From Candidatus Methanophagales archaeon (GTDB lineage Archaea > Halobacteriota > Syntropharchaeia > Alkanophagales > Methanospirareceae): a stretch of DNA of 64,000 bases. The translations under genes were made by a program, and so were the position numbers. Each line of letters begins with the position of its first letter. Positions within the stretch are counted from its first letter, which is position 1. Location of the stretch: positions 14,893 through 78,892 of the forward strand of contig JAFNKG010000001.1 of assembly GCA_017883965.1 (NCBI GenBank). The letters run 5' to 3'. Positions 1-64,000 of this stretch are shown piece after piece. Below the pieces are notes generated by a model. That model searched no databases. It saw only the letters and a list, made by a program, of their open reading frames with translations, and had not been told where the DNA came from.

Positions 1-206
1 TGGCAAGTATAGGTTCAGAAGAGATGGAAAAGGTAATAGATAAGGTAATAAAAGAGTATAAAAAGGGTGCTGTTGAGGATTACAAAGTGGGTAAAAAGGA
101 AGCGTTGAATTTCCTCGTCGGGCAGGTGATGAAGCATACGCGCGGGAGAGCGGAGCCAAAAGAAGTTCGTAGGTTGCTGGTGGGAAAAATAGAGAGTGAA
201 TTTTAG
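1..206 (+). CDS. C-terminal fragment of a GatB/YqeY-domain protein (Asp/Glu-tRNA amidotransferase subunit B C-terminus); the 5' end lies outside the window
   Basis: Frame is open from the window edge. The translation ...[34 protein letters not shown] matches the GatB/YqeY C-terminal domain. Confidence 0.55.
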
Positions 207-210
207 TAGT

Positions 211-1215
211 TTATAAAACATTTACTCTCCTTAGCCCTTCATCATCCGCATACCGCTCTATCAACGGTCTTATCTCTTCGCTATACCACCCTTTCTTAAT
301 AAACTCTGGATAGATGGGCAACCTTTCCCTTAATTCAAAAGGTGCAACAATTCTTCTCAGTTCTTCCTCTCCTGGCCAGGGCGATTCGGGATTTATGTAA
401 TCCTGCGTTTTCTTTGATATTCCACCCAGGTCTGATGCGCCAAGTTCTATTAATGCCTTAGGCGAAGTCAAATTTGGTGGAACCTGTATCGCTATTTCTT
501 CTGGCAATATCTCTCTCGCCGCAAGCACAACTTCCTTCATCTCCTCGAAAACTGGCGGTTTTTTGTTCCACATCGGCGTTAACGGCTTAGGGAAGAAAGG
601 CTGGATAATAATTTCTTGTATGTGCCTGTATTTCTCGTGTAGCGATTTTATAGCAGCCAAAGAGCGGATGCGGTCTTCTTTCTCTTCTCCGATGCCCACT
701 AATATGCCAGTGGTAAAAGGAATTTTGAGTTTACCCGCCTCTTCTATCAGTTCCAATCGTTCCTTTGGGTCTTTCCCGGGTGATTTCTTATGCGCTTCGA
801 GCTCTGCGGTGGTTTCGAGCATCAAGCCCATTGATGCATTTACATCTCGTAACTCCTTTAACTCCTCCTTACTCAGCACACCCAGATTGCAGTGAGGAAG
901 TAATCCGTGCTTAATCGCCATTTTGCATAGCTCTTTCGTGTATTCAACGAGAGAGGAACATCCCAAACCAGTTTCGATAAGCCGGTTTTTGAAGAAAGGA
1001 GAAAGATTTGCGAGTTCTGGCTTCTCGCCAGTCGTGAAAAGAGCTTCTGTTGCAGTTCCCTTATTATTTACAAGATTTAAAAATTCTTTCACGCCTACTA
1101 CGTATGCATCCTCGTGGCTGCGAGCTCTAAACCCGCAGTAGTCGCAGGCATTCCTGCATACGTTCGTCACGGGGATGAAAATGTTTTTGGAGAAGGTGAT
1201 GTATTTATTTTTCAT
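211..1215 (-). CDS. cofG: 7,8-didemethyl-8-hydroxy-5-deazariboflavin (FO) synthase subunit CofG, radical SAM
   Basis: 334 aa. N-terminus ITFSKNIFIPVTNVCRNACDYCGF carries the CxxxCxxC radical-SAM motif in a CofG-typical context. Confidence 0.85.
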   Translation of the reverse strand: MKNKYITFSKNIFIPVTNVCRNACDYCGFRARSHEDAYVVGVKEFLNLVNNKGTATEALFTTGEKPELANLSPFFKNRLIETGLGCSSLVEYTKELCKMAIKHGLLPHCNLGVLSKEELKELRDVNASMGLMLETTAELEAHKKSPGKDPKERLELIEEAGKLKIPFTTGILVGIGEEKEDRIRSLAAIKSLHEKYRHIQEIIIQPFFPKPLTPMWNKKPPVFEEMKEVVLAAREILPEEIAIQVPPNLTSPKALIELGASDLGGISKKTQDYINPESPWPGEEELRRIVAPFELRERLPIYPEFIKKGWYSEEIRPLIERYADDEGLRRVNVL

Positions 1216-1348
1216 TTCCTTATTCTTGATATTAATTCAAGGAAAGATAATCCGCACTTTTGGGGTATGATATGTCCTTATAAAATGATAAGATAAAAAT
1301 CAACAAAGTATAAATAAAATCACAAATCAACCTAAAGTAGGCGAGAAG

Positions 1349-2206
1349 ATGAAAATAATAGGTGGAATGTCTGCACAGGTTTTGGCTGCGAGAATCGCGA
1401 AAGAGCTGGGCTGTAAAGCTTCATTATGTGAGTTCAAAAAGTTCCCCGATGGCGAATTATATACGAGAGTGGTGGACGATATAAAAGACGAAGAAGTAAC
1501 CATCGTGCAGAGCATTATAGCAGATTCCGATCTGGTATGCTTGCTGCAGTTGATAGATGCGGTGGAAGAAGCGAGTGAAACAAAAGTTGTCATCCCTTAT
1601 CTGGGGTATGCGAGACAGGATAAGAGGTTTAAACCCGGCGAGCCGATAAGTGCAAGGGCAATTGCAAGGAGCATAAGCTTTGCTGGCATCGTTGATAAGA
1701 TATACGTGGTTAACGTGCATAATAAAGCCGTAGTGGAGTATTTTGATGTAGATACAAAGGAGCTGGATGCTTCTTCTTTAATCGGTGATTGCATAGCGAA
1801 AAAGGAAATAACGCATCCGGTGATAATAGGACCTGACGAAGGTGCTAAGGAGTTAGCGAAAGCAGTTGCTGCTCCTCATGGCTTCGATTATGACGTGCTG
1901 GAGAAGAGGAGGATAAGCGGCGATGAAGTGCGTATAAACCCGAAAGAGGTAAGCGTGGAAGGAAAGAACATTGTCATCGTGGACGATATTATTTCCACTG
2001 GCGGCACAATAGCAGAAGCGGCTTCTATGCTAAAAGCACGGGGTGTGAACGAAATTTATGTCGCATGCATACATGGACTTTTTGTGCAAAATGCAGCCCT
2101 GCGGATACTCAATGCTGGCGTCGAAGAGATAATCGCAACAGATACGATAGAATCTGTTTTTAGTGCGATAAGTGCAGCGAAGATGGTTGCAGAAGAGCTG
2201 CGCTGA
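1349..2206 (+). CDS. prs: ribose-phosphate pyrophosphokinase
   Basis: 285 aa. Shows a Prs-type PRPP-binding region (IVIVDDIISTGGT) and typical overall layout. Confidence 0.85.
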   Translation: MKIIGGMSAQVLAARIAKELGCKASLCEFKKFPDGELYTRVVDDIKDEEVTIVQSIIADSDLVCLLQLIDAVEEASETKVVIPYLGYARQDKRFKPGEPISARAIARSISFAGIVDKIYVVNVHNKAVVEYFDVDTKELDASSLIGDCIAKKEITHPVIIGPDEGAKELAKAVAAPHGFDYDVLEKRRISGDEVRINPKEVSVEGKNIVIVDDIISTGGTIAEAASMLKARGVNEIYVACIHGLFVQNAALRILNAGVEEIIATDTIESVFSAISAAKMVAEELR

Positions 2207-2216
2207 AAAGGTGAAA

Positions 2217-3692
2217 TTATCCCTCGCCGAAGAATCGCCTCATCGCTGGATACATCTCCATCATCTGCTCTGATGCCACGTCCTCATAAAGCCGGTAAGC
2301 AATGCTAACTGCCAGAAGTAAACCAGTGCCTGATGCACCTCCAAGTGTGCCCAGCATATCAGAAAATACGCACAAAACACCCAAAATAGCACCCCCCATT
2401 AGCGCTATTTTCGGTATATATCCCTCCATCATACTCTCTATCGTTGCCGGGCTCCTGCGATGCCCCGGTATTTGTAGCCCTGAGCGATGTATCTGCGATG
2501 CTACATCCTTCGCTCCCATTCCGGTCGTATTTATCCAGAATAGAGCGAATACCGCCCCACCTATGACCATAAAAGAAAGGTCAACAGCCAATCTCGTGGC
2601 AACTTGCCAACCCGCATAAGGTATTGTCATAAGCCCCGGGAACCAATCCCAGGGACCATACATGGGGTCGAGATAATACACCAAGCCTGATGCCGCAGTT
2701 CCGTATTCATCATACGTTCCGAATATAGTAATTCCACGGGAATGAAGCATTCGTCCAAAGCCCTGTATGCTCGCCTGCATCGCTCTCACGAGAATCATCG
2801 GAAGCACACTTGCGTATAACAGCTTAATTGGGAACCTGCCACGAGCACCTCTTGCCATCGAATGCGCTAACGGTATCTCTAAACGAGTGCTTTCGAGGTA
2901 AACAACGAGGAAAAAAACTCCGATAGTTGTTATAAGTGCGATTATGTGATGCTGGAAAAGAAAAACCATTCCTCCTTCCAATATCTCGTATGCGGGTACT
3001 TGCAACGGCGAACCCGGCAATAGTAACTGAATCCATCTGGGTATTACACCCACTGCCAATCCGAACTCGTCTGGCATCCAACCTATAAGCCCGGTAATTA
3101 ATTGTTTAGAGACACCCGCGATGATGAACAACGAAACGCCTGACCCTATTCCCCATTTTGATACCACCTCATCCATGAAGTATATAAGCATCCCGCCGAT
3201 GAAGATTTGAATGAAGAGCAGGAACGAGATGACCTGCAAAGATACACCGAGTTTATCTGCTATTCCCTGGTCAGGCACATAAAAGCCCACAACGTATGTC
3301 AAACTGATAAAAACCGAAAAGACCAAAACGAGCAGTTTCTGTAGGTTCTGATAAAACGCCTGGTCGCGGGGGTCGCTCAAGTTCAATTTTATTATTCCCG
3401 CGCCAACCAGAAGCTGTAAGACAATGGAAGCATCAACAATTGGCATGATTCCGAGAGCAGTTAATGTATATGTTTCACCCGCAAAAATTGCACGCCATCT
3501 ACCGAAAATATCTATTGATTGCTCAACATCCATCCCAAAGAGATAAACATTGCCAAGTGCGAAAAAGAGAACGAGTATGGCAATAGTCCAGCCTAACTTC
3601 GCTTTAAAATGAACGTGCCACCCAGGGCGTTCAACCATGGGGAATTTACTTAAAATCGGTGTTAATGCATCTCTTAATCTTATCTCGTTCAT
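2217..3692 (-). CDS. secY: preprotein translocase subunit SecY
   Basis: 491 aa polytopic membrane protein. Contains the SecY signature GIMPIVDASIVLQLL and sits directly downstream of rpl15, as in archaeal ribosomal operons. Confidence 0.9.
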   Translation of the reverse strand: MNEIRLRDALTPILSKFPMVERPGWHVHFKAKLGWTIAILVLFFALGNVYLFGMDVEQSIDIFGRWRAIFAGETYTLTALGIMPIVDASIVLQLLVGAGIIKLNLSDPRDQAFYQNLQKLLVLVFSVFISLTYVVGFYVPDQGIADKLGVSLQVISFLLFIQIFIGGMLIYFMDEVVSKWGIGSGVSLFIIAGVSKQLITGLIGWMPDEFGLAVGVIPRWIQLLLPGSPLQVPAYEILEGGMVFLFQHHIIALITTIGVFFLVVYLESTRLEIPLAHSMARGARGRFPIKLLYASVLPMILVRAMQASIQGFGRMLHSRGITIFGTYDEYGTAASGLVYYLDPMYGPWDWFPGLMTIPYAGWQVATRLAVDLSFMVIGGAVFALFWINTTGMGAKDVASQIHRSGLQIPGHRRSPATIESMMEGYIPKIALMGGAILGVLCVFSDMLGTLGGASGTGLLLAVSIAYRLYEDVASEQMMEMYPAMRRFFGEG

Positions 3693-4118
3693 CTATGCAA
3701 TACTCACCACACCACCTGCACTTTCTATTTTCTCCCTCGCTGTTTTTGATACTTTGTTCGCTTTGAGCATCAGCGTCTTCGTTACTTTTCCCTTGCCCAA
3801 TATTTTTTGTATGCCGAGCTCGGTTGCATCGAGAAAAATGCCATCCGCTTTCTCTTCCGCTTTTCCTTCTTCTATCAGCTCTTTCAGCATCTCCTCCAGT
3901 TCACCTACATTCACCGCCGTATCGGCACTGCGATTTTGGAGAGGTAATTGTGATTTGTTTTTTCCCTTTCTTATACCCTTTTTCAAAGACCGGACGATGT
4001 GATGTGTGTATGCGCCTGCGTTACCGACACCACCTCTGCTTCCTTTTCCTCTTCTCTTCTTACTTGAGCCGCCACCGCAGGTTCTTGTCCCTCTTATCCT
4101 TTTTATCCTCTTTTTCAT
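3693..4118 (-). CDS. rpl15: 50S ribosomal protein L15 (uL15)
   Basis: 141 aa. Basic and Gly-rich N-terminus (RTCGGGSSKKRRGKGSRGG). Abuts secY. Confidence 0.85.
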   Translation of the reverse strand: MKKRIKRIRGTRTCGGGSSKKRRGKGSRGGVGNAGAYTHHIVRSLKKGIRKGKNKSQLPLQNRSADTAVNVGELEEMLKELIEEGKAEEKADGIFLDATELGIQKILGKGKVTKTLMLKANKVSKTAREKIESAGGVVSIA

Positions 4119-4220
4119 AAATGTATGCAGACCCCCATCTTATCTTACCAGCAGTTTATAAACTATGTTTATATATACTTTACTTTTTATACCACAACAA
4201 TAGAATAGTATAGTTTACTT

Positions 4221-4230
4221 CATATTTAAA
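4221..4230 (+). promoter_or_regulatory. candidate archaeal TATA box upstream of tbp
   Basis: The AT-rich sequence catatttaaa lies about 20-25 nt upstream of a GGAGG ribosome-binding site and the tbp ATG at 4248. Confidence 0.3.
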
Positions 4231-4247
4231 ATGGAGGATTGAAAGGG

Positions 4248-4799
4248 ATGACAGAAATAGACATAAAAATAGAAAATGTAGTAGCGAATGCTAGGATTGC
4301 GAATAACCTGGACCTGGAATACATCGAATCGAGGTTAGAGGAAGCGATGTTTACGAAAAAGAAGTTCCCTGGTCTGGTGTACAGGACAAGAGAGCCAAGG
4401 TCCGCTTTTCTTATCTTTCGTTCCGGTAAAGTGGTGTGCACAGGGTCGAAGACTGAAAAGGGTGTGCGAGAGGTGATAGACAAGCTTGCTGCCGACCTCA
4501 GAGGCATAGGTATAGAAGTGGAGGAGCATCCAGACTTTAAAGTGCAAAATATCGTTGCTTCTGCCAATCTTGGAAGAGAACTCAACCTCGGGGCTATCGT
4601 GGTGGGGTTAGAGCTCGAAGGCATGGAGTACGAGCCAGAGGTTTTTCCGGGGTTGGTGTATAGAATAGACGAACCAAGGAGTGCTATACTGATATTCAGC
4701 TCTGGACGGTTGGTCATAACCGGGGGAAAGACACTGGAGGATTGTGAAAAGTCCGTGCAGGTATTGCTGGACAAATTAAGGAACTTAGAGTTGATTTAG
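4248..4799 (+). CDS. tbp: TATA-box binding protein
   Basis: Two TBP repeats are visible (FPGLVYRTREPRSAFLIFRSGKVVCTGSK and FPGLVYRIDEPRSAILIFSSGRLVITGGK). An ATG at 4248 follows a GGAGG motif. The ORF track start at 4239 is TTG. Confidence 0.9.
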   Translation: MTEIDIKIENVVANARIANNLDLEYIESRLEEAMFTKKKFPGLVYRTREPRSAFLIFRSGKVVCTGSKTEKGVREVIDKLAADLRGIGIEVEEHPDFKVQNIVASANLGRELNLGAIVVGLELEGMEYEPEVFPGLVYRIDEPRSAILIFSSGRLVITGGKTLEDCEKSVQVLLDKLRNLELI

Positions 4800-4808
4800 A
4801 AGTTTAAA

Positions 4809-5225
4809 ATGGAGCCGAAAATAGTGGCGTTTTGCTGTAATTGGTGCTCTTACGCAGGCGCAGACCTTGCGGGTGTATCTCGCTATCAATATCCCGCGGC
4901 TGTGCGAATATTAAGGGTAATGTGTTCCGGAAGAGTAGAACCCGTTTTCATATTCGATGCGTTTAAAAATGGCGCTGACGGCGTCATCGTCACTGGTTGC
5001 CACCCGGGTGAATGCCATTACGTCTCTGGTAACCTGAATGCGGAGAAGAGGGTGGAAAATACGAGGAAAGCGTTGGAGTATTTAGGACTTGGAGCAGAAC
5101 GGCTTCGTCTGAAATGGATATCCGCATCAGAGGGGTTGAAGTTTGCAGAGGTGATGCGAGAGTTTACAGAGGAAATAAAGGCGTTGGGACCTTCCCCGAT
5201 AAAGTCTCGTATGAGTGTGAAATAA
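4809..5225 (+). CDS. mvhD: methyl-viologen-reducing hydrogenase delta subunit MvhD
   Basis: 138 aa. N-terminus IVAFCCNWCSYAGADLAGVSRYQYP is typical of MvhD. It lies directly upstream of hdrA. Confidence 0.85.
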   Translation: MEPKIVAFCCNWCSYAGADLAGVSRYQYPAAVRILRVMCSGRVEPVFIFDAFKNGADGVIVTGCHPGECHYVSGNLNAEKRVENTRKALEYLGLGAERLRLKWISASEGLKFAEVMREFTEEIKALGPSPIKSRMSVK

Positions 5226-5257
5226 TAAACCTTCTTTTTACAAAGCAAAAATATAAA

Positions 5258-7246
5258 ATGGAGAAAAAGGAGAAGGTGAACGAAGGTGAAGAAAGGATAG
5301 GGGTGTTTGTATGCCGATGCGGCGTGAACATAGGTGGAGTTGTAGATTGTGATGAGGTAGCGAGATATGCAGCGACGCTACCCGGAGTGGTTTGCGTATC
5401 CGTGAACAAGTTCACGTGTTCTGATTCGGGACAGGCGGACATACAGGAGCATATTCGTAAATATAATTTGAATCGAGTGGTAGTTGCGGCATGCACACCA
5501 AAGACACACGAGCCTACTTTTAGAGTATGTTGTGAGGAAGCAGGGGTGAATCAGTATCTTTTTGAGTTCGTTAACATCCGCGACCAGTGTAGCTGGATGC
5601 ATATATGGGACCATGAGGGCGCAACGAAGAAGGCGAAGGATTTAGTTCGGATGGGTGTTTATCGTGCTAAGCTGTTAGAGCCACTGGAGGAATCAGAAGT
5701 TGCAGTGGACCAGAATGCAGTGGTTATAGGCGCTGGAGTTGCGGGGATGCAAGCGGCAATGGACCTCGGGGACATGGGGTTCCATGTCTATTTAGTGGAG
5801 AAGGAGCCTTCGATTGGAGGAAGGATGGCTCGTTTTGACAAGGTATTTCCAACGAATGACTGCTCTATCTGCATCTTAGGACCGAAGATGGTGGAAGTAG
5901 CACGTAACGAGAACATCGAGATAATGTCGTATTCAGAGGTAGTGGAGGTGAAAGGGTTCGTGGGTAATTTTGAAGCCACGATAGAGCACAAGCCCAGATA
6001 TATAGATGTGGATAAATGCACGGGGTGTGCGCAGTGTGTGGAGAAATGTCCGGTAGAAGTGCCATACGACTTCAACGAAGGTTTTGGGACTCGAAGAGCG
6101 GCATACGTACCTTTTCCTCAGGCTGTTCCGCTCCGCGGGGTAATAGATCTGGAAAATTGTTTGAGAAGCGAAGGTAAGGAGTGCAAAGCCTGTATAAAAG
6201 CATGTGAGCGCGATGCGATTGATTTCTCGCAGGAGAAAAAATATAGTAAGGTGAAGGCGGGTGTGATAATAGTAGCGCCGGGGTTCGTAACGTATGACCC
6301 TGAGCCAGGAAACGATTATGGATATGGGATGGATGACAACGTAATAACGACGATGGAATTTGAGCGGCTTTTGAATGCCGCTGGTCCAACAGAAGGGCAT
6401 GTTATAAGACCATCAGATTGTAAGGAGCCCATGCGGCTGGGGTTCATCAATTGTGTTGGTTCTCGTGACGTTAAAACGAACGTTCATTGCTCTGGTGGTG
6501 TCTGCTGTATGTTTAACATGAAGAATGCGATTCTATTGAAGGAGAAGCGACCGGAGATTTCGTGCTATCTATTTTATATGGATATAAGAGCACCGTTCAG
6601 AGGTTATGAGGAGTTTTACAACCGAGCAAGGGAGCTTGGCATAAGATTCGTCCGGGGAAGACCTTCGGAGGTAATAGAGAAGGAGAACGGGAATTTGGTG
6701 ATAAGAGCAGAGGACACATTGAAAGGCGTAGTAAGGAATATAGAAGTGGATTTAGTGGTTCTTGGCACGGGTATTGTGCCGCATTCGGATATAGAAAAAT
6801 TATCGAAGATGTTGAAGATACCACGCGCTGCGGATGGGCTGCTTATGGAAGCACATCCTAAATTGGGGCCTGTGGATACGGTATTAGGGGGCGTATTCGT
6901 TGCCGGTGGTGCATCAGGTCCGAAGGACATACCGCTTTCTGTTGCGCAGGGCAGTGGTGCGGCAGCAAGAGCCGCGAGATTGCTCGTTACTGGAAAAGCG
7001 AAAATAGAAGGAATAACCGCAGCTTCGGATACGGAACGATGCATAGGATGTTCATTATGCGTGGATGTTTGCCCTTATGCTGCATTGACATTGGATGAGA
7101 AAGAGAACAGGGTGATGGTTGTTGAGGCGATCTGCAAAGGTTGTGGCACCTGTGCGGCATCATGTCCCGTGGGTGCGATGGAGCAGAGGCATTTTAAAAC
7201 CGAGCAGGTAGAAGCGCAAGTGAAGAACTTGTTTGCGCTTACGTAA
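5258..7246 (+). CDS. hdrA: heterodisulfide reductase subunit A (FAD and Fe-S flavoprotein)
   Basis: N-terminal Cys cluster (VFVCRCGVNIGG), FAD motif VIGAGVAGMQAA, inserted and C-terminal 2x[4Fe-4S] motifs. Start chosen at the ATG at 5258, after the mvhD stop. Confidence 0.9.
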   Translation: MEKKEKVNEGEERIGVFVCRCGVNIGGVVDCDEVARYAATLPGVVCVSVNKFTCSDSGQADIQEHIRKYNLNRVVVAACTPKTHEPTFRVCCEEAGVNQYLFEFVNIRDQCSWMHIWDHEGATKKAKDLVRMGVYRAKLLEPLEESEVAVDQNAVVIGAGVAGMQAAMDLGDMGFHVYLVEKEPSIGGRMARFDKVFPTNDCSICILGPKMVEVARNENIEIMSYSEVVEVKGFVGNFEATIEHKPRYIDVDKCTGCAQCVEKCPVEVPYDFNEGFGTRRAAYVPFPQAVPLRGVIDLENCLRSEGKECKACIKACERDAIDFSQEKKYSKVKAGVIIVAPGFVTYDPEPGNDYGYGMDDNVITTMEFERLLNAAGPTEGHVIRPSDCKEPMRLGFINCVGSRDVKTNVHCSGGVCCMFNMKNAILLKEKRPEISCYLFYMDIRAPFRGYEEFYNRARELGIRFVRGRPSEVIEKENGNLVIRAEDTLKGVVRNIEVDLVVLGTGIVPHSDIEKLSKMLKIPRAADGLLMEAHPKLGPVDTVLGGVFVAGGASGPKDIPLSVAQGSGAAARAARLLVTGKAKIEGITAASDTERCIGCSLCVDVCPYAALTLDEKENRVMVVEAICKGCGTCAASCPVGAMEQRHFKTEQVEAQVKNLFALT

Positions 7247-7273
7247 AGGAAGATCGAACTATTTATTGTTTAA

Positions 7274-7558
7274 ATGAAGATTGAAGGAATAATATGGCTC
7301 AGAGACGTTGTGGACAAGCTTGCTCTTAAACATCATGTTGAAACTCATGAGGTTGAGGAAGTGCTCAGTGGCAAACCTAAATTTCGCTTTGTTGAGAAAG
7401 GGGAACGAGAAGGTGAAGGTGTATACTTAGCTTTGGGACAAACTAGCGCAGGGCGATATTTGTCTGTACTTTTTATTTATAAAAGGACAAAAGAAGTATT
7501 AATATTAAGTGCCAGAGACATGGCAAGAAAAGAGAGGAGGCAATATGACAAAAAGTAA
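7274..7558 (+). CDS. BrnT-like (DUF497) toxin of a type II toxin-antitoxin pair
   Basis: 94 aa. Shows IIWLRDVVDKLALKHHV near the N-terminus and ILSARDMARKERRQY near the C-terminus, as in the BrnT family. Overlaps the downstream antitoxin-like gene. Confidence 0.6.
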   Translation: MKIEGIIWLRDVVDKLALKHHVETHEVEEVLSGKPKFRFVEKGEREGEGVYLALGQTSAGRYLSVLFIYKRTKEVLILSARDMARKERRQYDKK

Positions 7559-7808
7559 ATCTAAAAACCTGCCACGTTTTGGGTCTCTTGATGAACTTGT
7601 AAACTTCTTTGATACCCATGACCTAGGTGAATACTGGAGTGAGATGCCCGATGCCCACTTCGAAGTGGATATCAAGAGAAAGACACATCTCTTTGCTATT
7701 GACACTGAACTTGCTAATAAATTGACAGAAATTGCCAAAAACAGAGAAATCTCTTCTGAAGCACTTATCAATACTTGGTTGAAAGAGAAAATTCAGGAAC
7801 AGATGTAG
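7545..7808 (+). CDS. BrnA-like antitoxin
   Basis: Starts at an ATG after a GAGAGGAGG motif and overlaps the brnT-like 3' end by 14 nt. Small acidic protein matching the BrnA pattern (LPRFGSLDELVNFFDTHDLGEYW). Confidence 0.55.
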   Translation: MTKSKSKNLPRFGSLDELVNFFDTHDLGEYWSEMPDAHFEVDIKRKTHLFAIDTELANKLTEIAKNREISSEALINTWLKEKIQEQM

Positions 7809-7945
7809 AGGGTAGAGGCAAAGTGGCAGAATTTTTAGCAAGGTTGGCAAAGGTAAACCCTGATAAGGATACTGGATGGATAATTAAAAATTTTTAATTG
7901 ATGGAAGAAGTAAAAGATTAGAAGAGGAGTTGAGTATATGATGAG

Positions 7946-10357
7946 ATGCTATTAAAGACGCTAACACTGCGGAATTACCGAAAATATAAGAATGCGTATG
8001 TTGAATTCCCGGATGGTGTTATAGGCATTACAGGATTGAATGGAGTGGGAAAAACGACTTTGATAGAGGCAATAGGCTGGGTCTTGTTCGGACATCACGC
8101 CGCAAGGACAACAAAAGAACTTATAAAAAGGGAAGGTGCATCGTCGAATGAGTCTTGCAGTGTTGCTCTGGAATTCGAGCTGGAAGGCGATGGGTATAAA
8201 GTAGTAAGAGAAATGGCAGGTAAGAATTTAGTGCCAAAAGCAAGTCTCGTTATCAATGGAAAACACATAACCAACAATGCTGACGAGGTTACGGGAGTCA
8301 TAGAGGACAGAATAAGCATGGATTATCAGTCTTTTTTCACTTCGGTTTTCGCAAGGCAGAAGGAGTTGAATGCGCTGTCAACAATGAAAGCAGCGGAGAG
8401 GAAAAAGCTCGTGCTTCGAATGCTCGGCATAGAAAGGATAGAAAAGAGTATACAGACGATAAGGGAGGAAAAGAGGGGGAAAGAGAAGAAGATAGAGGGT
8501 ATAAAAGCGGCAACCGTGGATAAAGAAGGCAGAAAGAAGATAGAAGTGCTTAAAAGCAAGAATGAAGAACAGGAGAAGACGAAAGATGCGCTTTTACCGA
8601 TTATAAAAGAAATAGATGATTCTAAAGTGGTGAAAGAGAAAGAGGCAGCGGAAGCGAAAGAAGAATTGGAAGCCGCTACGAGGAAATATGAGATATACGT
8701 GGAGCTGAGTAATACTATGGGCGAGAGAAGAAGCGACCTGGAGAATACGAGGAAGAGGCGGGAAGAGAAAGAAAAAGAGCTTCAGGATTTGCTCGTAAAG
8801 AATAAGCGGCTTGAAGGAATTGCAGAGAAAGAAACAGAATATTTCCGGTTTAGAGAGCAGAAGGATGCGATGGATGCGCTGCGGGAAAATTATCAGCGAA
8901 AGCAGGAGTTATTGAAGCGGGAAGAGAAGACCAGGGTGGAGTTAAATAAACGTGAAGAGAAAATAAGGGGGTTGAATGCGAGACGGGTAGAATTTGAGGG
9001 CATAGAGGATAAGGTGGAAGAGGTGAAGAAGGGGATTGAAGGGATAAGGAAACAAAAGGAGAGCATACATTCTTCGCTCGGCGCTTTTAAATCACTCGTA
9101 TTACAGAATAAAAAGGATATAGAAGAGAGTAAAGAGAAGAAGAAGAAAATAGAGGATTTGGGTCCTGATGGTGAATGTCCGATGTGCGAGAGGAAATTGG
9201 AAACGCACTACGAAACGTTGATAAAGAAGCTGAGTGAGGAGATAAAAAATAGAAAGGAGAAACTTCGTTCGATTTTTAATGAATACAAAAGTAAAAAGGA
9301 GGAACTTGCTTCTAAGGAAAAGGAGGGGGATTTGCTTATAAAGGAGGATAAGGAGCTGGAGAAACGTGTAACGGAGAAGCACGCACTGGATATAAGAATT
9401 GTGGATGAAGCACGTGAATTAGAGCGATGGAACAAGGAATTGGAGGTTATAAAAACAGATTTGACGCCTGTTATGGATGTGGAGTTTGATGAAAACGCCT
9501 ATAAGGACGTTATTTCTGCACTAAAAGGTCTTGAAGTGGTGTATAAGGAGATAATCGGGTTAAGAGCAGAGATAGGAAGGACTGAAGAAGTGAAGAATAA
9601 CGTGCGGACGTTGAGCGAATTGGAAAGCAAGGTTGTGGAGGATATAACGGCGTTGCAAAGACAAATAGAAGATTTAGCGTTTGATAAAATGGCGTATGTG
9701 GAGATGAAGGCGAGATACGAACGTAAGAAGGAGGAATTGAACGAAGTGAAGCTGAGGCTTCTGGAGAAGAGAAACGAGTTCGAGAACATGTGCAAGGACA
9801 TAGAGCGAGTATTGGAGGAGATAGAGGAGCAGAAGAGGTTAATGGAGGAGAAAGAGAAAGAAGAGACGGAGATAATGTATCTCAGCTTGCTTGAAAAGAT
9901 AATGAACGACTTCAAGGTGTACATGGTGGGTATGATTCGCCCGCTGCTTTCTGATTACGCATCTGATATGCTGAGAAGGTTAACGGATGGTAAATACAGC
10001 AAGCTGGAGCTGGATGAGAACTACGATGTGTTTATTTATGATGAAGGAACGCCATATGAGATAAACAGGTTCTCAGGTGGAGAGGAGGACTTAGCGAATC
10101 TTTGTCTAAGATTAGCGATTTCCGCTGTCGTCTCTGAAAGAAGTGCTATTCAAACTAATTTCATTATTCTCGATGAGATTTTCGGTTCGCAGGACGCATT
10201 TCGGAAAAGGAATATTATTCTGGCGTTGAACGAGCTCTCAAAGAAGTTTCGGCAGATATTTCTGATTACGCATATAGAGGACGTGAAGGATTATATGGAA
10301 TACGTGTTGAGGGTGACGGAAGATGAGGAGGGCGTGAGCTGGGTGAAGATAGGGTAA
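7946..10357 (+). CDS. Rad50/SbcC-like SMC-family ATPase with a zinc hook
   Basis: 803 aa. Walker A (GLNGVGKTT), long K/E-rich coiled coil, central CPMC zinc-hook, C-terminal FSGGEE signature and ILDEIFGSQD D-loop. No Mre11/SbcD gene is adjacent. Confidence 0.75.
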   Translation: MLLKTLTLRNYRKYKNAYVEFPDGVIGITGLNGVGKTTLIEAIGWVLFGHHAARTTKELIKREGASSNESCSVALEFELEGDGYKVVREMAGKNLVPKASLVINGKHITNNADEVTGVIEDRISMDYQSFFTSVFARQKELNALSTMKAAERKKLVLRMLGIERIEKSIQTIREEKRGKEKKIEGIKAATVDKEGRKKIEVLKSKNEEQEKTKDALLPIIKEIDDSKVVKEKEAAEAKEELEAATRKYEIYVELSNTMGERRSDLENTRKRREEKEKELQDLLVKNKRLEGIAEKETEYFRFREQKDAMDALRENYQRKQELLKREEKTRVELNKREEKIRGLNARRVEFEGIEDKVEEVKKGIEGIRKQKESIHSSLGAFKSLVLQNKKDIEESKEKKKKIEDLGPDGECPMCERKLETHYETLIKKLSEEIKNRKEKLRSIFNEYKSKKEELASKEKEGDLLIKEDKELEKRVTEKHALDIRIVDEARELERWNKELEVIKTDLTPVMDVEFDENAYKDVISALKGLEVVYKEIIGLRAEIGRTEEVKNNVRTLSELESKVVEDITALQRQIEDLAFDKMAYVEMKARYERKKEELNEVKLRLLEKRNEFENMCKDIERVLEEIEEQKRLMEEKEKEETEIMYLSLLEKIMNDFKVYMVGMIRPLLSDYASDMLRRLTDGKYSKLELDENYDVFIYDEGTPYEINRFSGGEEDLANLCLRLAISAVVSERSAIQTNFIILDEIFGSQDAFRKRNIILALNELSKKFRQIFLITHIEDVKDYMEYVLRVTEDEEGVSWVKIG

Positions 10358-10403
10358 TTGCTCAATATCTTGTGGACGGAAATCCTAAGCACTAAATCCA
10401 AAT

Positions 10404-10416
10404 AAGCCCTTTCAGG
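10404..10416 (+). terminator. short GC hairpin downstream of the Rad50-like gene
   Basis: GCCCTttcaGGGC lies immediately 3' of the stop codon. Confidence 0.3.
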
Positions 10417-10648
10417 GCTTGCGTGGACATGGGCGGAGCCCACGACTAAATAAATCGTACTTGTTTACCACTGAGCCCGCAGAGAACACAGAGAGTCAGA
10501 AAAATCATTTATCTCATCTCAGCGCTCTCCCTGATCTCGGCGGTAAACAAACACATAAATCTATATGACTGAAATAAGACATTCAAAACAAACCTTTCTT
10601 TAAAAAATAGAAAGATATATAAACGAAGAAAAAAATGAATTTGGTGAT

Positions 10649-10960
10649 ATGCCAATAGATAGCGCAACCGCAGTAGAATTGGTAAACCTGGTTGCGGGTA
10701 TTTTCATATTAGCTGTGGCGATTTACGTAAAAAGGAAAGCCAATTTAGCCATATTCAATCGAGGATTGGACATAATAGCAGCTTCAGGAGCAATAAGAGT
10801 TGTTGGCTCTTTATTTCGGGCATACTACACTTACACTGATTCACTTGAGCTTATTCCCTGGGGTAGGGCGTTTTTGGTGGTTGGTAGGGTCGTGTTAGTG
10901 ATTGGACTATATGTATTTGCAATGGCGGTATTAAAAATATGTAGTGAGGAAAGAAGATGA
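10649..10960 (+). CDS. small membrane protein of unknown function
   Basis: 103 aa with about three hydrophobic helices. Its stop overlaps (ATGA) the start of the downstream Roadblock gene. Confidence 0.5.
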   Translation: MPIDSATAVELVNLVAGIFILAVAIYVKRKANLAIFNRGLDIIAASGAIRVVGSLFRAYYTYTDSLELIPWGRAFLVVGRVVLVIGLYVFAMAVLKICSEERR

Positions 10961-11316
10961 ACGGGTCAGAACTGGAGCTTGCGCTGAAGGATTTAGTAGC
11001 GACAGAAAGCGTAAATGCCTCCGCAGTGGTTACGAAGGATGGAATAATGGTAGGATTTTTGAACAAGTATGCTCAAGAAGAGGTGTCACCATTATCAGCA
11101 GTGGTAGCAATGATGGCGAGAACGGCGGAGAAATGCACGAGAATGCTTGAAAAGGGCGATATGGAAGAGATAATAACGAAGGCTGGCGGTGGCGTGATAT
11201 TAACGAAGAAGTACGAAGGGTTTATATTCCTCGTGGCTGCGGATAAAGGCTTTGATTTTGACTCTATTAAGCCAAAAATGGAGAGGGTAAAGGATGCTAT
11301 CAGGGGTATGGTATGA
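10957..11316 (+). CDS. Roadblock/LC7 (MglB-like) domain protein
   Basis: 119 aa. Profile-like match to Roadblock/LC7 (ASAVVTKDGIMVGF...GGGVILTKKYEGFIFLVAAD). Confidence 0.7.
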   Translation: MNGSELELALKDLVATESVNASAVVTKDGIMVGFLNKYAQEEVSPLSAVVAMMARTAEKCTRMLEKGDMEEIITKAGGGVILTKKYEGFIFLVAADKGFDFDSIKPKMERVKDAIRGMV

Positions 11317-11482
11317 ACGTAATTGAAAAATGCAAAGTGCAAATTGAAAAGTGCAAAATAGGAAAAGCGAGGTTAGGGTAAAGGGAATAGATACAAAATT
11401 TGTATTTTAGGTGCTACGCTTACCCCCGGTATCGCGATAATTCCGCTAATATGAAATTTTGCAATTTGCACTTTTCATTTTC

Positions 11483-12199
11483 TTACCTGTATATCCTCGG
11501 ATACTTATACCTTTGCACATCTCCCCACTCAGCAGTGGCATTTATCATCGCATTCCAGAATCGTAGCTTGTTCAAAATCTCCTGCATCATTACATGCCGC
11601 TCGCCGAAGTGCTTTATCAAACTCTCCCTCACCTTCTTATATTCACCTTCGCTTTCCCTTTCCCTTCCACCTTCCCATCCCGCTTCCTTCTTCAGTTTCA
11701 CGGTGGTGAATGCAGCATGTCGAGAAACATCTTCCACTGCCAATCCTCTGTTCTCGGCGAGGAAACAAGAGATAATTTTCGCTACGAATTCCACATGCGT
11801 TCTTTCACCGGATAAACAAATCGTTACTTCCGTAGGATTTCGGTCATCGTTGGCATCTACTTTAATATCCACTGCGAAGCCTATATCTGCAATCTCTACA
11901 AGGTCTGATACGGATTCGATGGCATGAATCTCCTCTATACATCCAGTCGCATCCTCATCCGGGAGACATTCATCCGTATGAGCAAGAAACCAGTTCAGCA
12001 TCGTATTCGGGATGCAAACGCCTTTAATTCTCTTTTCTAGTTTCTTCGTCTCTTCAAGACTGCCAAATTTCCTCAGCATGAAATCAACGAAATCAATGAT
12101 TTCTCGCATCGCAGCGCTGAGATTGCCTTCGTGTTTATCCACTATTCTCCCTATTTTCCTTATATCTTCCTCATACAACGAGATGTTCTTTCGTATCAT
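11483..12199 (-). CDS. hypothetical protein; the N-terminus resembles a ribbon-helix-helix DNA-binding fold
   Basis: 238 aa. The N-terminus ISLYEEDIRKIGRIVDKHEGNLSAAMREII is RHH-like. The rest is unrecognised. Confidence 0.45.
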   Translation of the reverse strand: MIRKNISLYEEDIRKIGRIVDKHEGNLSAAMREIIDFVDFMLRKFGSLEETKKLEKRIKGVCIPNTMLNWFLAHTDECLPDEDATGCIEEIHAIESVSDLVEIADIGFAVDIKVDANDDRNPTEVTICLSGERTHVEFVAKIISCFLAENRGLAVEDVSRHAAFTTVKLKKEAGWEGGRERESEGEYKKVRESLIKHFGERHVMMQEILNKLRFWNAMINATAEWGDVQRYKYPRIYR

Positions 12200-12383
12200 C
12201 CTATCTCACTTACCTATATATAGATGATAAGTTATCACATTATTTAAATTGATTTGCCATAGGGAAAAGTTTTTGTTAAATTTGTAGTATAATTTCTCAA
12301 ATCATTTTTTTTGGGTGCTATAACATACATTTCCACTGCGCAAGAGCAAAAATAGAAGAGAGAAAAGAGGTGAAGAAAAAGAA

Positions 12384-13838
12384 ATGAAAGCCGTAATTTT
12401 GGCTGGCGGGTTTGGAACCCGGCTTCGTCCATTAACGTTCACGAAGCCGAAGCCGATGGTCCCGCTGGTGAATAAACCAGTGATAGAGCACGTGGTTGAC
12501 TATCTGGTCTCGCACGGATTGAACGATATCGTAGTGACCACGACGTTCCTTCGGGAGACTATCATGGAGCACTTCAGGTATAGAGAAGATGCGCGCATGA
12601 CATATCCGACAGAGCCATACCCGCTTGGAACTGCGGGGTCGGTGAAAAATGCGGGGTTAGATGAAGAAGAAGATGAACCTTTCGTGGTGATACAGGGCGA
12701 TAACATCACAGATATGAACCTGCGTGGATTAATAGATTTTCACCACGAAGCGGGAGGGCAGGTAACAATCGCTTTAACGCATGTGGAAGACCCGTGGAAC
12801 TATGGTATTGCAATGCTCGAAGGTAATGGCTGCATTAGTAGATTCCATGAAAAACCTGATAAGGGGGAGTGCTTTAGCAATCTGGCAAACACCGGGATAT
12901 ATGTGGTGGAGCCGAAGGCGATGGAATTTGTGCCTGAAGGGATGCCTTTCGACTTTGCAAAGGACCTTTTTCACCTGCTTCAGGCGAAGGGGAAAGGCAA
13001 AGGCAAAGGGAAAGGCAAGATGTTCGGATACGAGACAGATGCGGACTGCTTCTGGACAGACGTGGGTCAGCCTGAGGGATATATGAAAGCGATGGAATGG
13101 ATGTTAAAAAAGGCGAAGAGAGATGTGTTTATAGGAGAAAATGTGGAGATTAACGGTTCAGGGATAACAGGACCTACGGTAATAGGTAATAGTGTGGTTG
13201 TGGAAGAGAATTGTTCAGTAGGACCTAATGTGGTTCTATTTGAAGACGTCTATATCGGGAAAAACACGAGCCTTGAGCAGTGTTTCATTGGTGAACGCAC
13301 TATAACAGGAGAAAATGCCTCCGTAAAGGGTGCAATCATTGGTGCCCAATGCGAACTTGGAAACGACGTTGAAGTTCTTAAAGGGAATATATGGCCCTTT
13401 GTTACTATACCACACAGCACAACCGTGGATGACACCATAAAAAGATTCGTCAGATTCGATGCCAATGGAAATGGAACCGGAATCAGAAATGAAGGGGAAG
13501 GAAACGAGAACGAGAATTTATTACGCACTGTTTCGGATGAAGAGGCATTTTACTTTAACATGCGTAAAGGAGGGAAAATCGTTCATACCGGCTTCGTAGC
13601 ACGCAGTTTGGATATGTTTGTGGATATGTTGAAAAAAGTAGACCCGAGGGCGATAGAGTATCACCTCAGAGAGAGCTACAACGATTTCGCTGCATGGATA
13701 CGAGATGTGTACAGGGACGAGAAACTTGCATACGAAGTCGTTGATATGCACTGGTGGGAGCCGAGGAGCAAGTTGATTGGCAAGATACAGGAGCGCATAA
13801 GCGAATTGAAATCGAGCGTGAGGGTTGATGCTTTATGA
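12384..13838 (+). CDS. sugar-1-phosphate nucleotidyltransferase (NDP-glucose pyrophosphorylase-like) with a left-handed beta-helix and a unique C-terminal domain
   Basis: N-terminus MKAVILAGGFGTRLRPLT. Hexapeptide-repeat region, an internal (GK)5 insertion, and a ~140 aa C-terminal extension of unknown function. Lies upstream of the glycogen-synthase paralogs. Confidence 0.8.
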   Translation: MKAVILAGGFGTRLRPLTFTKPKPMVPLVNKPVIEHVVDYLVSHGLNDIVVTTTFLRETIMEHFRYREDARMTYPTEPYPLGTAGSVKNAGLDEEEDEPFVVIQGDNITDMNLRGLIDFHHEAGGQVTIALTHVEDPWNYGIAMLEGNGCISRFHEKPDKGECFSNLANTGIYVVEPKAMEFVPEGMPFDFAKDLFHLLQAKGKGKGKGKGKMFGYETDADCFWTDVGQPEGYMKAMEWMLKKAKRDVFIGENVEINGSGITGPTVIGNSVVVEENCSVGPNVVLFEDVYIGKNTSLEQCFIGERTITGENASVKGAIIGAQCELGNDVEVLKGNIWPFVTIPHSTTVDDTIKRFVRFDANGNGTGIRNEGEGNENENLLRTVSDEEAFYFNMRKGGKIVHTGFVARSLDMFVDMLKKVDPRAIEYHLRESYNDFAAWIRDVYRDEKLAYEVVDMHWWEPRSKLIGKIQERISELKSSVRVDAL

Positions 13839-14170
13839 CAACGAATGGTGAAGAAGAGAAGAAAGAGAGGATTGTAACAAAAATAACTAAGAAGAAGGCA
13901 GAACTGTCCATGCTCTCAACTTCTTTATTCACACCTGCTGGCAAGAATCCATATTATCTGAATAGGGGTAGCAGAGCGACAGCTATAAGAAACATGGCGG
14001 AATTGAGAGACCACCTTGGTGTATTCACTATGGAGGAGATTCCCTGGCTGGCATCGTGGATAGAATATCTTGGCGATCAGGAGACTGCGGATAGGCTAAG
14101 AGAAACGCCAGAAAAGTTCAAGGAAATCATTGAGGAGCGATACTACGCGCTTAGAGAATTTTCCAATTGA
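13835..14170 (+). CDS. hypothetical protein
   Basis: 111 aa. Start overlaps the upstream stop (ATGA). No recognisable domain. Confidence 0.45.
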   Translation: MTTNGEEEKKERIVTKITKKKAELSMLSTSLFTPAGKNPYYLNRGSRATAIRNMAELRDHLGVFTMEEIPWLASWIEYLGDQETADRLRETPEKFKEIIEERYYALREFSN

Positions 14171-14176
14171 ACTAAA

Positions 14177-15340
14177 ATGAGAATCGCATTGTTCAGTTGG
14201 GAATCTCTGCATTCGATTGCCATTGGAGGTGTTGCGCCACATGTTACAGAGCTCGCTGCTGCTCTTCAGAGGATGGGTAATGAAGTGCACGTGTTCACGA
14301 GGATGGGAAATGGACAGCAGCATTATGAGGTGATAGACGGAGTGCATTACCACCACTGCCCTTTCGACTTGAATCCTGATTTCTTGGCTGAGATGAACAA
14401 CATGTGTCGCTCCTTCGCTTATCACTTCTTCCAGACTGAGAACGTATCGGGCAATTTTGACATCAGTCATGGGCACGACTGGATGACTGCAAATGCACTC
14501 GCAGAGATAAGGAATGCCCGGAATAAGAAAACCGTTTTCACGCTTCACTCAACCGAATATGGAAGGTGTGGGAATGTTTTTCACGAAGGGAAATCAAAAG
14601 ATATAAGAAACTTAGAATGGTATGGCGGATTCGTCGCCGATAAAATAATAACCACTTCGGAAAGGATAAAGAACGAAGTTAAGTGGATATATAACTTCGA
14701 GGACTGGAAAATAGCGGTGATACCGAATGGGGTTTCGTTGCATAAATTCGATGGATTCATTGATCCATGGGGGAATGTGAAGAAATGGCATGGAGTTGGC
14801 GTTTGGGACCCTGTATGTCTATTTGTGGGGAGGATGGCCTTCCAGAAAGGGGCAGATTTGTTATTAGAGGCAATTCCTTCTGCTTTAAATGCGTTTCCTG
14901 ATGCTAAATTCTTTTTCATCGGTGATGGCTACCTGAGAAGCGGGTTAGAACAAAGAGCGGGGCAACTTGGAGTTCAGCACGCAACGAGATTCCTCGGCTA
15001 CATTTTGGAAGGCGACCTCATAAATTTCTACAAGGCATGTGATGCGGTATGCATACCTTCGAGGAACGAGCCTTTTGGAATAGTTGCATTGGAAGCATGG
15101 GCTGCTGGTAAGCCAATTGTAGTAACGCATAACGGTTTCGATTACGTCTGGCATGAGGTCAATGGGCTGAAGGTGTATGACAATCCGAATTCAATCGCTT
15201 GGGGAATAAAGAGCATATTTGGCGATTTAGAAAAGGCAAAGTGGATGGGCTCGAACGGAAGAAAGACGGCAGAAGGATTTTCGTGGGATAATATTGCAAG
15301 AATGACGATGGGCGTGTATGAGGAGATATTGAGATGGTAA
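14177..15340 (+). CDS. glycogen (starch) synthase-like GT-B glycosyltransferase, copy 1
   Basis: 387 aa. N-terminus MRIALFSWESLHSIAIGGVAPHVTELAAAL and C-terminus SRNEPFGIVALEAWAAGKPIV (E-x7-E) match archaeal glycogen synthases. Confidence 0.8.
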   Translation: MRIALFSWESLHSIAIGGVAPHVTELAAALQRMGNEVHVFTRMGNGQQHYEVIDGVHYHHCPFDLNPDFLAEMNNMCRSFAYHFFQTENVSGNFDISHGHDWMTANALAEIRNARNKKTVFTLHSTEYGRCGNVFHEGKSKDIRNLEWYGGFVADKIITTSERIKNEVKWIYNFEDWKIAVIPNGVSLHKFDGFIDPWGNVKKWHGVGVWDPVCLFVGRMAFQKGADLLLEAIPSALNAFPDAKFFFIGDGYLRSGLEQRAGQLGVQHATRFLGYILEGDLINFYKACDAVCIPSRNEPFGIVALEAWAAGKPIVVTHNGFDYVWHEVNGLKVYDNPNSIAWGIKSIFGDLEKAKWMGSNGRKTAEGFSWDNIARMTMGVYEEILRW

Positions 15341-15360
15341 ATAGAGATATGAAACAAAAA

Positions 15361-16524
15361 ATGAGAATAGCAATGTTTAGTTGGGAATCGTTATATTCAA
15401 TTGCAGTTGGAGGTATTGCACCACATGTTACAGAGCTCGCTGCTGCTCTTCAAAGAGCTGGGGATGAAGTGCACGTGTTCACAAGGATGGGAAATGGGCA
15501 GCAGCAATATGAGGTGATAGAGGGAGTGCATTACCATCGTTGCTCTTTCGACTCAAATCCCAATTTTATCCATAGGATGGACAACATGTGCCGCTCCTTC
15601 GCTTATCACTTCTTCCAGACTGAGAACGTATCAGGCAATTTTGACATCATTCATGGGCACGACTGGATGACTGCGAATGCGCTCGCAGAGATAAGGAATG
15701 CCCGGAATAAGAAAACCGTTTTCACGCTTCACTCAACTGAATACGGGAGATGCGGGAATGTTTTTCAGGGTGGGCAGTCGAAAGACATAAGAAATCTCGA
15801 ATGGTATGGCGGATTCGTCGCCGATAAAATGATAACCACTTCAGAAAGGATAAAGAAGGAAGCTGAGTGGATATATAAGTTCGAGGACCAGAAAATAGCG
15901 GTGATACCAAATGGAATTTTGTTACAGAAGTTCGATGGGTTCATTGACTCATGGGGGAACGTGAAGAAATGGCATGGAGTTGGCGTTTGGGACCCTGTAT
16001 GTTTATTTGTGGGGAGGATGGTCTTCCAGAAAGGGGCGGATTTGTTATTAGAGGCGATTCCTTCTGTTTCAAATGCGTTTCCCAATGCTAAATTCTTTTT
16101 CATCGGTGACGGGCACATGAGAAGCGGGTTAGAACAAAGAGCGAGTCAACTTGGAGTTCAGCATGCCACGAGATTTCCTGGTTATGTTTTAGAAGGCGAC
16201 CTCATAAATTTCTACAAGGCATGTGATGTAGTATGCATACCTTCAAGGAATGAACCTTTTGGAATAGTTGCGCTGGAAGCGTGGGCTGCTTGTAAGCCAA
16301 TCGTAGTAACGCGTAACGGCTTCGATTTCGTGGAGCAGGATGTAAATGGGCTGAAGGTGGATGCCAATCCGACTTCAATTGCAGCGGGAATAAGGAGCAT
16401 ATTTTCGGATCCCGAAAGGGCGAAGTTGATGGGCTCGAACGGAAAAAAGACTGCAGAGGGTTTCTCATGGGATAATATCGCAAGAACGACAATGGGCGTG
16501 TATGAGGAAATCTTGGGATGGTGA
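15361..16524 (+). CDS. glycogen (starch) synthase-like GT-B glycosyltransferase, copy 2 (tandem paralog)
   Basis: About 88% identical to copy 1. Start placed by homology at MRIAMFSWE. Alternative upstream starts lie at 15334 and 15349. Confidence 0.8.
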   Translation: MRIAMFSWESLYSIAVGGIAPHVTELAAALQRAGDEVHVFTRMGNGQQQYEVIEGVHYHRCSFDSNPNFIHRMDNMCRSFAYHFFQTENVSGNFDIIHGHDWMTANALAEIRNARNKKTVFTLHSTEYGRCGNVFQGGQSKDIRNLEWYGGFVADKMITTSERIKKEAEWIYKFEDQKIAVIPNGILLQKFDGFIDSWGNVKKWHGVGVWDPVCLFVGRMVFQKGADLLLEAIPSVSNAFPNAKFFFIGDGHMRSGLEQRASQLGVQHATRFPGYVLEGDLINFYKACDVVCIPSRNEPFGIVALEAWAACKPIVVTRNGFDFVEQDVNGLKVDANPTSIAAGIRSIFSDPERAKLMGSNGKKTAEGFSWDNIARTTMGVYEEILGW

Positions 16525-16566
16525 GAATCGTTTTTCAGGAAGAAGAGCAGAATAAAAAAGCTAAAA

Positions 16567-17043
16567 ATGAGCGTAAAAAAAGCAGTATGCACGCCTTTAT
16601 GCAAAGCGATGGTGGATACGCGGACATTAATAGCGATATTAGTTTTAGCAGTTTTATGGCGAATAGTTATGAGTATTGATCAAAAGGTAGCCCTTTGGGA
16701 GAGTATATGCTCCGGGATTTTTCTTTTTGTTCTCGGCTGGGCTCTCTTTCTCTATATTTATTGCTGGTCTGCACGGTTAAAAGGCTGGTTGGAATTGAAC
16801 AAAATTTATCTCTGGATTTCTATATGCACTATTGCAGTGAACTTTTATGTGATTGTATATTATGCGGAGAGATGGTATAGATTAGCGGTAGAGCCGGAAT
16901 ATGTGCTGCTTCTTGATTATGCATTCAGAAGTGTGCGATTCATAGCTTTGATTTTGTTCTACTGTGCAGTGGTCTGGATGAGTAGATGGCTGAAGAAGGT
17001 GGGGGCTGATTATGAATTGCTATTTAAGAAAGCGGAGGTGTAA
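16567..17043 (+). CDS. membrane protein of unknown function
   Basis: 158 aa with about four Trp/Tyr-rich hydrophobic helices. Confidence 0.5.
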   Translation: MSVKKAVCTPLCKAMVDTRTLIAILVLAVLWRIVMSIDQKVALWESICSGIFLFVLGWALFLYIYCWSARLKGWLELNKIYLWISICTIAVNFYVIVYYAERWYRLAVEPEYVLLLDYAFRSVRFIALILFYCAVVWMSRWLKKVGADYELLFKKAEV

Positions 17044-17045
17044 AA

Positions 17046-17450
17046 ATGGAAGAAAGTATAGTAATAAATGAGGATTCAACGGCAGAAGAACTCGCACCAA
17101 TAGCAAAGGCGGTTCATGATTTGCTCGTAATACCAGTGACAATGCGAAGCAAGAATAAAAAGGGTGTTAGAGTGGAAAAAGGAGAAGTTATAGATTTTGA
17201 ATATACGGGTCCGGTATTAGAACGAGTGTTGGATGAGAATCGAGTAATACGGACAACACCTCTTACGGGGAGATATGCGCGAATACCAGTTGTTGTTGCT
17301 CCGATTCGGAACAGGAAAGGGGAAGTTATAGCAGCTTTAGGCGTTGTGGACGTGGTTGGAACGGTGGATTTAGGAGCTGTATTTGCCGACTTCCCTCGTG
17401 TTCTCGAACAAATTAAGTCGTATCCTAAATACAAGTTAAAACGAGAATGA
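17046..17450 (+). CDS. hypothetical protein
   Basis: 134 aa. Tightly linked to the flanking genes. Confidence 0.45.
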   Translation: MEESIVINEDSTAEELAPIAKAVHDLLVIPVTMRSKNKKGVRVEKGEVIDFEYTGPVLERVLDENRVIRTTPLTGRYARIPVVVAPIRNRKGEVIAALGVVDVVGTVDLGAVFADFPRVLEQIKSYPKYKLKRE

Positions 17451-17482
17451 GTATAATTAACATTTTCTTTCTCCCTTCTTCG

Positions 17483-17884
17483 ATGAACAAAAAACTGATA
17501 AAGGAATTCCTGAAGAAAGAGAACGTTTTTGCAGTCGTTGGCGTTTCGAGAAACCCTGCGAAATATGGGCATCAGGTATATAAAGACCTGAAAGAAGCAG
17601 GCTATACCGTTTACCCTGTGAACCCTAATATTGACGAAATATTTGGAGAGAGATGCTATCATTCGCTAAGCGAACTGCCCGAAAAACCTGATGTTGTAGA
17701 TACAGTAGCCCCGCCAGTCGTTACAGAAAAGATAGTTGAGGAATGTAAGGAATTGGGAATAGAAAGAGTATGGATGCAGCCGGGTTCAGAATCCGAGAAA
17801 GGTATAAATTTCTGCACGCGAAACAAGATAAAAGTAGTGCATGATGCGTGTGTGATGGTGAAGAGAAGGGAAACTTCATTCTAA
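17483..17884 (+). CDS. CoA-binding domain protein (YccU-like)
   Basis: FAVVGVSRNPAKYGHQVYKDLKEAGYTVYPVNP matches CoA-binding Rossmann domains. Start set at the internal ATG at 17483. Confidence 0.6.
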   Translation: MNKKLIKEFLKKENVFAVVGVSRNPAKYGHQVYKDLKEAGYTVYPVNPNIDEIFGERCYHSLSELPEKPDVVDTVAPPVVTEKIVEECKELGIERVWMQPGSESEKGINFCTRNKIKVVHDACVMVKRRETSF

Positions 17885-18454
17885 CATCCTTCTCGCTATC
17901 CTCAAATCATCAGGTGTATTTACATTTATGGCAAGCAGGGGGTCATCAAATAAAAAAGGTATCGAATTTTTTGAACTCGTGACCACGTTGATGCCACAAG
18001 AAACGAGTTTTTTACCTTCATGCTCGAACGTGTAGCCAGGGGTTACATTCGGCACTATATTCAGGGGAACAGCACCTGTAATACTAACGCGGTGCGATAA
18101 ATAAGCGTCTATTATCGCATTAATATGCTTGCTTCTTAAAAATGGGATATCGCATGCAACGGATACAAATTCTGGATAACGCAGTAGTAAATATCGTAAA
18201 TCTTCATGGTAACCCTCACCAGGCGTTTCTACTACCACATAACCCACAAGTTTGCAATATTCCGCTGTTTTCGGTGTGTTTTTTGAAATAGCCACGATAA
18301 AATCATCCACTTTTGATTCTCGAACACTTCTTACAACCAAATCAATTAGCCGTTTCTGGTTTCCACTTTCACCGATCTTTATAAGTGCCTTCTCTTCTCC
18401 TTTCCTTCCTGTCATTCTGTTGCTTTTCCCACCCGCGAGAATTATTGCTATCAT
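17876..18454 (-). CDS. NTP-transferase-domain protein (CobY/MobA-like nucleotidyltransferase)
   Basis: MIAIILAGGKSNRMTG...EKALIKIG matches nucleotidyltransferase motifs. The upstream in-frame extension of the ORF track overlaps a conserved intergenic element and was trimmed. Confidence 0.6.
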   Translation of the reverse strand: MIAIILAGGKSNRMTGRKGEEKALIKIGESGNQKRLIDLVVRSVRESKVDDFIVAISKNTPKTAEYCKLVGYVVVETPGEGYHEDLRYLLLRYPEFVSVACDIPFLRSKHINAIIDAYLSHRVSITGAVPLNIVPNVTPGYTFEHEGKKLVSCGINVVTSSKNSIPFLFDDPLLAINVNTPDDLRIARRMLE

Positions 18455-18599
18455 AAACTTTTTTGCTTCGCAAAAACCTTTACTAAAAAAATTTAAAAAA
18501 TTCTTTTGATAAAACTCTTCTTTCAAGAAAAGTTTTATGCGTTTACGGAAAAGAAAAATTTATATGGTTGTAATTCTATATTGAATTGAGGCACTGGAA

Positions 18600-19082
18600 A
18601 TGGCGGTAAAGTCTTCTGCGGATATAGCACGAATATTAAAAGAGAAATGGGATAGAAGCAAGGATAAGGAAGATTGGAGAGTGCTATCAGGACGGAATCC
18701 AAAAGGACGGTATGACATGTTCATCTCCAGCCCTGAGCGTCTGTGGCAGCTAAAAATCGAGCAGACGGGACGCAATGAGGCAATGGGATTTGGCCTGGAA
18801 GTAGGGAAAATAGAAGACGAGATAAAAGAGCTTATGGGGATAGGCGCTCCAGTCCCTTTTGGTTTGATTGCCCCTCAAAAAGCTGATTTAGCCATTATAA
18901 TGGCAGGTATTCAGCAATACTCTTCTGATTCGGCTTATACGCTCTGCAAAGAATATCTCTCAGAAAAGCAAGCGAAACTGGATGAGAAGTTGGACATGGA
19001 GATAGAGCGAATGAGAAGCGACCCCGTGTTAAGAAGAAGATATAAAGAGCAAAAAGAGCGGGAGAAAATCCCTTATTTGTGA
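18600..19082 (+). CDS. hypothetical protein
   Basis: 160 aa. Overlaps the downstream gene start. Confidence 0.45.
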   Translation: MAVKSSADIARILKEKWDRSKDKEDWRVLSGRNPKGRYDMFISSPERLWQLKIEQTGRNEAMGFGLEVGKIEDEIKELMGIGAPVPFGLIAPQKADLAIIMAGIQQYSSDSAYTLCKEYLSEKQAKLDEKLDMEIERMRSDPVLRRRYKEQKEREKIPYL

Positions 19083-19660
19083 TGGTTTTGCATGTAAATA
19101 AAAAGGGGATAAGAGTACTTGGTATTGCAGAAAGTTTCAAGAGAGCCTATGAAAAGTCAGTGCTTGCTGGCATCGTTATGCGTTCCGATTTCATTATAGA
19201 CGGTGTCGCTTTTGACTGTATAACCGTGGGGGGGATGGATGCCACCGAAGGAATATTGCACGTCTTCGATTCTCTTCAGCGAGATGATATAAACGTGATG
19301 ATGCTAAATGGATGCGTCATCAGCTGGTTCAACATTATAGATATAAATGAGGTTTACGAAAAACTGCGGATTCCTCTCATCTGCGTGACTTACGAGGAAT
19401 CCGAGGGTTTGGAAGAACATATAGCCAGGCATTTCGAAGCAAATGAGCGAGATTCACGGATAGAAGCATATAGGAGGCTTGAAAATCGTGTACCTGTGAA
19501 ATTACATGACAATTTCGAGATTTTAATACGATTTTTGGGTATGGAAAAAGCAGAAGCTGGTGCGGTGCTAAAAAAATTCACCTCTCACGGGAAAGTGCCA
19601 GAGCCATTAAGGGTTGCGAAGATAACAGCGAGGGCGGCACTCAAATATTCAGCGGGTTAG
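19079..19660 (+). CDS. DUF99-family (UPF0215-like) archaeal protein
   Basis: 193 aa. Start VLHVNKKGIRVLGIAESF and overall similarity to DUF99. Confidence 0.5.
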   Translation: MMVLHVNKKGIRVLGIAESFKRAYEKSVLAGIVMRSDFIIDGVAFDCITVGGMDATEGILHVFDSLQRDDINVMMLNGCVISWFNIIDINEVYEKLRIPLICVTYEESEGLEEHIARHFEANERDSRIEAYRRLENRVPVKLHDNFEILIRFLGMEKAEAGAVLKKFTSHGKVPEPLRVAKITARAALKYSAG

Positions 19661-19697
19661 CGTGTTGGTGGTTCAGCGGGTTAGCGTGTTGGTGGTT
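19650..19697 (+). repeat. tandem 24-bp direct repeat (cagcgggttagcgtgttggtggtt, two copies); left arm of an inverted repeat flanking the four-helix-bundle gene
   Basis: Exact tandem copies. The first copy overlaps the DUF99 gene stop codon. The inverse copy lies at 20083-20108. Confidence 0.8.
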
Positions 19698-20049
19698 TGG
19701 AATTTATTTTGGAGTAGAAGGAGGAGAGCATTTTTGAAAGTTCTTCTATCTTTGAAGATAAATTACTAAAGTTGTCTTCTTGAATAAAACCCAACTTATA
19801 CGAAATAATTATTTGTGTCTCCAACTCGGCACAAGAACCCCGAGCAATGGTTATAAATTGCTTAAAATCTTTTGCTGTTTTTCGCAAATGCCTTTCTGCA
19901 ATATTAGATGGAATAGAAACCGCTGCCCTTCTCATCTGCGTGCTTAAACCATATTTCTCTTCCTCTGGAAATGTGGCGGTAATTTTATAGACTATCTCTA
20001 CAAGTTCAATCCCTTTTTGCCACACTTTTAATTCCTTAAAACTCTTCAT
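19681..20049 (-). CDS. four-helix-bundle protein (23S rRNA intervening-sequence protein family, TIGR02436-like)
   Basis: 122 aa. KELKVWQKGIELVEIVYK...FPEEEKYGLSTQMRRAAVSIPSNIAE...ARGSCAELETQ matches this family closely. Confidence 0.8.
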   Translation of the reverse strand: MKSFKELKVWQKGIELVEIVYKITATFPEEEKYGLSTQMRRAAVSIPSNIAERHLRKTAKDFKQFITIARGSCAELETQIIISYKLGFIQEDNFSNLSSKIEELSKMLSSFYSKINSKPPTR

Positions 20050-20082
20050 CGTTAATCCTTCTTTTTCATTTATCTAAACCTC

Positions 20083-20108
20083 TGAACCGCTAACCCGCTA
20101 ACCCGCTA
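20083..20108 (+). repeat. right arm of the inverted repeat (gaaccgctaacccgctaacccgctat)
   Basis: Reverse complement agcgggttagcgggttagcgg matches the left-arm core. Overlaps the TFB stop codon. Confidence 0.75.
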
Positions 20109-21059
20109 TAAAAGCACGTCTATATCTAACTGCTCTGATAATTCTTTATATCTGTTCCGTATTGTAACCTCGGTCACACCCGTAACATCAGATACTTCCT
20201 TCTGTGTACGATGTTCACCGCTTAAAATTGCAGCGATGTAAATAGCAGCGGCTGCTATTCCTATCGGTCCTCGCCCGTTGGTCAGCTCCTTTTCCGTTGC
20301 TCGCTTTATTATCTCTATTGCTTTTGAGCTTATCTCACCACTCAAATCGAGCAGAGAGCAGAAACGAGGCACGAAGTCAACAGGAGAAGCAGGCGAAACT
20401 TTCAAGTCGAGCTCCCGTAGAAGAAAGCGATATGCGCGGCTTATTTCCTTCTGCCCAACTCTTGATATTTCCCTGACCTCTTCCAGCGTTCGCGGCACTC
20501 CATACTGCCTACAAGCAATATATAAAATCGCAGTGGTTATACCTTCTATGCTCCGCCCGCGAATCAACCGTTTCTTCATTGCCCTACGATATAACATAGA
20601 CGCCGCCTCGCGGATATTCATCGGCAGTCTAAGCGCACTTGCCATCCGGTCTATCTCGGAGAGCGCGAAAATAAAACTCCTTTCGGTTGTATTCGCAATG
20701 TGTGTCCGTTGTTGCCATTTCTTTAACTTATATTGTCCTTGACCCTGCAAACCCCATGTGACGAGCGTACTCAGTCCCTTGTCGTGTATTCGATACGTCA
20801 TCGGTGCTCCAACCCTCGCCCTTCTTGACGCTTGTTCGAAATCAAAAGCACGCCACTCAGGTCCAAGGTCAACAATGTTCTCTGCTATTACCAGCCCGCA
20901 ATCAGCACAAAAAAGCTCTGCTTTTCCATAATCTCTTACCAAACTCTTGGAGCCACACTCAGGACATTCTTTTACTTTCTCGCCTTCAGCAGTTTCGTCT
21001 TCATCACCTTCTTCCTTCTTATACTTCCCCTTTTCCTCATCACTCTCAGGGGTCACCAT
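20106..21059 (-). CDS. tfb: transcription initiation factor IIB (TFB)
   Basis: N-terminal zinc ribbon CPECGS...CADCG followed by two cyclin-fold repeats. Acidic N-terminal extension. Confidence 0.9.
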
Positions 21060-21095
21060 TTTCTATTTATTTGTCCTTTAATATATATAAATGAA

Positions 21096-21737
21096 CTATC
21101 TATACAAACTTCTTATAAAAAAAGTTTCGACCGTTTTCCACGACCGTCTCACGTAAGAAGGAATATCATCCAGTTCTTTTTCTTTTAGCAGCTCTTTCAG
21201 GAATTGAATGGTTTTCGGGTCCGCAGGATACCCGCTCCCTATCTCTGCCCCTATCTCCGCCTCAAGCTCCCTTATTGACCTATCCCGGTGCACCTTTGCA
21301 ACTATGGATGCAGCACTGACCACCGGGTAGCGTTCATCTGCTTTCCAGTTAGAAATTATTTCAATCACTCCTTTTCCTTCCCTTTCGTAGTTCAACCTAA
21401 GATTAGCAGCGAACCGTTCTGGATTTACATCTGCCGCATCAACAAAAGCCCTCTCCGGCTGAAAATGCATAATCACCGCAGAAAAAAGTTTGACCATGAT
21501 TTCATTTAAAGTATGCCTTTTTCTACCTTCATCTATCTCGCTTGCGGTCATCTCCACGATATGAACCTCAGTCGCTTCTTCTATGAGTTCCGCCAGGTAT
21601 TCCCGCTTCTTCGGGCTCAACTTCTTCGAATCTTTTACACCCATCGCTTTCAGCCCTTCAAAATTCAAAACCCCTGCAACAAACATTGACCCTATCACAG
21701 GACCTTTACCCGCTTCGTCAACCCCTATCTCCCTCAT
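21096..21737 (-). CDS. rnhB: ribonuclease HII
   Basis: MREIGVDEAGKGPVIGSMFVAGV matches the RNase HII N-terminus with the catalytic DEAG. Confidence 0.85.
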   Translation of the reverse strand: MREIGVDEAGKGPVIGSMFVAGVLNFEGLKAMGVKDSKKLSPKKREYLAELIEEATEVHIVEMTASEIDEGRKRHTLNEIMVKLFSAVIMHFQPERAFVDAADVNPERFAANLRLNYEREGKGVIEIISNWKADERYPVVSAASIVAKVHRDRSIRELEAEIGAEIGSGYPADPKTIQFLKELLKEKELDDIPSYVRRSWKTVETFFIRSLYR

Positions 21738-22684
21738 TTCGTGCTTAACTCCAATAAATCATTATATGCAGAGGTAGCGGCGATAGCGCCTTCCGCACAT
21801 GCCACTACTACCTGTCTCACTCCACCTGTTATGTCCCCTGCGGCATATACTCTTTCGAGGTTCGTCCTCTGGCTTTTATCTGCGATTATGTAGCCGTTTT
21901 TATCCATCTCAATACCCATTTGCGCTGCTAATTTATTTACAGGCTCTTCGCCAATTGATATAAACACACCTTCTACCGGAAATTCATCCTCAATCTCACT
22001 CTCTTTATCATAGCTAACAACACTTCTCACTGCTTTATCCCCTTTTATCTCTTTCACCACTGAATTCCACAAGATATGCACACCTGCCTCTTCCAGATTC
22101 TTTTGTAAATACCGCTCTGCCCTGAGCTTTTTCCTTCTATGAATCAGCGTTACCTCGCAGCCGATGTTTTTCAGATACAGAGCTTCTTTAACTGCTGAGT
22201 CCCCTCCCCCTACCACTATTACAGGTTTACCTTTGAAGAAGAAACCATCACAGGTAGCGCAATAGGATATGCCTCTTCCAAGAAATTCCGCCTCTCCCTT
22301 CGCTCCTAATCTCCTGTGTTTAGTTCCCGTGCTTAGTACCACCGCATTCGTAACATAGGAGTCTTTTTCCGTGAATACCACCAGCTCCATCTCTTTCTCA
22401 CTAAGCTCTATTTTTTTAACTTCTTCCAGCTCTTTTATCGCCACATATTCTGCCGCTTGCGCTTTCATCTTTTCCGCCAGTTCCATACCACCTATCCCCT
22501 TGAATCCCGGATAGTTCTCTATCACCGGTGCCTCATTTGATAATCCGCCGCCTATCCCCTTCTCAACCACCAATGTTTCCAATCCGCTTCTCACACTATA
22601 CATCCCGGCAGTCATCCCCGCAGGACCCGCTCCAACAACAATTAAATCGTAATCTTTTTCTTTTTTCATAATGTCGAATCCCAT
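21734..22684 (-). CDS. trxB: thioredoxin-disulfide reductase (FAD/NAD-binding)
   Basis: YDLIVVGAGPAGMTAG FAD motif, CATC redox-active disulfide, GGGDSA NADPH motif. Start trimmed to the internal ATG. The longer ORF-track version runs through tRNA-Val on the other strand. Confidence 0.85.
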   Translation of the reverse strand: MGFDIMKKEKDYDLIVVGAGPAGMTAGMYSVRSGLETLVVEKGIGGGLSNEAPVIENYPGFKGIGGMELAEKMKAQAAEYVAIKELEEVKKIELSEKEMELVVFTEKDSYVTNAVVLSTGTKHRRLGAKGEAEFLGRGISYCATCDGFFFKGKPVIVVGGGDSAVKEALYLKNIGCEVTLIHRRKKLRAERYLQKNLEEAGVHILWNSVVKEIKGDKAVRSVVSYDKESEIEDEFPVEGVFISIGEEPVNKLAAQMGIEMDKNGYIIADKSQRTNLERVYAAGDITGGVRQVVVACAEGAIAATSAYNDLLELSTK

Positions 22685-22747
22685 GAAAATAGAATTAATT
22701 TTATAAGCAGATGCATATCTTATAAATATAAGAATTACCCCATCTAT

Positions 22748-22820
22748 GGGCCCGTGGTCTAGTTGGAATGACGTCGCCTTGACGAGGCGGAGGTCATGCG
22801 TTCGAATCGCATCGGGCCCA
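22748..22820 (+). tRNA. tRNA-Val (anticodon GAC)
   Basis: Cloverleaf folds by hand. 7-bp acceptor stem GGGCCCG/CGGGCCC, anticodon loop UUGACGA, T-loop UUCGAAU. Confidence 0.85.
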
Positions 22821-22861
22821 CCTACACTTCTTGCTTTTTCTAAAAATCCTAATGACAAAAA

Positions 22862-22940
22862 CAAACTTTTTGCTTCGCAATTTAAAAGAAAGATTTGTTT
22901 TGAATTTTGAAACTATGATTTTGGATTTGTTTAGAGTTTA
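22862..22940 (+). repeat. T-rich conserved intergenic element (copy A) containing AAACTTTTTGCTTCGCAA...TTTGTTTTGAATTTTGAAA
   Basis: About 60 of 75 nt are shared with 47936-47995. The core aaactttttgcttcgcaa also occurs at 18455-18485. Confidence 0.6.
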
Positions 22941-22971
22941 GAAATTAAATTTTAGGATTTTCCGCACTTTA

Positions 22972-23277
22972 TTAAGTCCCTTCTTCTTGCGGGCTCAAAT
23001 GCTCAGCACGAATAAATAAATCCTTTTTCCGCTGCCTTTTTCCATCTGATACCTGCACGATATACGCTCTTCCTCGCTCCCCTTTCACCTCGCCAGTCAT
23101 GCCATGAAATCTGTGATGTGGCATACCTTTATGAATGCTTGGGTCTATACGGATGTGCACCCTTTCCCCGGGTTCAAAGCTTTGGATGGCTCTGCTTATC
23201 GGAGACAGTCCCCGCTCTCGCTTTTTCTTACTCAACTTCTTCCTCGTTCTTTTCCGTTCTCCATGTGAGCGTGGCAT
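22972..23277 (-). CDS. rpl21e: 50S ribosomal protein L21e
   Basis: 101 aa. MPRSHGERKRTRKKLSKKKRERG...HHRFHGMTGEV matches the eL21 pattern. Confidence 0.8.
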   Translation of the reverse strand: MPRSHGERKRTRKKLSKKKRERGLSPISRAIQSFEPGERVHIRIDPSIHKGMPHHRFHGMTGEVKGERGRAYIVQVSDGKRQRKKDLFIRAEHLSPQEEGT

Positions 23278-23442
23278 TTCTTCTCTCCCTCAACGTGAGC
23301 TTATTATTTATATTCGTGTGTTATATAAAAAGAACAAAATTAAAAGAATAGCTGGAAGAACTATTCAGTGATGAAATCCGTGATTTAGGGGGAAATATTT
23401 ATAAGGCGGCAATATAAATAGATAATATGGAGGGTGTTGGAA

Positions 23443-24678
23443 ATGCTTATAGAAATGCCAAGGCATACGGAAATATTCGGCTCGGTGAAAATTCACGAGC
23501 TGCAGCGTGTATTAAAACTTGATTCCGGCGGCTTTGAAAATCCACGGGCAAAAGACATCTCCTTCGAAGAAATCAAGGATGTTTTTAGACATCTTGCAAT
23601 CGTTATACCAGTGAAGGATGAAAAAATACATTTGCTGGACGGTGTTTTAAGAGCGATTCCCTTTGACTGCTCTGTTATTGTGGTGTCAAACAGCGGGAGG
23701 GATGCACCGGATACCTACAAAATGGAAAAGGATGTGATAACAAAACTCCACGAGTTCTCACAGCAAGAAATTCTCATCATACACCAGAAAGACCCCGAAT
23801 TGGGCTTTGCTTTTTATGAAGCGGGATACGACCATCTTCTTGATAAGGATGGATTGGTCAGGGATGGCAAGTCGGAGGGTATGATTATAGGCATGATGCT
23901 TGCGAAATCGCTGGGGAAAGACTTTATCGGGTTTGCTGATGCCGACAACTACATTCCGAGTTCTGTGCGTGAGTATGTGTTGGATTATGCAGCAGGATTC
24001 TGTATGTCTGAGTCGCCATACAGCATGGTGCGGCTTCACTGGAGATATAAGCCAAAGGTGGTGGAGGATAAACTTTATTTCAAAAAATGGGGCAGGGTAA
24101 GCGAGACCACAAACAAGTATCTCAATCTTCTGCTCTCAACATGCACGGGATTTGAGACCGGGGTTGTGATAACGGGAAATGCGGGCGAGCATGCGTTGAC
24201 GACAAAGCTCGCGGATATAATGAACTATTCGACCGGCTATTCAGTCGAACCATATCACTTCGTTTATTTGTTTGACGAATTCGGACTGAAGACAGAAGAT
24301 ATAGCGTATCCTGATGCTGTAAGTGCAGGAATTGAGATTTTTCAGATAGAGACGTTAAACCCACACATACACGAAGAAAAAGGGGAGGAGCATATTAATA
24401 ACATGCTGCTTGGCTCACTCCGAACGGTTTACCACAGTAAGCTCTGCAATGATTATGTAAGGCTAAAAGTTCTTGAGGAGCTGGGTGATATTCTGGAGTT
24501 GGAAAAGCCCAAAAAGAACATCATAATGCCCCCTATTGGAGGGATTGATACAAGTAAATTTACAAAAATGCTGGAAAGCAATTCAGAAACATTTGTAAGG
24601 TTTGAACAGGGGGCTATTGTGCGTGAAATAGAAAAGGAGCAGTATTTGAAAGGAGAAGCTTTTCAAATAAGCACATGA
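23443..24678 (+). CDS. mpgS: mannosyl-3-phosphoglycerate synthase (GT55)
   Basis: High similarity along the whole length to Pyrococcus MPGS (EIFGSVKIHELQRV..., IVIPVKDEKIHLLDGVLRAIP, HQKDPELG, FQIETLNPHIHEEKGEEH). Start placed at the ATG at 23443 by homology. Confidence 0.85.
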   Translation: MLIEMPRHTEIFGSVKIHELQRVLKLDSGGFENPRAKDISFEEIKDVFRHLAIVIPVKDEKIHLLDGVLRAIPFDCSVIVVSNSGRDAPDTYKMEKDVITKLHEFSQQEILIIHQKDPELGFAFYEAGYDHLLDKDGLVRDGKSEGMIIGMMLAKSLGKDFIGFADADNYIPSSVREYVLDYAAGFCMSESPYSMVRLHWRYKPKVVEDKLYFKKWGRVSETTNKYLNLLLSTCTGFETGVVITGNAGEHALTTKLADIMNYSTGYSVEPYHFVYLFDEFGLKTEDIAYPDAVSAGIEIFQIETLNPHIHEEKGEEHINNMLLGSLRTVYHSKLCNDYVRLKVLEELGDILELEKPKKNIIMPPIGGIDTSKFTKMLESNSETFVRFEQGAIVREIEKEQYLKGEAFQIST

Positions 24679-25481
24679 AAAAAGTTCTTTTCACAGACCT
24701 TGACGGAACCCTGCTCGACCTCTTTGACTATTCTTACGATGCAGCCCTTCCGGCTCTGGTAGCCTTGAAGAAGAGAAGTATCCCCATCGTGTTTTGCACG
24801 GCGAAAACATTAGCAGAGAACGAATACTACCGGAAGGAGATGGGAATAGAAGACCCTTTTATCGTAGAGAATGGTGGAGCGATTTTCATTCCTGAGAATT
24901 ACTTCTCTTTCGGTTTTGAGTGTGAGGAGAAGAGCAATTACTGCGTTGTTGAACTTGGTGCTTCGTATGGTGAGTTAAGGGGAGCCTTAAAGGAAATCAG
25001 GGAGGAAACAGGATTTAAAATAACCGGTTTTGGCGATATGACCGCAGAAGAGGTTGGAGAAGATGCGAACTTAAGTGTGGAGAAGGCGAAACTTGCGAAG
25101 ATGAAGGAATACAATGAGAGTTTCATCTTTGATGAACCAAAGGAGAAGGAGGCAATTTTGTTTGAGAAAATTAAAGAGAAGGGATTTAAGGTCACTCATG
25201 GGGGAAGGTATTACAACATTCACGGTAAGAACGCGGATAAAGGTAAAGCGGTGAAGATTCTCACAGAGTTCTTCAAGAAGGAATATGGAGAAGTGAAGAG
25301 CATAGGCATTGGAGATAGCATGAATGATATCCCGATGTTGAAAGCAGTGGAGCAGCCAGCGTTGGTAAAGAACAAAAAGGGTGCATGGCTTGATATTTCC
25401 CTGCCAAACCTTTATAAAGCGGAGGGGGAGGGACCGGAAGGCTGGGTTGAGGTCGTGGAAAAGATTATAATCAACAATTAA
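24675..25481 (+). CDS. mpgP: mannosyl-3-phosphoglycerate phosphatase (HAD superfamily)
   Basis: HAD motif I (FTDLDGTLL). Start overlaps the mpgS stop. Conserved mpgS-mpgP gene order. Confidence 0.75.
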   Translation: MKKVLFTDLDGTLLDLFDYSYDAALPALVALKKRSIPIVFCTAKTLAENEYYRKEMGIEDPFIVENGGAIFIPENYFSFGFECEEKSNYCVVELGASYGELRGALKEIREETGFKITGFGDMTAEEVGEDANLSVEKAKLAKMKEYNESFIFDEPKEKEAILFEKIKEKGFKVTHGGRYYNIHGKNADKGKAVKILTEFFKKEYGEVKSIGIGDSMNDIPMLKAVEQPALVKNKKGAWLDISLPNLYKAEGEGPEGWVEVVEKIIINN

Positions 25482-25500
25482 GTGATATTGAAGTAGAGAT

Positions 25501-28119
25501 ATGACAAGCGGAAAGACAGAGGAAAAAGATACGATTTACCTTGTCCCACACACGCATTACGATGCCATCTGGGTATTCACGAAGGAGGACTATTTTTACA
25601 TCAATCTGATGCTTATTTTGAAGGAGGTAGTTGAGCTTCTTGAAAAGACGGATTACAAGTTCCTGATAGAGCAAACCTTTCTGCTGGAAGAGCTGGAGAT
25701 GCGGTATCCGGAACTATTCTCAAAGGTTGCGAAGTACATAAAAGAAGGAAAGATAGAGATCGCCGGCGGGGAATACCTGATGGCAGATACGATGCTTCCG
25801 AATGGAGAAACACTGGTAAGAGAAATCATGGTTGGTAAGAGATACGTGAAGGAGAAGTTCGGTGTTGACGTTCCGGTAATGTGGCAGGCAGACAGCTTTG
25901 GTTTGAATGCCCAGCTACCGCAGATATACAAAAAATCAGGCTACAAATATGTTGCATTCAGAAGGGGTACAGCGAAGAGAAAGCCGTCGGAATTTATCTG
26001 GCAGGGCTTGGATGGAACGGGGATTTTAGCACACTGGATGCTTCTTGGATACAGAGCAGGATTGGACTTGACACAGCTGGCGGAAAGCCATGATAAACTC
26101 AAGGAAGTCGCAGCAACTTCGCATATCTTGATGCCTTCCGGGAGTGGAGTTACGATGCCACAACCGGAAACGGTGGAAGTGGTGAAGGCGTGGAATGAGA
26201 AGAGAGGCGAAGTAGCGGAGATGAAAATTGCAACGCCGGGTGAATTCTTTGAAGCACTGGAGAAGGAAGTAGAAGACCTGAACCTTGAGGTGGAGGTAAG
26301 GAAGGGCGAGATGTATTCGGGGAAGTATTCAGAGGTGTTTCCAAATTGCTGCTCGAGCAGGATGTGGATAAAACAGGGGCTTCATGATTACGAGAGCTGG
26401 TTGTTGTGTTGCGAGCGATGGGGTGCAATATCCTATCTCTTGAGCGGCTACTATCCCTCTGATGAGTTCAGGGACTGCTGGCGTAAAAATTTGTTCATCG
26501 CATTTCATGATGTGGTTCCGGGGACAGGGATGGACCGGGGTTACGATGAGGCGAGGCAATATTTTGGCTTTCTCAAGACCAAAATGATAACACTCTGTCC
26601 TCGCATACTCTCTATGATAATAGAGGCTGAATCGGAGGAGGACGAAGGCGGAGTTGAAAGTGGGGATATAATTGTATTTAACTCGTTGTCGTGGGAAGTG
26701 AGGAACTGGATAGAGATGGAGTTGAACTTTGACAAAGGAAAAGTAATTGCGATTAAGGGATTGAAAAGCGGAGAAGAGGAAATAGATGTAGAGGTGATAA
26801 AATTTGCGAGGTATGAAGATGACTCGTTGAGGTCTGCGAAGATAGGATTTGTTCCCACGGTTCCTGCGCTGGGATATAAGCTGTATAGAATCCTTGAGCG
26901 TGCGCCGAAGCGGTATCGTTATGAGCCGAATTATATCATGATAAGAGGGAACACCATAGAAAATAGCTTCTTTGGGGTTGAGGTGGACCCTGCCACGGGG
27001 TTGGTTGACGTGATTCAAGGCGATAGGGAGAGGATTTGCACGGCGAATGAGCTTGTGCTGGAAGAAGAAACCGGCGACCTTTACTACCACCGGCAAACAT
27101 TGGACATCCCGTTGAAAACAGAGAAGGGAGAAGGAGTGAAGTATGGCTCGTTCAGGGTAGAGAACTTTTGGATAAATAAGAGTCCTTTGAGACGTGTTAT
27201 CAATGTCGAGACTAATTATTTTTCACTGCGCTGGCCGTACAGATTGACGGAGAAGATGGAGCCCCTTATATGGCGGCATAAATTCTTAGAGTGCAGAAAG
27301 AAAATAATAGTTTATAAGGACATTCCGAGGATAGATTTCATCACGCACGTAGAGGATAAGCATCCGAAGTCACGGCTCAGGGTCAGGTTCTCCACGGACA
27401 TAGAATCTTCGGCTTATTCCTGCGGTAGTCAATTTGGCGTTGTTTCCCGCCCGACAGACCAATGGAGCTATAAACCAGAAGAGGAGTGGGTTGAGGAGCC
27501 CTGTGGTGTATTTCCCTCGATAGGATGGCTTGATTATTCTGACGGAAAGAAGGGCTTGACCGTGATTCACAGGGGGATACCGGAGAACGAGGTAAGAGAT
27601 GGCGACATCTATTTAACACTGCTCAGAAGCGTTTTAATGCTCTCCTCGGATGGTAAGACAGGTCCTGCAATACCGGTTCCGAATGCGCAGGAGTTGAAAA
27701 GATACGTATTCCGATATTCCATTTACCCGCACGAAGGAGACTGGCGTGAAGCATCATCCTACAAGCATGCTTATGAGTTCAACTCCGATCTGGATGCAGT
27801 GCAATTGTCTGATGGCGTGAAACTACCTTTGAAACGGTCTTTTTTGAAAATAGAGCCGGAAAGTGTTGTTTTATCCGCACTGAAAAGGGCAGAGGATGGG
27901 GATGGGGATGGGGATAGAGTGATTATGAGATTTTATGAAACGAAGGGAAAAGAGACGAATGCTGAAATAACGCTGTTCAGAGAGCCAAAGGCAGTCAAGG
28001 TGGTGAACCTGCTGGAGGAAGATGACGAAGGAGTGGAAAAAGAGTTGAAAAAAGCGGGTGAGAGAATTGAGTTGAAGATGAAACCTTTTGAGATAGTTAC
28101 TTTGAAGATGCAACTTTAA
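25501..28119 (+). CDS. GH38-family alpha-mannosidase, copy 1 (candidate mannosylglycerate hydrolase)
   Basis: 872 aa. N-terminal YLVPHTHYDAIW, a GH38 signature. Lies immediately downstream of mpgSP. Confidence 0.85.
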   Translation: MTSGKTEEKDTIYLVPHTHYDAIWVFTKEDYFYINLMLILKEVVELLEKTDYKFLIEQTFLLEELEMRYPELFSKVAKYIKEGKIEIAGGEYLMADTMLPNGETLVREIMVGKRYVKEKFGVDVPVMWQADSFGLNAQLPQIYKKSGYKYVAFRRGTAKRKPSEFIWQGLDGTGILAHWMLLGYRAGLDLTQLAESHDKLKEVAATSHILMPSGSGVTMPQPETVEVVKAWNEKRGEVAEMKIATPGEFFEALEKEVEDLNLEVEVRKGEMYSGKYSEVFPNCCSSRMWIKQGLHDYESWLLCCERWGAISYLLSGYYPSDEFRDCWRKNLFIAFHDVVPGTGMDRGYDEARQYFGFLKTKMITLCPRILSMIIEAESEEDEGGVESGDIIVFNSLSWEVRNWIEMELNFDKGKVIAIKGLKSGEEEIDVEVIKFARYEDDSLRSAKIGFVPTVPALGYKLYRILERAPKRYRYEPNYIMIRGNTIENSFFGVEVDPATGLVDVIQGDRERICTANELVLEEETGDLYYHRQTLDIPLKTEKGEGVKYGSFRVENFWINKSPLRRVINVETNYFSLRWPYRLTEKMEPLIWRHKFLECRKKIIVYKDIPRIDFITHVEDKHPKSRLRVRFSTDIESSAYSCGSQFGVVSRPTDQWSYKPEEEWVEEPCGVFPSIGWLDYSDGKKGLTVIHRGIPENEVRDGDIYLTLLRSVLMLSSDGKTGPAIPVPNAQELKRYVFRYSIYPHEGDWREASSYKHAYEFNSDLDAVQLSDGVKLPLKRSFLKIEPESVVLSALKRAEDGDGDGDRVIMRFYETKGKETNAEITLFREPKAVKVVNLLEEDDEGVEKELKKAGERIELKMKPFEIVTLKMQL

Positions 28120-28147
28120 TAATAATTACAGGAGATTTAAATAAATC

Positions 28148-28894
28148 ATGAAGGCTGCTGTTGCACAAGTCAAGCTTTATGATGACATAGATGCCAATTT
28201 AATAACCATTTCTAAATATATCTCATTGGCATCGAAAGAGGAAATAGACATTTTGTGTTTTCCTGAATGTAATATTACTGGCTATGTGCGTGATTTTAGT
28301 AAAGTTAACCCGGATAAATTAATGGAAGCGTTGGATATTATTCAAGAACAGGTGGCGAAAGATTGTGTGAACGTTATTGTGGGAGCTCCTTATTTTGAAC
28401 GCGAGAAACGTTTTAATAGTGCAATAGTCCTGTTAACGAATGGAAAGCGGCATATTTATCACAAGATTAATCTCACTTCTTCTGAAGAAGCATATTTCAA
28501 AAAAGGTAAAAAACCATTAATTTTTCAGTTAGACGATGTTAAGTTCGGAGTTTTGATTTGCAGAGACCAGAACGATCCGATGCTCACTCGTGAATATAAA
28601 ACATCAGAGGCAGATGCTATCTTTATCCTATCGGCGCATTTTTATGAACCCATTGAAGCGATACGAAAACTAAATAAAAATAGGGCTTTGCCGATTGCGA
28701 GAGCTGTTGAAAACAATTTATTTGTACTTAAAGCCAATGCAGTTGGCTCAAATAATAAGAAAATCAGTTTAGGTGGAAGTTTGATTATAGATCCAGGAGG
28801 TTTTGTCATCCACGAAGGTAATAATATAAATGAGATGATATTGAGTTATGAAATACCAAAAAGAAATGCACAAAGAGAGAACAATTTAAAATAA
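28148..28894 (+). CDS. carbon-nitrogen hydrolase (nitrilase superfamily)
   Basis: 248 aa. CN-hydrolase E-K-C layout (FPEC...LICRD). Markedly AT-rich codon usage. Confidence 0.8.
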   Translation: MKAAVAQVKLYDDIDANLITISKYISLASKEEIDILCFPECNITGYVRDFSKVNPDKLMEALDIIQEQVAKDCVNVIVGAPYFEREKRFNSAIVLLTNGKRHIYHKINLTSSEEAYFKKGKKPLIFQLDDVKFGVLICRDQNDPMLTREYKTSEADAIFILSAHFYEPIEAIRKLNKNRALPIARAVENNLFVLKANAVGSNNKKISLGGSLIIDPGGFVIHEGNNINEMILSYEIPKRNAQRENNLK

Positions 28895-29671
28895 ATGACA
28901 ATCTTTCATAGAGCTGTAAATTTAAGAGATAGTAAAATGAGTACAGGGAAACATTTAGACCATAATCAGGAGTTACACATCGGGCTGCTTGTTCTTGCTA
29001 CAGACCCGACCGCCGAAACAGAATTCCGGAAAATGTTAAATACCGATAGGGTAGCGTTTTTTGTAAATCGCGTATATTATAAAAATCCAGTGACTATTGA
29101 AAACCTTCGCGCGATGGGAGATGATTTGACCAGAGCAACTTCGCATATCCTTCCAGAAAGTCATTTGGATGTTGTTGCCTATGCCTGCACATCAGGCACG
29201 GCTGCTATAGGAGCAGACAAAACAATTGAATATATACAACGAGCAAGACCAGGGGTTGCATGTACAACACCGCTTATAGCCGCATGCAAGGGTTTTACTA
29301 AATTGGGTGTGCATCGGATTGCACTTATTACACCATACAAAACCGAGGTTGATGATCTAATTAAAGGTTATTTTGAAGAACAAAACATTTCCATTGTTAA
29401 AAACACCAGTTTTGATTTAGAATCTGACGTTGAGATAGCTCGTCTGTCGGCATCATCAATTTATGATGCTGCCTGTGAGATTAATAACTCAAGAGTAGAT
29501 GGAATTTTTATCTCATGTACAGCACTAAGAGCTGCGGAAACAATAAAACCAATTGAAGAAGAAATTGGCAAACCTGTTATAACCAGTAATCAGGCACTCC
29601 TCTGGGATGCTTTACGACTCGGCGGCTACAACGATGTAATTCCCGGTTATGGCAAACTCATGGAGATTTAA
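28895..29671 (+). CDS. Asp/Glu/hydantoin racemase-superfamily protein (arylmalonate decarboxylase or maleate isomerase-like)
   Basis: 258 aa with two Cys-containing half-sites (YACTSG and ISCTAL). AT-rich. Confidence 0.7.
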   Translation: MTIFHRAVNLRDSKMSTGKHLDHNQELHIGLLVLATDPTAETEFRKMLNTDRVAFFVNRVYYKNPVTIENLRAMGDDLTRATSHILPESHLDVVAYACTSGTAAIGADKTIEYIQRARPGVACTTPLIAACKGFTKLGVHRIALITPYKTEVDDLIKGYFEEQNISIVKNTSFDLESDVEIARLSASSIYDAACEINNSRVDGIFISCTALRAAETIKPIEEEIGKPVITSNQALLWDALRLGGYNDVIPGYGKLMEI

Positions 29672-29717
29672 TATCTATATATAAAGTAAAGCACCCAAAT
29701 CCTAATAAGAAATAAAA

Positions 29718-30611
29718 ATGGATTTCGTAAAGGAAGAATACAGGACTCTGGCGGAAGATGAAACGGTAAGGAATAATAAAGAACTGATGGAACTCACGGG
29801 ATATAACAGCAAGCAACTTGACAAATTACCTCCAGATGCAATTATGGGCATCAGTTGTGGTAATCCAACCGTTGAATGTGATTTGTTGCCGGGAATGCGG
29901 ACACTGGATTTAGGTTGCGGTCCAGGAACAGATGTTTTGTTGTGTGCAATGAAGGTTGCACCTGATGGGATGGCCGTGGGTGTGGATTATGTTCCGGAAA
30001 TGGTAGAACGAGCCGTGCAAAACGCAAAGAAATGTCCAGATGTTGATGAAGATAACACCGACTTTAGAGTAGGTGATTTGAATGCGGGAATTAACTTTCC
30101 GGACAATTACTTTGATTATGTCACTGCTAACTGTTGTCTTTGCCTGTTGGATCAACCAAAGGTATTTCGTGAGGTAAAACGTGTGTTGAAACCCGGAGGA
30201 TATTTTGTCTTTAGTGAGGTAACGGTTAAGAAAACATTACCGCAGAAGGCAGATGACCTCTTACAAGAAGCTTTTGGCAATCAGGTGATCCCAAAAGGAA
30301 ATGATGTAGCAAGTAAAGTTTTCCGGACATATATAGCACTTGCAAAAGGGGAGGCAATAGTCCCATCAGAAATTTTAGACCTATTGAAAGAAGCAGGATT
30401 TCAAAAGGTAAAGATCATTGTTCCCAGACATGTACCTGGAACGAAAAAATATCCTGAAGCTGCTAAATCAACGCCGCGTATGGTAAGTGAAAAATTAACT
30501 CCTGATGGAATTACCGACTTTAAAAAGCGTCTTGATGGTGTTTTAAGTGATCTCGATATTAATGATTTTGCGTCATTTGATACTTTTTCATCCCAAAAAC
30601 CGGATAGGTAA
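29718..30611 (+). CDS. ArsM/AS3MT-like SAM-dependent methyltransferase
   Basis: GISCGNP...C...LDLGCGPGTD, ANCCLCLL and LKPGGYFVFSEV mirror the AS3MT motifs YGCG, ILDLGSGSG, SNCVINL and LKPGGELYFSDV. Confidence 0.75.
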   Translation: MDFVKEEYRTLAEDETVRNNKELMELTGYNSKQLDKLPPDAIMGISCGNPTVECDLLPGMRTLDLGCGPGTDVLLCAMKVAPDGMAVGVDYVPEMVERAVQNAKKCPDVDEDNTDFRVGDLNAGINFPDNYFDYVTANCCLCLLDQPKVFREVKRVLKPGGYFVFSEVTVKKTLPQKADDLLQEAFGNQVIPKGNDVASKVFRTYIALAKGEAIVPSEILDLLKEAGFQKVKIIVPRHVPGTKKYPEAAKSTPRMVSEKLTPDGITDFKKRLDGVLSDLDINDFASFDTFSSQKPDR

Positions 30612-30624
30612 TGAAATAAAAGAA

Positions 30625-30700
30625 AACGATGTCAGATACAGGATGCCTGATTCATGATACAGGTTTGACTTGCATCTTGTATCGTGTATCTTGCATCCTC
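30625..30700 (+). repeat. cluster of direct and inverted copies of a GATACAgGATGC-like motif
   Basis: agatacaggatgc, tgatacaggtttg, gcatcttgtatcg and gtatcttgcatcc lie in a convergent intergenic region (imperfect hairpin). Confidence 0.5.
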
Positions 30701-30736
30701 ACAATTTCTCCTGAAAGGAGCTAAATAAATGCCCCG

Positions 30737-31180
30737 TTATATTTCATAATCCGTATCTTTAACCTTCCTCATTACTACCTCAACGGTATAATTCTGGATT
30801 GGGAACTCGAACAAAAGTTTGTTATTTATAAACCGGGTTAAACTTTCCTCGTTATCAAATAGACCGATGGCGTTAATCGAGAACTGTCCTGTGGTCTGAT
30901 ATATCTTGATAAACTCATCCAGCTCTGTCAATTTAGGTAATGTGTTCCTCATCGCTTTTGGTTCTATCTCCAGATTAAATATCGCGATCAGCTTCTTACC
31001 AAATTTCCAGGGATTTAGCAATATTGTATAGCTCTTAATATAGCCGTCCTTCTCCAGCTTCTCAAGCCGGTATCTCACACCATTTTCACTCAACCCGACC
31101 TCGTTTGCAATCTTGGATATGGGTGTCCTTACATCCCGCTGAAGTATCTCGAGTATCCTATTGTCTACTTTGCTCACCAT
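30737..31180 (-). CDS. Lrp/AsnC-family transcriptional regulator
   Basis: HTH (ILEILQRDVRTPISKIANEVGLSENGVRYRLEKL) plus a C-terminal RAM domain. Divergent from ectA. Start trimmed to an internal ATG. Confidence 0.8.
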   Translation of the reverse strand: MVSKVDNRILEILQRDVRTPISKIANEVGLSENGVRYRLEKLEKDGYIKSYTILLNPWKFGKKLIAIFNLEIEPKAMRNTLPKLTELDEFIKIYQTTGQFSINAIGLFDNEESLTRFINNKLLFEFPIQNYTVEVVMRKVKDTDYEI

Positions 31181-31203
31181 TATTTGTATATAATAGCATA
31201 ATG

Positions 31204-31290
31204 TATTTAAAGCTTCCGAATCTTCAGAAAAATCTGGTTTTATCTTATTTATCCTCAAATAACCTATTTAAGGGGAGATAAGAAATAGTG
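31204..31290 (+). promoter_or_regulatory. about 85 bp promoter/5'-UTR element upstream of ectA (copy 1 of a duplicated element)
   Basis: tttaaagcttccgaatcttcagaaaaatctggttttatcttatttatcctcaaataacctatttaagg is about 90% identical to 33694-33780. Confidence 0.7.
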
Positions 31291-31317
31291 ATCTATAGAA
31301 TAGGAGGGATATGACTC

Positions 31318-33574
<2,257 letters not shown>

Positions 33575-33693
33575 GCATACAAACAAATACCTGGCACTTT
33601 ATTTGAAATAGGAATCTGAATGATGAAGAATTATCTCGAGAATCTTCTTACCGACTTAACCCACCCATCGTTTAGTGACAAACACGCTATCTA

Positions 33694-33780
33694 GTTAAAG
33701 CTTCCGAATCTTCAGAATAATCTGTTATTATCTTATTTATCCTCAAATAACCTATTTAAGGCAGTATAAGAAATATTTAC
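33694..33780 (+). promoter_or_regulatory. copy 2 of the duplicated about 85 bp promoter/5'-UTR element, upstream of the asnB-like gene
   Basis: agttaaagcttccgaatcttcagaataatctgttattatcttatttatcctcaaataacctatttaagg. Ends a few nt before the ATG at 33783. Confidence 0.7.
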
Positions 33781-33782
33781 CC

Positions 33783-35372
33783 ATGTGTTCGATATGTGGC
33801 TATTTTTCTCAGGAAGGGGTGCCGACGAGTATCGTTACCGATATGCTCCAAAAGACAGAGCATAGAGGTCCAGATGCGCATGGATTATATGCAGATGGAA
33901 AAATTCTGAGAAGTGGGGAGATAAGAGATTTGGAAAGCAGTGAAAAGGCAGAAGTTTGTCTAGGGCATTCGAGATTGAGCATCGGAGAAGACGATAATGC
34001 GATACAGCCATTACGGTCTTGTGATGGCTCTTTATCGTTAGTGCACAATGGCGAGATATACAACTACCGAGAATTAAGGGGACTATTGAGTAAAGATCAT
34101 ACAATAGAAGATGAGGACAACGACAGCGAGATTCTCTTGCATCTAATAGAGGAAATCTACGATGGCAATCTGCTGAAAACAGTGCAGTCGGTTGTAAAAA
34201 TGCTAAACGGCATGTACACCTTCGCAGTTACAGATGGCGATGAAGTCGTAATTGCACGGGACCCGGTCGGTATAAAGCCAATATATTATGTAGAAGAAAA
34301 AGGGGATGTCTATTTATGTTCTGAGAAGAAGGGGCTTTATGATATTGAAGGTAAAATCAAAAGGATACCTCCCGGAAAGATGCTGAGGGCAAATAAAGAT
34401 GGAATCACTCTACATCAGGGCGTGAGAATCGAGAGACCGCAGATTGATATTACGGATTTCAATAAAGCTGTGACTTTGTACAAAAATGCTTTAACTGATG
34501 CGGTTGAGGGGATGTTAAGGGGATTAAGCGTGGATGAGGTGGGGATGATATTCTCCGGTGGCGTGGATTCAGTATTGATTGCGAAGCTCATATCTGACTT
34601 CGGATGGAATCTCAGATGCTATTGCGTTGGTAAAAAAGATTCTGAGGATGTAAAGAATGCGGAAAATGTAGCGAAAGATTTGGGATTGAATTTAAGCGTG
34701 ATTTATATTGATGAGCGAAAAGTGGAGATGATACTTCCGGAGGTCATCGAATCCATCGAGACAGAGGGTCTCCTTCAGGTAGAGGTCGCTGTTCCGATGT
34801 ATCTTGCAGCAAAGGCGGCATCTGAAGACGGAATAAGGGTGATGTTCACGGGTCAGGGTGCGGATGAGTTATTCGCGGGTTATTGGTGGTATAAGGATGT
34901 TGTAAGTGAGGACGGGTTCTTGAAACTTCACGACAAGTTATGGGAAGACATTAATTTAGCCTATGACGATACGCTTGAAAGGGAAGATAAGGTTACAATG
35001 GCTCATTCCGTTGAGTTAAGGGTTCCATACTTGGATAGAAATGTTGTAAGATGCGCAATGAGAATTTCACCGAAACTTAAAATAAAGGGTGGTGAGGATT
35101 CGATCAGAAAATGGGTTCACAGAAGGGTTGCAGCGATGCTTAGTGTGCCGCACTACACTGCATATCGGGAAAAGGATATGGCACAGTCAGGATCGGGTGT
35201 GCATGGCCTGATAAAAAAGGTTGCAGAGGAATACTTTGACGGGAAAAAAGCGGACAAAGTCGAGACCGTGGATAAAGGCTCGAACTATCGCTACCTGGAT
35301 GGGGATTATGGAACGCTTGAGATGTGGGCATATCTGCACGAGATAGCAAGGAGCAATCAATGCCTTGAGTGA
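33783..35372 (+). CDS. asparagine synthetase B-type glutamine amidotransferase (class II Ntn N-terminus MCSICG)
   Basis: N-terminal catalytic Cys2, SGGVDS PP-loop, 529 aa. May be AsnB or an AsnO-like amidotransferase. Confidence 0.85.
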   Translation: MCSICGYFSQEGVPTSIVTDMLQKTEHRGPDAHGLYADGKILRSGEIRDLESSEKAEVCLGHSRLSIGEDDNAIQPLRSCDGSLSLVHNGEIYNYRELRGLLSKDHTIEDEDNDSEILLHLIEEIYDGNLLKTVQSVVKMLNGMYTFAVTDGDEVVIARDPVGIKPIYYVEEKGDVYLCSEKKGLYDIEGKIKRIPPGKMLRANKDGITLHQGVRIERPQIDITDFNKAVTLYKNALTDAVEGMLRGLSVDEVGMIFSGGVDSVLIAKLISDFGWNLRCYCVGKKDSEDVKNAENVAKDLGLNLSVIYIDERKVEMILPEVIESIETEGLLQVEVAVPMYLAAKAASEDGIRVMFTGQGADELFAGYWWYKDVVSEDGFLKLHDKLWEDINLAYDDTLEREDKVTMAHSVELRVPYLDRNVVRCAMRISPKLKIKGGEDSIRKWVHRRVAAMLSVPHYTAYREKDMAQSGSGVHGLIKKVAEEYFDGKKADKVETVDKGSNYRYLDGDYGTLEMWAYLHEIARSNQCLE

Positions 35373-35705
35373 CGGGCACATATAAAATGGCAAACTGTAT
35401 AGAACGGGCGTATATAAAAATATCCGAGCCGTAAAAATGAGAATAAACATTTTGCAGATAAACCATGATTCAACGGAAATATGAACAGGGTTCACTTCTC
35501 TTTTAGCGCGGGTTTTTTACGAAGTGAAAAGATTTTTTAAAATATCCGTTAATAAAACTACAGATATTTGTTAGAAAAATTCGATTCAACTGAGCCTTTT
35601 ATCTACTACTTTGTCTTTGTATATCTGAATCAATGAGAGCTATCAAAATACAACATTTTTTGAGACAATGTCGGTTCACAACTAAATAACGTCGAGAGGT
35701 AGGAT

Positions 35706-38321
35706 ATGGCAAAAGGGGAAACTACAAGGGGCGAAAAAGATACGATTTACCTCGTTCCACACACGCATTACGATGCCATCTGGGTCTTCACGAAGGAGGA
35801 TTATTTTCATATCAATCTGCTGCTTATTCTGAAGGAGGTAGTTGAGCTACTTGAAAAGACGGATTACAAGTTCCTGATAGAGCAAACCTTTCTGCTGGAA
35901 GAGCTGGAGATGAGGTATCCGGAACTATTCTCAAAGGTTGCGAAGTACATAAATGAAGGCAAGATAGAGATTGCCAACGGGGAATATCTGATGGCAGATA
36001 CGATGCTTCCGAATGGAGAAACACTGATAAGAGAAATCCTGGTTGGCAAGAGATACGTGAAGGAGAAATTCGGGGTTGACGTTCCGGTAATGTGGCAGGC
36101 AGACAGCTTTGGTTTGAATGCCCAGCTACCGCAGATATACAAAAAATCAGGCTACAAATATGTTGCATTCAGGAGGGGGGTAGCGAAGAGAAAGCCGTCG
36201 GAATTTATCTGGCAGGGCTTGGATGGAACGGGGATTTTAGCTCACTGGATGCCTTTAGGATACAGAGCAGGATTGGACCTGACACAGCTGGCGGAAAGCC
36301 ATGAGAAACTCAAGGAAGTAGCGGCGACCTCGCATATCTTGATGCCTTCCGGAAGTGGAGTTACGATGCCTCAGTCGGAAACGCCGGAGGTTGTGAAGGA
36401 GTGGAATGAGAATAACGGAGAATGGGCGAAGATTAAGATTGCAACGCTGAGTGAATTCTTTGAAGCACTGGAGAATGAAGTAGAAAACCAGAAGCTTAAG
36501 ATGGACGTGCGGAAAGGTGAGATGTATTCAGGGAAGTATTCCGAAGTTTTTCCAAATTGCTGCTCGAGCAGGATGTGGATAAAACAGGGGCTTTATGATT
36601 ACGAGACTTGGTTGTTAAGTTGCGAGCGATGGAGTGCAATATCTGCCATCCTGAATAGCCACTATCCATCAGAGGAGTTGATGAACTGCTGGCGGAAAAT
36701 TTTGTTCATCGCATTTCATGATGTAATTCCGGGAACAGGGATGGACAGGGGTTACGATGAGGTGAAGCAGTACATGAGCTTTCTCAAGACCGAGATGTCC
36801 ACCCACTGCCTTCGCGCACACACTCAAATAATAGAGGAGGAATCAAAGGAAGGCGAAGGCGAAGTTGAAAGCGGGGATATAATGGTATTTAACTCGCTGT
36901 CTTGGGAAGTGAAGAACTGGGTAGAGATGGAGTTGAATTTTGAGAAAGGGAAAATAGTAACGATTAAAGGCTTAAAGAGTGGAGAAGAGGAGATAGATGT
37001 GGAGGTGATAAAGTTTGCGAGGTATAAGGATGATTCGTTGAGGTCTGCGAAGATAGGATTTGTTCCCAAGGTTCCTGCGCTTGGATATAAGGTGTATAAA
37101 ATCCTTGAGCGTGAGCCGAAACGGTATAGTTATGACAAGAATTGTATCCTGATAAGAGGGAACACGATAGAAAATAGCTTCTTTGCGGTTGAGGTGGACC
37201 CAGCCACGGGGTTGGTTGACGTGGTTCAAGGCGATAGGAAGAGGATTTACACGGCGAATGAGCTTGTGCTGGAGGAAGAAACCGGCGACCTTTACTACCA
37301 CCGACAAACATTGGGCATCCCGGTGAAGACGGAAAAGGGAGAAGGGGTGAAGTATGGCTCGTTCAGGGTAGAGAACTTCGGGATAGCTAAAAGTTCTTTA
37401 AGGCGAGTTGTCAACGTCGAGACCAATTATTTCTCCCTGCGCTGGCCGTATAGATTGACGGAGAAGATGGAGCCAGTTATATGGCGGCATAAATTCTTAG
37501 AGTGCACAAAGAAAATAATAATTTATAAAGACATTCCGAGGATAGATTTCATCACGCACGTGGAGGATAAGCATCCGAGGGCACGGCTCAGAGTAAGGTT
37601 CTCCACGGACATAAAATCTTCGGAGTATGCCTGCGGTAGTCAATTTGGCGTTGTTTCCAGACCGACGGACCAAGCGAACTACAAGCCAGAAGAGGAATGG
37701 GTTGAGGAGCCCTGCGGTGCATTTCCTTCGCTGAGGTGGCTCGATTATTCTGACGGAAAGAAAGGCTTGACCGTGATTCACAGGGGGATACCGGAGAACG
37801 AGGTAAAAGATGGTGACATCTATTTAACACTGCTCAGAAGCGTTTTAATGCTGTCCTCGGATGGTAAGGCAGGTCCTGCGATACCTGTTCCGAATGCGCA
37901 GGAGTTGAGAAGATACGAATTCCAATATTCCATTTACCCGCACGAAGGAGACTGGCGTGAAGCATCATCCTACAAGCATGCTTATGAGTTCAACTTCGAT
38001 CTGGATGCAGTGCAGTTGCCGAAAGGCGTGAAACTACCTTTGAAACGGTCTTTTTTGAAAATAGAGCCGAAAAATGTCGTTTTATCCGCACTGAAAAAGA
38101 CAGAGGATGGGGATGGGGGAGTGATTCTGAGATTTTATGAGACGAAGGGGGAAGAGACGGATGCTGAGATATCACTGTTCAAAAAGCCAAAGGCAGTCAA
38201 GGCGGTGAATCTGCTGGAGGAAGAGGACGAAGGAGTGGAAAAAGAGTTGAAAAAAGCGGGAGATAAAATAGAGTTGAAGATGAAACCCTTTGAGATAGTT
38301 ACTTTGAAGGTGAACATTTAA
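35706..38321 (+). CDS. GH38-family alpha-mannosidase, copy 2
   Basis: 871 aa, about 88% identical to copy 1 over the full length. Confidence 0.85.
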   Translation: MAKGETTRGEKDTIYLVPHTHYDAIWVFTKEDYFHINLLLILKEVVELLEKTDYKFLIEQTFLLEELEMRYPELFSKVAKYINEGKIEIANGEYLMADTMLPNGETLIREILVGKRYVKEKFGVDVPVMWQADSFGLNAQLPQIYKKSGYKYVAFRRGVAKRKPSEFIWQGLDGTGILAHWMPLGYRAGLDLTQLAESHEKLKEVAATSHILMPSGSGVTMPQSETPEVVKEWNENNGEWAKIKIATLSEFFEALENEVENQKLKMDVRKGEMYSGKYSEVFPNCCSSRMWIKQGLYDYETWLLSCERWSAISAILNSHYPSEELMNCWRKILFIAFHDVIPGTGMDRGYDEVKQYMSFLKTEMSTHCLRAHTQIIEEESKEGEGEVESGDIMVFNSLSWEVKNWVEMELNFEKGKIVTIKGLKSGEEEIDVEVIKFARYKDDSLRSAKIGFVPKVPALGYKVYKILEREPKRYSYDKNCILIRGNTIENSFFAVEVDPATGLVDVVQGDRKRIYTANELVLEEETGDLYYHRQTLGIPVKTEKGEGVKYGSFRVENFGIAKSSLRRVVNVETNYFSLRWPYRLTEKMEPVIWRHKFLECTKKIIIYKDIPRIDFITHVEDKHPRARLRVRFSTDIKSSEYACGSQFGVVSRPTDQANYKPEEEWVEEPCGAFPSLRWLDYSDGKKGLTVIHRGIPENEVKDGDIYLTLLRSVLMLSSDGKAGPAIPVPNAQELRRYEFQYSIYPHEGDWREASSYKHAYEFNFDLDAVQLPKGVKLPLKRSFLKIEPKNVVLSALKKTEDGDGGVILRFYETKGEETDAEISLFKKPKAVKAVNLLEEEDEGVEKELKKAGDKIELKMKPFEIVTLKVNI

Positions 38322-38328
38322 TTCAATT

Positions 38329-38871
38329 TCAACGCAGCTTCAACTTTTCAACCAGCTCATCCAAATAACTTCCCCATTCCTCTTCGCTCATATTCGGAAA
38401 CGACATATCGGCATTTGGATGGAAGAACCTGCAAAGCGTGATTGTCCTCAGCCAGGGTGCGAAATGCTTAAGCGTGGACAGCCCTTGCGAGCTTATATAA
38501 TAAAGCACACCAAGGAACACGACGAGGTCATGCTGCCCTTCTCCTTTTACCCCTTTCCATTCCGCATCTCTCAACCTGTCTATTATGTTTATAATCGGCA
38601 TGCTGGCATCTGGCGGGAACTCCTTTTCCAGGAATTCTTTTAGTGTGTGTGCAACCGCAACTGTTGGCATTTTCGATTCCTTCGCTATTTCTATCGCATA
38701 ATCCATCAAACTCTTCCCATTAAGCTCTGTTTCTAAAACGAGCGAGCCGACGATGAAAAGAGGTCGTTTTGCCTCCTTTATTGCCCTTACTGCAACCGCA
38801 GGTGTTAAAATCTCTCCACGACGTGGACCTGGTATGTTTGCTATATCCCAGGGATCATTTTTTTCTACCAT
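38329..38871 (-). CDS. cdhB: CO dehydrogenase/acetyl-CoA synthase complex epsilon-subunit-like protein
   Basis: 180 aa. PGPRRGE...AIKEAKRPLFIVGS and C-terminal HPNADMSFPN recall the CdhB N- and C-termini. Last gene of the cdhA-containing operon. Call made from memory of the family and is not certain. Confidence 0.6.
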   Translation of the reverse strand: MVEKNDPWDIANIPGPRRGEILTPAVAVRAIKEAKRPLFIVGSLVLETELNGKSLMDYAIEIAKESKMPTVAVAHTLKEFLEKEFPPDASMPIINIIDRLRDAEWKGVKGEGQHDLVVFLGVLYYISSQGLSTLKHFAPWLRTITLCRFFHPNADMSFPNMSEEEWGSYLDELVEKLKLR

Positions 38872-38995
38872 TTTAAACCTTTTCTTAGAAAGAAAAGCTT
38901 TACCAAAAGAACTTTAAAAGATGTTATTTTATAAATATTTCGATATATTCTTGCACTAACTAAAAGATTATTGGTTACTTTCACCTCCTACTACC

Positions 38996-41449
38996 TTACC
39001 ACACACGTCCGCTGATGAAAAACGGTTTTTTACCCTCCATCTTGCTTATCTGCACTGCTCCTCGGTCCATAAGCGGAGCCACATATTTTAAAACATCCTG
39101 CACAGGTATCGAAAGTGTTTCCGAAATCCCTTCAATTGTATATTCCTCGCTCTCCAACATAGAAGTTACCTTTTCTTCCATGAATTCGCTTCTTATTATT
39201 TCCTCAAAAAAAGCATCTATCTCTTTCTCTTCCAATTTAACATATCTCGTAATTTCCGCTATCTTACCGACAATCCATCTTAGTTTAGGGTTATTCACAC
39301 CCTCTTTTACCGTGATGAGTGAGTCATAATGCTTTTCAAGCTCAAAAGGTCCCAATTCTTTTATCTCATTCACCGAACTCTCTATCAATTCCTTGAACTT
39401 CTGCCCTTCTGCTGCGGAAATCCAGCCGAGTCTTAACCTCTCCGGGTCTATTCCTGCGAATTCAAGCAGTTTCTTCACGAACTTCACGCGCATCTCTGCA
39501 TGATAGTTGCCCACAACATAATGACAATCGCCGATATGGCACCCTGTAACGAGAACACCTTCTGCGTGGTGGAAGAAAGGCTCGACCATCATCCACGGGT
39601 CTATTCGTCCGGAACACATCACCCTGATTAGCTTTGCATTCGGCGGATACTGGAATCGCGATACACCAGCCATATCTGCACCTGCGTAAGAGCACCAGTT
39701 GCAACTGAAAGCCAATATCCTCGGTCTTATCTCTATTCTCTCCTCTTCCGGCACAAACGCACTTTTTATCTGTGCTAAAATCTGCTCATCGCGGAAGTGC
39801 CGCATTGTTATCGCCTGATACGGACACGCACCTGCGCATGTTCCGCATCCTTTGCACAATGCCCTGTTCCCCTCTGCACCAAACTCCCCCGGTCCATACA
39901 TATTTATTTTAATACTGCCATATTCGCATATCTCCGCACATAATCCACATCCCTTGCATATACTCTGGCTTATGTCCGAAACAATACCCTCTGTTTCTAC
40001 TTCGCTTTTTGTCAATATTGTGGAAGCCCTTGATGCAGTTCCATACGCCTCCGCTACACTTTCAGGCACGAATTTCGGTGAATGCGCCGTCCCGCATAGA
40101 AAAACACCGTCGGTAGAGAAATCAATGGGTCGCAGCTTGACATGCGCTTCAAAGAAAAATCCATCCAGGCCCAACGGAACCCTTAATAGTTTAGAAAGTT
40201 CCAATGCATCCGGGTGCTGCACCATCGGTGTGGAGAGAACAACCAAATCGGCTTTGTATTCTCGCTCCTCTCTCACGAACTCAGAGAAGAACTTCACTTT
40301 CAGTCCTCCATCCTCTTTCACTACTTCCGGAAGTTTATCAGGACTATACTTATCGAATCGTATGCCGGTTTGCATTGCTTTCCTGTAAAGATTCTCGTAT
40401 TCGTCGCCAAATACACGAATCCCATTGTGGAGTATATGAATATTCGCATCAGGATTTTTTTCCTTGAGTAAAATTGCATTTTTTATCGCCACTGCACAAC
40501 AGATTCTCGAACAGTATGCCACTCTTTGCCCTCTGGAACCCACACATTGAATCATAACCACTTCTTTCTCTTTCAACTCGCTATCTTTCTGCTTCTCTTC
40601 CAGTTCCATCTGCGTGATTACTTCCTCATATTCGCCGTATCCATAGAGTCCGTCTGACTTTAGAACCTCCGCACCCGTGGCAACTATTATCGTGCCCACC
40701 TTGAAATTATGAGCTTTCTCCTCTCCATTCTCCTTTTGCACGACAGTTACCTCAAAGTTTCCGACATATCCGTCCACTTTCCTAACGAGGGAAGAAGTGA
40801 AGAGTTTTATTCGTTGATGCTCTTTTACTTTCTTAATTGTAGGTTCTAAAGATGCGAGAGCATCTACATTCCCGGGGTAAAGCTTGTTTATCTTTCGTAA
40901 CAGCCCTCCGACTTCCGCTTCTTTTTCCACGAGATACACATCGAAGCCTCGATTTGCAATACTTAGCGCTGTGGTCATGCCCGATACACCCGCACCAATA
41001 ACCATTGTAGTGTTCTCAACGCCGATATTTATGTATTCTAATGGCTCTAACCTCGCAGCTCTGACAACACCCATTCTAACCAAATCCTTTGCCTTCTCCG
41101 TTGCTTCTTCAGGCTCTCGCATGTGCACCCAGCTACACTGGTCTCGAATGTTCACAAAATCGAAAAGATAAGGGTTTAATCCTGCATCCTGGCACGCACT
41201 TCGGAATAACGGCTCGTGTGTTCTCGGTGTGCATGCCGCCACTATCACCCTGTTAAGCCCGTGTTCCTTTATCGCATTTTTTATCGCCGTCACGCCCTCA
41301 TCTGAACACGTGTATATATTGCGTTCCACATATACAACTCCGGGAAGCTTTTCTGCGTATTCTATTACTGATGGCACATCCACAGTGCCACCAATATTCG
41401 TGCCGCAGTGGCAAACAAAAACCCCTGTTCTTACCTCCTCATTTGCCAT
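38996..41449 (-). CDS. HdrA2-type heterodisulfide-reductase subunit A fused to an MvhD domain plus a C-terminal extension of about 130 aa
   Basis: HdrA motifs (VFVCHCGTNIGG, VIGAGVSGMTTA, two CxxCxxC ferredoxin clusters) followed by an MvhD motif (ILAFSCNWCSYAGADMAG). The C-terminal tail has no recognisable domain. Confidence 0.85.
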   Translation of the reverse strand: MANEEVRTGVFVCHCGTNIGGTVDVPSVIEYAEKLPGVVYVERNIYTCSDEGVTAIKNAIKEHGLNRVIVAACTPRTHEPLFRSACQDAGLNPYLFDFVNIRDQCSWVHMREPEEATEKAKDLVRMGVVRAARLEPLEYINIGVENTTMVIGAGVSGMTTALSIANRGFDVYLVEKEAEVGGLLRKINKLYPGNVDALASLEPTIKKVKEHQRIKLFTSSLVRKVDGYVGNFEVTVVQKENGEEKAHNFKVGTIIVATGAEVLKSDGLYGYGEYEEVITQMELEEKQKDSELKEKEVVMIQCVGSRGQRVAYCSRICCAVAIKNAILLKEKNPDANIHILHNGIRVFGDEYENLYRKAMQTGIRFDKYSPDKLPEVVKEDGGLKVKFFSEFVREEREYKADLVVLSTPMVQHPDALELSKLLRVPLGLDGFFFEAHVKLRPIDFSTDGVFLCGTAHSPKFVPESVAEAYGTASRASTILTKSEVETEGIVSDISQSICKGCGLCAEICEYGSIKINMYGPGEFGAEGNRALCKGCGTCAGACPYQAITMRHFRDEQILAQIKSAFVPEEERIEIRPRILAFSCNWCSYAGADMAGVSRFQYPPNAKLIRVMCSGRIDPWMMVEPFFHHAEGVLVTGCHIGDCHYVVGNYHAEMRVKFVKKLLEFAGIDPERLRLGWISAAEGQKFKELIESSVNEIKELGPFELEKHYDSLITVKEGVNNPKLRWIVGKIAEITRYVKLEEKEIDAFFEEIIRSEFMEEKVTSMLESEEYTIEGISETLSIPVQDVLKYVAPLMDRGAVQISKMEGKKPFFISGRVW

Positions 41450-41604
41450 TTTTTACTCCCTCCATTCGATGCCTTCTCTCTATAAACATTTCTTCAAAAG
41501 AGAAACTAATTACGATCTTTTCTCTCACCACCTCAATCCTCTTCATCTCCTCCAATGAATATCCCCCCTCATTCCTTTTGAACCTCTGCTTTCACTCCTT
41601 TTAT

Positions 41605-41925
41605 TCACACCTGTATTTTTGAGACTGTAATGCAGTAGAGTTTGTCTAGTTCAGTAAAATGATCTAACAAAGCCTCGTATAGTTGTGCCTGTTTAGAATT
41701 CATGAACACATATCCACACGTCGGACAATACATTTTTTCAAACCCATGTACCGTGATTCTACCATTTAAAAAATCGACATCAAATTGCTTTATTTCCAAT
41801 TTAGACCCACATTTTGGACATTCCGTTATTTCAACTATTTCCCAATCTTCTTCCTTCCACCCTTCTTCCCAACTTTCTTCCGCCATAATATCCTCTGGTT
41901 TTATTTCTTCTGTAACCATAACCAT
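41605..41925 (-). CDS. YgiT/MqsA-type zinc-ribbon protein; candidate antitoxin partner of the upstream BrnT-like gene
   Basis: 106 aa. CPKCGS...ITVHGF...YCPTCG zinc ribbon. Starts 4 nt after the brnT-like stop. A paralogous ribbon occurs in the 59587 protein. Confidence 0.55.
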   Translation of the reverse strand: MVMVTEEIKPEDIMAEESWEEGWKEEDWEIVEITECPKCGSKLEIKQFDVDFLNGRITVHGFEKMYCPTCGYVFMNSKQAQLYEALLDHFTELDKLYCITVSKIQV

Positions 41926-41929
41926 ATTA

Positions 41930-42208
41930 CTATTTTTTCGCTTTCCTCTTATATAACTTTTTCATCTTCTCTGGTGCTTCATATGCACTCAGCATTATAA
42001 ATATATTTTCTCTTACCTTCCGCAAAACTATGAATAGGACACGCCCTTCCGCTTCTGCTAAAACTATGGTGCGCTTTTCACCATTTCGAGTTACTGCTTT
42101 TGTATATGTTTTCCCAATTAAAGCATTTTCAACTTCATACCTCCTAACACCGTGCCTTCTAATATGCTCGATTGCCTTTTCATCCCAGACTATACGGACC
42201 TTTGACAT
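41930..42208 (-). CDS. BrnT-like (DUF497) toxin
   Basis: 92 aa. IVWDEKAIEHIRRHGV and IMLSAYEAPEKMKKLY match the BrnT N- and C-terminal motifs. Paralog of the 7274 gene. Confidence 0.6.
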   Translation of the reverse strand: MSKVRIVWDEKAIEHIRRHGVRRYEVENALIGKTYTKAVTRNGEKRTIVLAEAEGRVLFIVLRKVRENIFIMLSAYEAPEKMKKLYKRKAKK

Positions 42209-42289
42209 ATTGATACGCTCATTTATTCCCCTATCCCTCCCTTAATTTCAGATTTATCTATGATAAGCAAGTGTAAATGATGCATCTAA

Positions 42290-43606
42290 CTAAGACAATG
42301 AAGAAATAACCTCACCCGCTCTACCAGCCGCGCCACTCGCCTCTGCAACCGAATCCGTAATATCTTTTGGACTCTGTGCAAACCCACAAACAAATACTCC
42401 TTCTCTTGTGGTATCTACCGGCGCATATAACGGGTCTTTCACCTTAAAGAATCCATATTCGTCCAATTCTACTCCCAATATCTTTGCCTGTTCTTCGACT
42501 CCCTTACTCGGCACCAGCGCCGTAGCCAATATAACTAAATCAACCTCCATCCTTTTAAGTTCCCCTGTCAGGGTATCTTCATACCATATCACCGGGCTCT
42601 TATCCCCATTCTCCGTTATTTTCCCGGGTCTCGCCCTTATATAATTTATCCCATATTCTTCCATACCCCGCTCTATATACTCCTGAAAGCCTCTTCCAAA
42701 AGCTCTGAGGTCAGTATAAAATACGAAAGATTCCATATCCTCCTCATGTTCCCTCGCCAGCATCCCGCTCTTCGTTGAATACATGCAGCACACGGAGGAG
42801 CAATAAGGATATCTCTTCAGGTCCCTCGAGCCCACGCAAAGGATAAAAGCTAACTTCTTCGCTGGTTTTTCATCGCTTAACCGAACGAGATGCCCGCCAG
42901 TTGGTCCTCCTGCATTTATCATCCTCTCATACTGTAATCCCGTTATCACATTTTCTATTCGCCCATATCCATACTCCTCTATCTCATAAGGTTCATAAGC
43001 ATCGAGTCCTGTTGCAACTATTATAGCACCCACATGAAGCTCAACCTCTTCCTCTTTCTGCTCGAAATCAATCGCATCCCTCTCACACGCTTCTTTACAC
43101 GCTGGTGCTTCCCCGCATTTGCCCTTCGTTATGAATATACATCTTTCCTCATCAATTACCGCAACCCTCGGAACTGCCTGTGCAAAAGGCAGGTATGCCG
43201 CTCCTCTTTTCCCAAGCCCCATATCGAATTCGTCCGGGAATCTATCTTTAAGTAAACAAATATCTTCACAAGCGCTGCACCCCGTGCATTTTTCTTCGTC
43301 CACGTATCTCGGTTTCTTACGAACTTTTACAGTAAAGTCCCCTTTCTCTCCCGATACCTCGCTCACCACGGAATACGAAAGCACGGTGATGTTCTCATGC
43401 CCGAAACATTCGAGCATCTTCGGCGCAAGTATGCATATCGAGCAGTCATTTGTCGGGAAGGTTTTATCCAACTGAGCCATTCGACCACCGATAGAAGAAT
43501 TCTTCTCTACTAAATACACCCTGAAGTCCTGCTCCGCTAAGTCAAGCGCCGCTTGAATCCCTGCTACTCCTCCTCCTATCACCAGCACACTTTTATTGCC
43601 TTCCAT
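42290..43606 (-). CDS. truncated HdrA-like FAD flavoprotein lacking the N-terminal Cys domain and the C-terminal ferredoxin
   Basis: 438 aa. VLVIGGGVAGIQAA, the conserved CSICILAPKM and an inserted CTGCSACEDIC ferredoxin. HdrA core only. Confidence 0.8.
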   Translation of the reverse strand: MEGNKSVLVIGGGVAGIQAALDLAEQDFRVYLVEKNSSIGGRMAQLDKTFPTNDCSICILAPKMLECFGHENITVLSYSVVSEVSGEKGDFTVKVRKKPRYVDEEKCTGCSACEDICLLKDRFPDEFDMGLGKRGAAYLPFAQAVPRVAVIDEERCIFITKGKCGEAPACKEACERDAIDFEQKEEEVELHVGAIIVATGLDAYEPYEIEEYGYGRIENVITGLQYERMINAGGPTGGHLVRLSDEKPAKKLAFILCVGSRDLKRYPYCSSVCCMYSTKSGMLAREHEEDMESFVFYTDLRAFGRGFQEYIERGMEEYGINYIRARPGKITENGDKSPVIWYEDTLTGELKRMEVDLVILATALVPSKGVEEQAKILGVELDEYGFFKVKDPLYAPVDTTREGVFVCGFAQSPKDITDSVAEASGAAGRAGEVISSLS

Positions 43607-43670
43607 TTCCGCTCACCCTAATTTTTTTTCGATTCCGGAATATAAAAATATTAATGAAACTTTTTTACAA

Positions 43671-44075
43671 TCAATCATTGCCATTTTCAAAACTGGTCAC
43701 TTTATTTTTCCTAAAGCAGATTTCAAAGTGTTTGAAGACATCTTCTCTTCCTAAAAGATAAGGAACATCCTCGATTAATGCAATTGCAACCTTGGCTTTA
43801 AACATTTTATCTACAATCTTCATTCTAACTTCTTTTATGATTACCGGAATTTTGCCATCTCCAATTCCTCTTATCTCTTTAATATCCTCCTCTTCCACCC
43901 TTGTCTTTAATGCCCTAATGAAAGATATTGGAAGAAGCGTAACATCCGCACCTGAATCAGTATAAGCCAGTATCCGTGTCCAACCGAGTTCTTCGGTCTC
44001 TATTTCAAATTCGACAATAGGCCTGTAAATCTCTCCAAATATCCTCGACCTCTCTTTTTGATAGGGAAAATCCAT
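43671..44075 (-). CDS. retropepsin-like aspartic protease (DSGA active site), copy 1
   Basis: 134 aa. AYTDSGADVTLLP has the clan-AA D[ST]GA motif. Paralog of 49228-49641. Confidence 0.7.
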   Translation of the reverse strand: MDFPYQKERSRIFGEIYRPIVEFEIETEELGWTRILAYTDSGADVTLLPISFIRALKTRVEEEDIKEIRGIGDGKIPVIIKEVRMKIVDKMFKAKVAIALIEDVPYLLGREDVFKHFEICFRKNKVTSFENGND

Positions 44076-44315
44076 CTAATCACCTGTAAGAATCAATGTC
44101 TCTTCCCTTTGCACAAACGCCAAGACTGGGTTATCTTTTGGAAAATCTTTTTTCGCCTTTTCTAAGACATCTATTGCATTATCTCCGCTGGCAACAATCT
44201 TCTTTCCTATCAGTGCGATGTGTTTCCCTCTAAACGCTTCTAATTCCTTTGGAAAAGAAGCAAACCATTTTAGTTCTTCATACATTCTTTCACTACCTCT
44301 TTTCTTTTTGTGCAT
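44076..44315 (-). CDS. small conserved partner protein of the aspartic protease, copy 1
   Basis: 79 aa. Homologous to 49650-49883 (YEELKWF...KIVASG...ETLILT versus YEWFL...KVVARA...ETLVLI). Abuts the protease gene. Confidence 0.45.
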   Translation of the reverse strand: MHKKKRGSERMYEELKWFASFPKELEAFRGKHIALIGKKIVASGDNAIDVLEKAKKDFPKDNPVLAFVQREETLILTGD

Positions 44316-44339
44316 ACTTTTATTATAATTTTTAGTTTT

Positions 44340-45437
44340 TTAAACTTCCCCTAATTTCTCTAACTCCTCTACACCTCTCTTCTTTTTCAAACTCGCTAAC
44401 TTCGCTATCTCATTGCGATCAACAGAAGTTGTTTCTAAGCCTTTCCCTTTCAATAAACCAAACAACTCCTCACCCTTCTTTGACCTTGTAATCACAGTCG
44501 AATACCCATCAGGACTGCCGACACTGCCCACAGAGATGTCAGCCAATCTGGCAGTAAAATCAGTGCAGAAAAAGCAGCTCTCTCGCACCGCTCTTTCCAG
44601 TTCTCCCACCTCACATGCCTTTGACTTGCCTTCTATATACACAACGAACTTCCCCTTCTTCACATCTATTTTATCCGCAAGCCCAAGGTCAACCTCCAGT
44701 ATTTCACTTACAATCGGTTTGAGCAATTCATAATAAAAATTCTCGAAACAGAAAAGCCCTATATTATACAACTCCACATCAGAATAAACTCTTTGAATTC
44801 TTCTAATTCCATAAATACTGCACGGGAGAGCAACAATTGCTATTCTCTCCTTCCCTCCTCCTATTATTGCTTCCACCAGTCTTTCTACGGTAGGTGCGAA
44901 TTGATATTTAGAGCCACTCGCTTTGATAATATCCTCCACATTCTCTGTCATAATCGCTTTAGCCCTGAAACCATCCTCTCTATGCACGACAATCGCACTG
45001 TCAAAAAGCCCTTTTTCCATACCCGCGGTTAACAACGAAGTAACTATCCCTCCGTCTTGCCCTTCCACGACAGTTTTTCCTGCCGTTATTTCCTTCACGA
45101 TGCCAATATCCTCTTCCCTCTCTCCGTCCAAGAACAACTGCTCGAGCTCACTCACGTATGTCTCTTCTTCAATCCCGGATTTTAATGCCCCTGCTTTGAG
45201 CCCCCAGATAAACTTCGGATAAGCCACCTCCGATGGACATCTGTCACTGCATATCTGGCAACTCATGCAAGACCATATTTTTTCATCAAGGTCAATAAAC
45301 CCCTCCAGCGCTCTTTTAGCAATCAACCGTGGAGAATAATCGGATTCAAACCACGATATCGGGCAGCTGGCATTGCATTTGCCGCATTCCAGGCAGTTAT
45401 ACACCTTCGTTTCCTGGATGAGTTCTTCTATTTCCAT
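44340..45437 (-). CDS. FrhB/FpoF-family F420-interacting iron-sulfur flavoprotein with an N-terminal 2x[4Fe-4S] ferredoxin
   Basis: CLECGKCNASCP and CMSCQICSDRCP motifs followed by FrhB N- and C-domains. Confidence 0.8.
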   Translation of the reverse strand: MEIEELIQETKVYNCLECGKCNASCPISWFESDYSPRLIAKRALEGFIDLDEKIWSCMSCQICSDRCPSEVAYPKFIWGLKAGALKSGIEEETYVSELEQLFLDGEREEDIGIVKEITAGKTVVEGQDGGIVTSLLTAGMEKGLFDSAIVVHREDGFRAKAIMTENVEDIIKASGSKYQFAPTVERLVEAIIGGGKERIAIVALPCSIYGIRRIQRVYSDVELYNIGLFCFENFYYELLKPIVSEILEVDLGLADKIDVKKGKFVVYIEGKSKACEVGELERAVRESCFFCTDFTARLADISVGSVGSPDGYSTVITRSKKGEELFGLLKGKGLETTSVDRNEIAKLASLKKKRGVEELEKLGEV

Positions 45438-45443
45438 TTTATT

Positions 45444-47798
45444 TCACTTCCATCCGTTTCTAAACCGCTCTAAGTTTGTGGGGTCAAATATCTTTCCCGG
45501 TGGCATTTTCATCGGCTTCCAGCCTATTTTTTCCAATTCAATTTTCAGCTCCTTTCTTTTCGCAGGCGGTAATTCTGACTCGTCTCGCACAAACAAATGC
45601 CAATCGTCTGGCATTGTCCCGAACATCCGCTCGTGCAAATCTATATAATTGCTTAATTTTATTAATCTTCCTCTTGGATTGTCACTCGGTCTTATGCAGA
45701 GCTTTGCAGTCATTACCATCGCTTCTTCCTTTGTTTCTGCTGCATATATCAGATGTTCGGGTGCGGGTCCAAAATAGAATGGTTCTCCCCCTACTTTGAC
45801 GTTGTAGGCATACCAGTCCTCCTCTTTATCTTTTCTGCCAAGATAAAGTCTTCTGTATGCTTTAGAGCCATGAGGTCCTAAGATCACAGGGATTCCCCAT
45901 CTGTTGCAGCCAGTAGCGATAGAAGCCGCCTTCTGCGACATCGCACCCCATGCAACTCCACAAGCACCAACTCTGCTTAATATGTAGTCAGAGATTTCCT
46001 CGAAGTTACCTCTTAGCTTCCTTCTTGCGAATATCCCTGCTATTTTTATCGCAGCGCCAATGACATGTGCATTTGAGACGCAAGAGCCGATGTTCACCAT
46101 GCAACCTCTATCAAAAGCACCTGTATATTTTTCATACAACGTCTTCCCTTCTTCATCCTTATATCTGGCTATCTCCATTGCAGAGCACCCGGTTGCCACC
46201 ACGATATATCCGCGCTTTGCGAATTCATCCGCCATCTCCGCAACTTCGCTTCCCCCTTTTGGGTAGTTTGGACAGCCAACGTACGCTATCACACCAGGGA
46301 TGTCACCAAAAACGATAGGTGCGCCGACATTCCTTATCTCAGTATCCAAAACCGGACCTCGCCCCGCTCTTACTTTATACTTCTCTTCCTTTATTTTGTA
46401 TTCCGCCGCCACTTTTATCATGTTCAGTGGCGATAGTTCTGCTCTGCATACTGATTCACACTTTGCACAGCCCACACACGCCTCATATAACCCTGCAAGC
46501 TTATCAAAGCTGCCTTTCGCTCCTGCTACCATCGCATCCGGGATATGCAAATCATTTGGACATGCCCTTCTGCATTCGTCACACTGCACACAAGATTCCG
46601 CAAGTTTTTTCAGCTCTCCTCTGTCAGGCAAAGCTTTTAAACGCTCTCTTTTTGGCGACACCCGCAAAGCAACCTCAACAGCAACTTCTCCTACCTTCTC
46701 CGCATCGAGTATCAATGCACCTGGCGCTCCATTCACCAAATCATTTATTATCTCCTCCGCAGGGGCATCGGTCCTATCAGGAAGCCCATAGCATATTTTG
46801 TCATTGCTTGCTATTACCCGCGTCTTCACCTTCATAGCTTCTTCCAATACATCTGTCCGCACACATTGTTCATCCACTACGATAACATCTGCTATCCTCG
46901 ACCTTATGGCGTATAACTGCTGAGCTATGTGACCGACGATTTTAGCCCTTGGCTCGTATCTCGTTATATCTGTCGCTGTGCAACACATCCCGCAGACTTC
47001 CACTTCGCCCTCCATCCCCCTCGCTGTAAGATAATCCACCATTTCTGCACCCGGCACAACATTATGTCCTATACACAAAATCACGGGCTTAGACCTCTCA
47101 ACAACGCCAAGACCTAATTCAACCAAAGGGGCATCAGGGTCACCTTTGGGGAAATTATAACCCACTATCTGTGCTATATCAGCTATTTCCTTTGCTAAGT
47201 TGTCAATCATGCCAATATGCAAATTTTTAGACTCGAAATCAATAAAAGCTCCTTCTTGACCCGTGTTCACAGCGGATAGGCAATTTGTAATCTCCTTCTC
47301 TACATAGTCCAATGCATCATCCAAATCACCCAATCGCCTCGGTCTTATTCCTGTGACTGTTCTTGTTATCGGAGCTTCAATATCAATATACGAACCTAAA
47401 TCTATCGGGAAATTGCTGCCATACTTTTCTATCAAATGGTCAACCAAATGACGAGCATGTCCAGTATGAGCAGCAGTCCCCATACAACACGCTATCAGAA
47501 CGATTCTTGCCTGCTGTGCATCTATTTTTATTCCACATGCACCCTTCTTGCCGCATGTTAGGTCGCATTTCCCATACGTACAGAGACAGCACATGTCGCA
47601 GAACGGTGCGTAAAAAGGCTTATATCGGTTCAAAAGTCTGAAGTCCCAGCCTCGAAGCGTTGATATGCTCGGCATCGAATGAGGTCCCATCGGTTCCCAT
47701 TCTTCCTCTCCCCACTCCTCTATTATCTCGCCTATGCTTATCCGCACGTTTTGCAAGTCGGAGAAGGTGAAAATCCCGCCCTTTTTTATTGCTTCCAT
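45444..47798 (-). CDS. cdhA: CO dehydrogenase/acetyl-CoA synthase complex alpha subunit (Ni-Fe-S CODH catalytic subunit)
   Basis: 784 aa. Colinear with CdhA ([32 protein letters not shown], inserted ferredoxin [47 protein letters not shown]). Confidence 0.9.
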
Positions 47799-47935
47799 TT
47801 TTACACTTTTTATCCCTGTGTTCTCTTTATTTTCAAGACAGTTGTATTTAAATTTTGCTGTTTTTTAATTACAGTTGCGAGATTTTCACTAAGTAACCCG
47901 GCAAAAGTTTTATCAAAAAATGGTTGTTTCTTTGA

Positions 47936-47995
47936 TCAAACTTTCTTTTTAAAGAACGGTTTGTTTTGTATTTTGAAATTAGGATCTGGATTTTT
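47936..47995 (+). repeat. T-rich conserved intergenic element (copy B), in the cdhA upstream region
   Basis: caaactttctttttaaagaacggtttgttttgtattttgaaattaggatctggatttttt parallels copy A at 22862-22940. Confidence 0.55.
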
Positions 47996-48025
47996 TAAGA
48001 CAGAATTTTTGAGGAGCTACTTATT

Positions 48026-48397
48026 CTATTCATACTTGGATGGGCATTTAACCAGTAGTTGTGTCGCATTCAGATGATAGGGCGAAGTAAGCGTTCCTAT
48101 GGCAACTATTTTTTGCCCCTCTTTGAAGTTCTGAGGCATAGTTCCTGCGAATGCCACATCTATTGTAGCCTTGCCGTCAGTGAGTTTAAAGAGTAAAGAA
48201 CCATCCTCTCCCCAACCTGTGGACCCGCTGACAACAGTGGCTAAAATCTGAACCTCTTTGTTAATATATTCGTCATTACCAGCGACCTGCGAGACTGTTA
48301 AATAAGGATTGATATAAGATGTAAAGGCATCGTAGGCGAGAATTGTACTTATAACTATTAGAGCGACAACGATAATATGAACGGGTTTAAATTTCAT
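48026..48397 (-). CDS. ccmE: cytochrome c-type biogenesis heme chaperone CcmE (archaeal CxxxY type)
   Basis: 123 aa. N-terminal membrane anchor, OB-fold region, and C-terminal LVKCPSKYE, the archaeal C-x3-Y heme-binding motif. Confidence 0.8.
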   Translation of the reverse strand: MKFKPVHIIVVALIVISTILAYDAFTSYINPYLTVSQVAGNDEYINKEVQILATVVSGSTGWGEDGSLLFKLTDGKATIDVAFAGTMPQNFKEGQKIVAIGTLTSPYHLNATQLLVKCPSKYE

Positions 48398-48421
48398 TTT
48401 TCTTCTTCCCTTTTTTCTCTT

Positions 48422-48547
48422 TCACTCCTCCCCTACTTCTAAATCTGCTATCTTCTCTTTAAGCGAGGATAAACGTCTATTAAGCCAGATAAAAACTACC
48501 AAAAGGGACGTCCAGTAAATGATAGAAACGAGAAAGACTTCAAACAT
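48422..48547 (-). CDS. ccmD: CcmD-like small membrane protein (not in the ORF track)
   Basis: 41-aa ORF MFEVFLVSIIYWTSLLVVFIWLNRRLSSLKEKIADLEVGEE read by hand between ccmC and ccmE. One TM helix plus a charged tail. Confidence 0.4.
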   Translation of the reverse strand: MFEVFLVSIIYWTSLLVVFIWLNRRLSSLKEKIADLEVGEE

Positions 48548-48553
48548 ATTCTT

Positions 48554-49231
48554 TTAAACACCTCCTTTTTCGTAGATTAATGCGTTCACACGGCTTTCTA
48601 AAGACCAGACAGTGGATGCGGTTATCAGGAGATAAAAGAAGAATAGGGAAGCTGCTAAGAGATTAAAAAATAAAGTTGCAAGCATTGGCGAGGTTATAGA
48701 AATTCCAGACGCTTTCACTATCTGAGGATGAAGCGTTGACAATAGATTTATGGACAGATAACTCAGCGGTATGGTAGAAAAAGCGAGGATATTATACACC
48801 GCTCCTATTACCGCTCTTTTCTCAACTTCTCCGATGGAGTATTTTACGGAAATATAGCCCGCGTATGCAATCCAGAGTATGAGCGTAGTTGTTTCTCTCG
48901 GGTCCCAGTTCCAATAGCTCCCCCATGTGGCGTTTGCCCAAATCGAACCAGAAATCAATGCTATTGCACCATAAACCAACCCTAAGATAGCCGATACCTC
49001 TGCCGTTCTATCGTATGTATGCTTTCTTTTAGCTAAAAAGAGGATGCTTGCGAACAGAGAAAGTGAAAAAGCAAGATAGCAAACCCATGCTGCGGGCACA
49101 TGCGTATATAAAATCCGGTAAAGGTCTCCCATAGTTGCTTCTGAAGGAGCGGCAACATAAGCCGCATAAGAAGCGATTACGCTCACTGCTACGGCGATGC
49201 AAAGAAGAATATCTCGCTTCATTTCCTTCAT
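48554..49231 (-). CDS. ccmC: heme exporter protein CcmC
   Basis: 225 aa. WWD-motif region WGSYWNWDPRE and a conserved His-containing loop. Confidence 0.85.
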   Translation of the reverse strand: MKEMKRDILLCIAVAVSVIASYAAYVAAPSEATMGDLYRILYTHVPAAWVCYLAFSLSLFASILFLAKRKHTYDRTAEVSAILGLVYGAIALISGSIWANATWGSYWNWDPRETTTLILWIAYAGYISVKYSIGEVEKRAVIGAVYNILAFSTIPLSYLSINLLSTLHPQIVKASGISITSPMLATLFFNLLAASLFFFYLLITASTVWSLESRVNALIYEKGGV

Positions 49232-49641
49232 TTTTTACCCACCCATTCAAACAAAATAATCCCTTCACTCTGTTTGAATTCAACATTAAACCTGTCAAAA
49301 ACGTCCAATATCTCAAGCAATGGTGGAACATCCTCTATCAGTGCCCACGCGACCCTTGCATCGAATTCACATTCTCCAATGGTCATCTTCACCCACTTGA
49401 CGATAACCGGAACTTTTCCTTTGCTTATTCCAACAAGTTCAAATACTCGTGATTCGTCCATTTTAAAACCCGGCGCTTCACCGAAAATCCTCGGCAGCAA
49501 TGCTATATCCGCACCAGAATCTATGTACATCGGAACAATCGTTTTTCCTTCTTCCGTCACTAACGTAACCTCGGCAACTGGTCTATATATCACATCCGTT
49601 ATTGCCGAAAGTTCTTTTCGATATTTGAAAATAATCGTCAT
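49228..49641 (-). CDS. retropepsin-like aspartic protease (DSGA), copy 2
   Basis: 137 aa. MYIDSGADIALLP. Stop abuts the ccmC start. Confidence 0.7.
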   Translation of the reverse strand: MTIIFKYRKELSAITDVIYRPVAEVTLVTEEGKTIVPMYIDSGADIALLPRIFGEAPGFKMDESRVFELVGISKGKVPVIVKWVKMTIGECEFDARVAWALIEDVPPLLEILDVFDRFNVEFKQSEGIILFEWVGKK

Positions 49642-49649
49642 TCTACTCC

Positions 49650-49883
49650 CTATATTAATACTAATGTCTCAGAAGATGGGACTTTTGCCACAAATGGGAT
49701 TTTTCCTTTATATTTCTTCCTGATCTCGTCTAAAGCAGCTTTTAAATTCTCCTTTGCACGTGCAACAACTTTCTGCTCGATTATAATTACGTATTCATTC
49801 TCCTCGTATTCTCTCAGGTCAGCATTCAAAAACCATTCGTAATCTTTGCTCGCCATCTCTTCACCTCCTCTCCCCTTTGCCAA
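49650..49883 (-). CDS. small conserved partner protein of the aspartic protease, copy 2
   Basis: 77 aa. Paralog of 44076-44315. Confidence 0.45.
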   Translation of the reverse strand: MAKGRGGEEMASKDYEWFLNADLREYEENEYVIIIEQKVVARAKENLKAALDEIRKKYKGKIPFVAKVPSSETLVLI

Positions 49884-49975
49884 ATTTATCTATTATCATC
49901 TTCTATTAAAAAGGATTTATGCCTTACCTTATAATAAAGGTATTGAACTCGTGTATAAGACACTGATGGTGACAA

Positions 49976-50635
49976 ATGTATAATAACGCAATAGCAGTGG
50001 AAATCATAGAAGTCTCGAAGAGATATGGTTACTTACAGGCTTTGAAATCCGTGTCATTGGAAATAGAAGAAGGCGAATTTCTGGCTTTTTCAGGTCACAA
50101 CGGGGCGGGAAAGACAACGTTGCTGAAAATAATCGCCACGCATATCTCACCATCTTCGGGAACGGTGAAAATATTTGGCGATGATGCATTCAAAAACAGT
50201 GCAGAAATAAGAAGAAGGATTGGTTTGGTAACGCATGAAAGTTTTCTTTATGACGAGCTGAGCGTGAAAGAGAATTTGCTATTCTATGCGAAACTATTCT
50301 CGGTAAAAGAAGAGGAGGACTTCCTCGACACGATTGAATTTTTGGGTCTGAAACGCTGGTATAACGTTCCGGTGAAGCAACTGTCGCATGGATTAAGAAA
50401 GAGGGCGGACATCGTGAGAGCGTTAATTCATAACCCGGATTTAATCTTGCTTGATGAACCTTTTGCAGGACTGGACACGAACACCTGTGACATTCTCGTA
50501 AACTACTTCAAAAGCCGGAAAGGAAAAGGGAAGACGCTATTAATATCGTCTCATTCCTTAGAGTGGTCGAAGAAAATTTGCGATAAGCGAATCTCGCTCG
50601 ATAAGGGTAAAATAGTAGGAGAAATATCATTTTAG
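49976..50635 (+). CDS. ccmA: heme exporter ATP-binding protein CcmA (ABC ATPase)
   Basis: Walker A (GHNGAGKTT), Walker B (ILLDEPFAGLD). Followed by ccmB. Confidence 0.75.
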   Translation: MYNNAIAVEIIEVSKRYGYLQALKSVSLEIEEGEFLAFSGHNGAGKTTLLKIIATHISPSSGTVKIFGDDAFKNSAEIRRRIGLVTHESFLYDELSVKENLLFYAKLFSVKEEEDFLDTIEFLGLKRWYNVPVKQLSHGLRKRADIVRALIHNPDLILLDEPFAGLDTNTCDILVNYFKSRKGKGKTLLISSHSLEWSKKICDKRISLDKGKIVGEISF

Positions 50636-50645
50636 AGAGGCAACA

Positions 50646-51338
50646 ATGAAAAATATTTGGGATTTTCAAAGAGCTGCTCTTGGGATAGCGGAGAAAGACC
50701 TGAGGGCAGAGTTACGGCGGTCTTACGAAGTTCTATCAATTCTTACCTTCTCGGTGGGTTCCATACTGATTTGCAGTTTCGCGTGGAGTGGCGGTTCGGT
50801 AGGTTCGAAACCCGAAGTGGCATCCGCAGCACTCTGGATTATCCTGTTCTTCGCGAGTATCCTCGCATTTACCACTTCGTTTACGCGCGAAGCAGACCGG
50901 GGAACACTCGGCGGTTTGAAAACTCTACCCTGCTCACCACTGGCAATCCTTTACGGCAAAATCATTTATGGAACGGCGCTGCTTTTTTTCGTGGAATGCG
51001 TCTTAATTCCTTTTTCTATCATTTTTTTAAACCTCGAATTGAGTGGAAGATTTCCCGCTCTCTTGCTCGTATGCTTCTTAGGTGCGATGGGTCTCTCGTT
51101 TGCGGGTTCCTTTGTTTCAGGGCTCGTGATGTTCTCGGAAGGTAAAACATTACTCCTTTCTTTTCTCCTTATTCCTGTTTGTATGCCGGTGCTTATACCG
51201 TCAGTTGTGGCAACGGAGGAAATCATCGGAGGTTCCGGTATAACCGAAGTAGTGCCGGAATTGCGACTGCTAATCTCTTTTCTACTTCTGATAACCGCGG
51301 TAATGATTCTCACTTTCGAGTTTGTTCTTGAAGAATAA
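50646..51338 (+). CDS. ccmB: heme exporter membrane protein CcmB
   Basis: 230 aa with six hydrophobic helices, downstream of ccmA. The N-terminus shows only weak CcmB-like similarity. Confidence 0.65.
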   Translation: MKNIWDFQRAALGIAEKDLRAELRRSYEVLSILTFSVGSILICSFAWSGGSVGSKPEVASAALWIILFFASILAFTTSFTREADRGTLGGLKTLPCSPLAILYGKIIYGTALLFFVECVLIPFSIIFLNLELSGRFPALLLVCFLGAMGLSFAGSFVSGLVMFSEGKTLLLSFLLIPVCMPVLIPSVVATEEIIGGSGITEVVPELRLLISFLLLITAVMILTFEFVLEE

Positions 51339-51430
51339 TGATAAAAATCCCAACCGTTATAGCCAATAGCAAGGTAGCCAATAGCCAAATAGGGAACATA
51401 CCTATCTTGAATTTGTCATATTTAAAATTT

Positions 51431-51550
51431 ACCGCAGAGAACGCTGAGTTCACAGAGAAAATAAGGGGTTAGTTGTCTGGTATTAGTAACCCTAAAACCT
51501 AAACCTCTAAACCTACACCCTCTGCGTTCTCCGTGAACTCTGCGGTTAAT
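51431..51550 (+). repeat. nested inverted-repeat element (CCGCAGAGAAC/GTTCTCTGCGG family) with an inner GGGTTA...TAACCC hairpin; probable bidirectional terminator or structured RNA
   Basis: accgcagagaacgctgagttcacagag pairs imperfectly with ctctgcgttctccgtgaactctgcgg. The related motif cccgcagagaacacagagag occurs at 10473-10499. Confidence 0.5.
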
Positions 51551-51578
51551 CTGACAATGTCAAGCTATTCCTCATTGG

Positions 51579-53636
51579 CTATTCACTATTTGCCTGTTCC
51601 TTATTTTGATTCTTCCACTGCAAGAAATTGCAATACGGGCAGCCGAAATCCCACGTTTTACCCCTGCCTTTGCCCTTACCCTTTTTTATTATCTTTAACT
51701 TAAACAGGGAAGGATGTATATCGCATTTATCTTTGGTCACAATCAGTCTCCCGCTTGTTGGTAACGGCAAAGAGAAATTACAGGTGGGAAAACCGCTGCA
51801 GCCCACGAATCTTTTCCTGCGTTTAGAAGTCGCCCAAAAAAGATCCGCACCACATTCCGGGCATGTTCCCACGATTTTATCGCTCTTTAAAGCTTCTTTA
51901 AGTGATTTCCCTATTTCCTCACGATTCTCCATCATCTCCTTGAACACCGCACTCAACATCTTTCTCGAATCATCCGCAACTTCATTCTTTTTTCGTTTTC
52001 CTTCACTTATCCCGTCCATCTCCTGTTCTAACGTTTTTGTCATCTCCGGCTTCGTTATCACCGCAGCATATTTCTCTAAGGAATCAATAAGTGCGAATGC
52101 CTTTTCTGTGGGTTTAGCGGGGTTGTCCTGCACGTATGCGCGGTCATACAGCTTCCCTATTATCTCGTGTCGCGTGCTCTTCGTGCCAAGCCCCAGATCT
52201 TCCATCTTTTTTATCAGCCCTGCTTGTGAAATCCTATTCGGTGGCTTTGTTTCCTTATCTGAAATCTCTAAATCCTCGACTATTACTTTATCTCCCTCTT
52301 TTAATTTCGGTAATATCAATTCTTCCTTCTTCTGGTACGGATACACAGCAAGAAATCCCTGCTCCTTCAATTCTTTTCCCTTCGCCTCCAATGGCTCGCT
52401 CCCTACCTCTATCTTTACATCTGTATCTTCCCATTTTGCGGCATCAGAAAGCGTAGCTAAAAATCGCCGGACCACGAGTTCGTATATCTTCCACATATCC
52501 TTGTCAAGCTTCTCTTTGGACGTTTTCGCTACCGGATGTATAGGGGGGTGGTCAGTAGTCTTCTTTTTACCTGCCGTTGGCTTTAATTTCTTCTTCTTTA
52601 ATATTTGCTCAGCATGTTCACCAAATTCTTCGTGTTCGTAAAACATCTTTACTAACGCCTTTAAATCCAGCGTGTCCGGATACGTGGTATTATCAGTGCG
52701 ATGATATGATATGAGTCCCTCGAGATACAGGCTCTGTGCGATGTTCATCGCTCTCCTCGGCGTGTATCCGATAGAAGAAGCAGCTCTTATGAATCCTGTT
52801 GTATCGAAAGGAGCAGGTGGCTTATCAACCCGCAACTTCCTCTTCACATCACGAACAATTCCGCTCTTTGCTGATTCTATTCTCGATTTTATCGCTTCAA
52901 CTTCGTCTCTTTCCCAAAACTTATGCTTTTCATGCGTTACATCGAAAACCTCGCCTTTTTCCGTCTTTAATTTCGCATGCAGCTCCCAGAACTTACGAGG
53001 GACGAATTTCGCTATTTCTTTTTCCTTCTCTACCAACAACGCAAGTGTCGGAGATTGCACACGTCCAACGGAAAAGAAGTCGTCACCCACACGATTCGCA
53101 GATAATGAAATGAACCTTGTCAAAGATGCACCCCATATCAGGTCTATTATCTGTCTCGCTTCGGCTGATGCCGCCAGATTATAATCAACTTCACTTCTCG
53201 CCGCAAAACTTTCTTTTATGTCCTTCTCGGTTATCGCACTGTATCGCATCCTGTCAATTTTCACATCAGGATTTATTTTTTTGATAAGGCGGAGTGATTC
53301 AACACCTATTAACTCACCTTCGCGGTCGTAATCCGTTGCGATGGTCACCCTGTCAGCATCTCTTGCTATTTGTGCCACTGCTTTAACTATACCTTTTTTT
53401 AATGCAACTGCTACTATTTTGGCATCTATCAACTTGAAAGGGTTTATCTTACTCCAATTATTATATGCGGTTGGGAAGTCAAGACGAAAAACATGCCCGC
53501 TCAGTCCTACAACTACTTTTCCATCGAACTCATGCGCATCTATGTTTCCTACCTTTTTCTTCTTTGCTTTGCCATTCGATAAAATTGAGGCGATTTTTCT
53601 TGCCGTTGTCCCTTTCTCCGTGATTATGTAGTGCAT
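51579..53636 (-). CDS. topA: DNA topoisomerase I (type IA)
   Basis: Toprim (DYDREGELIG), catalytic Tyr region LISYHRTDNTTY, C-terminal zinc ribbons (CPECG, CSGFPTC, CPYC). Confidence 0.85.
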   Translation of the reverse strand: MHYIITEKGTTARKIASILSNGKAKKKKVGNIDAHEFDGKVVVGLSGHVFRLDFPTAYNNWSKINPFKLIDAKIVAVALKKGIVKAVAQIARDADRVTIATDYDREGELIGVESLRLIKKINPDVKIDRMRYSAITEKDIKESFAARSEVDYNLAASAEARQIIDLIWGASLTRFISLSANRVGDDFFSVGRVQSPTLALLVEKEKEIAKFVPRKFWELHAKLKTEKGEVFDVTHEKHKFWERDEVEAIKSRIESAKSGIVRDVKRKLRVDKPPAPFDTTGFIRAASSIGYTPRRAMNIAQSLYLEGLISYHRTDNTTYPDTLDLKALVKMFYEHEEFGEHAEQILKKKKLKPTAGKKKTTDHPPIHPVAKTSKEKLDKDMWKIYELVVRRFLATLSDAAKWEDTDVKIEVGSEPLEAKGKELKEQGFLAVYPYQKKEELILPKLKEGDKVIVEDLEISDKETKPPNRISQAGLIKKMEDLGLGTKSTRHEIIGKLYDRAYVQDNPAKPTEKAFALIDSLEKYAAVITKPEMTKTLEQEMDGISEGKRKKNEVADDSRKMLSAVFKEMMENREEIGKSLKEALKSDKIVGTCPECGADLFWATSKRRKRFVGCSGFPTCNFSLPLPTSGRLIVTKDKCDIHPSLFKLKIIKKGKGKGRGKTWDFGCPYCNFLQWKNQNKEQANSE

Positions 53637-53685
53637 GGTGTTGTTTCCCGCGGATTTATTTTTCGTATTTTTATAGCATGATAGG

Positions 53686-54756
53686 ATGGACTATTTAAAT
53701 ATAAATATAATTGAGATGAAAAATACGGGCTGTATAAAAGAGAAAGAGGCTTTTTTGTATGAGCAAAAAGGGAAGAAAGTGAGATGTGGAACCTGTGAAC
53801 GGTTCTGCGAAATTGATGTGGGCGAGTCGGGATTCTGTAAAACACGGATGAATATTGATGGAAAACTCTATACCTTAGAATATGGCGATATTTCCTCTAT
53901 AAGTGCGAATCCAATAGAGAAGAAACCCTTTTTCCATTTCTTCCCAGGCAGCAGAGCATTAACGGCTGGTAGTTACGGCTGCAATTTCTCCTGCCCCTGG
54001 TGTCAGAATTGGGACATTAGCAAATCCGTTCCAACTCCGGCGGGGAGTAATTATGTATCGGCAGAGAGATTCGTGCGAATGGTGAAAGAGAGAAGATGCC
54101 AGGGGACTTCTATATCCTTTAACGAGCCAGCATTACTTCTCGAATACTCGCTTGACGTTTTTGAACTCGCTAAAAGAGAGGGCTATTATAATACATACGT
54201 GACGAATGGCTACATGAGTGCAGATGCGCTGAGGTTGCTGGTGGAGCATGGATTAGATGCGATGAATGTGGATATAAAAGGTTGTGAGGAAGCAGTGCGG
54301 AAATATTGTGGTGCAGACATTGAAAAAGTATGGCGGAATATAAAGGAAGCGAAGAGAAAGGGAGTTCATGTTGAACTCACAACGCTCATTATACCGCGTG
54401 TGAACGATGCTGAGAAATGTTTGAGGAGCATAGCATCGAGAATCAGGAATGAAGTCGGGAGAAATACACCCTGGCACGTAACGCAGTATTATCCGGCTTA
54501 CAAATCGCTTGAAGTCGGTCTTTACAAAGGAAGGACACCTGTTGAAACACTGGAGCGTGCGTGGAGCATAGGGAAGGAAGAAGGTTTGAATTATGTCTAT
54601 CTCGGCAACGTTCCCGGGCATCATTATGAAAATACTTATTGCCCGGATTGCGGTGAACTGTTAATCAAGCGATATGGTTTTGACGTGGTTAGTTATCGGA
54701 TTACAGCAGAGAATAAATGTCCGAAGTGTGGGGAGACTATCGTAGTGAAAAAATAA
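53686..54756 (+). CDS. AmmeMemoRadiSam-system radical SAM enzyme-like protein (PflA/COG1180 family)
   Basis: CNFSCPWCQN radical-SAM motif. N- and C-terminal zinc-ribbon-like Cys pairs. Confidence 0.7.
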   Translation: MDYLNINIIEMKNTGCIKEKEAFLYEQKGKKVRCGTCERFCEIDVGESGFCKTRMNIDGKLYTLEYGDISSISANPIEKKPFFHFFPGSRALTAGSYGCNFSCPWCQNWDISKSVPTPAGSNYVSAERFVRMVKERRCQGTSISFNEPALLLEYSLDVFELAKREGYYNTYVTNGYMSADALRLLVEHGLDAMNVDIKGCEEAVRKYCGADIEKVWRNIKEAKRKGVHVELTTLIIPRVNDAEKCLRSIASRIRNEVGRNTPWHVTQYYPAYKSLEVGLYKGRTPVETLERAWSIGKEEGLNYVYLGNVPGHHYENTYCPDCGELLIKRYGFDVVSYRITAENKCPKCGETIVVKK

Positions 54757-54775
54757 AGATTTACCGTAAACACTT

Positions 54776-55933
54776 TTATAATTCTTCCCCTTCTAACAAC
54801 CGCCCTAAAAATACCGCAAGGTCAACTATCTCAAAATTATATTCACATCCGCATTCTTCTTCTCCTTCCGCCTCTTTCTCTTTCTCCGTCTCCGTTTCGC
54901 GCTTCAAACAATTTAAATGTGACAAGCATTTCGGACAGGTGGTTATCAACGCATCCACTTCCTTATCTTTTACTTCATCCAGCCGGAAAGCTCTGAGTGC
55001 TTTACTCATATCATTGCAGTTCATCATCGCGCTAACACCACAGCAAAGAGAATTGTCTTTGGAGTGATTCAGTTCTACATATCTTGCCCCGGACTTCGTT
55101 ATCGCATCCCGTGGCGCTTCGTATAACTGAAAACGTTTCATTGCGCAGGGGTCATGGTATGTTACCGTTCTGGCACGATTATTCGCTTTTTCTAAATCTG
55201 GGAAATCCATTTTCTCGCTCAACGATAGTAATTGAGAAACATGTATAACCTCTACACCCATAGCTTCCAGTTCGTAATATCTCTTGAAAGTGAGGAAACA
55301 CTCAGCACAACTTACAACGAGCTTCTTTATCCCCATCTCCTTTATTTTTTTTGTATTGTAAGAAGCGAGCTGCTCGAAAACCTTATAATTGCCCTGATAA
55401 AGCACGTCATGTCCACAGCATTTCAAGCTTGCAATTCCTGGCTTTATCCCTATTTCATTCAGCAGCTTTACTGCGTAATCACCTATCTCATGAAAGTTCA
55501 CACCTACGTCCATAAACAGGTCGAAATAATCCAAACAGCCGGGGAAATAGCCATACTCGCTATTTTCAGCTATTTCACCTTTGAAATCCGTTGGCACACC
55601 TTTATCAAAGAAAGTCATGAAAGTGGCTATCTCGGAAAATACCCTGTGCGCTAAACTATCCTCGTTTACTCCTCCTTCGCTCCTCAAACCTAGTATAAGC
55701 GCTGGAAAATCCACTCCCTGTGGACATACAGCATAGCAATTGTCACAAATCAAACAGTTCCATTGCTCATTCTCATCTGTATCCGTATCCGTATCAAAGT
55801 CATATAAGAAGCTACGAGGATTGAATTTTGATACCCTGCGCATTGGACACGTCCCCGTGCATTGCCCGCATTGATAACAAAGCCTTGAAATACTCGAATA
55901 TCTTTGTGTAATGCTTTCGCTCTTTTTCGCCAT
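54776..55933 (-). CDS. HdrD-like iron-sulfur oxidoreductase (ferredoxin domain plus two CCG domains)
   Basis: CYQCGQCTGTCP and CLICDNCYAVCP clusters, then CCG-type Cys motifs. A DTDTDTD low-complexity insertion. Confidence 0.75.
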   Translation of the reverse strand: MAKKSESITQRYSSISRLCYQCGQCTGTCPMRRVSKFNPRSFLYDFDTDTDTDENEQWNCLICDNCYAVCPQGVDFPALILGLRSEGGVNEDSLAHRVFSEIATFMTFFDKGVPTDFKGEIAENSEYGYFPGCLDYFDLFMDVGVNFHEIGDYAVKLLNEIGIKPGIASLKCCGHDVLYQGNYKVFEQLASYNTKKIKEMGIKKLVVSCAECFLTFKRYYELEAMGVEVIHVSQLLSLSEKMDFPDLEKANNRARTVTYHDPCAMKRFQLYEAPRDAITKSGARYVELNHSKDNSLCCGVSAMMNCNDMSKALRAFRLDEVKDKEVDALITTCPKCLSHLNCLKRETETEKEKEAEGEEECGCEYNFEIVDLAVFLGRLLEGEEL

Positions 55934-55994
55934 AGTATAAATGAAAAACTATATATACTACTATTATGAAAAGACTTACTTATTTGTCCCTGCA

Positions 55995-57278
55995 TCAAAA
56001 AATTTTGCTTATCTTCGCCTTCGCACCCATTTCTTCATCTATCCGCAACAACTGATTGTATTTACCAGCCCTTTCGCTTCTTGCGGGTGCACCGGTTTTT
56101 ATTATCTCTGCGTTTATCGCAACCGAGAAATCGGCGATGAGCGTATCCTCAGTCTCGCCAGACCTATGGCTGACTACTTTCTTATATCCGTTTTCAGAAG
56201 CCAATTTAACGGCATCCAGAGTTTCCGAAATACTGCCTATTTGATTCAACTTAAGCAGAATGGCATTTGCCGCTTTTTTCGTTATACCCTCTTGAAGTCG
56301 CTTAACGTTTGTCACGAACAGGTCATCGCCAACTATTATTTTCCGTGGCATCCTCATCGTGAGTTCCGCAAATAACTCGAATGAATCCTCTTCAAATGGG
56401 TCTTCTATCAATTCTATCGGATATTTCTCCACGAGAGCTTGATAGAAGTCAATCAGTTCAGAGCCGTCTTTATCCATGCCGTCTATCACGTATTTTCGCT
56501 TCGCCGCGTCGAAGAAAGAAGAAGCCGCCGCATCCATGCCCAACCGTATTTCGTCCTCAGAATAACCAGATTCGCTTATCGCTTCCGTTATCGCATCAAG
56601 TGGCTGAACAGTCTCACGCATAGGCGGTGCATAGCCACCCTCATCTCCCACATTCGTAGCTATTTTACCGTATTTCGCCGCCAACACTTTTTTAAGTGCG
56701 TGATAAGTCTCAACACCAGCCCTTAAATTATCGCTGAACCTGTCAAAACCTATGGGTAGGATAATAAACTCCTGTATGCTCAGCTCGTTACCTGCATGCT
56801 GTCCGCCGTTTATCACGTTCATCATCGGTACCGGAAGCTCATACTGTAGCTCCATCCCGGCGACGTCCTCACAGACATATTCAAAGAGCGGCTTTTTTAA
56901 CGAATCCGCCGCCGCTTTACAAACCGCCATCGAGGTTCCGAGAATAGAATTCGCACCCAAGCTCGACTTGTTTTCCGTTCCATCCAGTTCTATCAGCCGC
57001 TCATCTATGTCCCGCTGTTCGAGAGCGTCCATTCCAATTAGTTCGTTTTTTATCACTGTATTCACGGCTTCAACCGCTTTGAGAACTCCTTTGCCGCCAT
57101 ATCTTTTCTTGTCGCCGTTTCGTTTCTCCCACGCCTCTTTACTTCCGGTAGATGCCCCCGAAGGCACACTCGCTCTGCCAAATCCGTCCGCTGTATGCAC
57201 TTCTACTTCTATGGTCGGATTTCCACGAGAATCCAGAATCTCTCTTCCTTTTATTTCCTTTATCTCTATTACTCTCAT
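55995..57278 (-). CDS. eno: enolase
   Basis: REILDSRGNPTIEVEV N-terminus and the SHRSGETED active-site motif. Confidence 0.9.
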   Translation of the reverse strand: MRVIEIKEIKGREILDSRGNPTIEVEVHTADGFGRASVPSGASTGSKEAWEKRNGDKKRYGGKGVLKAVEAVNTVIKNELIGMDALEQRDIDERLIELDGTENKSSLGANSILGTSMAVCKAAADSLKKPLFEYVCEDVAGMELQYELPVPMMNVINGGQHAGNELSIQEFIILPIGFDRFSDNLRAGVETYHALKKVLAAKYGKIATNVGDEGGYAPPMRETVQPLDAITEAISESGYSEDEIRLGMDAAASSFFDAAKRKYVIDGMDKDGSELIDFYQALVEKYPIELIEDPFEEDSFELFAELTMRMPRKIIVGDDLFVTNVKRLQEGITKKAANAILLKLNQIGSISETLDAVKLASENGYKKVVSHRSGETEDTLIADFSVAINAEIIKTGAPARSERAGKYNQLLRIDEEMGAKAKISKIF

Positions 57279-57391
57279 AATTAATCTATTTCTCCAATAG
57301 CAATTTCAAACTTTTTATCTTTATTTTTATTATAGTTCTTTATCGTGTATTTTTCTATAAGCTAAAATGGGGTAAAGAAGGAAAATTACAG

Positions 57392-59041
57392 ATGAAGGCA
57401 AAAGCAAACGAGGAAAAAACAGAAACAACGAATAGGGTGCTTGTAACAGACCATATTTCAGAAGAGGGGATAAAAAAGCTGAAGGAGTTTGCAGAAGTTG
57501 ACATTGAATTAGAATTGAGCAGGGAAGATTTAAAGGAGCGTATTGCGGGCTATGATGCGTTAATCGTGAGAAGTGGCACGAAAGTGACGCAGGAAATAAT
57601 AGAAGCAGGGAGCATCGGCAGATTAAAGGTAATAGGCAGAGCAGGTGTCGGCGTGGATAACATAGACGTGGAAACAGCGACGGAAAAAGGAATTATGGTG
57701 GTGAATGCGCCGGAAGCAAATACTATATCTGCCGCGGAACATACCATCGCAATGCTGTTCAGCCTTTCGCGAAAAATACCGGCTGCGAATCTGTCGCTGA
57801 AATCAAGGAAGTGGGAGAGAAAAAAGCACATGGGTGTGGAAGTAAATGGCAAGGTATTAGGCATAATAGGTCTGGGAAGAGTGGGGAGTGAAGTAGCGAA
57901 GAGGGGAAAAGGGCTTGGAATGAGAGTCGTTGCTTACGACCCCTTTATATCATTGGAGAGCGCGAGAGAGCTTGGAATTGCTCTTTTAAGTTTTACTGAG
58001 GTTCTTTCTGCTGCTGATTATATATCACTGCATACACCACTGACAAAGGACACGCATCACCTGATAGGTAAGAAAGAGTTCGAGTTGATGAAAGACGGTG
58101 TTCGTGTGATAAATTGTGCGAGGGGTGGGATATTAGATGAGGATGCGCTGAAGGATGCGATAAAGAGCGGTAAAGTAGCAGAAGCGGCTCTGGATGTATT
58201 CGAGCACGAGCCACCCGATGAAAGTGAATTACTGGAACTGGAAGAAGTAATTGTTACGCCTCATCTGGGTGCATCCACGGAGGAAGCGCAGAAGGCTGCC
58301 GCTATGGTTATTTCAGAGGAGGTAATAGAGGCGTTGAAGAACAAGCCAGTAAGGAATGCCGTGAACATGATATACGTCGAAGAGGAGTTGATGGACGCTA
58401 TAAAGCCTTATTTAGTATTAGCAGAGAAACTCGGGCGACTCTGTGCACAGCTCATACCAAAATCGAGTAGGCTTGAGCAATTTGACGTTTCTTATGAAGG
58501 AGAAATAGGAATGGCAACACACATAGGGAAAAACACGAGATTGATAACCGTAGCAATGCTGAAGAGTTATCTCTCATGGTTCACCAATGGTGTGAATTAT
58601 GTGAATGCCGATGTAATAGCGAAGAATTTCGGGATAAAAGTTACGGAAAGCAAGACAGAGGACGTTGAAAATTTCTCCTCTTTGATTAGCATTACAGCGA
58701 GCACGCGGATAGAAGATGAAGCGAAAAAAAGGACCGTTGCAGGCACACTCTTTGGAAAAAACGACCCAAGAATAGTGAAAATAGATGGGTTCCGGGTGGA
58801 TGCATCTCCTTCTGGCTACATGCTTATATGCTCCTTCTTCGATAAGCCAAGGGTGATAGGTCCTGTTTGCATGATTTTAGGCGACCGCGGCATAAACATA
58901 GCCGGAATGCAGGTGGGAAGGGAGGAAGTAGGAGGCGAAGCTGTTATGGTGCTTAATGTGGACAGCCCCGTCGACGAGGACACCATAGAAGATATAAAAG
59001 AGGTTAAGAACATCTTTGACATTAAGCTTGTGAAGTTGTAA
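57392..59041 (+). CDS. serA: D-3-phosphoglycerate dehydrogenase with a C-terminal ACT domain
   Basis: GLGRVGSEVA NAD motif, catalytic domain, ASB/ACT C-terminus. 549 aa. Confidence 0.9.
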   Translation: MKAKANEEKTETTNRVLVTDHISEEGIKKLKEFAEVDIELELSREDLKERIAGYDALIVRSGTKVTQEIIEAGSIGRLKVIGRAGVGVDNIDVETATEKGIMVVNAPEANTISAAEHTIAMLFSLSRKIPAANLSLKSRKWERKKHMGVEVNGKVLGIIGLGRVGSEVAKRGKGLGMRVVAYDPFISLESARELGIALLSFTEVLSAADYISLHTPLTKDTHHLIGKKEFELMKDGVRVINCARGGILDEDALKDAIKSGKVAEAALDVFEHEPPDESELLELEEVIVTPHLGASTEEAQKAAAMVISEEVIEALKNKPVRNAVNMIYVEEELMDAIKPYLVLAEKLGRLCAQLIPKSSRLEQFDVSYEGEIGMATHIGKNTRLITVAMLKSYLSWFTNGVNYVNADVIAKNFGIKVTESKTEDVENFSSLISITASTRIEDEAKKRTVAGTLFGKNDPRIVKIDGFRVDASPSGYMLICSFFDKPRVIGPVCMILGDRGINIAGMQVGREEVGGEAVMVLNVDSPVDEDTIEDIKEVKNIFDIKLVKL

Positions 59042-59065
59042 GAGGTAAGACGGTAAAAAGAAACG

Positions 59066-59419
59066 ATGAGAAAGAGAAAAAAAGTAAAATTTGAGCGATA
59101 TGGGTGGTGGAAAAAGAAGAAATTGAGTAAGAGCTGGAGAAGACCTCGTGGCAGGGATAATAAGATGAGGCGGCATATAGCGGCGAAAGGTGCAAGGGTG
59201 AAAGCAGGATACAGGAGAAAGAAAGAAGAAAGGGGGCTACATCCTTCAGGGTGGAGAGAAGTGCTTGTTTTCAATACGAATGGCCTTGCTAAGGTAGAAG
59301 TTGCAAGAGAGGAAATAGCAGTGCGAATAGCATCAAGTGTTGGAAGGAGAAAGAGGGAAGCGATAGAGGCGGAAGCAGCCACGCTTGGTATAAAGGTGCT
59401 TAATCCTATGCGAGCATAA
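59066..59419 (+). CDS. rpl32e: 50S ribosomal protein L32e
   Basis: 117 aa basic protein. WRRPRGRDNKMRR...GYRRKKEERGLHPSG...VLVFN matches eL32. Confidence 0.7.
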   Translation: MRKRKKVKFERYGWWKKKKLSKSWRRPRGRDNKMRRHIAAKGARVKAGYRRKKEERGLHPSGWREVLVFNTNGLAKVEVAREEIAVRIASSVGRRKREAIEAEAATLGIKVLNPMRA

Positions 59420-59505
59420 CAAATATCTCTTAAAAATCCCAATGTCAAAAAAGCCCTTATATGCCATAAATTTGGCAGACGTAAGAGAATGCCCCAGAAA
59501 TCGGG

Positions 59506-59580
59506 ATGAAGATATACAAATTAGATTGGGATGAAGAAAACATCTCTCACATTGCTGAGCATAACGTAACCAAAATCTAA
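59506..59580 (+). pseudogene. truncated remnant of a BrnT-like toxin gene
   Basis: The 24-codon ORF MKIYKLDWDEENISHIAEHNVTKI* reproduces the BrnT N-terminal motif (compare IVWDEKAIEHIRRHGV) and then stops. It ends 6 nt upstream of the ZnF-AbrB gene. Confidence 0.5.
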
Positions 59581-59586
59581 ATAATT

Positions 59587-60042
59587 ATGAGAGCAGAGAA
59601 ATTCAAAACGGAAAAAGAAGAAGCGGAATACTGGAACCAGATAGATACAACAACCTTAGATTTAGAGGAAGTTGAATTGGAATACGAACCAGGAATACCG
59701 GATAATATATGTGTGATTTGTGGAGAGGAAATGGAAGAAAGAAAGATGAATGTTGAAGCTTTTGGTGGTAAGATTACTATTCATGGCGTAAAGAAATATC
59801 ATTGCAAAAAATGTAACAGGTTTACAATTGGCTCTGAAAAGGCCGAAAGGCTATCTCAAATGCTAACAAGATTACGGCAAAGAGAAGATAGTATATTAGA
59901 ATCCATGTGCGTTATTGATTTTGACAATGAAGGGTACTTTGTTAGAATTCCTATCGAATTGGCAAATAGGATTGGAATTGAGAAAAAAGACCGGGCAAGA
60001 ATTTGTGTTGAAGGTAAAAAGATAATTTTAGAGTTTGAATAA
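59587..60042 (+). CDS. YgiT/MqsA-type zinc-ribbon protein fused to a C-terminal AbrB/MazE-like swapped-hairpin domain
   Basis: CVICGE...ITIHGV...HCKKCN ribbon, paralogous to 41605-41925. The C-terminus VRIPIELANRIGIEKKDRARICVEGKKIILEFE is AbrB/SpoVT-like. Confidence 0.6.
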   Translation: MRAEKFKTEKEEAEYWNQIDTTTLDLEEVELEYEPGIPDNICVICGEEMEERKMNVEAFGGKITIHGVKKYHCKKCNRFTIGSEKAERLSQMLTRLRQREDSILESMCVIDFDNEGYFVRIPIELANRIGIEKKDRARICVEGKKIILEFE

Positions 60043-60046
60043 TAAA

Positions 60047-60721
60047 CTACGCTATCTCCGTGCCTCGATGTTTCCCGTGAACTGCATCTAAAATATTACG
60101 AGGGTTACTTCCGTCAATGACGATGGTCTTTATTCCGCTTCTTTCTATTATTTTCGCTGCAACAGGGTCTATAACAATTCTCGAGCCTGCTTTTAGTTCC
60201 TCTTTCATTGTTAGGGCTACGAGTTCCTTTGGCGTGAGCTTGTCGTATTTTCTCGCATCTGAATACATGCGAGGGTCTGCATCATAGACGCCATCTACCG
60301 ATGTCACATCTATAAGCAGGTCTGCATTTACGTATTCAGCGAGAATCGCAGCCACTGCATCGGTTGTATAACCCGGGCTTACGCCACCCATCACTGCTAT
60401 TTTCGCACTTTCGCCTTTCATCGCAGCCTTAGCCACTGCAACTTCTTTATAATCTGAGAAAGGTTCAGGATACGCATCTTTTAAAGCAGAAATAAGCAAT
60501 CTGGCGTTTATTCTTGCCACCGCTATGCCTATATAATCGCAAAAAGCTTCGTTCGCACCAAGATCACGTGCTATTTTTATACGTTCACGTGCTATTTCGC
60601 CACCACCGGTAACCATGTATAGATTGCATGATTTCGCAAGCTCCTCTAATACCGATGCAATCTTTTTTATGCTCTCAGCATCCGAGAAAAAAATACCGCC
60701 CAACGAAACGACAACTTTCAT
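60047..60721 (-). CDS. pyrH: uridylate (UMP) kinase, archaeal type
   Basis: Amino-acid-kinase fold (VVSLGG...MVTGGG) with an archaeal PyrH-like layout. Confidence 0.85.
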   Translation of the reverse strand: MKVVVSLGGIFFSDAESIKKIASVLEELAKSCNLYMVTGGGEIARERIKIARDLGANEAFCDYIGIAVARINARLLISALKDAYPEPFSDYKEVAVAKAAMKGESAKIAVMGGVSPGYTTDAVAAILAEYVNADLLIDVTSVDGVYDADPRMYSDARKYDKLTPKELVALTMKEELKAGSRIVIDPVAAKIIERSGIKTIVIDGSNPRNILDAVHGKHRGTEIA

Positions 60722-60776
60722 GTTATCATTTCCTCACTCTTTTTCATTAATAAACCTTTCTTTAAAAAAGGAAAAA

Positions 60777-60962
60777 ATGTGCGAATCGAGTGTGCTAATA
60801 GAAAAAGAAGGAAGAAGAGAATTGCTGATGGAGGATGTGGTTCATGTGGAAGTTGATGGTGAAGATATAAAACTCACGGGAATCTTGGGCGAGACACGAG
60901 ACACAAAAGGTAGGCTAAAGGAAATAAATCTGATGAAGCATACGATAGTGATAGAAGAATGA
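60777..60962 (+). CDS. CooT-like small putative nickel-binding protein
   Basis: 61 aa starting with Met-Cys (MCESSVLIEKEGRRELLMEDVVHVEV...). Size and Cys2 position are as in CooT. The longer ORF-track start was rejected. Confidence 0.4.
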   Translation: MCESSVLIEKEGRRELLMEDVVHVEVDGEDIKLTGILGETRDTKGRLKEINLMKHTIVIEE

Positions 60963-61630
60963 TGCACCTCGTTATAGAAGATGGAGTGCGGGAAAAATTC
61001 GAGATATGCGTTGGCATTGCGGAGATAAGAGGCGTGAGACAACAGGGAAGCGATGAAATAAGCAAAGAAATAGTAGAAGTAGCGACGGAAATAAAAAGCA
61101 GATATAGAATTGACGCAGTGAAGGAGATAAGAACAATCAGAATGCAAAGGGACTTCTTCTGGAGAATGGGTATTGACCCGACAAAAGTCCGACCGGCGTC
61201 AGAGGCATTGCTGAGAAGGATTTTGCTGAATAAGGGGCTGCCGAGGGTATCGCCAATTGTGGATGCCTATAATCTTGCATCAGTGAAGACACTGCTTACC
61301 TTCAGCGCTTTTGACCTCGAGCGAATAGCCCCGCCTTTGTCTGTGAGGTTTTCGAGAGAGGGTGAGGCGGTGACTTTGATAGGGAACAGGCGAAAGGAAT
61401 TAACGGGCAAAGAGATAGTCCTCGGTGATTCTGAGAAAATTTTATGCGTGTATGTGCATGGTGATGTGGAAGAAACGAAGGTAACGGATGCTACGAAGAA
61501 CGTGCTTTTAGTTGCTTATGGTATCCCGGGAATGTCGAAGGACGAACTCAAAGAAGGCGTAATCGCAGCATCGAATTACATAAAGAGGTTTGCGGGTGGA
61601 GAGGTTGTGATGGCGGAGGTGTATGAATAA
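60959..61630 (+). CDS. B3/4-domain protein (COG3382-like)
   Basis: 223 aa with similarity to the PheT B3/4 domain. Start overlaps the upstream stop. Confidence 0.55.
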   Translation: MMHLVIEDGVREKFEICVGIAEIRGVRQQGSDEISKEIVEVATEIKSRYRIDAVKEIRTIRMQRDFFWRMGIDPTKVRPASEALLRRILLNKGLPRVSPIVDAYNLASVKTLLTFSAFDLERIAPPLSVRFSREGEAVTLIGNRRKELTGKEIVLGDSEKILCVYVHGDVEETKVTDATKNVLLVAYGIPGMSKDELKEGVIAASNYIKRFAGGEVVMAEVYE

Positions 61631-61672
61631 GAGGTATTTTTCCAAAGAAAGTTTGTTGGATTACGAAATACA

Positions 61673-61747
61673 TGGGCCCGAAGGGATTCGAACCCTTGAC
61701 CGCCCGGTTATGAGCCGGGCGCTCTAACCATGCTAAGCTACGGGCCC
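61673..61747 (-). tRNA. tRNA-Met, elongator type (anticodon CAT; could alternatively be tRNA-Ile2)
   Basis: Reverse complement folds as a cloverleaf. Acceptor stem GGGCCCG, anticodon loop CUCAUAA, T-loop UUCGAAU. The G1:C72 pair argues against an initiator tRNA. Confidence 0.85.
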
Positions 61748-61815
61748 CTTTCTTTTAATTATCATTTGTCCTTTTCCATATAAATTACTTGTTTATTAAT
61801 ATGCCTAGCACATCA

Positions 61816-63669
61816 TTAAAACGTCCATCCGCTTAACCATCTTAAACTCTCCTTATATTCATACGCTACCGGGTAACCCGATATTGCGGGATAGAAGAGT
61901 AAGAAAAGAACTGCTGTCAAAATAAGGAAAGCGATGACAATACACTTAAAGAAAAGACTTCTTCTCTTCGATGACCATTCCTTCTCAAAAGAGAGATTCA
62001 ACCAATAAGTAAGTGCAAATATCATAAACGGCACGTTAGCGACAAAATGATAGATGAACAAGATTCTCGTGATAAGTGCGTAAGAGAGCCATTGTAGTAG
62101 AAAAGGAACGAGAATGAAGAGGTAAACGTAACTATGCCAGTGCTCATGATGCTCCGTTTTCCTTACCTTATCCGCTACAAACTTTGCCGCAATTAAAATC
62201 AAAGCCAGAATGCTTCCCCACCATATCGCTGGATTACCCATCAAAACAATTGTCGAAACTGTTCCGTCTAAACTGTTAAAATACAACCAGAGCGGTTTAA
62301 GCATGAGGTGCCATGACCACCAGGACGAAGAGAAAGGATGCGTCGCTTCAATCCCTGCATGATATACAAACATGCCCAGTTGCAGATCAAAAACGGTTAA
62401 TGGTATGGGCGGAACAATACTCACATTGCCTCCGGACATGTATTCAGATGTGTATCGCAGGTATAGCGGAAACCTGTGAATAGCCAGAAGCCCATGTCCA
62501 CCACCCGAAAACATGTATGGAATATAAGTCGCGATATAAATAGCCGCGGAAACGAATAGCGCCGCTAAAATTATTTTAAAATCGCTAAAAATCGGCTTAC
62601 TATTTCTTAAATTGCTGACTAATAAAAGAATCAAAATTGCTACTAAACCAAAAACAGCGGTCCATTTCACGGTAAAGCAAAGACCGAAGAAAATAATGCT
62701 GATAAAAAGAGAAGTGGACGTTCCTTTTTTTTCTCCGCTCCCCCCTCCTCCCTCTTCTCTTCTGTAGAAGTAATCGAAGGCAAAGTAGAACATCAATAAA
62801 GAAAAAAGAAGGATGTATATTTCTCCTGTCGCCAACCTCGCCAATGAGAAATGCATAAACTCGAAGGTTAAGAGGAAAGCAGCGAAGAAGCCCGCTACTG
62901 AACTCCCAAACATGCGCTTACCAAAAAAAAACATTATCGGTATCATCGCTGTTGCGGCTAAAACGCCTAAGATCCGCCAGCCAAATGGATTCATTCCGAA
63001 GCACAAGATGCCAAGGGCTATTATAAGCTTTCCAAGTGGTGGATGCGTGGTTTCATACGGCTCTTCGAGATTCAAATGCTCTTCCGCGGTTCGCACAAAA
63101 TACATCTCGTCAAAGTAAGCGCCATATTTTTGTGTAATCGGCAGTTTTATCATCTCTTGCTCATCAACTAATCTCGTAGCATTTTCTACGCTTACTTCTA
63201 CGGGCTCTATCTTTTTATTCTCTGCGGAAATCACCAAAATCTCGCCTATTTTACCTTCTGATTCCTCGGCATCGAACACGAACTTGAGAAATCTGGTGCT
63301 TGTATTACCTAAATCTCTTTTATCCCATGAGCAAAAATGCACGTTCTTTGCGGGGTCGTTGTCATAAGATAGAAGTTTATTCCATTCTTCTGGCTGTTGC
63401 TTCGGCTCTCCCACGCCACTGCCATAAAGATCAAACTTCGTTCGTTTCGCATCCGCTAAGAAGATATAAACCTCTTTTACCTGCTGAACGCTACCAAAAT
63501 CAAAAACAACTTGAATCTCTTCTTCTCCCGAAATCCCCGTTCCCGCTTGTGATGGCTGCCATGAGGAAGAAGGCATCGCGACAGAACCCATATTAAGGGA
63601 TGCAAAAAACAGAAAAAGGACTGCAAGTGCGGTTATTGATGCGAGTTCCCAGCGCTTTATTCCTTTCAT
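61816..63669 (-). CDS. GT39/PMT-like dolichyl-phosphate-mannose protein mannosyltransferase-family membrane glycosyltransferase
   Basis: 617 aa polytopic protein. YFDEMYFVRTAEEHL...THPPLGKL matches the PMT/GT39 loop-1 motif. Confidence 0.7.
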   Translation of the reverse strand: MKGIKRWELASITALAVLFLFFASLNMGSVAMPSSSWQPSQAGTGISGEEEIQVVFDFGSVQQVKEVYIFLADAKRTKFDLYGSGVGEPKQQPEEWNKLLSYDNDPAKNVHFCSWDKRDLGNTSTRFLKFVFDAEESEGKIGEILVISAENKKIEPVEVSVENATRLVDEQEMIKLPITQKYGAYFDEMYFVRTAEEHLNLEEPYETTHPPLGKLIIALGILCFGMNPFGWRILGVLAATAMIPIMFFFGKRMFGSSVAGFFAAFLLTFEFMHFSLARLATGEIYILLFSLLMFYFAFDYFYRREEGGGGSGEKKGTSTSLFISIIFFGLCFTVKWTAVFGLVAILILLLVSNLRNSKPIFSDFKIILAALFVSAAIYIATYIPYMFSGGGHGLLAIHRFPLYLRYTSEYMSGGNVSIVPPIPLTVFDLQLGMFVYHAGIEATHPFSSSWWSWHLMLKPLWLYFNSLDGTVSTIVLMGNPAIWWGSILALILIAAKFVADKVRKTEHHEHWHSYVYLFILVPFLLQWLSYALITRILFIYHFVANVPFMIFALTYWLNLSFEKEWSSKRRSLFFKCIVIAFLILTAVLFLLFYPAISGYPVAYEYKESLRWLSGWTF

Positions 63670-63761
63670 CTATGCAGAACAAAAAGATACTTTTATATAT
63701 AATATGAAACTATTTACGAATCAAATATGCATCTGCACGAGCTATAAAACAATGAAAATAG

Positions 63762-64000
63762 CTTTTTACTATCGAAACGTAACTGGTGGTATAAAAACAC
63801 ATGTTGAAGCGCTTTCGCATGAATTCGAGAGATTAGGGCATGAAGTAAGGAGAATAGACCAGTTTGCGCTTGGCTCTTACATGCTTGGCAATTCCTCAGG
63901 CGGTATTTCTTATGGTTTTGACTTCTCGCTAAGAAAGATAAAAAAGGAGGTGGAAGACTGTGATATTCTCCATATACATCATGCAGCTACGTTTTCAGAA
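63762..64000 (+). CDS. GT4-family glycosyltransferase, N-terminal fragment (continues beyond the window)
   Basis: MKIAFYYRNVTGGIKTHVEALSHEFERLGHEV matches the GT-B GT4 N-terminus. Open to the window end. Confidence 0.55.

Follow-up and report, generated by a model that had tools for sequence, protein, structure and literature searches.

How does a gene of the family named after the intervening sequences (IVSs) of bacterial 23S rRNA come to lie in an archaeal genome between a DUF99 gene and tfb, framed by repeats that run into the stop codons of both neighbours? A first-pass annotation of a 64-kb stretch of DNA from a Candidatus Methanophagales archaeon, a member of the methane-oxidising ANME-1 (the window, by which we mean the whole stretch), had pointed to this arrangement and had suggested that an IVS-like cassette had been transplanted or that a small mobile element had inserted itself. 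To our knowledge, the 23S rRNA IVSs that carry an open reading frame (ORF) have gone unexplained for about 30 years, and we know of no function for the large S23p family. The IVS of Coxiella contains an S23p ORF, and its terminal inverted repeats form a stem of 28 bp; next to the start codon lie tandem heptamers, 2 or 3 of them depending on the strain; RNase III cuts in the stem, the ORF is decaying and its protein is seemingly unexpressed (PMC4990558). In ORF-containing bacterial IVSs more generally, decay of the ORF is frequent, horizontal acquisition has been inferred and a mobile element long suspected (PMC4990558).

Comparing the locus with its relatives in archaea and bacteria, we conclude that positions 19648-20108 are probably an IVS-type selfish cassette, made of a PF05635 gene, a short leader and two inverted tandem-repeat arrays, and acquired from bacteria (Table 1). 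The rRNA IVS and the protein family were already known; the new element is an archaeal, non-rRNA relative of the ORF-bearing IVS with flanking arrays. A literature search for flanking arrays of free-standing family members, or for any archaeal case, returned nothing beyond papers on rRNA IVSs and on diversity-generating retroelements (DGRs).

Table 1. The cassette and the two genes that enclose it, in window coordinates
Feature	Position	Strand	Description
Endo_dU/DUF99	19079..19660	+	convergent with the cassette; the array supplies its last three codons and stop
3' terminal array	19648..19697	-	sense CCACCAACACGCTAACCCGCTGAA x2, six degenerate 8-nt units of CTAAACCG type
IVP cassette gene	19681..20049	-	122 aa, PF05635 / TIGR02436 four-helix-bundle family ("23S rRNA IVS protein", S23p)
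Leader	20050..20073	-	short, conserved, ..TAGATAAATGAAAAAGAAGGATTAACG-ATG; from the alignment of copies
5' terminal array	20074..20108	-	sense TAGCGGGTTAGCGGGTTAGCGGTTCAGAGGTTTAG, 8-nt units of GCGGTTTA type
tfb (TFIIB)	20106..21059	-	co-directional and directly adjacent on the upstream side; the 5' array begins with its stop codon

The cassette gene and its repeats in the window

The assignment of the protein to the 23S rRNA IVS family, made in the first-pass annotation, is borne out by PF05635 (23S_rRNA_IVP; E-value of 1e-40 and 138.7 bits for a cut-off of 33.8) and by TIGR02436 (130.2 bits for a cut-off of 24), and the protein also matches PDB 2GSC (E-value of 2e-27). The AlphaFold model (pLDDT 92) places helices at residues 8-24, 35-55, 59-85 and 91-114, with TM scores of 0.91 to 2GSC (XCC0516), 0.77 to 2RLD (BT_0352) and 0.77 to the Avd protein bAvd (4DWL), and the predicted fold is an up-down four-helix bundle like that of XCC0516 and BT_0352. 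At position 53, which is a glycine in 97% of 120 homologues, the window copy has an arginine (G53R), so that NIAER stands in place of the near-invariant NIAEG motif; the copy lacks this mark of the family and its membership by homology stands. Its reading frame is intact. The substitution may have inactivated or impaired the protein, and the window copy may be heading for decay as in its relatives, about half of all copies being decayed by stops, frameshifts or deletions.

The leader of the window copy is a short variant. In most other ANME-1 copies, the 5' array is separated from the ORF by a further module of about 43 nt, whose TATA-like box (TTATAA) precedes the ATG by about 30 nt, and the window leader does not contain this module; the cassette gene of the window is for this reason most likely transcribed by read-through from tfb.

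The repeats had been described as a tandem pair on one side of the gene and an inverted copy on the other. Both elements are present: the left flank (19648-19697) contains an exact 24-nt tandem duplication (TTCAGCGGGTTAGCGTGTTGGTGG x2.1, 100%), the right flank (20087-20108) contains CCGCTAAC x2.8, and the arms 19651-19684 and 20074-20107 are inverted over 34 nt with 85% complementarity. The repeat itself had to be redefined: the 24-mer and the 20-mer belong to two arrays, inverted with respect to each other and built from a degenerate unit of 8 nt, of GCGGTTTA type upstream and TAAACCGC downstream of the gene, and once related loci are compared, the duplicated 24-mer of the window is clearly a three-unit duplication inside such an array. 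The units are contiguous, without spacers, and the cassette read inward from either end presents the same sequence of GCGGTTTA-type units. Within the 64-kb window, the core 12-mer AGCGGGTTAGCG is confined to the cassette, with four occurrences for 0.16 expected by chance, and this number was reached in none of 100 shuffles. The arms had also been proposed to pair into a long stem with the gene in the loop, and folding agrees with this proposal: the predicted fold of 19640-20115 closes the ends of the cassette and beats the shuffles on the + strand (z of -6.45) and on the sense strand (z of -2.98), the antisense strand being better folded than the sense strand in the window. Rfam found two tRNAs elsewhere in the window and no rRNA, a sensitive Rfam scan of the locus gave nothing at the cassette, and PADLOC produced no match and with it no assignment to a defence system.

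The neighbours of the cassette gene in the window encode a MobA-like NTP transferase, a protein without Pfam match, Endo_dU, TFB and RNase HII. The position of the gene between DUF99 and tfb, with repeats overlapping the stop codons of both, is confirmed by the coordinates, and the overlap extends to the stop of the IVP gene itself. All three stops fall inside repeat units: the DUF99 stop (TAG, 19658-19660) within the 3' array on the opposite strand, the IVP stop (TAA, 19681-19683) within the same array, and the tfb stop (TAG, read as CTA on the + strand) at 20106-20108. The last seven or so codons of the cassette gene (SKPPTR and the stop) are made of array units, the C-terminus reading ..SKINSKPPTR before the stop. 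With an idealised array of period 8, each of the three frames meets a stop within 25 nt, whichever the direction. In the window, the tfb-side array closes all frames within 19 nt and the DUF99-side array closes quickly only the frame in use. The description of the arrays as universal stop-codon traps is accordingly retained as an inference only: it is true of an idealised array and of the tfb side of the window, and only partly true of the DUF99 side. As a separate observation, the arrays change the C-termini of neighbouring genes, including here that of the general transcription factor TFB.

Relatives of the cassette in ANME-1 genomes and in bacteria

The top 43 matches of the protein all come from ANME-1/Methanophagales-type assemblies (78-100% identity). 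Two observations had been named beforehand as evidence against a cassette, namely the occurrence of the repeat as a generic intergenic motif and the existence of related archaea carrying the gene without it. In 314 kb of ANME-1 DNA, the unit arrays were near-exclusive to the gene and its remnants, which they adjoin, the exceptions being one solo array and one weak match. Both arrays flank every ANME-1 copy retrieved, and no archaeal copy devoid of them was found among these related copies. Across ANME-1 genomes, copies of the cassette are located at no fewer than seven distinct gene junctions: locus A is the tfb/DUF99 junction of the window (including L001 and L002), locus B lies between TruD and NTPase_1 (L003-7) and five further junctions were recovered. 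Three metagenome-assembled genomes (MAGs) have two cassette copies each; in the 64-kb window, none of the other cassette-bearing junctions (TruD/NTPase and others) is present. All seven junctions separate convergent (tail-to-tail) genes, and at each of them the stops of the two host genes lie within or at the arrays. The length of the arrays is highly unstable: homologous 3' arrays vary in length between L001, L002 and L003, the genes of L001 and L002 are 99% identical and their arrays differ by six units, those of L088 and L096 differ by 9 nt, and among all copies the number of units in an array goes from 2 to above 12 and does not favour five.

Using the DUF99 protein for a metagenome scan, we recovered 27 tfb/DUF99 junctions, which display a whole range of states. 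Intact cassettes occur in the orientation of the window and flipped (L105/106, L099 and, from the earlier set of ANME-1 copies, L014), others are pseudogenes with a frameshift or a stop (L090/91), and internally deleted remnants of 233, 108 and 69 nt keep their arrays. The spacer of L094/95 is reduced to 9 nt and corresponds to exactly one unit, AGCGGTTTA, and the empty junctions have unrelated spacers of 32-73 nt. In the DUF99 tree (neighbour-joining on short sequences and without support values, as is the cassette gene tree), no cassette is present in the basal clade, further empty sites branch from among carriers, and all states occur intermingled in the crown group. Locus B presents a similar series, with a full cassette (L003), arrays only (L149), a decayed copy (L150), an inverted copy with an internal deletion (L151) and an empty junction at which the two gene ends overlap (L152). 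Comparison of these junctions shows that the cassette has been gained or lost, flipped, and degraded to its arrays or to a single unit at one and the same place. The presence of both orientations at two independent junctions would be the expected product of recombination between inverted arrays.

Signs of selection were sought in the ORF. Among 11 intact ANME-1 copies, the median dN/dS is 0.14, a ratio that shows purifying selection to have acted on the intact copies and implies that the protein matters when intact. Divergence at synonymous sites is uneven along the locus: between the window and L001, dS is 0.145 for the cassette (95% bootstrap interval 0.07-0.23) versus 0.56 (0.48-0.67) for the three flanking genes, two intervals that do not overlap, and the nucleotide identity profile rises stepwise inside the cassette. 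The cassette dS was 2 to 4 times below that of the flanks in four of six comparisons (L001, L002, L012 and L096), and no difference was seen in the two others (L010 and L106). Such heterogeneity is easier to reconcile with the cassette having been exchanged recently between some lineages than with a synonymous constraint acting uniformly, and the low values could come in part from constraint on synonymous sites. The gene tree does not follow the locus either: the window copy clusters with those of two other junctions, to which it is about 92% identical in nucleotides, versus 86-89% for copies at its own junction. Taken together with the constant association of gene and arrays, the comparison of junctions shows that the two are inherited and relocated as one unit.

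Copies at different loci are at best about 92% identical in nucleotides; none that we found was near-identical to another, so that nothing points to a very recent transposition. The cassette encodes neither a transposase nor a recombinase, and we know of no cognate transposase for it. No target-site duplication was recognisable when full and empty sites were compared at both junctions, the empty sites being those of diverged lineages. The search of viral contigs gave no relatives, and no vector was identified.

After the ANME-1 clade, the best matches of the protein are found in Patescibacteria (60-66% identity), and there the gene has an array on either side, the two being inverted and built from a similar unit, TTAGCTCG/CGAGCTAA, also of period 8. 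The similarity of the arrays implies that the whole cassette was transferred and not the gene alone. Judged by this kinship of genes and arrays, the cassette is shown to have entered the ANME-1 lineage from bacteria. The claim that the family is normally found inside rRNA IVSs or DGRs has to be restricted: among the nearest homologues the genes normally stand free, none of the 20 bacterial loci containing rRNA, and no DGR is present here. With at least seven loci in ANME-1 genomes, presence and absence, inversion and decay at two of them and Patescibacteria as the closest outside relatives, the original suggestion of an IVS-like cassette or small mobile insertion is supported.

A genome scan supplied 75 loci for scoring, 11 from ANME-1 and 64 from bacteria (Bacteroidota, Balneolaceae, Anaerolineae, Nitrospirae, Desulfobacterota, Cloacimonetes, Rickettsiales and cyanobacteria). 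The complementarity of the 5' and 3' flanks exceeded that of all 30 shuffles in 55 of the 75 loci (49 of the 64 bacterial ones), with a median score of 32 versus 14-16 in controls. The best array period was 7 or 8 and the units were lineage-specific (e.g., TAGGGTA, GAGTAGT, TTGTATA or GGGGTTA). The two arms co-vary, the 5' array scoring a median of 31 with its own 3' array versus 15 with those of other loci; at a minority of bacterial loci, the arrays are direct and not inverted. Bacterial copies often lie within operons, between co-directional genes, with the array reaching the ATG. In Bacteroidota, the cassette keeps one operon position in different genera, ahead of a thiolase gene, a constancy that speaks for long residence or domestication more than for frequent movement.

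Known elements, proposed mechanism and competing explanations

The closest parallel to the cassette is the 23S IVS of Coxiella burnetii (S23p) or Leptospira, in which a PF05635 protein is also encoded by an ORF of about 120 aa inside terminal inverted repeats. Short tandem repeats of variable number lie in the arms of both the cassette and the Coxiella IVS, with a unit of 8 nt here and heptamers in Coxiella. Unlike an rRNA IVS, the cassette of the window is found in an archaeon, between DUF99 and tfb and not in helix 45 of the 23S rRNA, and the ANME-1 arrays are longer, have an 8-nt unit and overlap three stops, most copies having in addition an archaeal TATA-like box. The cassette thus combines predicted stem-forming terminal repeats and variable tandem repeats, both typical of IVSs, with a location outside 23S rRNA. 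Excision by RNase III at the stem is a feature of the bacterial IVSs, and for the cassette of the window such processing is putative. The free-standing bacterial TIGR02436 genes (XCC0516, 2GSC; BT_0352, 2RLD) are alike in sequence and fold, in their inverted arrays of 7-8 nt and in their protein-coding neighbours, and differ in that the sequence of the unit changes with the lineage. Avd is a pentameric scaffold that binds nucleic acid and the reverse transcriptase (RT) in the DGR ribonucleoprotein. It has the same four-helix-bundle fold (bAvd 4DWL; DGR ribonucleoprotein 8UB7; TM of about 0.75-0.77), but the cassette protein is only 11% identical to bAvd, falls short of the curated Avd models and has no RT, TR or VR nearby. 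Finally, the cassette shares with MITEs and other TIR transposons a short length, inverted ends, multiple copies, presence polymorphism, remnants and an intergenic position, so that it has both the inverted termini and the multi-locus presence/absence distribution of such elements. It differs from them by its conserved non-transposase ORF and by ends that are variable tandem arrays and not fixed TIRs.

In the mechanism that we favour, the two arrays would pair, either at the RNA level, in transcripts that read through the cassette, or at the DNA level, in single strands or cruciforms, and this pairing would bring the ends of the cassette together. By analogy with the Coxiella stem, the array stem may be cut by RNase III in bacteria, with the consequence that the cassette would be tolerated inside 23S rRNA or between the genes of an operon. 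The period-8 units of ANME-1 carry TAG inward and TAA outward, and an intact array could in this way close any frame within about 25 nt; because frames would be closed so quickly, an insertion flush against two gene ends would cost few C-terminal codons. The inverted arrays would also be a substrate for inversion in place and for array expansion and contraction, and relocation between junctions would take place at the DNA level, probably via a host recombination function, perhaps guided by a pentameric Avd-like protein through putative binding to the repeats. In most copies, the TATA-like box lies between the 5' array and the ORF, so that their own mRNA would be devoid of the 5' arm. Pairing of the sense-strand RNA is not favoured: over the loci, the duplex energy was better for the sense strand in 26 and for the antisense strand in 46. 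The antisense bias arises because the tail of the ORF avoids TAA in the first 3' units, and the energy test consequently does not discriminate.

The most conservative alternative to a selfish cassette is an ordinary resident host gene that does not move, with repeats acting as terminator or insulator hairpins and with the other copies as old, vertically inherited paralogues. Such a gene would explain why every ANME-1 copy lies between tail-to-tail genes, a place at which one expects terminators, and would agree with the purifying selection on intact copies, with the single operon position across Bacteroidota genera and with the copies at loci B and C, which partly cluster by locus. It accounts poorly for the empty, full, inverted and decayed states that coexist among close relatives at two junctions, for a cassette that has diverged less than its flanks in four of the six dS comparisons, for a window copy that is nearer to copies at other loci than to those at its own, for an array unit common to the nearest bacterial homologues and for the half of the copies that are dead; it is thereby disfavoured, and we regard it as improbable. 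The derivation of the gene from a DGR, as a remnant or as its accessory gene (Avd), is very unlikely. The fold match to 4DWL (TM of 0.77) and the weak matches to PF22296 (bAvd-like, 27 bits), to NF033474 (29 bits) and to the PHROG "Avd protein of DGR" (E-value of 2e-10) point in that direction. However, both curated models remain below their cut-offs (40 bits for PF22296 and 80 bits for NF033474), no reverse transcriptase was found among the window neighbours or the listed genes of related loci, a repeat search of 19400-20400 gave no TR/VR-like long direct repeat, and the identity to bAvd is the low one given above. As for repeats arising from chance or composition, or mini-CRISPR-like arrays unrelated to the gene, we give this reading practically no credence, even if a CRISPR-discovery study names "23S rRNA IVP" among array-linked proteins (PMC10910872), a listing that is possibly due to these very arrays of 7-8 nt. 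It is refuted by the excess of the motif in the window, by arrays that are specific to the cassette across the 314 kb of ANME-1 DNA and by arms that stay matched across lineages, to which the contiguity of the 7-8-mers and the negative PADLOC result can be added.

The remaining alternative is a sub-hypothesis of the selfish cassette and differs from the mechanism outlined above in which molecule matters: the arrays would act mainly as DNA, as terminal inverted repeats composed of iterated sites for the pentameric protein of the cassette, which would synapse the ends so that a host nuclease or recombinase could invert, excise or transpose the cassette. We consider it possible but rather doubtful. 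The identity of both ends read inward, as in transposon ends, argues for it, as do the two orientations at two loci, the cassette's own promoter inside the 5' arm in most copies, a pairing without sense-strand bias and the structural homology of the protein to Avd, the nucleic-acid-binding pentamer of DGRs. Against it, the binding to the units is putative and drawn from this analogy, the number of units shows no preference for five, a minority of bacterial loci have direct instead of inverted arrays, and the RNA stem of Coxiella is a demonstrated substrate of RNase III in an IVS with a seemingly unexpressed protein (PMC4990558). A more general proposal, which we hold to be unlikely, is that PF05635 genes with their arrays form a widespread, undescribed mobile class, spread over many bacterial phyla and brought by transfer into ANME-1, whose pentameric Avd-like protein would recognise its own iterated units of 7-8 nt, as RNA or single-stranded DNA, and join the ends for inversion, excision or relocation without a conventional transposase.

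Seen across the locus and its relatives, gene and inverted arrays are a single evolutionary unit that moves between genomic sites, has crossed from bacteria to archaea, flips in place and decays, and whose repeat unit shifts between lineages while both arms stay matched; the rRNA IVS thereby becomes a particular landing place for a cassette of a general kind. Should the widespread mobile class exist, the classical ORF-bearing rRNA IVSs would be the subset that landed in rRNA, and a protein joining its own repeat ends would represent a mechanism of mobility or maintenance that dispenses with a conventional transposase. Populations of ANME-1, together with tractable Bacteroidota in which this architecture is also present, offer systems for testing protein-repeat recognition and mobility. 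On the practical side, arrays of this kind can mislead repeat and CRISPR finders.

Recurrent positions of the cassette and residue 53 of its gene

In Bacteroidota and Balneolaceae, two conserved operon positions hold the cassette (the gene of the 23S rRNA IVS protein, or IVP, family with its flanking inverted arrays) repeatedly, as seen at the bacterial loci L022-L024 and L082; L030, L033, L036, L048, L058, L081 and L084. One of these positions lies between the gene of an ABC-transporter ATPase and that of its permease, and the other directly upstream of a thiolase gene (MKTAYIV..). Such recurrence points to target specificity or, alternatively, to a long-term residence of the cassette. The copy in the window carries a G53R change at codon 53 (19891-19893), inside the near-invariant NIAEG motif; of 120 homologues, 97% carry glycine here, as do all the other ANME-1 copies. 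The '23S rRNA IVP' also figures among the CRISPR-array-linked proteins of a large CRISPR-discovery screen (PMC10910872), where the array finders could have been detecting the 7-8-nt tandem arrays which flank the cassette.

Insertions, replacements and a solo array at related junctions

Some of the related copies at DUF99/tfb junctions carry insertions. In L088 (~2960-3112), and in the matching region of L096, an insertion of ~150 nt with the terminal inverted repeats CAGTACTTCCGAA...TTCGGAAGTACTG sits between the cassette leader and the 5' array; it is apparently a nested MITE within the cassette. In L099, whose copy is in inverted orientation, the cassette ORF is broken by an A/T-rich insertion of >100 nt (~3285-3450). 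At the same junction in L089 (993-1139) and L092 (1903-2060), the place of the cassette is taken by a different ORF-less hairpin element of 147-158 nt, built of CCAAAT-like units. In L003-L007, the loci with the TruD/NTPase_1 junction, the GARS/purD gene carries at its 3' end (1361-1395) a solo array of the 5' type, GTTAGCGGTTTGGAGGGTTAGAGGTTTAGATAA, behind which the cassette gene is absent.

Other repeats in the window

The window contains, in addition, a nested hairpin without an ORF (-70.9 kcal/mol, z -5.8), which may be a relative lacking the ORF, or a remnant. In both direct-repeat pairs the members are 10.2 kb apart, which indicates a duplicated multi-gene block. The 32-nt tandem repeat is found closely downstream of a tRNA gene (22748-22820).

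Repeat features of the window outside the cassette
Feature	Coordinates	Remarks
ORF-less nested hairpin	51339-51578	intergenic, ABC-2/CcmB-like permease gene / topoisomerase gene
Heptamer arrays (ATAGCCA x4)	51359-51388	within the hairpin
Inner inverted repeat CCGCAGAGAACGC.. / ..CTCTGCGG		within the hairpin
AACCTAAACCTCTAAACC	51488-51521	within the hairpin; likeness to the cassette's 3' units
Direct-repeat pair	25522-25821 / 35733-36032	94% identity
Direct-repeat pair	27917-28120 / 38119-38322	89% identity
32-nt tandem repeat x2.2	22892-22960	A/T-rich, internally palindromic TTTAGAAATTTAGAAACTAAATTTTAG

Follow-up and report, generated by a model that had tools for sequence, protein, structure and literature searches.

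Mannosylglycerate and ectoine synthesis genes in an ANME-1 compatible-solute locus: an inherited core and two inserted cassettes

The window analysed here, 64,000 nucleotides of a metagenome scaffold whose nearest EctC, AsnB and CN hydrolase sequences are named ANME-1 or Methanophagales, carries intact genes for the synthesis of both mannosylglycerate (MG) and ectoine, as the initial annotation had claimed when it described a compatible-solute locus. Comparison with several related genomes shows by synteny that the core of this locus is inherited in ANME-1, and that two cassettes have been inserted into it in the window's lineage, one consisting of ectABC and the other of a EutA-like gene and a methyltransferase gene. 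The complete reading, which adds a proposed role in MG hydrolysis for the GH38 enzymes and in amidation for two partner genes, is probable rather than assured. With these genes the cell would have two solutes of different charge at its disposal, anionic MG and zwitterionic ectoine, and possibly mannosylglyceramide, which is neutral, as a third. The features are listed in Table 1, and all 13 genes placed by the initial annotation were found in position.

Table 1. Features of the compatible-solute locus, in window coordinates
Feature	Position	Strand	Evidence
mpgS, mannosyl-3-phosphoglycerate synthase	23443-24678	+	TIGR02460 525.7 bits (cutoff 351); PF09488 500.9 bits
mpgP, mannosyl-3-phosphoglycerate phosphatase (HAD-IIB)	24675-25481	+	TIGR02461 268.3 bits (cutoff 244)
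GH38a, cytosolic GH38 alpha-mannosidase-family enzyme, proposed mannosylglycerate hydrolase	25501-28119	+	four GH38 Pfam domains
CN hydrolase (nitrilase superfamily), type M	28148-28894	+	PF00795 107.9 bits
EutA-like / arylmalonate-decarboxylase-superfamily gene, lineage-specific insert	28937 (or 28895)-29671	+	TIGR02990 255.7 bits (under cutoff 318); PF17645
SAM-dependent methyltransferase, lineage-specific insert with EutA-like gene	29718-30611	+	PF13847 93.9 bits
Displaced remnant: original CN hydrolase 3' end and CN hydrolase-Lrp spacer	30605-30736		match to L163
Lrp/AsnC-family transcription regulator	30737-31181	-	HTH_24, HTH_AsnC and AsnC_trans_reg domains
Promoter/operator element, copy 1, upstream of ectA	31201-31296	+	96-nt direct repeat
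ectA	31318-31869	+	TIGR02406 198 bits (cutoff 120.6)
ectB	31866-33179	+	TIGR02407 671 bits (cutoff 552)
ectC	33176-33574	+	NF009806 211.7 bits (cutoff 128)
Decayed remnant of Lrp 5' coding end, part of ~155-nt duplication	33628-33694		alignment
Promoter/operator element, copy 2, upstream of AsnB-family gene	33689-33784	+	96-nt direct repeat
AsnB-family glutamine amidotransferase, non-canonical '.Q.E / GQG' subfamily	33783-35372	+	GATase_7 and Asn_synthase domains
GH38b, paralogue of GH38a	35706-38321	+	identity to GH38a

Inherited core and inserted cassettes

From their family membership, MpgS and MpgP would convert GDP-mannose and 3-phosphoglycerate to MG. The public gene call also begins mpgS at 23443, and the two genes overlap by 4 nt. 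No report of MG genes in ANME-1 was found in the literature. As in the window, mpgS adjoins the L21e gene in the related loci L163, L170 and L083, and at the same chromosomal spot in relatives L21e is followed by mpgS-mpgP-GH38 (one or two copies)-CN hydrolase, then Lrp, then the AsnB-family gene. L163 and L180 show the order RNase HII, TrxR and L21e, then mpgS, mpgP, a 158-aa gene, two GH38 genes and the CN hydrolase, then Lrp, AsnB and EF-2; L170, from Methanospirareceae, has the same layout with a single GH38 gene. In all three the core occupies the matching position with no ect genes there, and in the L170 assembly ectABC sits on a separate contig (L070).

These comparisons bear on the initial annotation's proposal that all 15 kb make up an osmoadaptation island assembled by horizontal transfer, which would have joined its MG, ectoine, amidotransferase and glycogen genes. 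Such an origin would accord with the bacterial ancestry indicated for ectABC, with the AT-rich block running from the CN hydrolase to Lrp and with two insertion scars, and the CN hydrolase is AT-rich in L163 and L164 as well, consistent with an older transfer. However, the gene order of the core, and with it the left flank of RNase HII, TrxR and L21e, is kept out to Methanospirareceae at 68-73% DNA identity, the GC content of mpgS-mpgP-GH38 is host-like, and no integrase or transposase was seen among the genes of the region. The genes taken for glycogen genes, at 12.4-16.5 kb, encode an NTP-transferase and two GT4/GT5 glycosyltransferases; they lie 7 kb upstream, beyond housekeeping genes, and do not belong to the cluster. 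For the core the island reading is largely refuted, and for the whole stretch it is improbable; what survives of it is an inserted ectABC of apparent bacterial origin, whereas mpgS-mpgP-GH38-CN hydrolase, Lrp and AsnB, syntenic in L163, L170 and L180, are inherited.

The AT-rich block noted earlier is real, but comprises four genes rather than three (CN hydrolase, EutA-like gene, methyltransferase and Lrp, with GC3 of 0.26-0.33 against 0.45-0.59 in their neighbours), and the 750-nt stretch with the lowest GC in the whole window begins at 28251. Nor is it one island, as it mixes a conserved core gene, the CN hydrolase, with the two-gene lineage-specific insert. Alignment to L163 places this insert at about 28867-30604, and the EutA-like gene is absent from L163, L170, L180 and L102. 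The AT-rich pair lies in the final codons of the CN hydrolase gene: the last ~28 nt of that gene are new sequence produced by the downstream insertion, and beyond the insert 30612-30736 matches L163 9314-9436 at 97.6% over 123 nt. The junction alignment reveals a short motif, GT(T/A)ATGAAATA, common to both sides. The nearest solved structures to the EutA-like protein are arylmalonate decarboxylase and maleate isomerase, and the methyltransferase has an ArsM-like score of 136.7 bits, under the cutoff of 263.

The ectABC cassette, bounded at about 31297-33627 by alignment to L163, lies between Lrp and asnB and is complete as first described, with all three genes exceeding their NCBIfam cutoffs. 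EctC, which might have proved a non-functional paralogue lacking metal-binding residues, keeps the iron ligands Glu57, Tyr85 and His93 together with most of the substrate-contacting residues; Asn38 is replaced by His, the same as in the active SaEctC. The expectation that ectoine genes are rare in archaea is borne out by published work, which also gives them a bacterial origin (PMC5924519). In a tree of EctB, which the initial annotation had suggested as a check of origin, the archaeal sequences group into a single clade (100/100) that sits inside the bacteria, and those of the window cluster with Methanotrichaceae, which points to a bacterial ancestry for the ectABC now inserted in the inherited locus.

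The regulator beside it is a 147-aa protein beginning at the ATG at 31181, the length of its homologues in L163, L164, L170 and L180; comparison with these led to the rejection of a 173-aa ORF with a TTG start as the Lrp gene. A duplication of about 155 nt, which takes in the 5' end of Lrp together with all of the divergent intergenic region, flanks ectABC, and its decayed Lrp remnant aligns, with mismatches and a 1-nt insertion, to the Lrp genes of L163, L170 and the window itself. Through this duplication ectA and asnB each have their own copy of one ~96-nt promoter/operator near the Lrp gene. The copies are 86% identical over 96 nt, share an exact 29-mer core (0 expected by chance) and include a TATA-like CTATTTAAGG; six relatives (L003, L004, L102, L163, L164 and L170) have kept the element before asnB, ectA or another inserted gene. 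The shared putative promoter/operator suggests that ectA and asnB are co-regulated.

The GH38 pair and mannosylglycerate turnover

The two GH38 genes, initially described as ~88% identical, share 88.9% of nucleotides and 85% of amino acids (742/874) across a gap of 7.6 kb, and their likeness ends with the ORFs (25522-28120 against 35733-38322). A local duplication was considered and rejected: GH38b clusters with GH38_2 of L163 and with L102 (bootstrap 93), and the two paralogues are ancestral to this ANME-1 subgroup. Because the window is a metagenome scaffold and stretches of as many as 98 nt are identical between the paralogues, the duplicated GH38 and odd gene order might be ascribed to a chimeric assembly of two strains. 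This is extremely improbable, as both copies are complete, differ throughout and stop resembling each other at the ORF ends, their dN/dS of 0.26 indicates two genes under selection, and tandem GH38 pairs occur in independent MAGs. Moreover, a second public contig (80 kb, NCBI) encodes the AsnB protein without a single difference, and most of the proteins around it match those of the window.

In GH38a the motifs HTHYD, QADSFG and FHDV (metal ligands and nucleophile) are intact and align with Ams1 (6LZ1). The N-terminus opens directly with the GH38 domain, as would suit a cytosolic enzyme. Across 80 related metagenome loci anchored on GH38, many on truncated contigs, mpgP is adjacent in 58, mpgS in 39, a glycerate 2-kinase (DUF4147+MOFRL) in 10 and ManC in 7; among the glycerate 2-kinase loci there are also kinase-GH38 pairs without mpgSP. 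Archaea and Bacteria alike keep the order mpgS-mpgP-GH38, even where GH38 identity has fallen to 53%. Judged from this conserved adjacency, the GH38 proteins are most likely MG hydrolases, which would release mannose and glycerate for turnover of the solute, and the connection is much firmer than the initial annotation could know. With hydrolase and synthase transcribed together, some form of post-transcriptional control would be required, which counts against the model.

The enzymes could instead be cytosolic alpha-mannosidases of general function, recycling fragments of oligomannose or N-glycans, that lie after mpgP by coincidence. Their nearest solved relatives are cytosolic or vacuolar alpha-mannosidases such as Ams1, their MngB scores of 279-308 bits fall far below the equivalog cutoff of 1138, several ANME-1 copies of the second paralogue lie away from mpgSP (L084-L087, L091), and the window holds a protein O-mannosyltransferase-family gene at 61816-63669. 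However, neither the retention of gene order over such divergence and in both domains nor the glycerate 2-kinase neighbours, some of them paired with GH38 where mpgSP is missing, would be expected of coincidence, and this explanation is clearly unlikely.

The CN hydrolase and the AsnB-family amidotransferase

Neither of these genes is an accessory of ectABC, a role considered for both and rejected; they belong with the MG genes or the Lrp unit, and in ANME-1 the AsnB-family gene is syntenic with the CN hydrolase and Lrp. The CN hydrolase has a Glu-Lys-Cys triad that aligns with the NAD synthetase glutaminase domain (5KHA), and its type M family looks small, with at least 204 matches among the 524 word-sharing candidates scored. 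The AsnB-family protein has Cys2, HRGPD, NGEIYN, DSE and the SGGVDS PP-loop, but it reads LQVE in place of the canonical TT(I/V)R, a motif whose Arg325 has been implicated in aspartate binding (PMC12018205), and has Gln at the position of Glu348; throughout the subfamily TT.R becomes.Q.E and GEG becomes GQG. By its motifs, the protein retains the glutaminase and adenylation machinery and lacks the aspartate-site signature of true asparagine synthetases.

The two genes accompany mpgS/mpgP/GH38 in six arrangements across Archaea and Bacteria (ANME-1, a Chloroflexota-type operon, L130, L171, L173 and L111), the bacterial carriers being a group of contigs, some of whose members bear Chloroflexota names, as well as others. 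The Chloroflexota-type operon reads mpgS-NTP-transferase-AsnB family-mpgP-CN hydrolase. Where GH38-anchored loci have the CN hydrolase, an AsnB-family gene is present in 12 of 12, and L147 has neither; loci anchored on the CN hydrolase (four queries) have it in 6/6 and MG genes in 4/6. Most likely the pair forms an amidation module, in which the CN hydrolase would be an ammonia-supplying glutaminase partner, or else a reverse amidase, and which would turn the carboxylate of MG into the neutral solute mannosylglyceramide. Rhodothermus marinus is known to contain this compound as a solute, and high salt favours it (PMC1224877). No biosynthetic gene for it was found in the searchable literature, and the conserved CN hydrolase and AsnB-family genes are put forward as candidates for its synthesis.

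On gene context, conversion of MG to mannosylglyceramide in ANME-1 is a tentative proposal, well short of an even chance. The role is more likely in the bacterial operons, since there both genes lie within or directly beside the mpgS-mpgP set. Homologues of the window's AsnB that are not beside MG genes (63-64% identity in Methanosarcinales, 52-53% in Deltaproteobacteria) pair with other CN hydrolase types, and identity to the MG-operon proteins of Chloroflexota-type contigs is only 30-37%; with the window's protein nearer to those non-MG homologues, the ANME-1 adjacency could reflect two neighbouring units fixed by descent. Type M is also found in a surface-glycan cluster that lacks MG genes, there beside an AsnB-family gene of a third subfamily, which makes the pair a generic module whose substrate is read from context only.

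A plainer account would make the AsnB-family gene an ordinary asparagine synthetase under a divergent AsnC-type regulator, the CN hydrolase unrelated or omega-amidase-like, the MG adjacency in ANME-1 accidental, and the promoter borrowed by ectABC aspartate/asparagine-responsive. The protein scores 328 bits against the TIGR01536 cutoff of 267, its glutaminase motifs and PP-loop are intact, the adjoining AsnC-type regulator is what ordinary asparagine synthesis would predict, the nearest homologues outside ANME-1 lie in housekeeping surroundings (thermosome, eIF-1A, EF-2) without MG genes, and L003 and L164 have CN hydrolase-Lrp-AsnB with no MG genes within reach. However, the subfamily-wide replacement of the aspartate-site residues, the presence of both genes inside or beside the mpgS-mpgP sets of unrelated bacteria and their joint loss in L147 all speak against it, and we regard it as unlikely while giving it appreciable weight.

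Comparison with known systems

The MG genes resemble the two-step MpgS/MpgP pathway of Pyrococcus, Thermus and Rhodothermus in that both enzymes exceed equivalog cutoffs and the genes are adjacent and overlapping, but here the operon runs on into a GH38 hydrolase and a CN hydrolase. E. coli MngB, the sole NCBIfam model match of the window's GH38 proteins, belongs to the same glycoside hydrolase family and is likewise linked to MG. MngB, a 2-O-(6-phospho-alpha-mannosyl)-D-glycerate hydrolase, cleaves the phosphorylated solute after uptake, whereas the window's GH38 lies in a synthesis operon, a scan of window ORFs showed no PTS partner, and in relatives GH38 stands beside glycerate kinase. As a proposed intracellular hydrolase mobilising a glycoside compatible solute, it is comparable to the GH63 enzymes MgH of Thermus and GgH of mycobacteria and to the cyanobacterial glucosylglycerol hydrolase GghA, which is likewise encoded beside synthesis genes, but as a GH38 enzyme it differs from these in fold and family.

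AsnO of NAGGN synthesis, LtsA/AsnB1, WbpS-type uronamide synthases and beta-lactam synthetase share with the window's AsnB an Ntn glutaminase and a PP-loop adenylating domain; the product of AsnO is an amide osmolyte, and WbpS-type enzymes act on sugar acids, which they amidate. In contrast to these, the window's protein falls in the distinct '.Q.E/GQG' subfamily, which has no curated model and is regularly paired with a CN hydrolase. That partner best matches the glutaminase domain of NadE and, as in glutamine-dependent NAD synthetase, pairs with an adenylating amidotransferase; the two-subunit NAD synthetase of Thermus thermophilus offers a precedent for a glutaminase subunit that stands alone (PMC3376133). 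However, the amidotransferase here is of the AsnB family rather than NadE and still has its own intact glutaminase domain.

The ectABC genes, complete and with catalytic residues present, resemble those of bacteria and of the archaea Nitrosopumilus, Methanothrix (Methanosaeta) and Methanobacterium, and ectD is absent in the window, as expected for an anaerobe (PMC5924519). ANME-1 is missing from the archaeal ect carriers reviewed in 2018. Unlike known ect clusters, the window has no ask_ect, although L070 has one, its Lrp/AsnC regulator is part of the inherited host locus, and its ectABC is embedded in an MG cluster.

Gene content and ancestry of the cluster

Profile searches placed every gene named in the initial annotation at the position assigned to it there, from the two mannosylglycerate (MG) synthesis genes through a pair of GH38 paralogues (GH38a and GH38b) and ectABC to a gene of the AsnB amidotransferase family. 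The limits of the Lrp gene were set by homologue length together with an ATG. The EutA-like gene failed the EutA equivalog test, and no homologue of eutB or eutC was found among the cluster genes.

Genes of the osmolyte cluster in window coordinates, with profile matches
Gene	Position	Strand	Profile evidence
mpgS	23443-24678		TIGR02460 525.7 bits (cutoff 351.2), profile positions 2-382 of 383; family PF09488
mpgP	24675-25481		TIGR02461 268.3 bits (cutoff 244.35); 4-nt overlap with mpgS
GH38a	25501-28119		four GH38 Pfam domains
CN hydrolase	28148-28894		PF00795 107.9 bits
EutA-like gene	28937-29671		TIGR02990 255.7 bits, under cutoff 318
SAM methyltransferase	29718-30611		PF13847
Lrp/AsnC regulator	30737-31181	minus	PF13412, PF13404 and PF01037 (N-terminal HTH and C-terminal RAM/AsnC ligand domain)
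ectA, ectB, ectC	31318-33574		198.1 (cutoff 120.6), 671.3 (552.2) and 211.7 bits (128); 4-nt overlaps
AsnB-family gene	33783-35372		TIGR01536 328 bits (cutoff 267)
GH38b	35706-38321		four GH38 Pfam domains

The core layout, with no ect genes at this site, recurs in four ANME-1 genomes or contigs (L163, L180, L170 and L102). In L163 and L180, the genes for RNase HII, thioredoxin reductase and L21e are followed by mpgS-mpgP, a 158-aa ORF, two GH38 genes and the CN hydrolase, then by Lrp on the minus strand, AsnB and EF-2. The more distant L170 (Methanospirareceae) has L21e, mpgS-mpgP-GH38-CN hydrolase, Lrp and AsnB, and its ask-ectABC genes are found on another contig (L070) of the same assembly. 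L102 has GH38-CN hydrolase, Lrp, a methyltransferase-HAD pair and AsnB. The 158-aa ORF, kept between mpgP and the first GH38 gene (L163 2575-3051, L180 3963-4439), has no Pfam match and is missing from the window.

DNA alignment of the window to L163 is collinear apart from two gaps. The first spans the EutA-like and methyltransferase genes (28867-30604, missing in L163). Positions 30612-30736 correspond to the 3' end that the CN hydrolase gene originally had and to its spacer to Lrp (97.6% identical to L163 over 123 nt), and a short motif is common to both junctions; the pair therefore entered the CN hydrolase gene within its last codons. The identity of this 125-nt non-coding tract compares with an average of ~87% over the rest of the locus, and the difference reflects either strong constraint on a 3' region flanked by convergent genes or a recent recombination. 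The second gap contains ectABC (31297-33627, missing in L163). The ~155 nt preceding asnB in L163 have two counterparts in the window, one in front of ectA and one in front of asnB, and the second copy retains a decayed fragment of the Lrp 5' coding region (33628-33694). The gap and its flanking duplication thus identify ectABC as an insertion, and the CN hydrolase, Lrp and AsnB as host genes. A role of AsnB as an ectoine accessory, first suggested by the ectABC-AsnB arrangement of L003 (an ANME-1 relative), was rejected because relatives have CN hydrolase-Lrp-AsnB without ect and because ectABC is itself the insert.

The initial annotation had suggested a horizontally assembled osmoadaptation island. 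That reading is partly supported: the bacterial-type ectABC and the EutA-like/methyltransferase pair are lineage-specific inserts, the only two, but the MG core is inherited and occupies the same site in L163, L170 and L180. The cluster did not classify as a genomic island, and no integrase was found. In composition, the AT-rich block described earlier is real, but comprises four genes rather than three, from the CN hydrolase to Lrp (GC3 0.26-0.33). Glycogen genes do not belong to the cluster: an NTP-transferase and two GT4/GT5 transferases lie at 12.4-16.5 kb, with housekeeping genes between. Our verdict is a composite osmolyte locus, in which an inherited core for MG synthesis and probable turnover is combined with an attached, probable amidation module and two inserts.

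Archaeal markers in the window, a public metagenome scaffold, include TFIIB, L21e, CdhA/CdhB and an HdrA2-MvhD fusion, and the closest public EctC, AsnB-type and CN hydrolase proteins bear ANME-1, Methanophagales or Halobacteriota names. The gene order is not regarded as an assembly artefact because a second contig of 80 kb has mostly the same neighbouring genes; an assembly chimera was rejected on this ground and because the similarity between the GH38 copies ends at their ORFs.

Elsewhere in the window, a tRNA-Val gene (22748-22822) falls in the N-terminal 70 residues of a thioredoxin-reductase-like ORF (21734-22864), whose start is probably overcalled. A gene at 19681-20049 encodes a 23S rRNA intervening-sequence/bAvd-like four-helix protein, and cytochrome c maturation genes (CcmC-like, ABC ATPase and CcmB; 48554-51338) fit the multihaem cytochromes of ANME archaea. 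In archaeal CODH/ACS operons cdhA and cdhB are normally adjacent; in the window cdhB (38329-38871) and cdhA (45444-47798) are ~6.5 kb apart, and between them are the HdrA2-MvhD fusion, a DUF7479/BrnT-like toxin pair, an HdrA-like gene and an FrhB/HdrC-like fusion.

Ectoine genes and the duplicated promoter element

The alignment of EctC with the S. alaskensis enzyme (5BXX) contains no gaps, and EctC was also aligned to 5ONO. The iron ligands Glu57, Tyr85 (Tyr84/85) and His93 (His92/93) are retained, as are Trp21, Arg25, Thr40, Tyr52 and Phe107, and Asn38 is replaced by His as in the active S. alaskensis enzyme (residue roles according to PMC6344544). The initial annotation had considered a non-functional ect paralogue in which EctC lacks its metal ligands; they are all present. 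It had also proposed a phylogeny of EctABC, which was run on EctB (78 sequences; this and the other trees are neighbour-joining trees on simple distances). The archaeal sequences make up a single clade (100/100) that lies within the bacterial ones, supporting bacterial ancestry, and the clade contains the window, ANME-1, Methanospirareceae and Methanotrichaceae sequences together with a Desulfobacteria-binned contig that carries the archaeal promoter element. In this contig (L004), CN hydrolase-Lrp-ectABC is 63-84% identical to the window and has the same promoter element; the contig probably derives from ANME-1 in a syntrophic consortium and was assigned to the wrong bin.

A review from 2018 put the number of EctC-type proteins at 20 across 1,325 archaeal genomes and named Nitrosopumilus, Methanosaeta and Methanobacterium (PMC5924519). 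At the level of sequence, the EctB tree agrees with the published lateral transfer of ect genes into a few archaea. No report of ect or MG genes in ANME-1 was found in the literature, and an encoded capacity for both MG and ectoine bears on the salinity and temperature range of these uncultured methane oxidisers.

The duplication at the ectABC insert includes an element of ~96 nt, with copies at 31201-31296 (ectA side) and 33689-33784 (asnB side) that are 86% identical and have an exact core 29-mer in common (0 expected by chance). The element contains a TATA-like CTATTTAAGG and a conserved upstream block, GAATCTTCAGAA. It is kept before asnB in L163, L164, L170, L102 and L003 and before ectA in L003 and L004; further copies were sought before mpgS and GH38b, and only these two occur in the whole window. 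From this promoter architecture we infer that the adjacent Lrp protein controls ectABC and asnB together. The insertion scars offer an unusually clean case in which a bacterial operon, after transfer, became part of an archaeal regulon through duplication of a host promoter/operator.

The GH38 pair and its probable role in mannosylglycerate turnover

The paralogy of the two GH38 genes noted in the initial annotation was borne out, with 88.9% identity in DNA and 85% in protein. Similarity is confined to the ORFs, and because dN/dS is 0.26 both copies are considered maintained genes. In both, the N-terminal, middle and C-terminal domains score over the gathering thresholds. HTHYD, QADSFG and FHDV (the motifs of the metal-ligand His/Asp and the nucleophile Asp) align with Ams1. 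The GH38 domain starts right at the protein N-terminus, which would fit a cytosolic location. Scores against the MngB-type profile NF007331 were 278.8 and 307.8 bits with a cutoff of 1138, so that neither is an MngB equivalog.

The context of GH38 was surveyed in 80 metagenome loci with GH38a relatives (53-80% identity), a set which, like the other locus sets used here, is biased by the way loci were fished out, and in which counts overstate independence because several loci are near-duplicates (e.g. L145, L146 and L148): mpgP is beside GH38 in 58 of them, usually in the order mpgS>mpgP>GH38>, mpgS is near in 39 (many contigs end early), a glycerate 2-kinase (DUF4147+MOFRL) is directly beside GH38 in 10, and a ManC-type mannose-1-phosphate guanylyltransferase/isomerase is near in seven. 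Among the loci with glycerate kinase are GCK>GH38> pairs that have no mpgSP, as well as L086, a locus of ANME-1 type. On the basis of this adjacency to mpgSP, glycerate kinase and ManC, the GH38 enzymes most likely hydrolyse MG to mannose and glycerate, and GH38 together with glycerate kinase would dispose of MG. No prior description of GH38 with mpgS was found in the literature. The data point to a widespread GH38 MG hydrolase inside the synthesis operon, often with glycerate kinase, which would explain drawdown of the MG pool.

In the GH38 tree both window copies group with the second GH38 of L163 and with that of L102 (bootstrap 89 and 93), and GH38a is nearly equidistant from the two L163 paralogues, with no hybrid pattern. 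The presence of two paralogues is ancestral to this ANME-1 subgroup. Campbell-type integration at GH38 was rejected, as similarity ends at the ORFs, sliding windows gave no clean hybrid and relatives have tandem GH38 pairs; segmental duplication followed by reciprocal loss is a possible origin of the present arrangement. The MttB family includes glycine betaine and other quaternary-amine methyltransferases, and MttB-family genes near GH38/mpgSP in both archaeal and bacterial loci (L093, L099 and L129) may be a further tie to osmolyte metabolism.

A candidate amidation module

Twelve GH38-anchored loci encode a CN hydrolase 41-51% identical to that of the window (here type M), and an AsnB-family gene is present in all 12. 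In a bacterial group with some proteins named Chloroflexota by NCBI (Chloroflexota-type), the operon reads mpgS-NTP transferase-AsnB family-mpgP-CN hydrolase and is convergent with GH38; the sister locus L147 has neither an AsnB-family gene nor a CN hydrolase. The set is arranged differently again in L130, L171/172, L173 and L111, the last without a CN hydrolase. The CN hydrolase family looks small (204 matches from 524 word-sharing candidates scored), and its matches rank from ANME-1 through Methanospirareceae to Chloroflexota-named proteins. Three of four look-ups anchored on the CN hydrolase gave MG clusters, and the fourth a surface-glycan cluster, where the gene ahead of the hydrolase encodes a 645-aa AsnB-family protein of another subfamily. 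Across the 12 loci and four look-ups, type M CN hydrolases therefore always adjoin an AsnB-family gene, usually in MG clusters. In this surface-polysaccharide cluster (L178/L179 6947-9729), which also encodes GT4s, an epimerase and a glycerophosphotransferase, the CN hydrolase that follows the 645-aa AsnB-family gene is 56% identical to the window's, which suggests that the pair is a portable amidation module.

The AsnB-family protein of the window retains MCSICG, HRGPD, HSRL, NGEIYN and DSE as well as the SGGVDS PP-loop. It lacks the signature of canonical asparagine synthetase, with LQVE for TTIR and GQG for GEG, the latter exchanging Glu348 for Gln at a residue we take to belong to the aspartate-site signature. 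PMC12018205, citing Boehlein 1997, implicates Arg325 of TT(I/V)R in aspartate binding and beta-aspartyl-AMP formation. Given these replacements, the protein was not filed as a canonical asparagine synthetase despite passing TIGR01536. The.Q.E and Glu348 changes are common to ANME-1, Methanosarcinales, Deltaproteobacteria, the Chloroflexota-type group, L111, L130, L171 and L173, and many database entries named asparagine synthetase B are without the aspartate-site signature. Orthology to the AsnB of Chloroflexota-type MG operons was not supported (30-37% identity versus 52-53% to deltaproteobacterial homologues). Glutaminase domains are degenerate in the Chloroflexota-type, L171 and L173 proteins. 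The glutamine-binding Arg of HSRL is present in the window protein and in canonical enzymes; among the ANME-1 orthologues P0009, P0017, P0036, P0042 and that of L170, several have Glu instead, and their glutaminase may, to judge from this residue, be impaired.

MG has a single carboxylate, and mannosylglyceramide, described in the late 1990s, is its amide. In Rhodothermus marinus this amide serves as a neutral solute, and high salt favours it (PMC1224877, a 2005 review); a plasmid search with MpgS, aimed at this species, gave no match. No biosynthetic gene for it was found in the searchable literature, nor was any prior description of MG with an amidotransferase or nitrilase. For an adenylating amidotransferase encoded in or beside an mpgS-mpgP set, the simplest role is to amidate MG or its phosphorylated precursor. 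Tentatively, the type M CN hydrolase and the non-canonical AsnB-family enzyme are proposed as the missing genes of a switch between MG and mannosylglyceramide, which we consider rather doubtful for this archaeon and give a better chance in the bacterial operons. The AsnB-family enzyme would adenylate the MG carboxylate and then amidate it, and in the window lineage amide synthesis would be wired to ectoine synthesis via the duplicated Lrp-controlled promoter.

However, the CN hydrolase-AsnB pair beside the MG genes of ANME-1 could be two neighbouring units kept by descent, with AsnB serving ordinary asparagine synthesis. The closest homologues of the window AsnB come from Methanosarcinales (63-64%) and Deltaproteobacteria (52-53%); these have no MG genes beside them, and their CN hydrolase partners are of other types. 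Both L164 and L003 have CN hydrolase-Lrp-AsnB with no MG genes nearby, so that descent alone could account for the adjacency. Both CN hydrolase types are found in L003 (4844-7469), where a truncated thermosome gene lies between them and the second is 70% identical to the one following AsnB in the Methanosarcinales contig L176. An AsnC-type regulator beside an AsnB-type gene is also the expected look of asparagine synthesis, although replacement of TT(I/V)R and Glu348 in the window protein and its relatives speaks against an ordinary asparagine synthetase. If the mannosylglyceramide proposal is correct, the neutral amide is used not by Rhodothermus alone but also by ANME-1 and by abundant sediment bacteria of the group with Chloroflexota-named members. 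The orphan pathway now has two concrete candidate genes, and the locus makes both an MG hydrolase in mpgSP operons and a mannosylglyceramide-forming enzyme directly testable.

In such a pathway the CN hydrolase would either feed ammonia to the amidotransferase or reverse the amidation. FPEC, HKINL and LICRD align with the Glu-Lys-Cys triad region of 5KHA, placing the protein in the nitrilase superfamily. A simple reverse amidase is weakened as an explanation, since the partner of the CN hydrolase in the glycan cluster belongs to an unrelated AsnB subfamily and since its partners in Chloroflexota-type loci have degenerate glutaminase domains; with the intact glutaminase of the window AsnB-family protein, either role is conceivable here. 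The best matches of the CN hydrolase are to the glutaminase domain of glutamine-dependent NAD synthetase. Unlike that enzyme, only the N-terminal glutaminase part of NF010588 is matched (91.7 bits versus 479), and whereas NAD synthetase pairs its glutaminase with NadE, the partner here is of the AsnB family. A stand-alone glutaminase subunit of NAD synthetase has a precedent in Thermus thermophilus (PMC3376133), and this, with the degenerate partner glutaminases and the matches to the NAD synthetase domain, suggests that the CN hydrolase may supply ammonia rather than reverse the amidation.

Follow-up and report, generated by a model that had tools for sequence, protein, structure and literature searches.

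Gene content of the cluster

The window, by which we mean the whole 64-kb stretch of Methanophagales DNA that was analysed, carries nine co-directional open reading frames on the minus strand running from 47798 to 38329, and both their order and their coordinates agree exactly with those given in an earlier, sequence-only reading of this DNA. The conserved unit comprises five of the nine, namely cdhA, an hdrC-like/frhB fusion, a short hdrA, a long hdrA-mvhD fusion and cdhB. The other four genes are lineage-specific insertions, which narrows the previously proposed operon of nine genes to the five core genes.

The first gene, cdhA (45444–47798, 784 aa), encodes the catalytic alpha subunit of CODH and is preceded by a TTTAAATA box about 50 nt upstream of its ATG. 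Its product matches the equivalog model TIGR00314 with 1188 bits (cutoff 781.3), and its top PDB match is chain A of 8RIU, the ACDS alpha subunit of Ethanoperedens, to which it is nearer (964 bits) than to Methanosarcina CdhA (804–823 bits). Judged from the alignment to 8RIU_A along residues 5–761, the Cys/His cluster motifs are kept, and a Fer4 dicluster at residues 398–456 corresponds to the extra ferredoxin-like 2x[4Fe-4S] insert of archaeal CdhA. The N-terminal disordered tether of CdhA serves to join the ACDS supercomplex (PMC13370988), and the tether region is present in the window protein and conserved throughout the ANME-1 clade. The description of this CODH as stand-alone is thus unproven, CdhA being a full ACDS equivalog that retains its tether region. 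The epsilon subunit gene, cdhB (38329–38871, 180 aa), closes the cluster as its last gene in every ANME-1 locus; its product matches TIGR00315 with 159.8 bits (cutoff 101.2) and also PF02552. CdhA (alpha) and CdhB (epsilon) form an obligate alpha2 epsilon2 unit. Homologs of CdhC, CdhD, CdhE and CooC were not found by tblastn across the whole 64-kb window, which bears out the earlier observation that cdhCDE are absent from it, and nine ANME-1 loci, searched together with up to 10 kb of flanking DNA, gave no match either.

The gene that starts 6 nt past the end of cdhA (44340–45437, 365 aa; PF04422 and PF04432) encodes a fusion of a 2x[4Fe-4S] domain with an FrhB-type F420 oxidoreductase; the FrhB family alignment (A1) shows no variation in the Cys ligands or in the GQDGG motif. 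Its N-terminal 112 residues match five HdrC sequences with E values from 8e-12 to 3e-8, and the top PDB matches of residues 1–112 are all HdrC chains (7BKB_C, 8e-12; 5ODC_C, 2e-10). Zeta, the FrhB-like subunit of the F420-reducing CODH (8RIU_B), is not among the best 60 matches to these 112 residues and aligns to residues 101–362 of the fusion only, and the N-terminal ferredoxin domain by which zeta is anchored at the alpha/epsilon junction is not found in the window FrhB. By its sequence matches, the N-terminal domain is HdrC-like and not zeta-like. A separate HdrC subunit is absent from the cluster, in which HdrC is represented only by this domain fused to FrhB.

Two HdrA proteins follow. 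The short one (42290–43606, 438 aa) has a thioredoxin-reductase/FAD domain with Cys194 and Cys197 and an inserted ferredoxin domain, aligns to residues 145–562 of M. wolfeii HdrA and is without the N-terminal and C-terminal domains; the DKTFPTNDCSIC motif is kept in all of its orthologs. The long one (38996–41449, 817 aa; PF02662, 168 bits) consists of an N-terminal Fe-S domain, an FAD domain, a C-terminal ferredoxin domain, an MvhD [2Fe-2S] domain (2e-45 against 5ODC_D), a helical linker and a winged-helix-like tail. It has Asp and Ala in place of Cys194 and Cys197 and lacks the inserted ferredoxin domain, its alignment to 5ODC_A jumping over residues 238–318. Both proteins align to 5ODC_A over the FAD thioredoxin-reductase domain and keep the CVGSR...C...CC motif, and both have NF040770 (HdrA2) as their best NCBIfam match, at 757 and 545 bits under a cutoff of 1100. 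Their complementarity against 5ODC_A is present in every copy examined, and we infer that the two would complement each other as the halves of one asymmetric HdrA heterodimer. The tail of the long protein gives a weak TrmB match only; in a single-sequence model (pLDDT 65) its Foldseek matches are all wHTH proteins, with E values of 5e-3 or higher, and the predicted winged-helix assignment is only indicative.

The short HdrA had been taken for a truncated protein. Decay to a fragment is ruled out, as a length of 428–455 aa is conserved, dN/dS lies at about 0.03–0.12 and all motifs are kept, and the protein is a conserved paralog. The heterodisulfide arm envisaged in the same reading is not supported by the genes: HdrB or HdrD (CCG-domain) genes are present neither in the cluster nor within 10 kb in any related locus. 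An HdrD/TfrB-like CCG protein is encoded at 54776–55933, 7 kb off the cluster, in this window only.

The four small genes, all on the minus strand, lie outside the conserved operon as two pairs. Insertion 1 (43671–44315) is a two-gene module consisting of a DUF5678 gene (44076–44315) and a retropepsin-like gene (43671–44075; PF00077 at 22.5 bits, barely over the cutoff). It is missing from its junction in five related loci (L002, L004, L007, L008 and L011), is present in L041, and has a second copy at 49228–49883 of the window, the two protease-like proteins being 47% identical. Insertion 2 (41605–42208) pairs a BrnT-like toxin gene (41930–42208; PF04365 at 29 bits, under the cutoff of 34.5) with a Zn-ribbon gene (41605–41925) that has a weak DUF7479/MqsA-like Pfam match; it has no homologs in any other ANME-1 locus, and in L007 and L011 a different ORF of 95–102 aa occupies its junction. 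Run on the small genes, PADLOC returned nothing meaningful. As candidate subunits, both the DUF5678/protease and the BrnT/Zn-ribbon genes were rejected because most orthologous operons are without them; the four would be selfish, toxin-antitoxin-like insertions tolerated by the operon.

A three-gene redox module splits the CODH alpha and epsilon genes in an ANME-1 lineage

The related loci come from Methanophagales or from MAGs labelled merely as archaeon. The complete five-gene order is found in seven of them (L002/L009, L004, L007, L008, L011 and L036), and two more (L010 and L041) end early and agree with it as far as they reach, so that every Methanophagales (ANME-1) locus recovered has this order, with CdhA identities of 85–94% among loci. 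The linkage of Hdr and FrhB genes with CODH is conserved among relatives and is thus not the one-off splitting of an ordinary operon that, on its own terms, would have refuted the sequence-only reading. The flanks vary, with Ccm genes and a GH38 mannosidase in the window and CofD and triose-phosphate isomerase elsewhere. Where no insertion is present, the intergenic gaps of the five-gene operon measure 2–59 nt. All five core genes have dN/dS values of 0.03–0.22 and diverge in parallel, and are under purifying selection. Unrelated insertions (toxin-antitoxin-like pairs, a TPR protein and a 95-aa ORF) occur at several operon junctions, and none of the ANME-1 loci recovered has cdhA and cdhB re-joined or the module lost. 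The arrangement is not chance: the same five-gene order is seen again in other loci.

Outside ANME-1, the CdhA relatives recovered (49–70% identity) nearly all have cdhB directly downstream and, wherever the sequence reaches so far, cdhC after cdhB, both judged from tblastn matches; the closest canonical relative is locus L006. A CdhC search gave at least 120 near-equidistant matches, and the one whose surroundings were inspected sits in a canonical cdhABC locus. When the genomic contexts of FrhB were surveyed on five contigs, the trio of FrhB with HdrC-like N-terminus, short HdrA and long HdrA with MvhD was found without cdh genes (L042, L043 of Methanoregula, L044/L045 and L048), and this free-standing trio of Methanoregula and other archaea is likewise without HdrBC. 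Since the trio occurs without cdh in other archaea, it was therefore a ready-made module that was inserted between cdhA and cdhB. Within this ANME-1 lineage the three-gene redox module splits the CODH alpha and epsilon genes, and the five genes stay one operon.

Relation to known CODH and HdrA systems

The clustering of FrhB with CODH (2022) and an F420-reducing CODH (2024) are already known, and the FrhB7-CODH clusters (PMC9012536) and the enzyme of 8RIU (PMC11493965) thus precede the system that had been presented as not characterised. Lemaire et al. 2024 (PMC11493965, PDB 8RIU) isolated a CO:F420 oxidoreductase made up of CdhA, CdhB and the FrhB-like zeta, measured its activity and obtained crystals of it. 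Like the window cluster, the genes of this alpha2 epsilon2 zeta2 CODH of Ca. Ethanoperedens thermophilum join CdhA and CdhB to an FrhB-family flavoprotein bearing an N-terminal 2x[4Fe-4S] domain. HdrA and MvhD, however, play no part there; zeta docks on alpha/epsilon by a ferredoxin-type N-domain, whereas that of the window FrhB is HdrC-like, and the Ethanoperedens genes lie with the remaining ACDS genes, whereas cdhCDE are absent from the window.

The FrhB7-CODH alpha/epsilon clusters of ANME-1, which Chadwick et al. 2022 (PMC9012536) described and took to reduce F420, belong to the same archaeal order and likewise tie an FrhB paralog to the alpha and epsilon subunits, so that the proposal common to both arrangements is that CO reduces F420. 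The locus tags of FrhB7, alpha and epsilon are consecutive, leaving no HdrA between them, whereas in the window two HdrA genes separate FrhB from cdhB; the window FrhB adjoins cdhA and is compared with the FrhB7 clusters by gene order alone. In table S10 of the same study CODH occurs in none of the Hdr clusters (PMC9012536). The complementarity of the window HdrAs fits the tandem-HdrA pattern of HdrA5/6 and HdrA12/13 of ANME (Chadwick et al. 2022), but the genes listed beside those pairs are HdrBC, HdrD, MvhD and FrhB4/5 and not CODH.

Among HdrA complexes, Fdh-Hdr-Fmd of M. hungatei (7BKB) and Elp-Hdr-Fmd of M. marburgensis (PMC12350162) share with the window an HdrA core, an MvhD connector and an FrhB/FdhB-type F420 site, and in them a CO2-reducing metalloenzyme is wired in without free ferredoxin. 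They differ in possessing HdrBC and reducing heterodisulfide, in having formylmethanofuran dehydrogenase rather than CODH as the CO2 enzyme, and in their symmetric HdrA homodimer. An HdrA-MvhD fusion is also found in the F420H2- and ferredoxin-dependent HdrA2B2C2 of Methanosarcina acetivorans (NF040770), in contrast to which the window is without HdrB2C2 and has HdrA divided into two complementary paralogs, the long copy with a winged-helix-like tail. A literature search gave neither a structure nor a biochemical study of an ANME-1 CODH-HdrA complex, and no description of an HdrA pair with CODH or of an FrhB with an HdrC-like rather than a zeta N-domain.

Proposed coupling and its alternatives

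ANME-1 archaea consume a large share of the methane that moves up through marine sediments and, to our knowledge, are without HdrDE and most known ferredoxin-oxidising complexes; how they balance the electrons of ferredoxin, F420 and thiols is the question on which the cluster bears. The five-gene order suggests that a CO2/CO enzyme may be wired straight into flavin-based bifurcation as a variant of the F420-reducing CODH. We put the probability of a CODH-HdrA-FrhB complex that couples CO2/CO to F420 and ferredoxin at roughly 40%.

In such a complex, the long HdrA would give the N-terminal Fe-S domain, the C-terminal ferredoxin domain and MvhD, while the short HdrA would bring the inserted ferredoxin domain and Cys197, by which the N-terminal cluster is completed. 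FrhB probably docks on HdrA via its HdrC-like domain, which would place the F420 site where the heterodisulfide site of HdrB normally sits. By analogy, CdhA/CdhB would stand in for the usual donor to HdrA via MvhD, a hydrogenase or formate dehydrogenase. Electrons would reach F420 by way of the HdrC-like domain and FrhB, and ferredoxin by way of the inserted ferredoxin domain; written out in full, the reaction would be 2 CO + F420 + 2 Fd(ox) <-> 2 CO2 + F420H2 + 2 Fd(red). For a methane oxidiser building acetyl-CoA by this pathway the reverse direction would be the useful one, F420H2 and reduced ferredoxin together reducing CO2 to enzyme-bound CO, and would halve the ferredoxin demand of the carbonyl branch. 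Against the coupled reading, CO at -520 mV can reduce F420 or ferredoxin without bifurcation, and the reverse reaction requires very low steady-state CO. In its support, there is precedent both for a CODH that bears an FrhB-type F420 reductase (8RIU; PMC11493965) and for an HdrA complex that has a CO2-reducing enzyme directly attached and is run on F420H2 (Elp-Hdr-Fmd; PMC12350162).

The fuller claim is more tentative again: the five proteins might constitute the first CODH built on an HdrA-type bifurcating core, with an asymmetric HdrA heterodimer, HdrC-FrhB replacing HdrBC and no heterodisulfide step, in which F420H2 and ferredoxin drive CO2 to CO for the synthesis of acetyl-CoA or the electrons of CO are split between the two carriers. 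If true, low-potential electrons could enter or leave at a new place, a CODH on an HdrA/FrhB module, and the ancient CODH/ACS enzyme would have a third wiring, after ferredoxin and the zeta subunit. The FrhB-HdrA-HdrA(MvhD) trio is itself an uncharacterised bifurcation module, and the ANME-1 operon offers a clue to the partner of its MvhD arm.

Since the module works without CODH elsewhere and the operon tolerates insertions, the co-location could therefore be non-functional, an independent FrhB-HdrA-HdrA module having been inserted ancestrally and having stayed while CdhA and CdhB serve an ordinary ferredoxin-dependent ACDS with cdhCDE elsewhere. The autonomy of the module in other lineages, the unrelated insertions at several junctions and a CdhA that is a full ACDS equivalog with conserved tether region are all in keeping with this explanation, which we nonetheless consider unlikely: order and very short gaps are kept across differing flanks and at 85–94% CdhA identity, no locus shows re-joining of cdhA and cdhB or loss of the module, and a split between alpha and epsilon would be odd to preserve unless all five proteins were made together.

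Also unlikely is an Hdr-type bifurcation whose low-potential arm ends in CODH. FrhB would take its electrons from F420H2; of these, the low-potential pair would go into CO2 reduction at CdhA, which would stand where Fmd does in the Hdr-Fmd supercomplexes, and the high-potential pair would exit via MvhD to HdrBC or HdrD encoded elsewhere. Elp-Hdr-Fmd and Fdh-Hdr-Fmd do exactly this with formylmethanofuran dehydrogenase, HdrA genes outnumber HdrBC genes in ANME-1 genomes, and an HdrD/TfrB-like CCG protein is encoded 7 kb off in the window; but HdrB or HdrD near the cluster is conserved in none of the other loci, the HdrC-like domain fused to FrhB argues for F420 rather than heterodisulfide at the HdrBC position, and MvhD normally links a donor module, not an acceptor. 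This arrangement is the nearest salvageable form of the CO/F420/CoM-S-S-CoB idea of the earlier reading.

Less probable still is a plain F420-reducing CODH like the alpha2 epsilon2 zeta2 enzyme of Ethanoperedens, with FrhB docked on CdhA/CdhB and the HdrAs in a separate role, even though 8RIU provides both structure and enzyme precedent, frhB directly follows cdhA, and an F420-linked CODH in ANME-1 was suggested by both Chadwick et al. and Lemaire et al. The docking domain of the window FrhB matches HdrC, with no detectable match to the zeta N-domain, and the same FrhB type accompanies the HdrA pair where cdh genes are absent. Lemaire et al. also found CO-dependent F420 reduction to be absent from extracts of an ANME-1 enrichment (PMC11493965). 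This result also weighs against the coupled reading, although that enrichment may have been without the present cluster, and a strictly coupled CODH-HdrA-FrhB enzyme would need a second acceptor for CO-dependent F420 reduction.

A second CODH isoform for CO detoxification or scavenging, apart from ACDS, is the least probable of these explanations: Lemaire et al. raise the possibility for zeta-associated second isoforms (PMC11493965) and the flanks of all related loci, like the 64 kb, are without cdhCDE and cooC, but CdhA is not divergent, scoring as an ACDS equivalog with conserved tether, one cdhA locus per ANME-1 genome appeared in a single, non-exhaustive genome scan, and a detoxifying enzyme would have no need of a bifurcation module.

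The CooT-like gene that had been counted towards the same picture is a real one (60777–60962; PF10133, 75 bits), but it is unlinked to the cluster, lying 13 kb away on the opposite strand.

A conserved operon of CODH, FrhB and HdrA genes

The window belongs to a metagenomic scaffold (ENA ERZ23499174, scaffold_178), and its closest relatives are MAGs labelled Methanophagales, i.e. ANME-1. Nine minus-strand ORFs run from 47798 to 38329, with the coordinates and gene list that the sequence-only reading had assigned to them. Profile searches identify, in order, cdhA (TIGR00314, 1188 bits against a cutoff of 781), an FrhB-family gene with an N-terminal two-cluster Fe-S domain, a DUF5678 gene, a retropepsin-like gene, a short hdrA (438 aa), a BrnT-like gene (a weak match), a Zn-ribbon gene, an HdrA-MvhD fusion (817 aa), and cdhB (TIGR00315, 160 bits against 101). 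The absence of cdhC, cdhD and cdhE from the window, likewise noted earlier, is confirmed, tblastn giving no match to CdhC, CdhD, CdhE or CooC anywhere in the 64 kb. The flanks are unrelated, with cytochrome c maturation genes upstream and a GH38 mannosidase gene downstream on the other strand. The ccm genes (48026-51338) comprise a minus-strand group of ccmE and ccmC and, diverging from it, a plus-strand group of ccmA and ccmB, the two being separated by a DUF5678/protease-like pair.

Relatives were found by looking up the contigs that encode close CdhA homologs and by a single scan across the species genomes of GTDB. In ANME-1 loci, five of the nine genes keep their order, a point that the sequence-only reading had left to be checked: cdhA, frhB, short hdrA, long hdrA-mvhD, and cdhB follow one another in the recovered loci L002/L009 (Kmv05), L004, L007, L008, L011, and L036, and two loci on contigs that end early, L010 (ANME-1-THS) and L041, carry the start of the same order. 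Intergenic gaps measure 2-59 nt where the operon is free of insertions, and all five core genes show dN/dS values of 0.03-0.22 and diverge in parallel. The linkage of the CODH genes to the FrhB-HdrA module is real and conserved. In nearly all other CdhA relatives (49-70% identity), which come from Bathyarchaeia/Bathyarchaeota, Nitrososphaeria/Nitrososphaerales, Thermoproteota, Methanocellales, Methanoliparum, Halobacteriota/'Halobacteria', and the unlabelled loci L006 and L046, tblastn matches place cdhB directly downstream of cdhA, followed by cdhC where the sequence reaches that far. A further FrhB/MvhD redox set adjoins cdh genes in the Bathyarchaeota locus L028 (16918-22009; also in L030), where, past a complete cdhABCDE operon, the opposite strand encodes a ferredoxin, an FrhB-like protein, a GltD/NfnB-like-MvhD fusion, and a MetF C-terminal-domain protein.

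The DUF5678/protease and BrnT/Zn-ribbon pairs, listed earlier as cluster members, are missing from most orthologous operons; these small genes are insertions tolerated by the operon and not its components. Junctions between the genes of ANME-1 operons act as insertion hot spots: at the same junctions as in the window, L007 (14876-15163) and L011 (9994-10302) share a near-identical ORF of 95-102 aa without Pfam match, and L036 (6370-7608) has a 412-aa TPR protein. The module formed by DUF5678 and a retropepsin-like protein of ~135 aa occurs twice on the minus strand of the window, within the cdh/hdr operon (43671-44315) and within the ccm group (49228-49883), the two protease-like proteins sharing 47% identity. 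As L041 (1743-2348) is the only other ANME-1 locus to share the first copy, the module has the look of a mobile, toxin-antitoxin-like element. The BrnT-like ORF and its DUF7479/MqsA-like Zn-ribbon partner occupy 41605-42208 (minus strand); a second such Zn-ribbon protein (151 aa, 59587-60042, plus strand) has no obvious toxin partner.

Domain architecture and the FrhB-HdrA-HdrA trio

Aligned to the structure sequence of M. wolfeii HdrA (5ODC_A), the two HdrA proteins are complementary. The long HdrA covers the Fe-S domain at the N-terminus and the FAD domain, leaves out residues 238-318, which constitute the inserted ferredoxin domain, and matches again in the C-terminal ferredoxin domain, after which comes MvhD; its counterparts of Cys194 and Cys197 are Asp and Ala. 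The alignment of the short HdrA is confined to residues 145-562, taking in the FAD and inserted ferredoxin domains, and the DKTFPTNDCSIC motif is retained. This complementarity is found in every ANME-1 copy as well as in the trios without cdh genes described below, and the same pattern in other tandem HdrA pairs has been read as an asymmetric heterodimer (Chadwick et al. 2022, PMC9012536). For residues 1-112 of the FrhB protein, the best PDB matches are HdrC chains (E 8e-12 to 3e-8), and NCBIfam HdrC models match as well; the remainder is an ordinary FrhB domain (F420/FAD/[4Fe-4S]) whose ligands are invariant. The C-terminal tail on the long HdrA, earlier put at ~130 aa, is present as about 115 residues after MvhD, made up of a helical linker, which is conserved, and what is probably a winged-helix domain. 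The latter assignment is weakly supported, drawing on a marginal TrmB match and a model with pLDDT 65, for which every Foldseek match is a wHTH protein at E of at least 5e-3. The tail differs in other lineages.

FrhB homologs at 48-59% identity sit in trios of FrhB, short HdrA, and long HdrA(+MvhD) without nearby cdh genes (L042, L043 from a Methanoregula MAG, L044/L045, and L048). Because the trio occurs elsewhere without cdh genes, the middle of the ANME-1 operon looks like a pre-existing module placed between cdhA and cdhB. HdrBC are absent from the stand-alone trios of Methanoregula and unidentified archaea, and no description of such a trio was found in the literature. The tail of their long HdrA varies, being winged-helix-like in L042 and a ~300-aa extension in L043 and L044.

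A plausible F420-linked, HdrA-associated CODH

Three paths leave an HdrA core: through HdrC, normally to HdrB and heterodisulfide; through the C-terminal ferredoxin domain and MvhD, normally to a hydrogenase, formate dehydrogenase or Elp donor; and through the N-terminal cluster and inserted ferredoxin domain, normally to ferredoxin or attached Fmd (PMC9012536, PMC12350162). Since HdrC is here fused to FrhB and HdrB is lacking, the first path would end at the F420 site of FrhB. The third would keep its usual ferredoxin-facing domain, carried on the short HdrA, and CdhA/CdhB, the sole remaining encoded redox enzyme, would most simply be the donor on the MvhD arm. This assignment predicts the overall reaction 2 CO + F420 + 2 Fd(ox) <-> 2 CO2 + F420H2 + 2 Fd(red). 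At standard potentials the donors of the reverse reaction have a mean of about -420 mV and CO2/CO lies at -520 mV. CO2 reduction would therefore need CO near 10^-3 to 10^-4 of CO2, a level that could plausibly be held if acetyl-CoA synthase consumes CO. Of the interpretation proposed from the sequence alone, an F420-linked, HdrA-associated CODH remains plausible, and the heterodisulfide arm is unsupported by the cluster, where HdrC is fused to FrhB and HdrB is lacking. An arrangement with the CODH on the low-potential arm and a heterodisulfide reductase acting in trans was considered alongside it.

The earlier view that such an enzyme is uncharacterised is out of date. Lemaire et al. 2024 (PMC11493965) purified the CODH component of Ca. 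Ethanoperedens as alpha2 epsilon2 zeta2 (PDB 8RIU) and demonstrated its CO-dependent F420 reduction, zeta being an FrhB-like F420 reductase whose N-terminal ferredoxin domain anchors on the alpha/epsilon junction. F420 reduction from the CO/CO2 couple has also been proposed for the FrhB7-CODH alpha/epsilon clusters of ANME-1, and FrhB7 transcripts are abundant in one ANME-1 (Chadwick et al., PMC9012536). The FrhB7, alpha, and epsilon locus tags are consecutive in those clusters, unlike the arrangement in the window, and none of the Hdr clusters tabulated there contains CODH, whereas the window cluster combines it with HdrA. A text search, which would not cover figures, found no published CODH cluster with an HdrA pair. 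A plain zeta-like F420-reducing CODH was considered as an alternative. By score the window CdhA is nearer to 8RIU_A, at 964 bits, than to CdhA of Methanosarcina, at about 804-823 bits. The FrhB of the operon matches zeta over the FrhB domain only, at 130 bits, below its match to ordinary FrhB. The operon is best classed as a variant that joins the recent F420-coupled CODH theme to the known ANME tandem-HdrA theme. Lemaire et al. (PMC11493965) observed no CO-dependent F420 reduction in ANME-1 or ANME-2 enrichment extracts; a strictly coupled enzyme would account for CO alone failing in ANME-1, or the enrichment assayed may simply lack this cluster.

Co-location without functional meaning was also considered. 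Neighbours vary by locus, CofD, for example, lying upstream and triose-phosphate isomerase downstream in L002 and L004, and since flanking genes differ the five-gene linkage is not mere synteny of a larger block. As for a separate CO-detoxifying isoform, indirect evidence suggests that the window CdhA is still part of ACDS, because it has a full TIGR00314 equivalog score, its N-terminal region, which in Methanosarcina tethers CODH to the supercomplex (PMC13370988), is conserved, and each ANME-1 genome has one cdhA locus in a single pattern-based, non-exhaustive genome scan.

Other genes of the window

A third HdrA (710 aa, 5114-7246, plus strand) is full-length and has neither MvhD nor adjacent hdrB/hdrC. 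Its score against the HdrA2 model, 883 bits, falls short of the cutoff, and its presence agrees with the surplus of HdrA genes relative to HdrBC that has been reported for ANME-1. Beside enolase and 7 kb upstream of cdhA, likewise on the minus strand (54776-55933), lies a gene for an HdrD/TfrB-like protein that has a dicluster domain at its N-terminus and two CCG domains; no other ANME-1 locus has a counterpart close to the cluster. The CooT-like nickel protein drawn into the earlier picture is a genuine homolog of that chaperone (60777-60962, plus strand; PF10133, 75 bits, full length, Met-Cys start) and has no linkage to the cdh genes, its neighbours being an amino-acid-kinase-family gene and a B3/4-domain gene. 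Mannosyl-3-phosphoglycerate synthase and a HAD phosphatase, with a GH38 alpha-mannosidase after them (23434-28119, plus strand), and a second GH38 paralog that abuts cdhB (35706-38321, plus strand) jointly suggest a set for synthesis and breakdown of the compatible solute mannosylglycerate.
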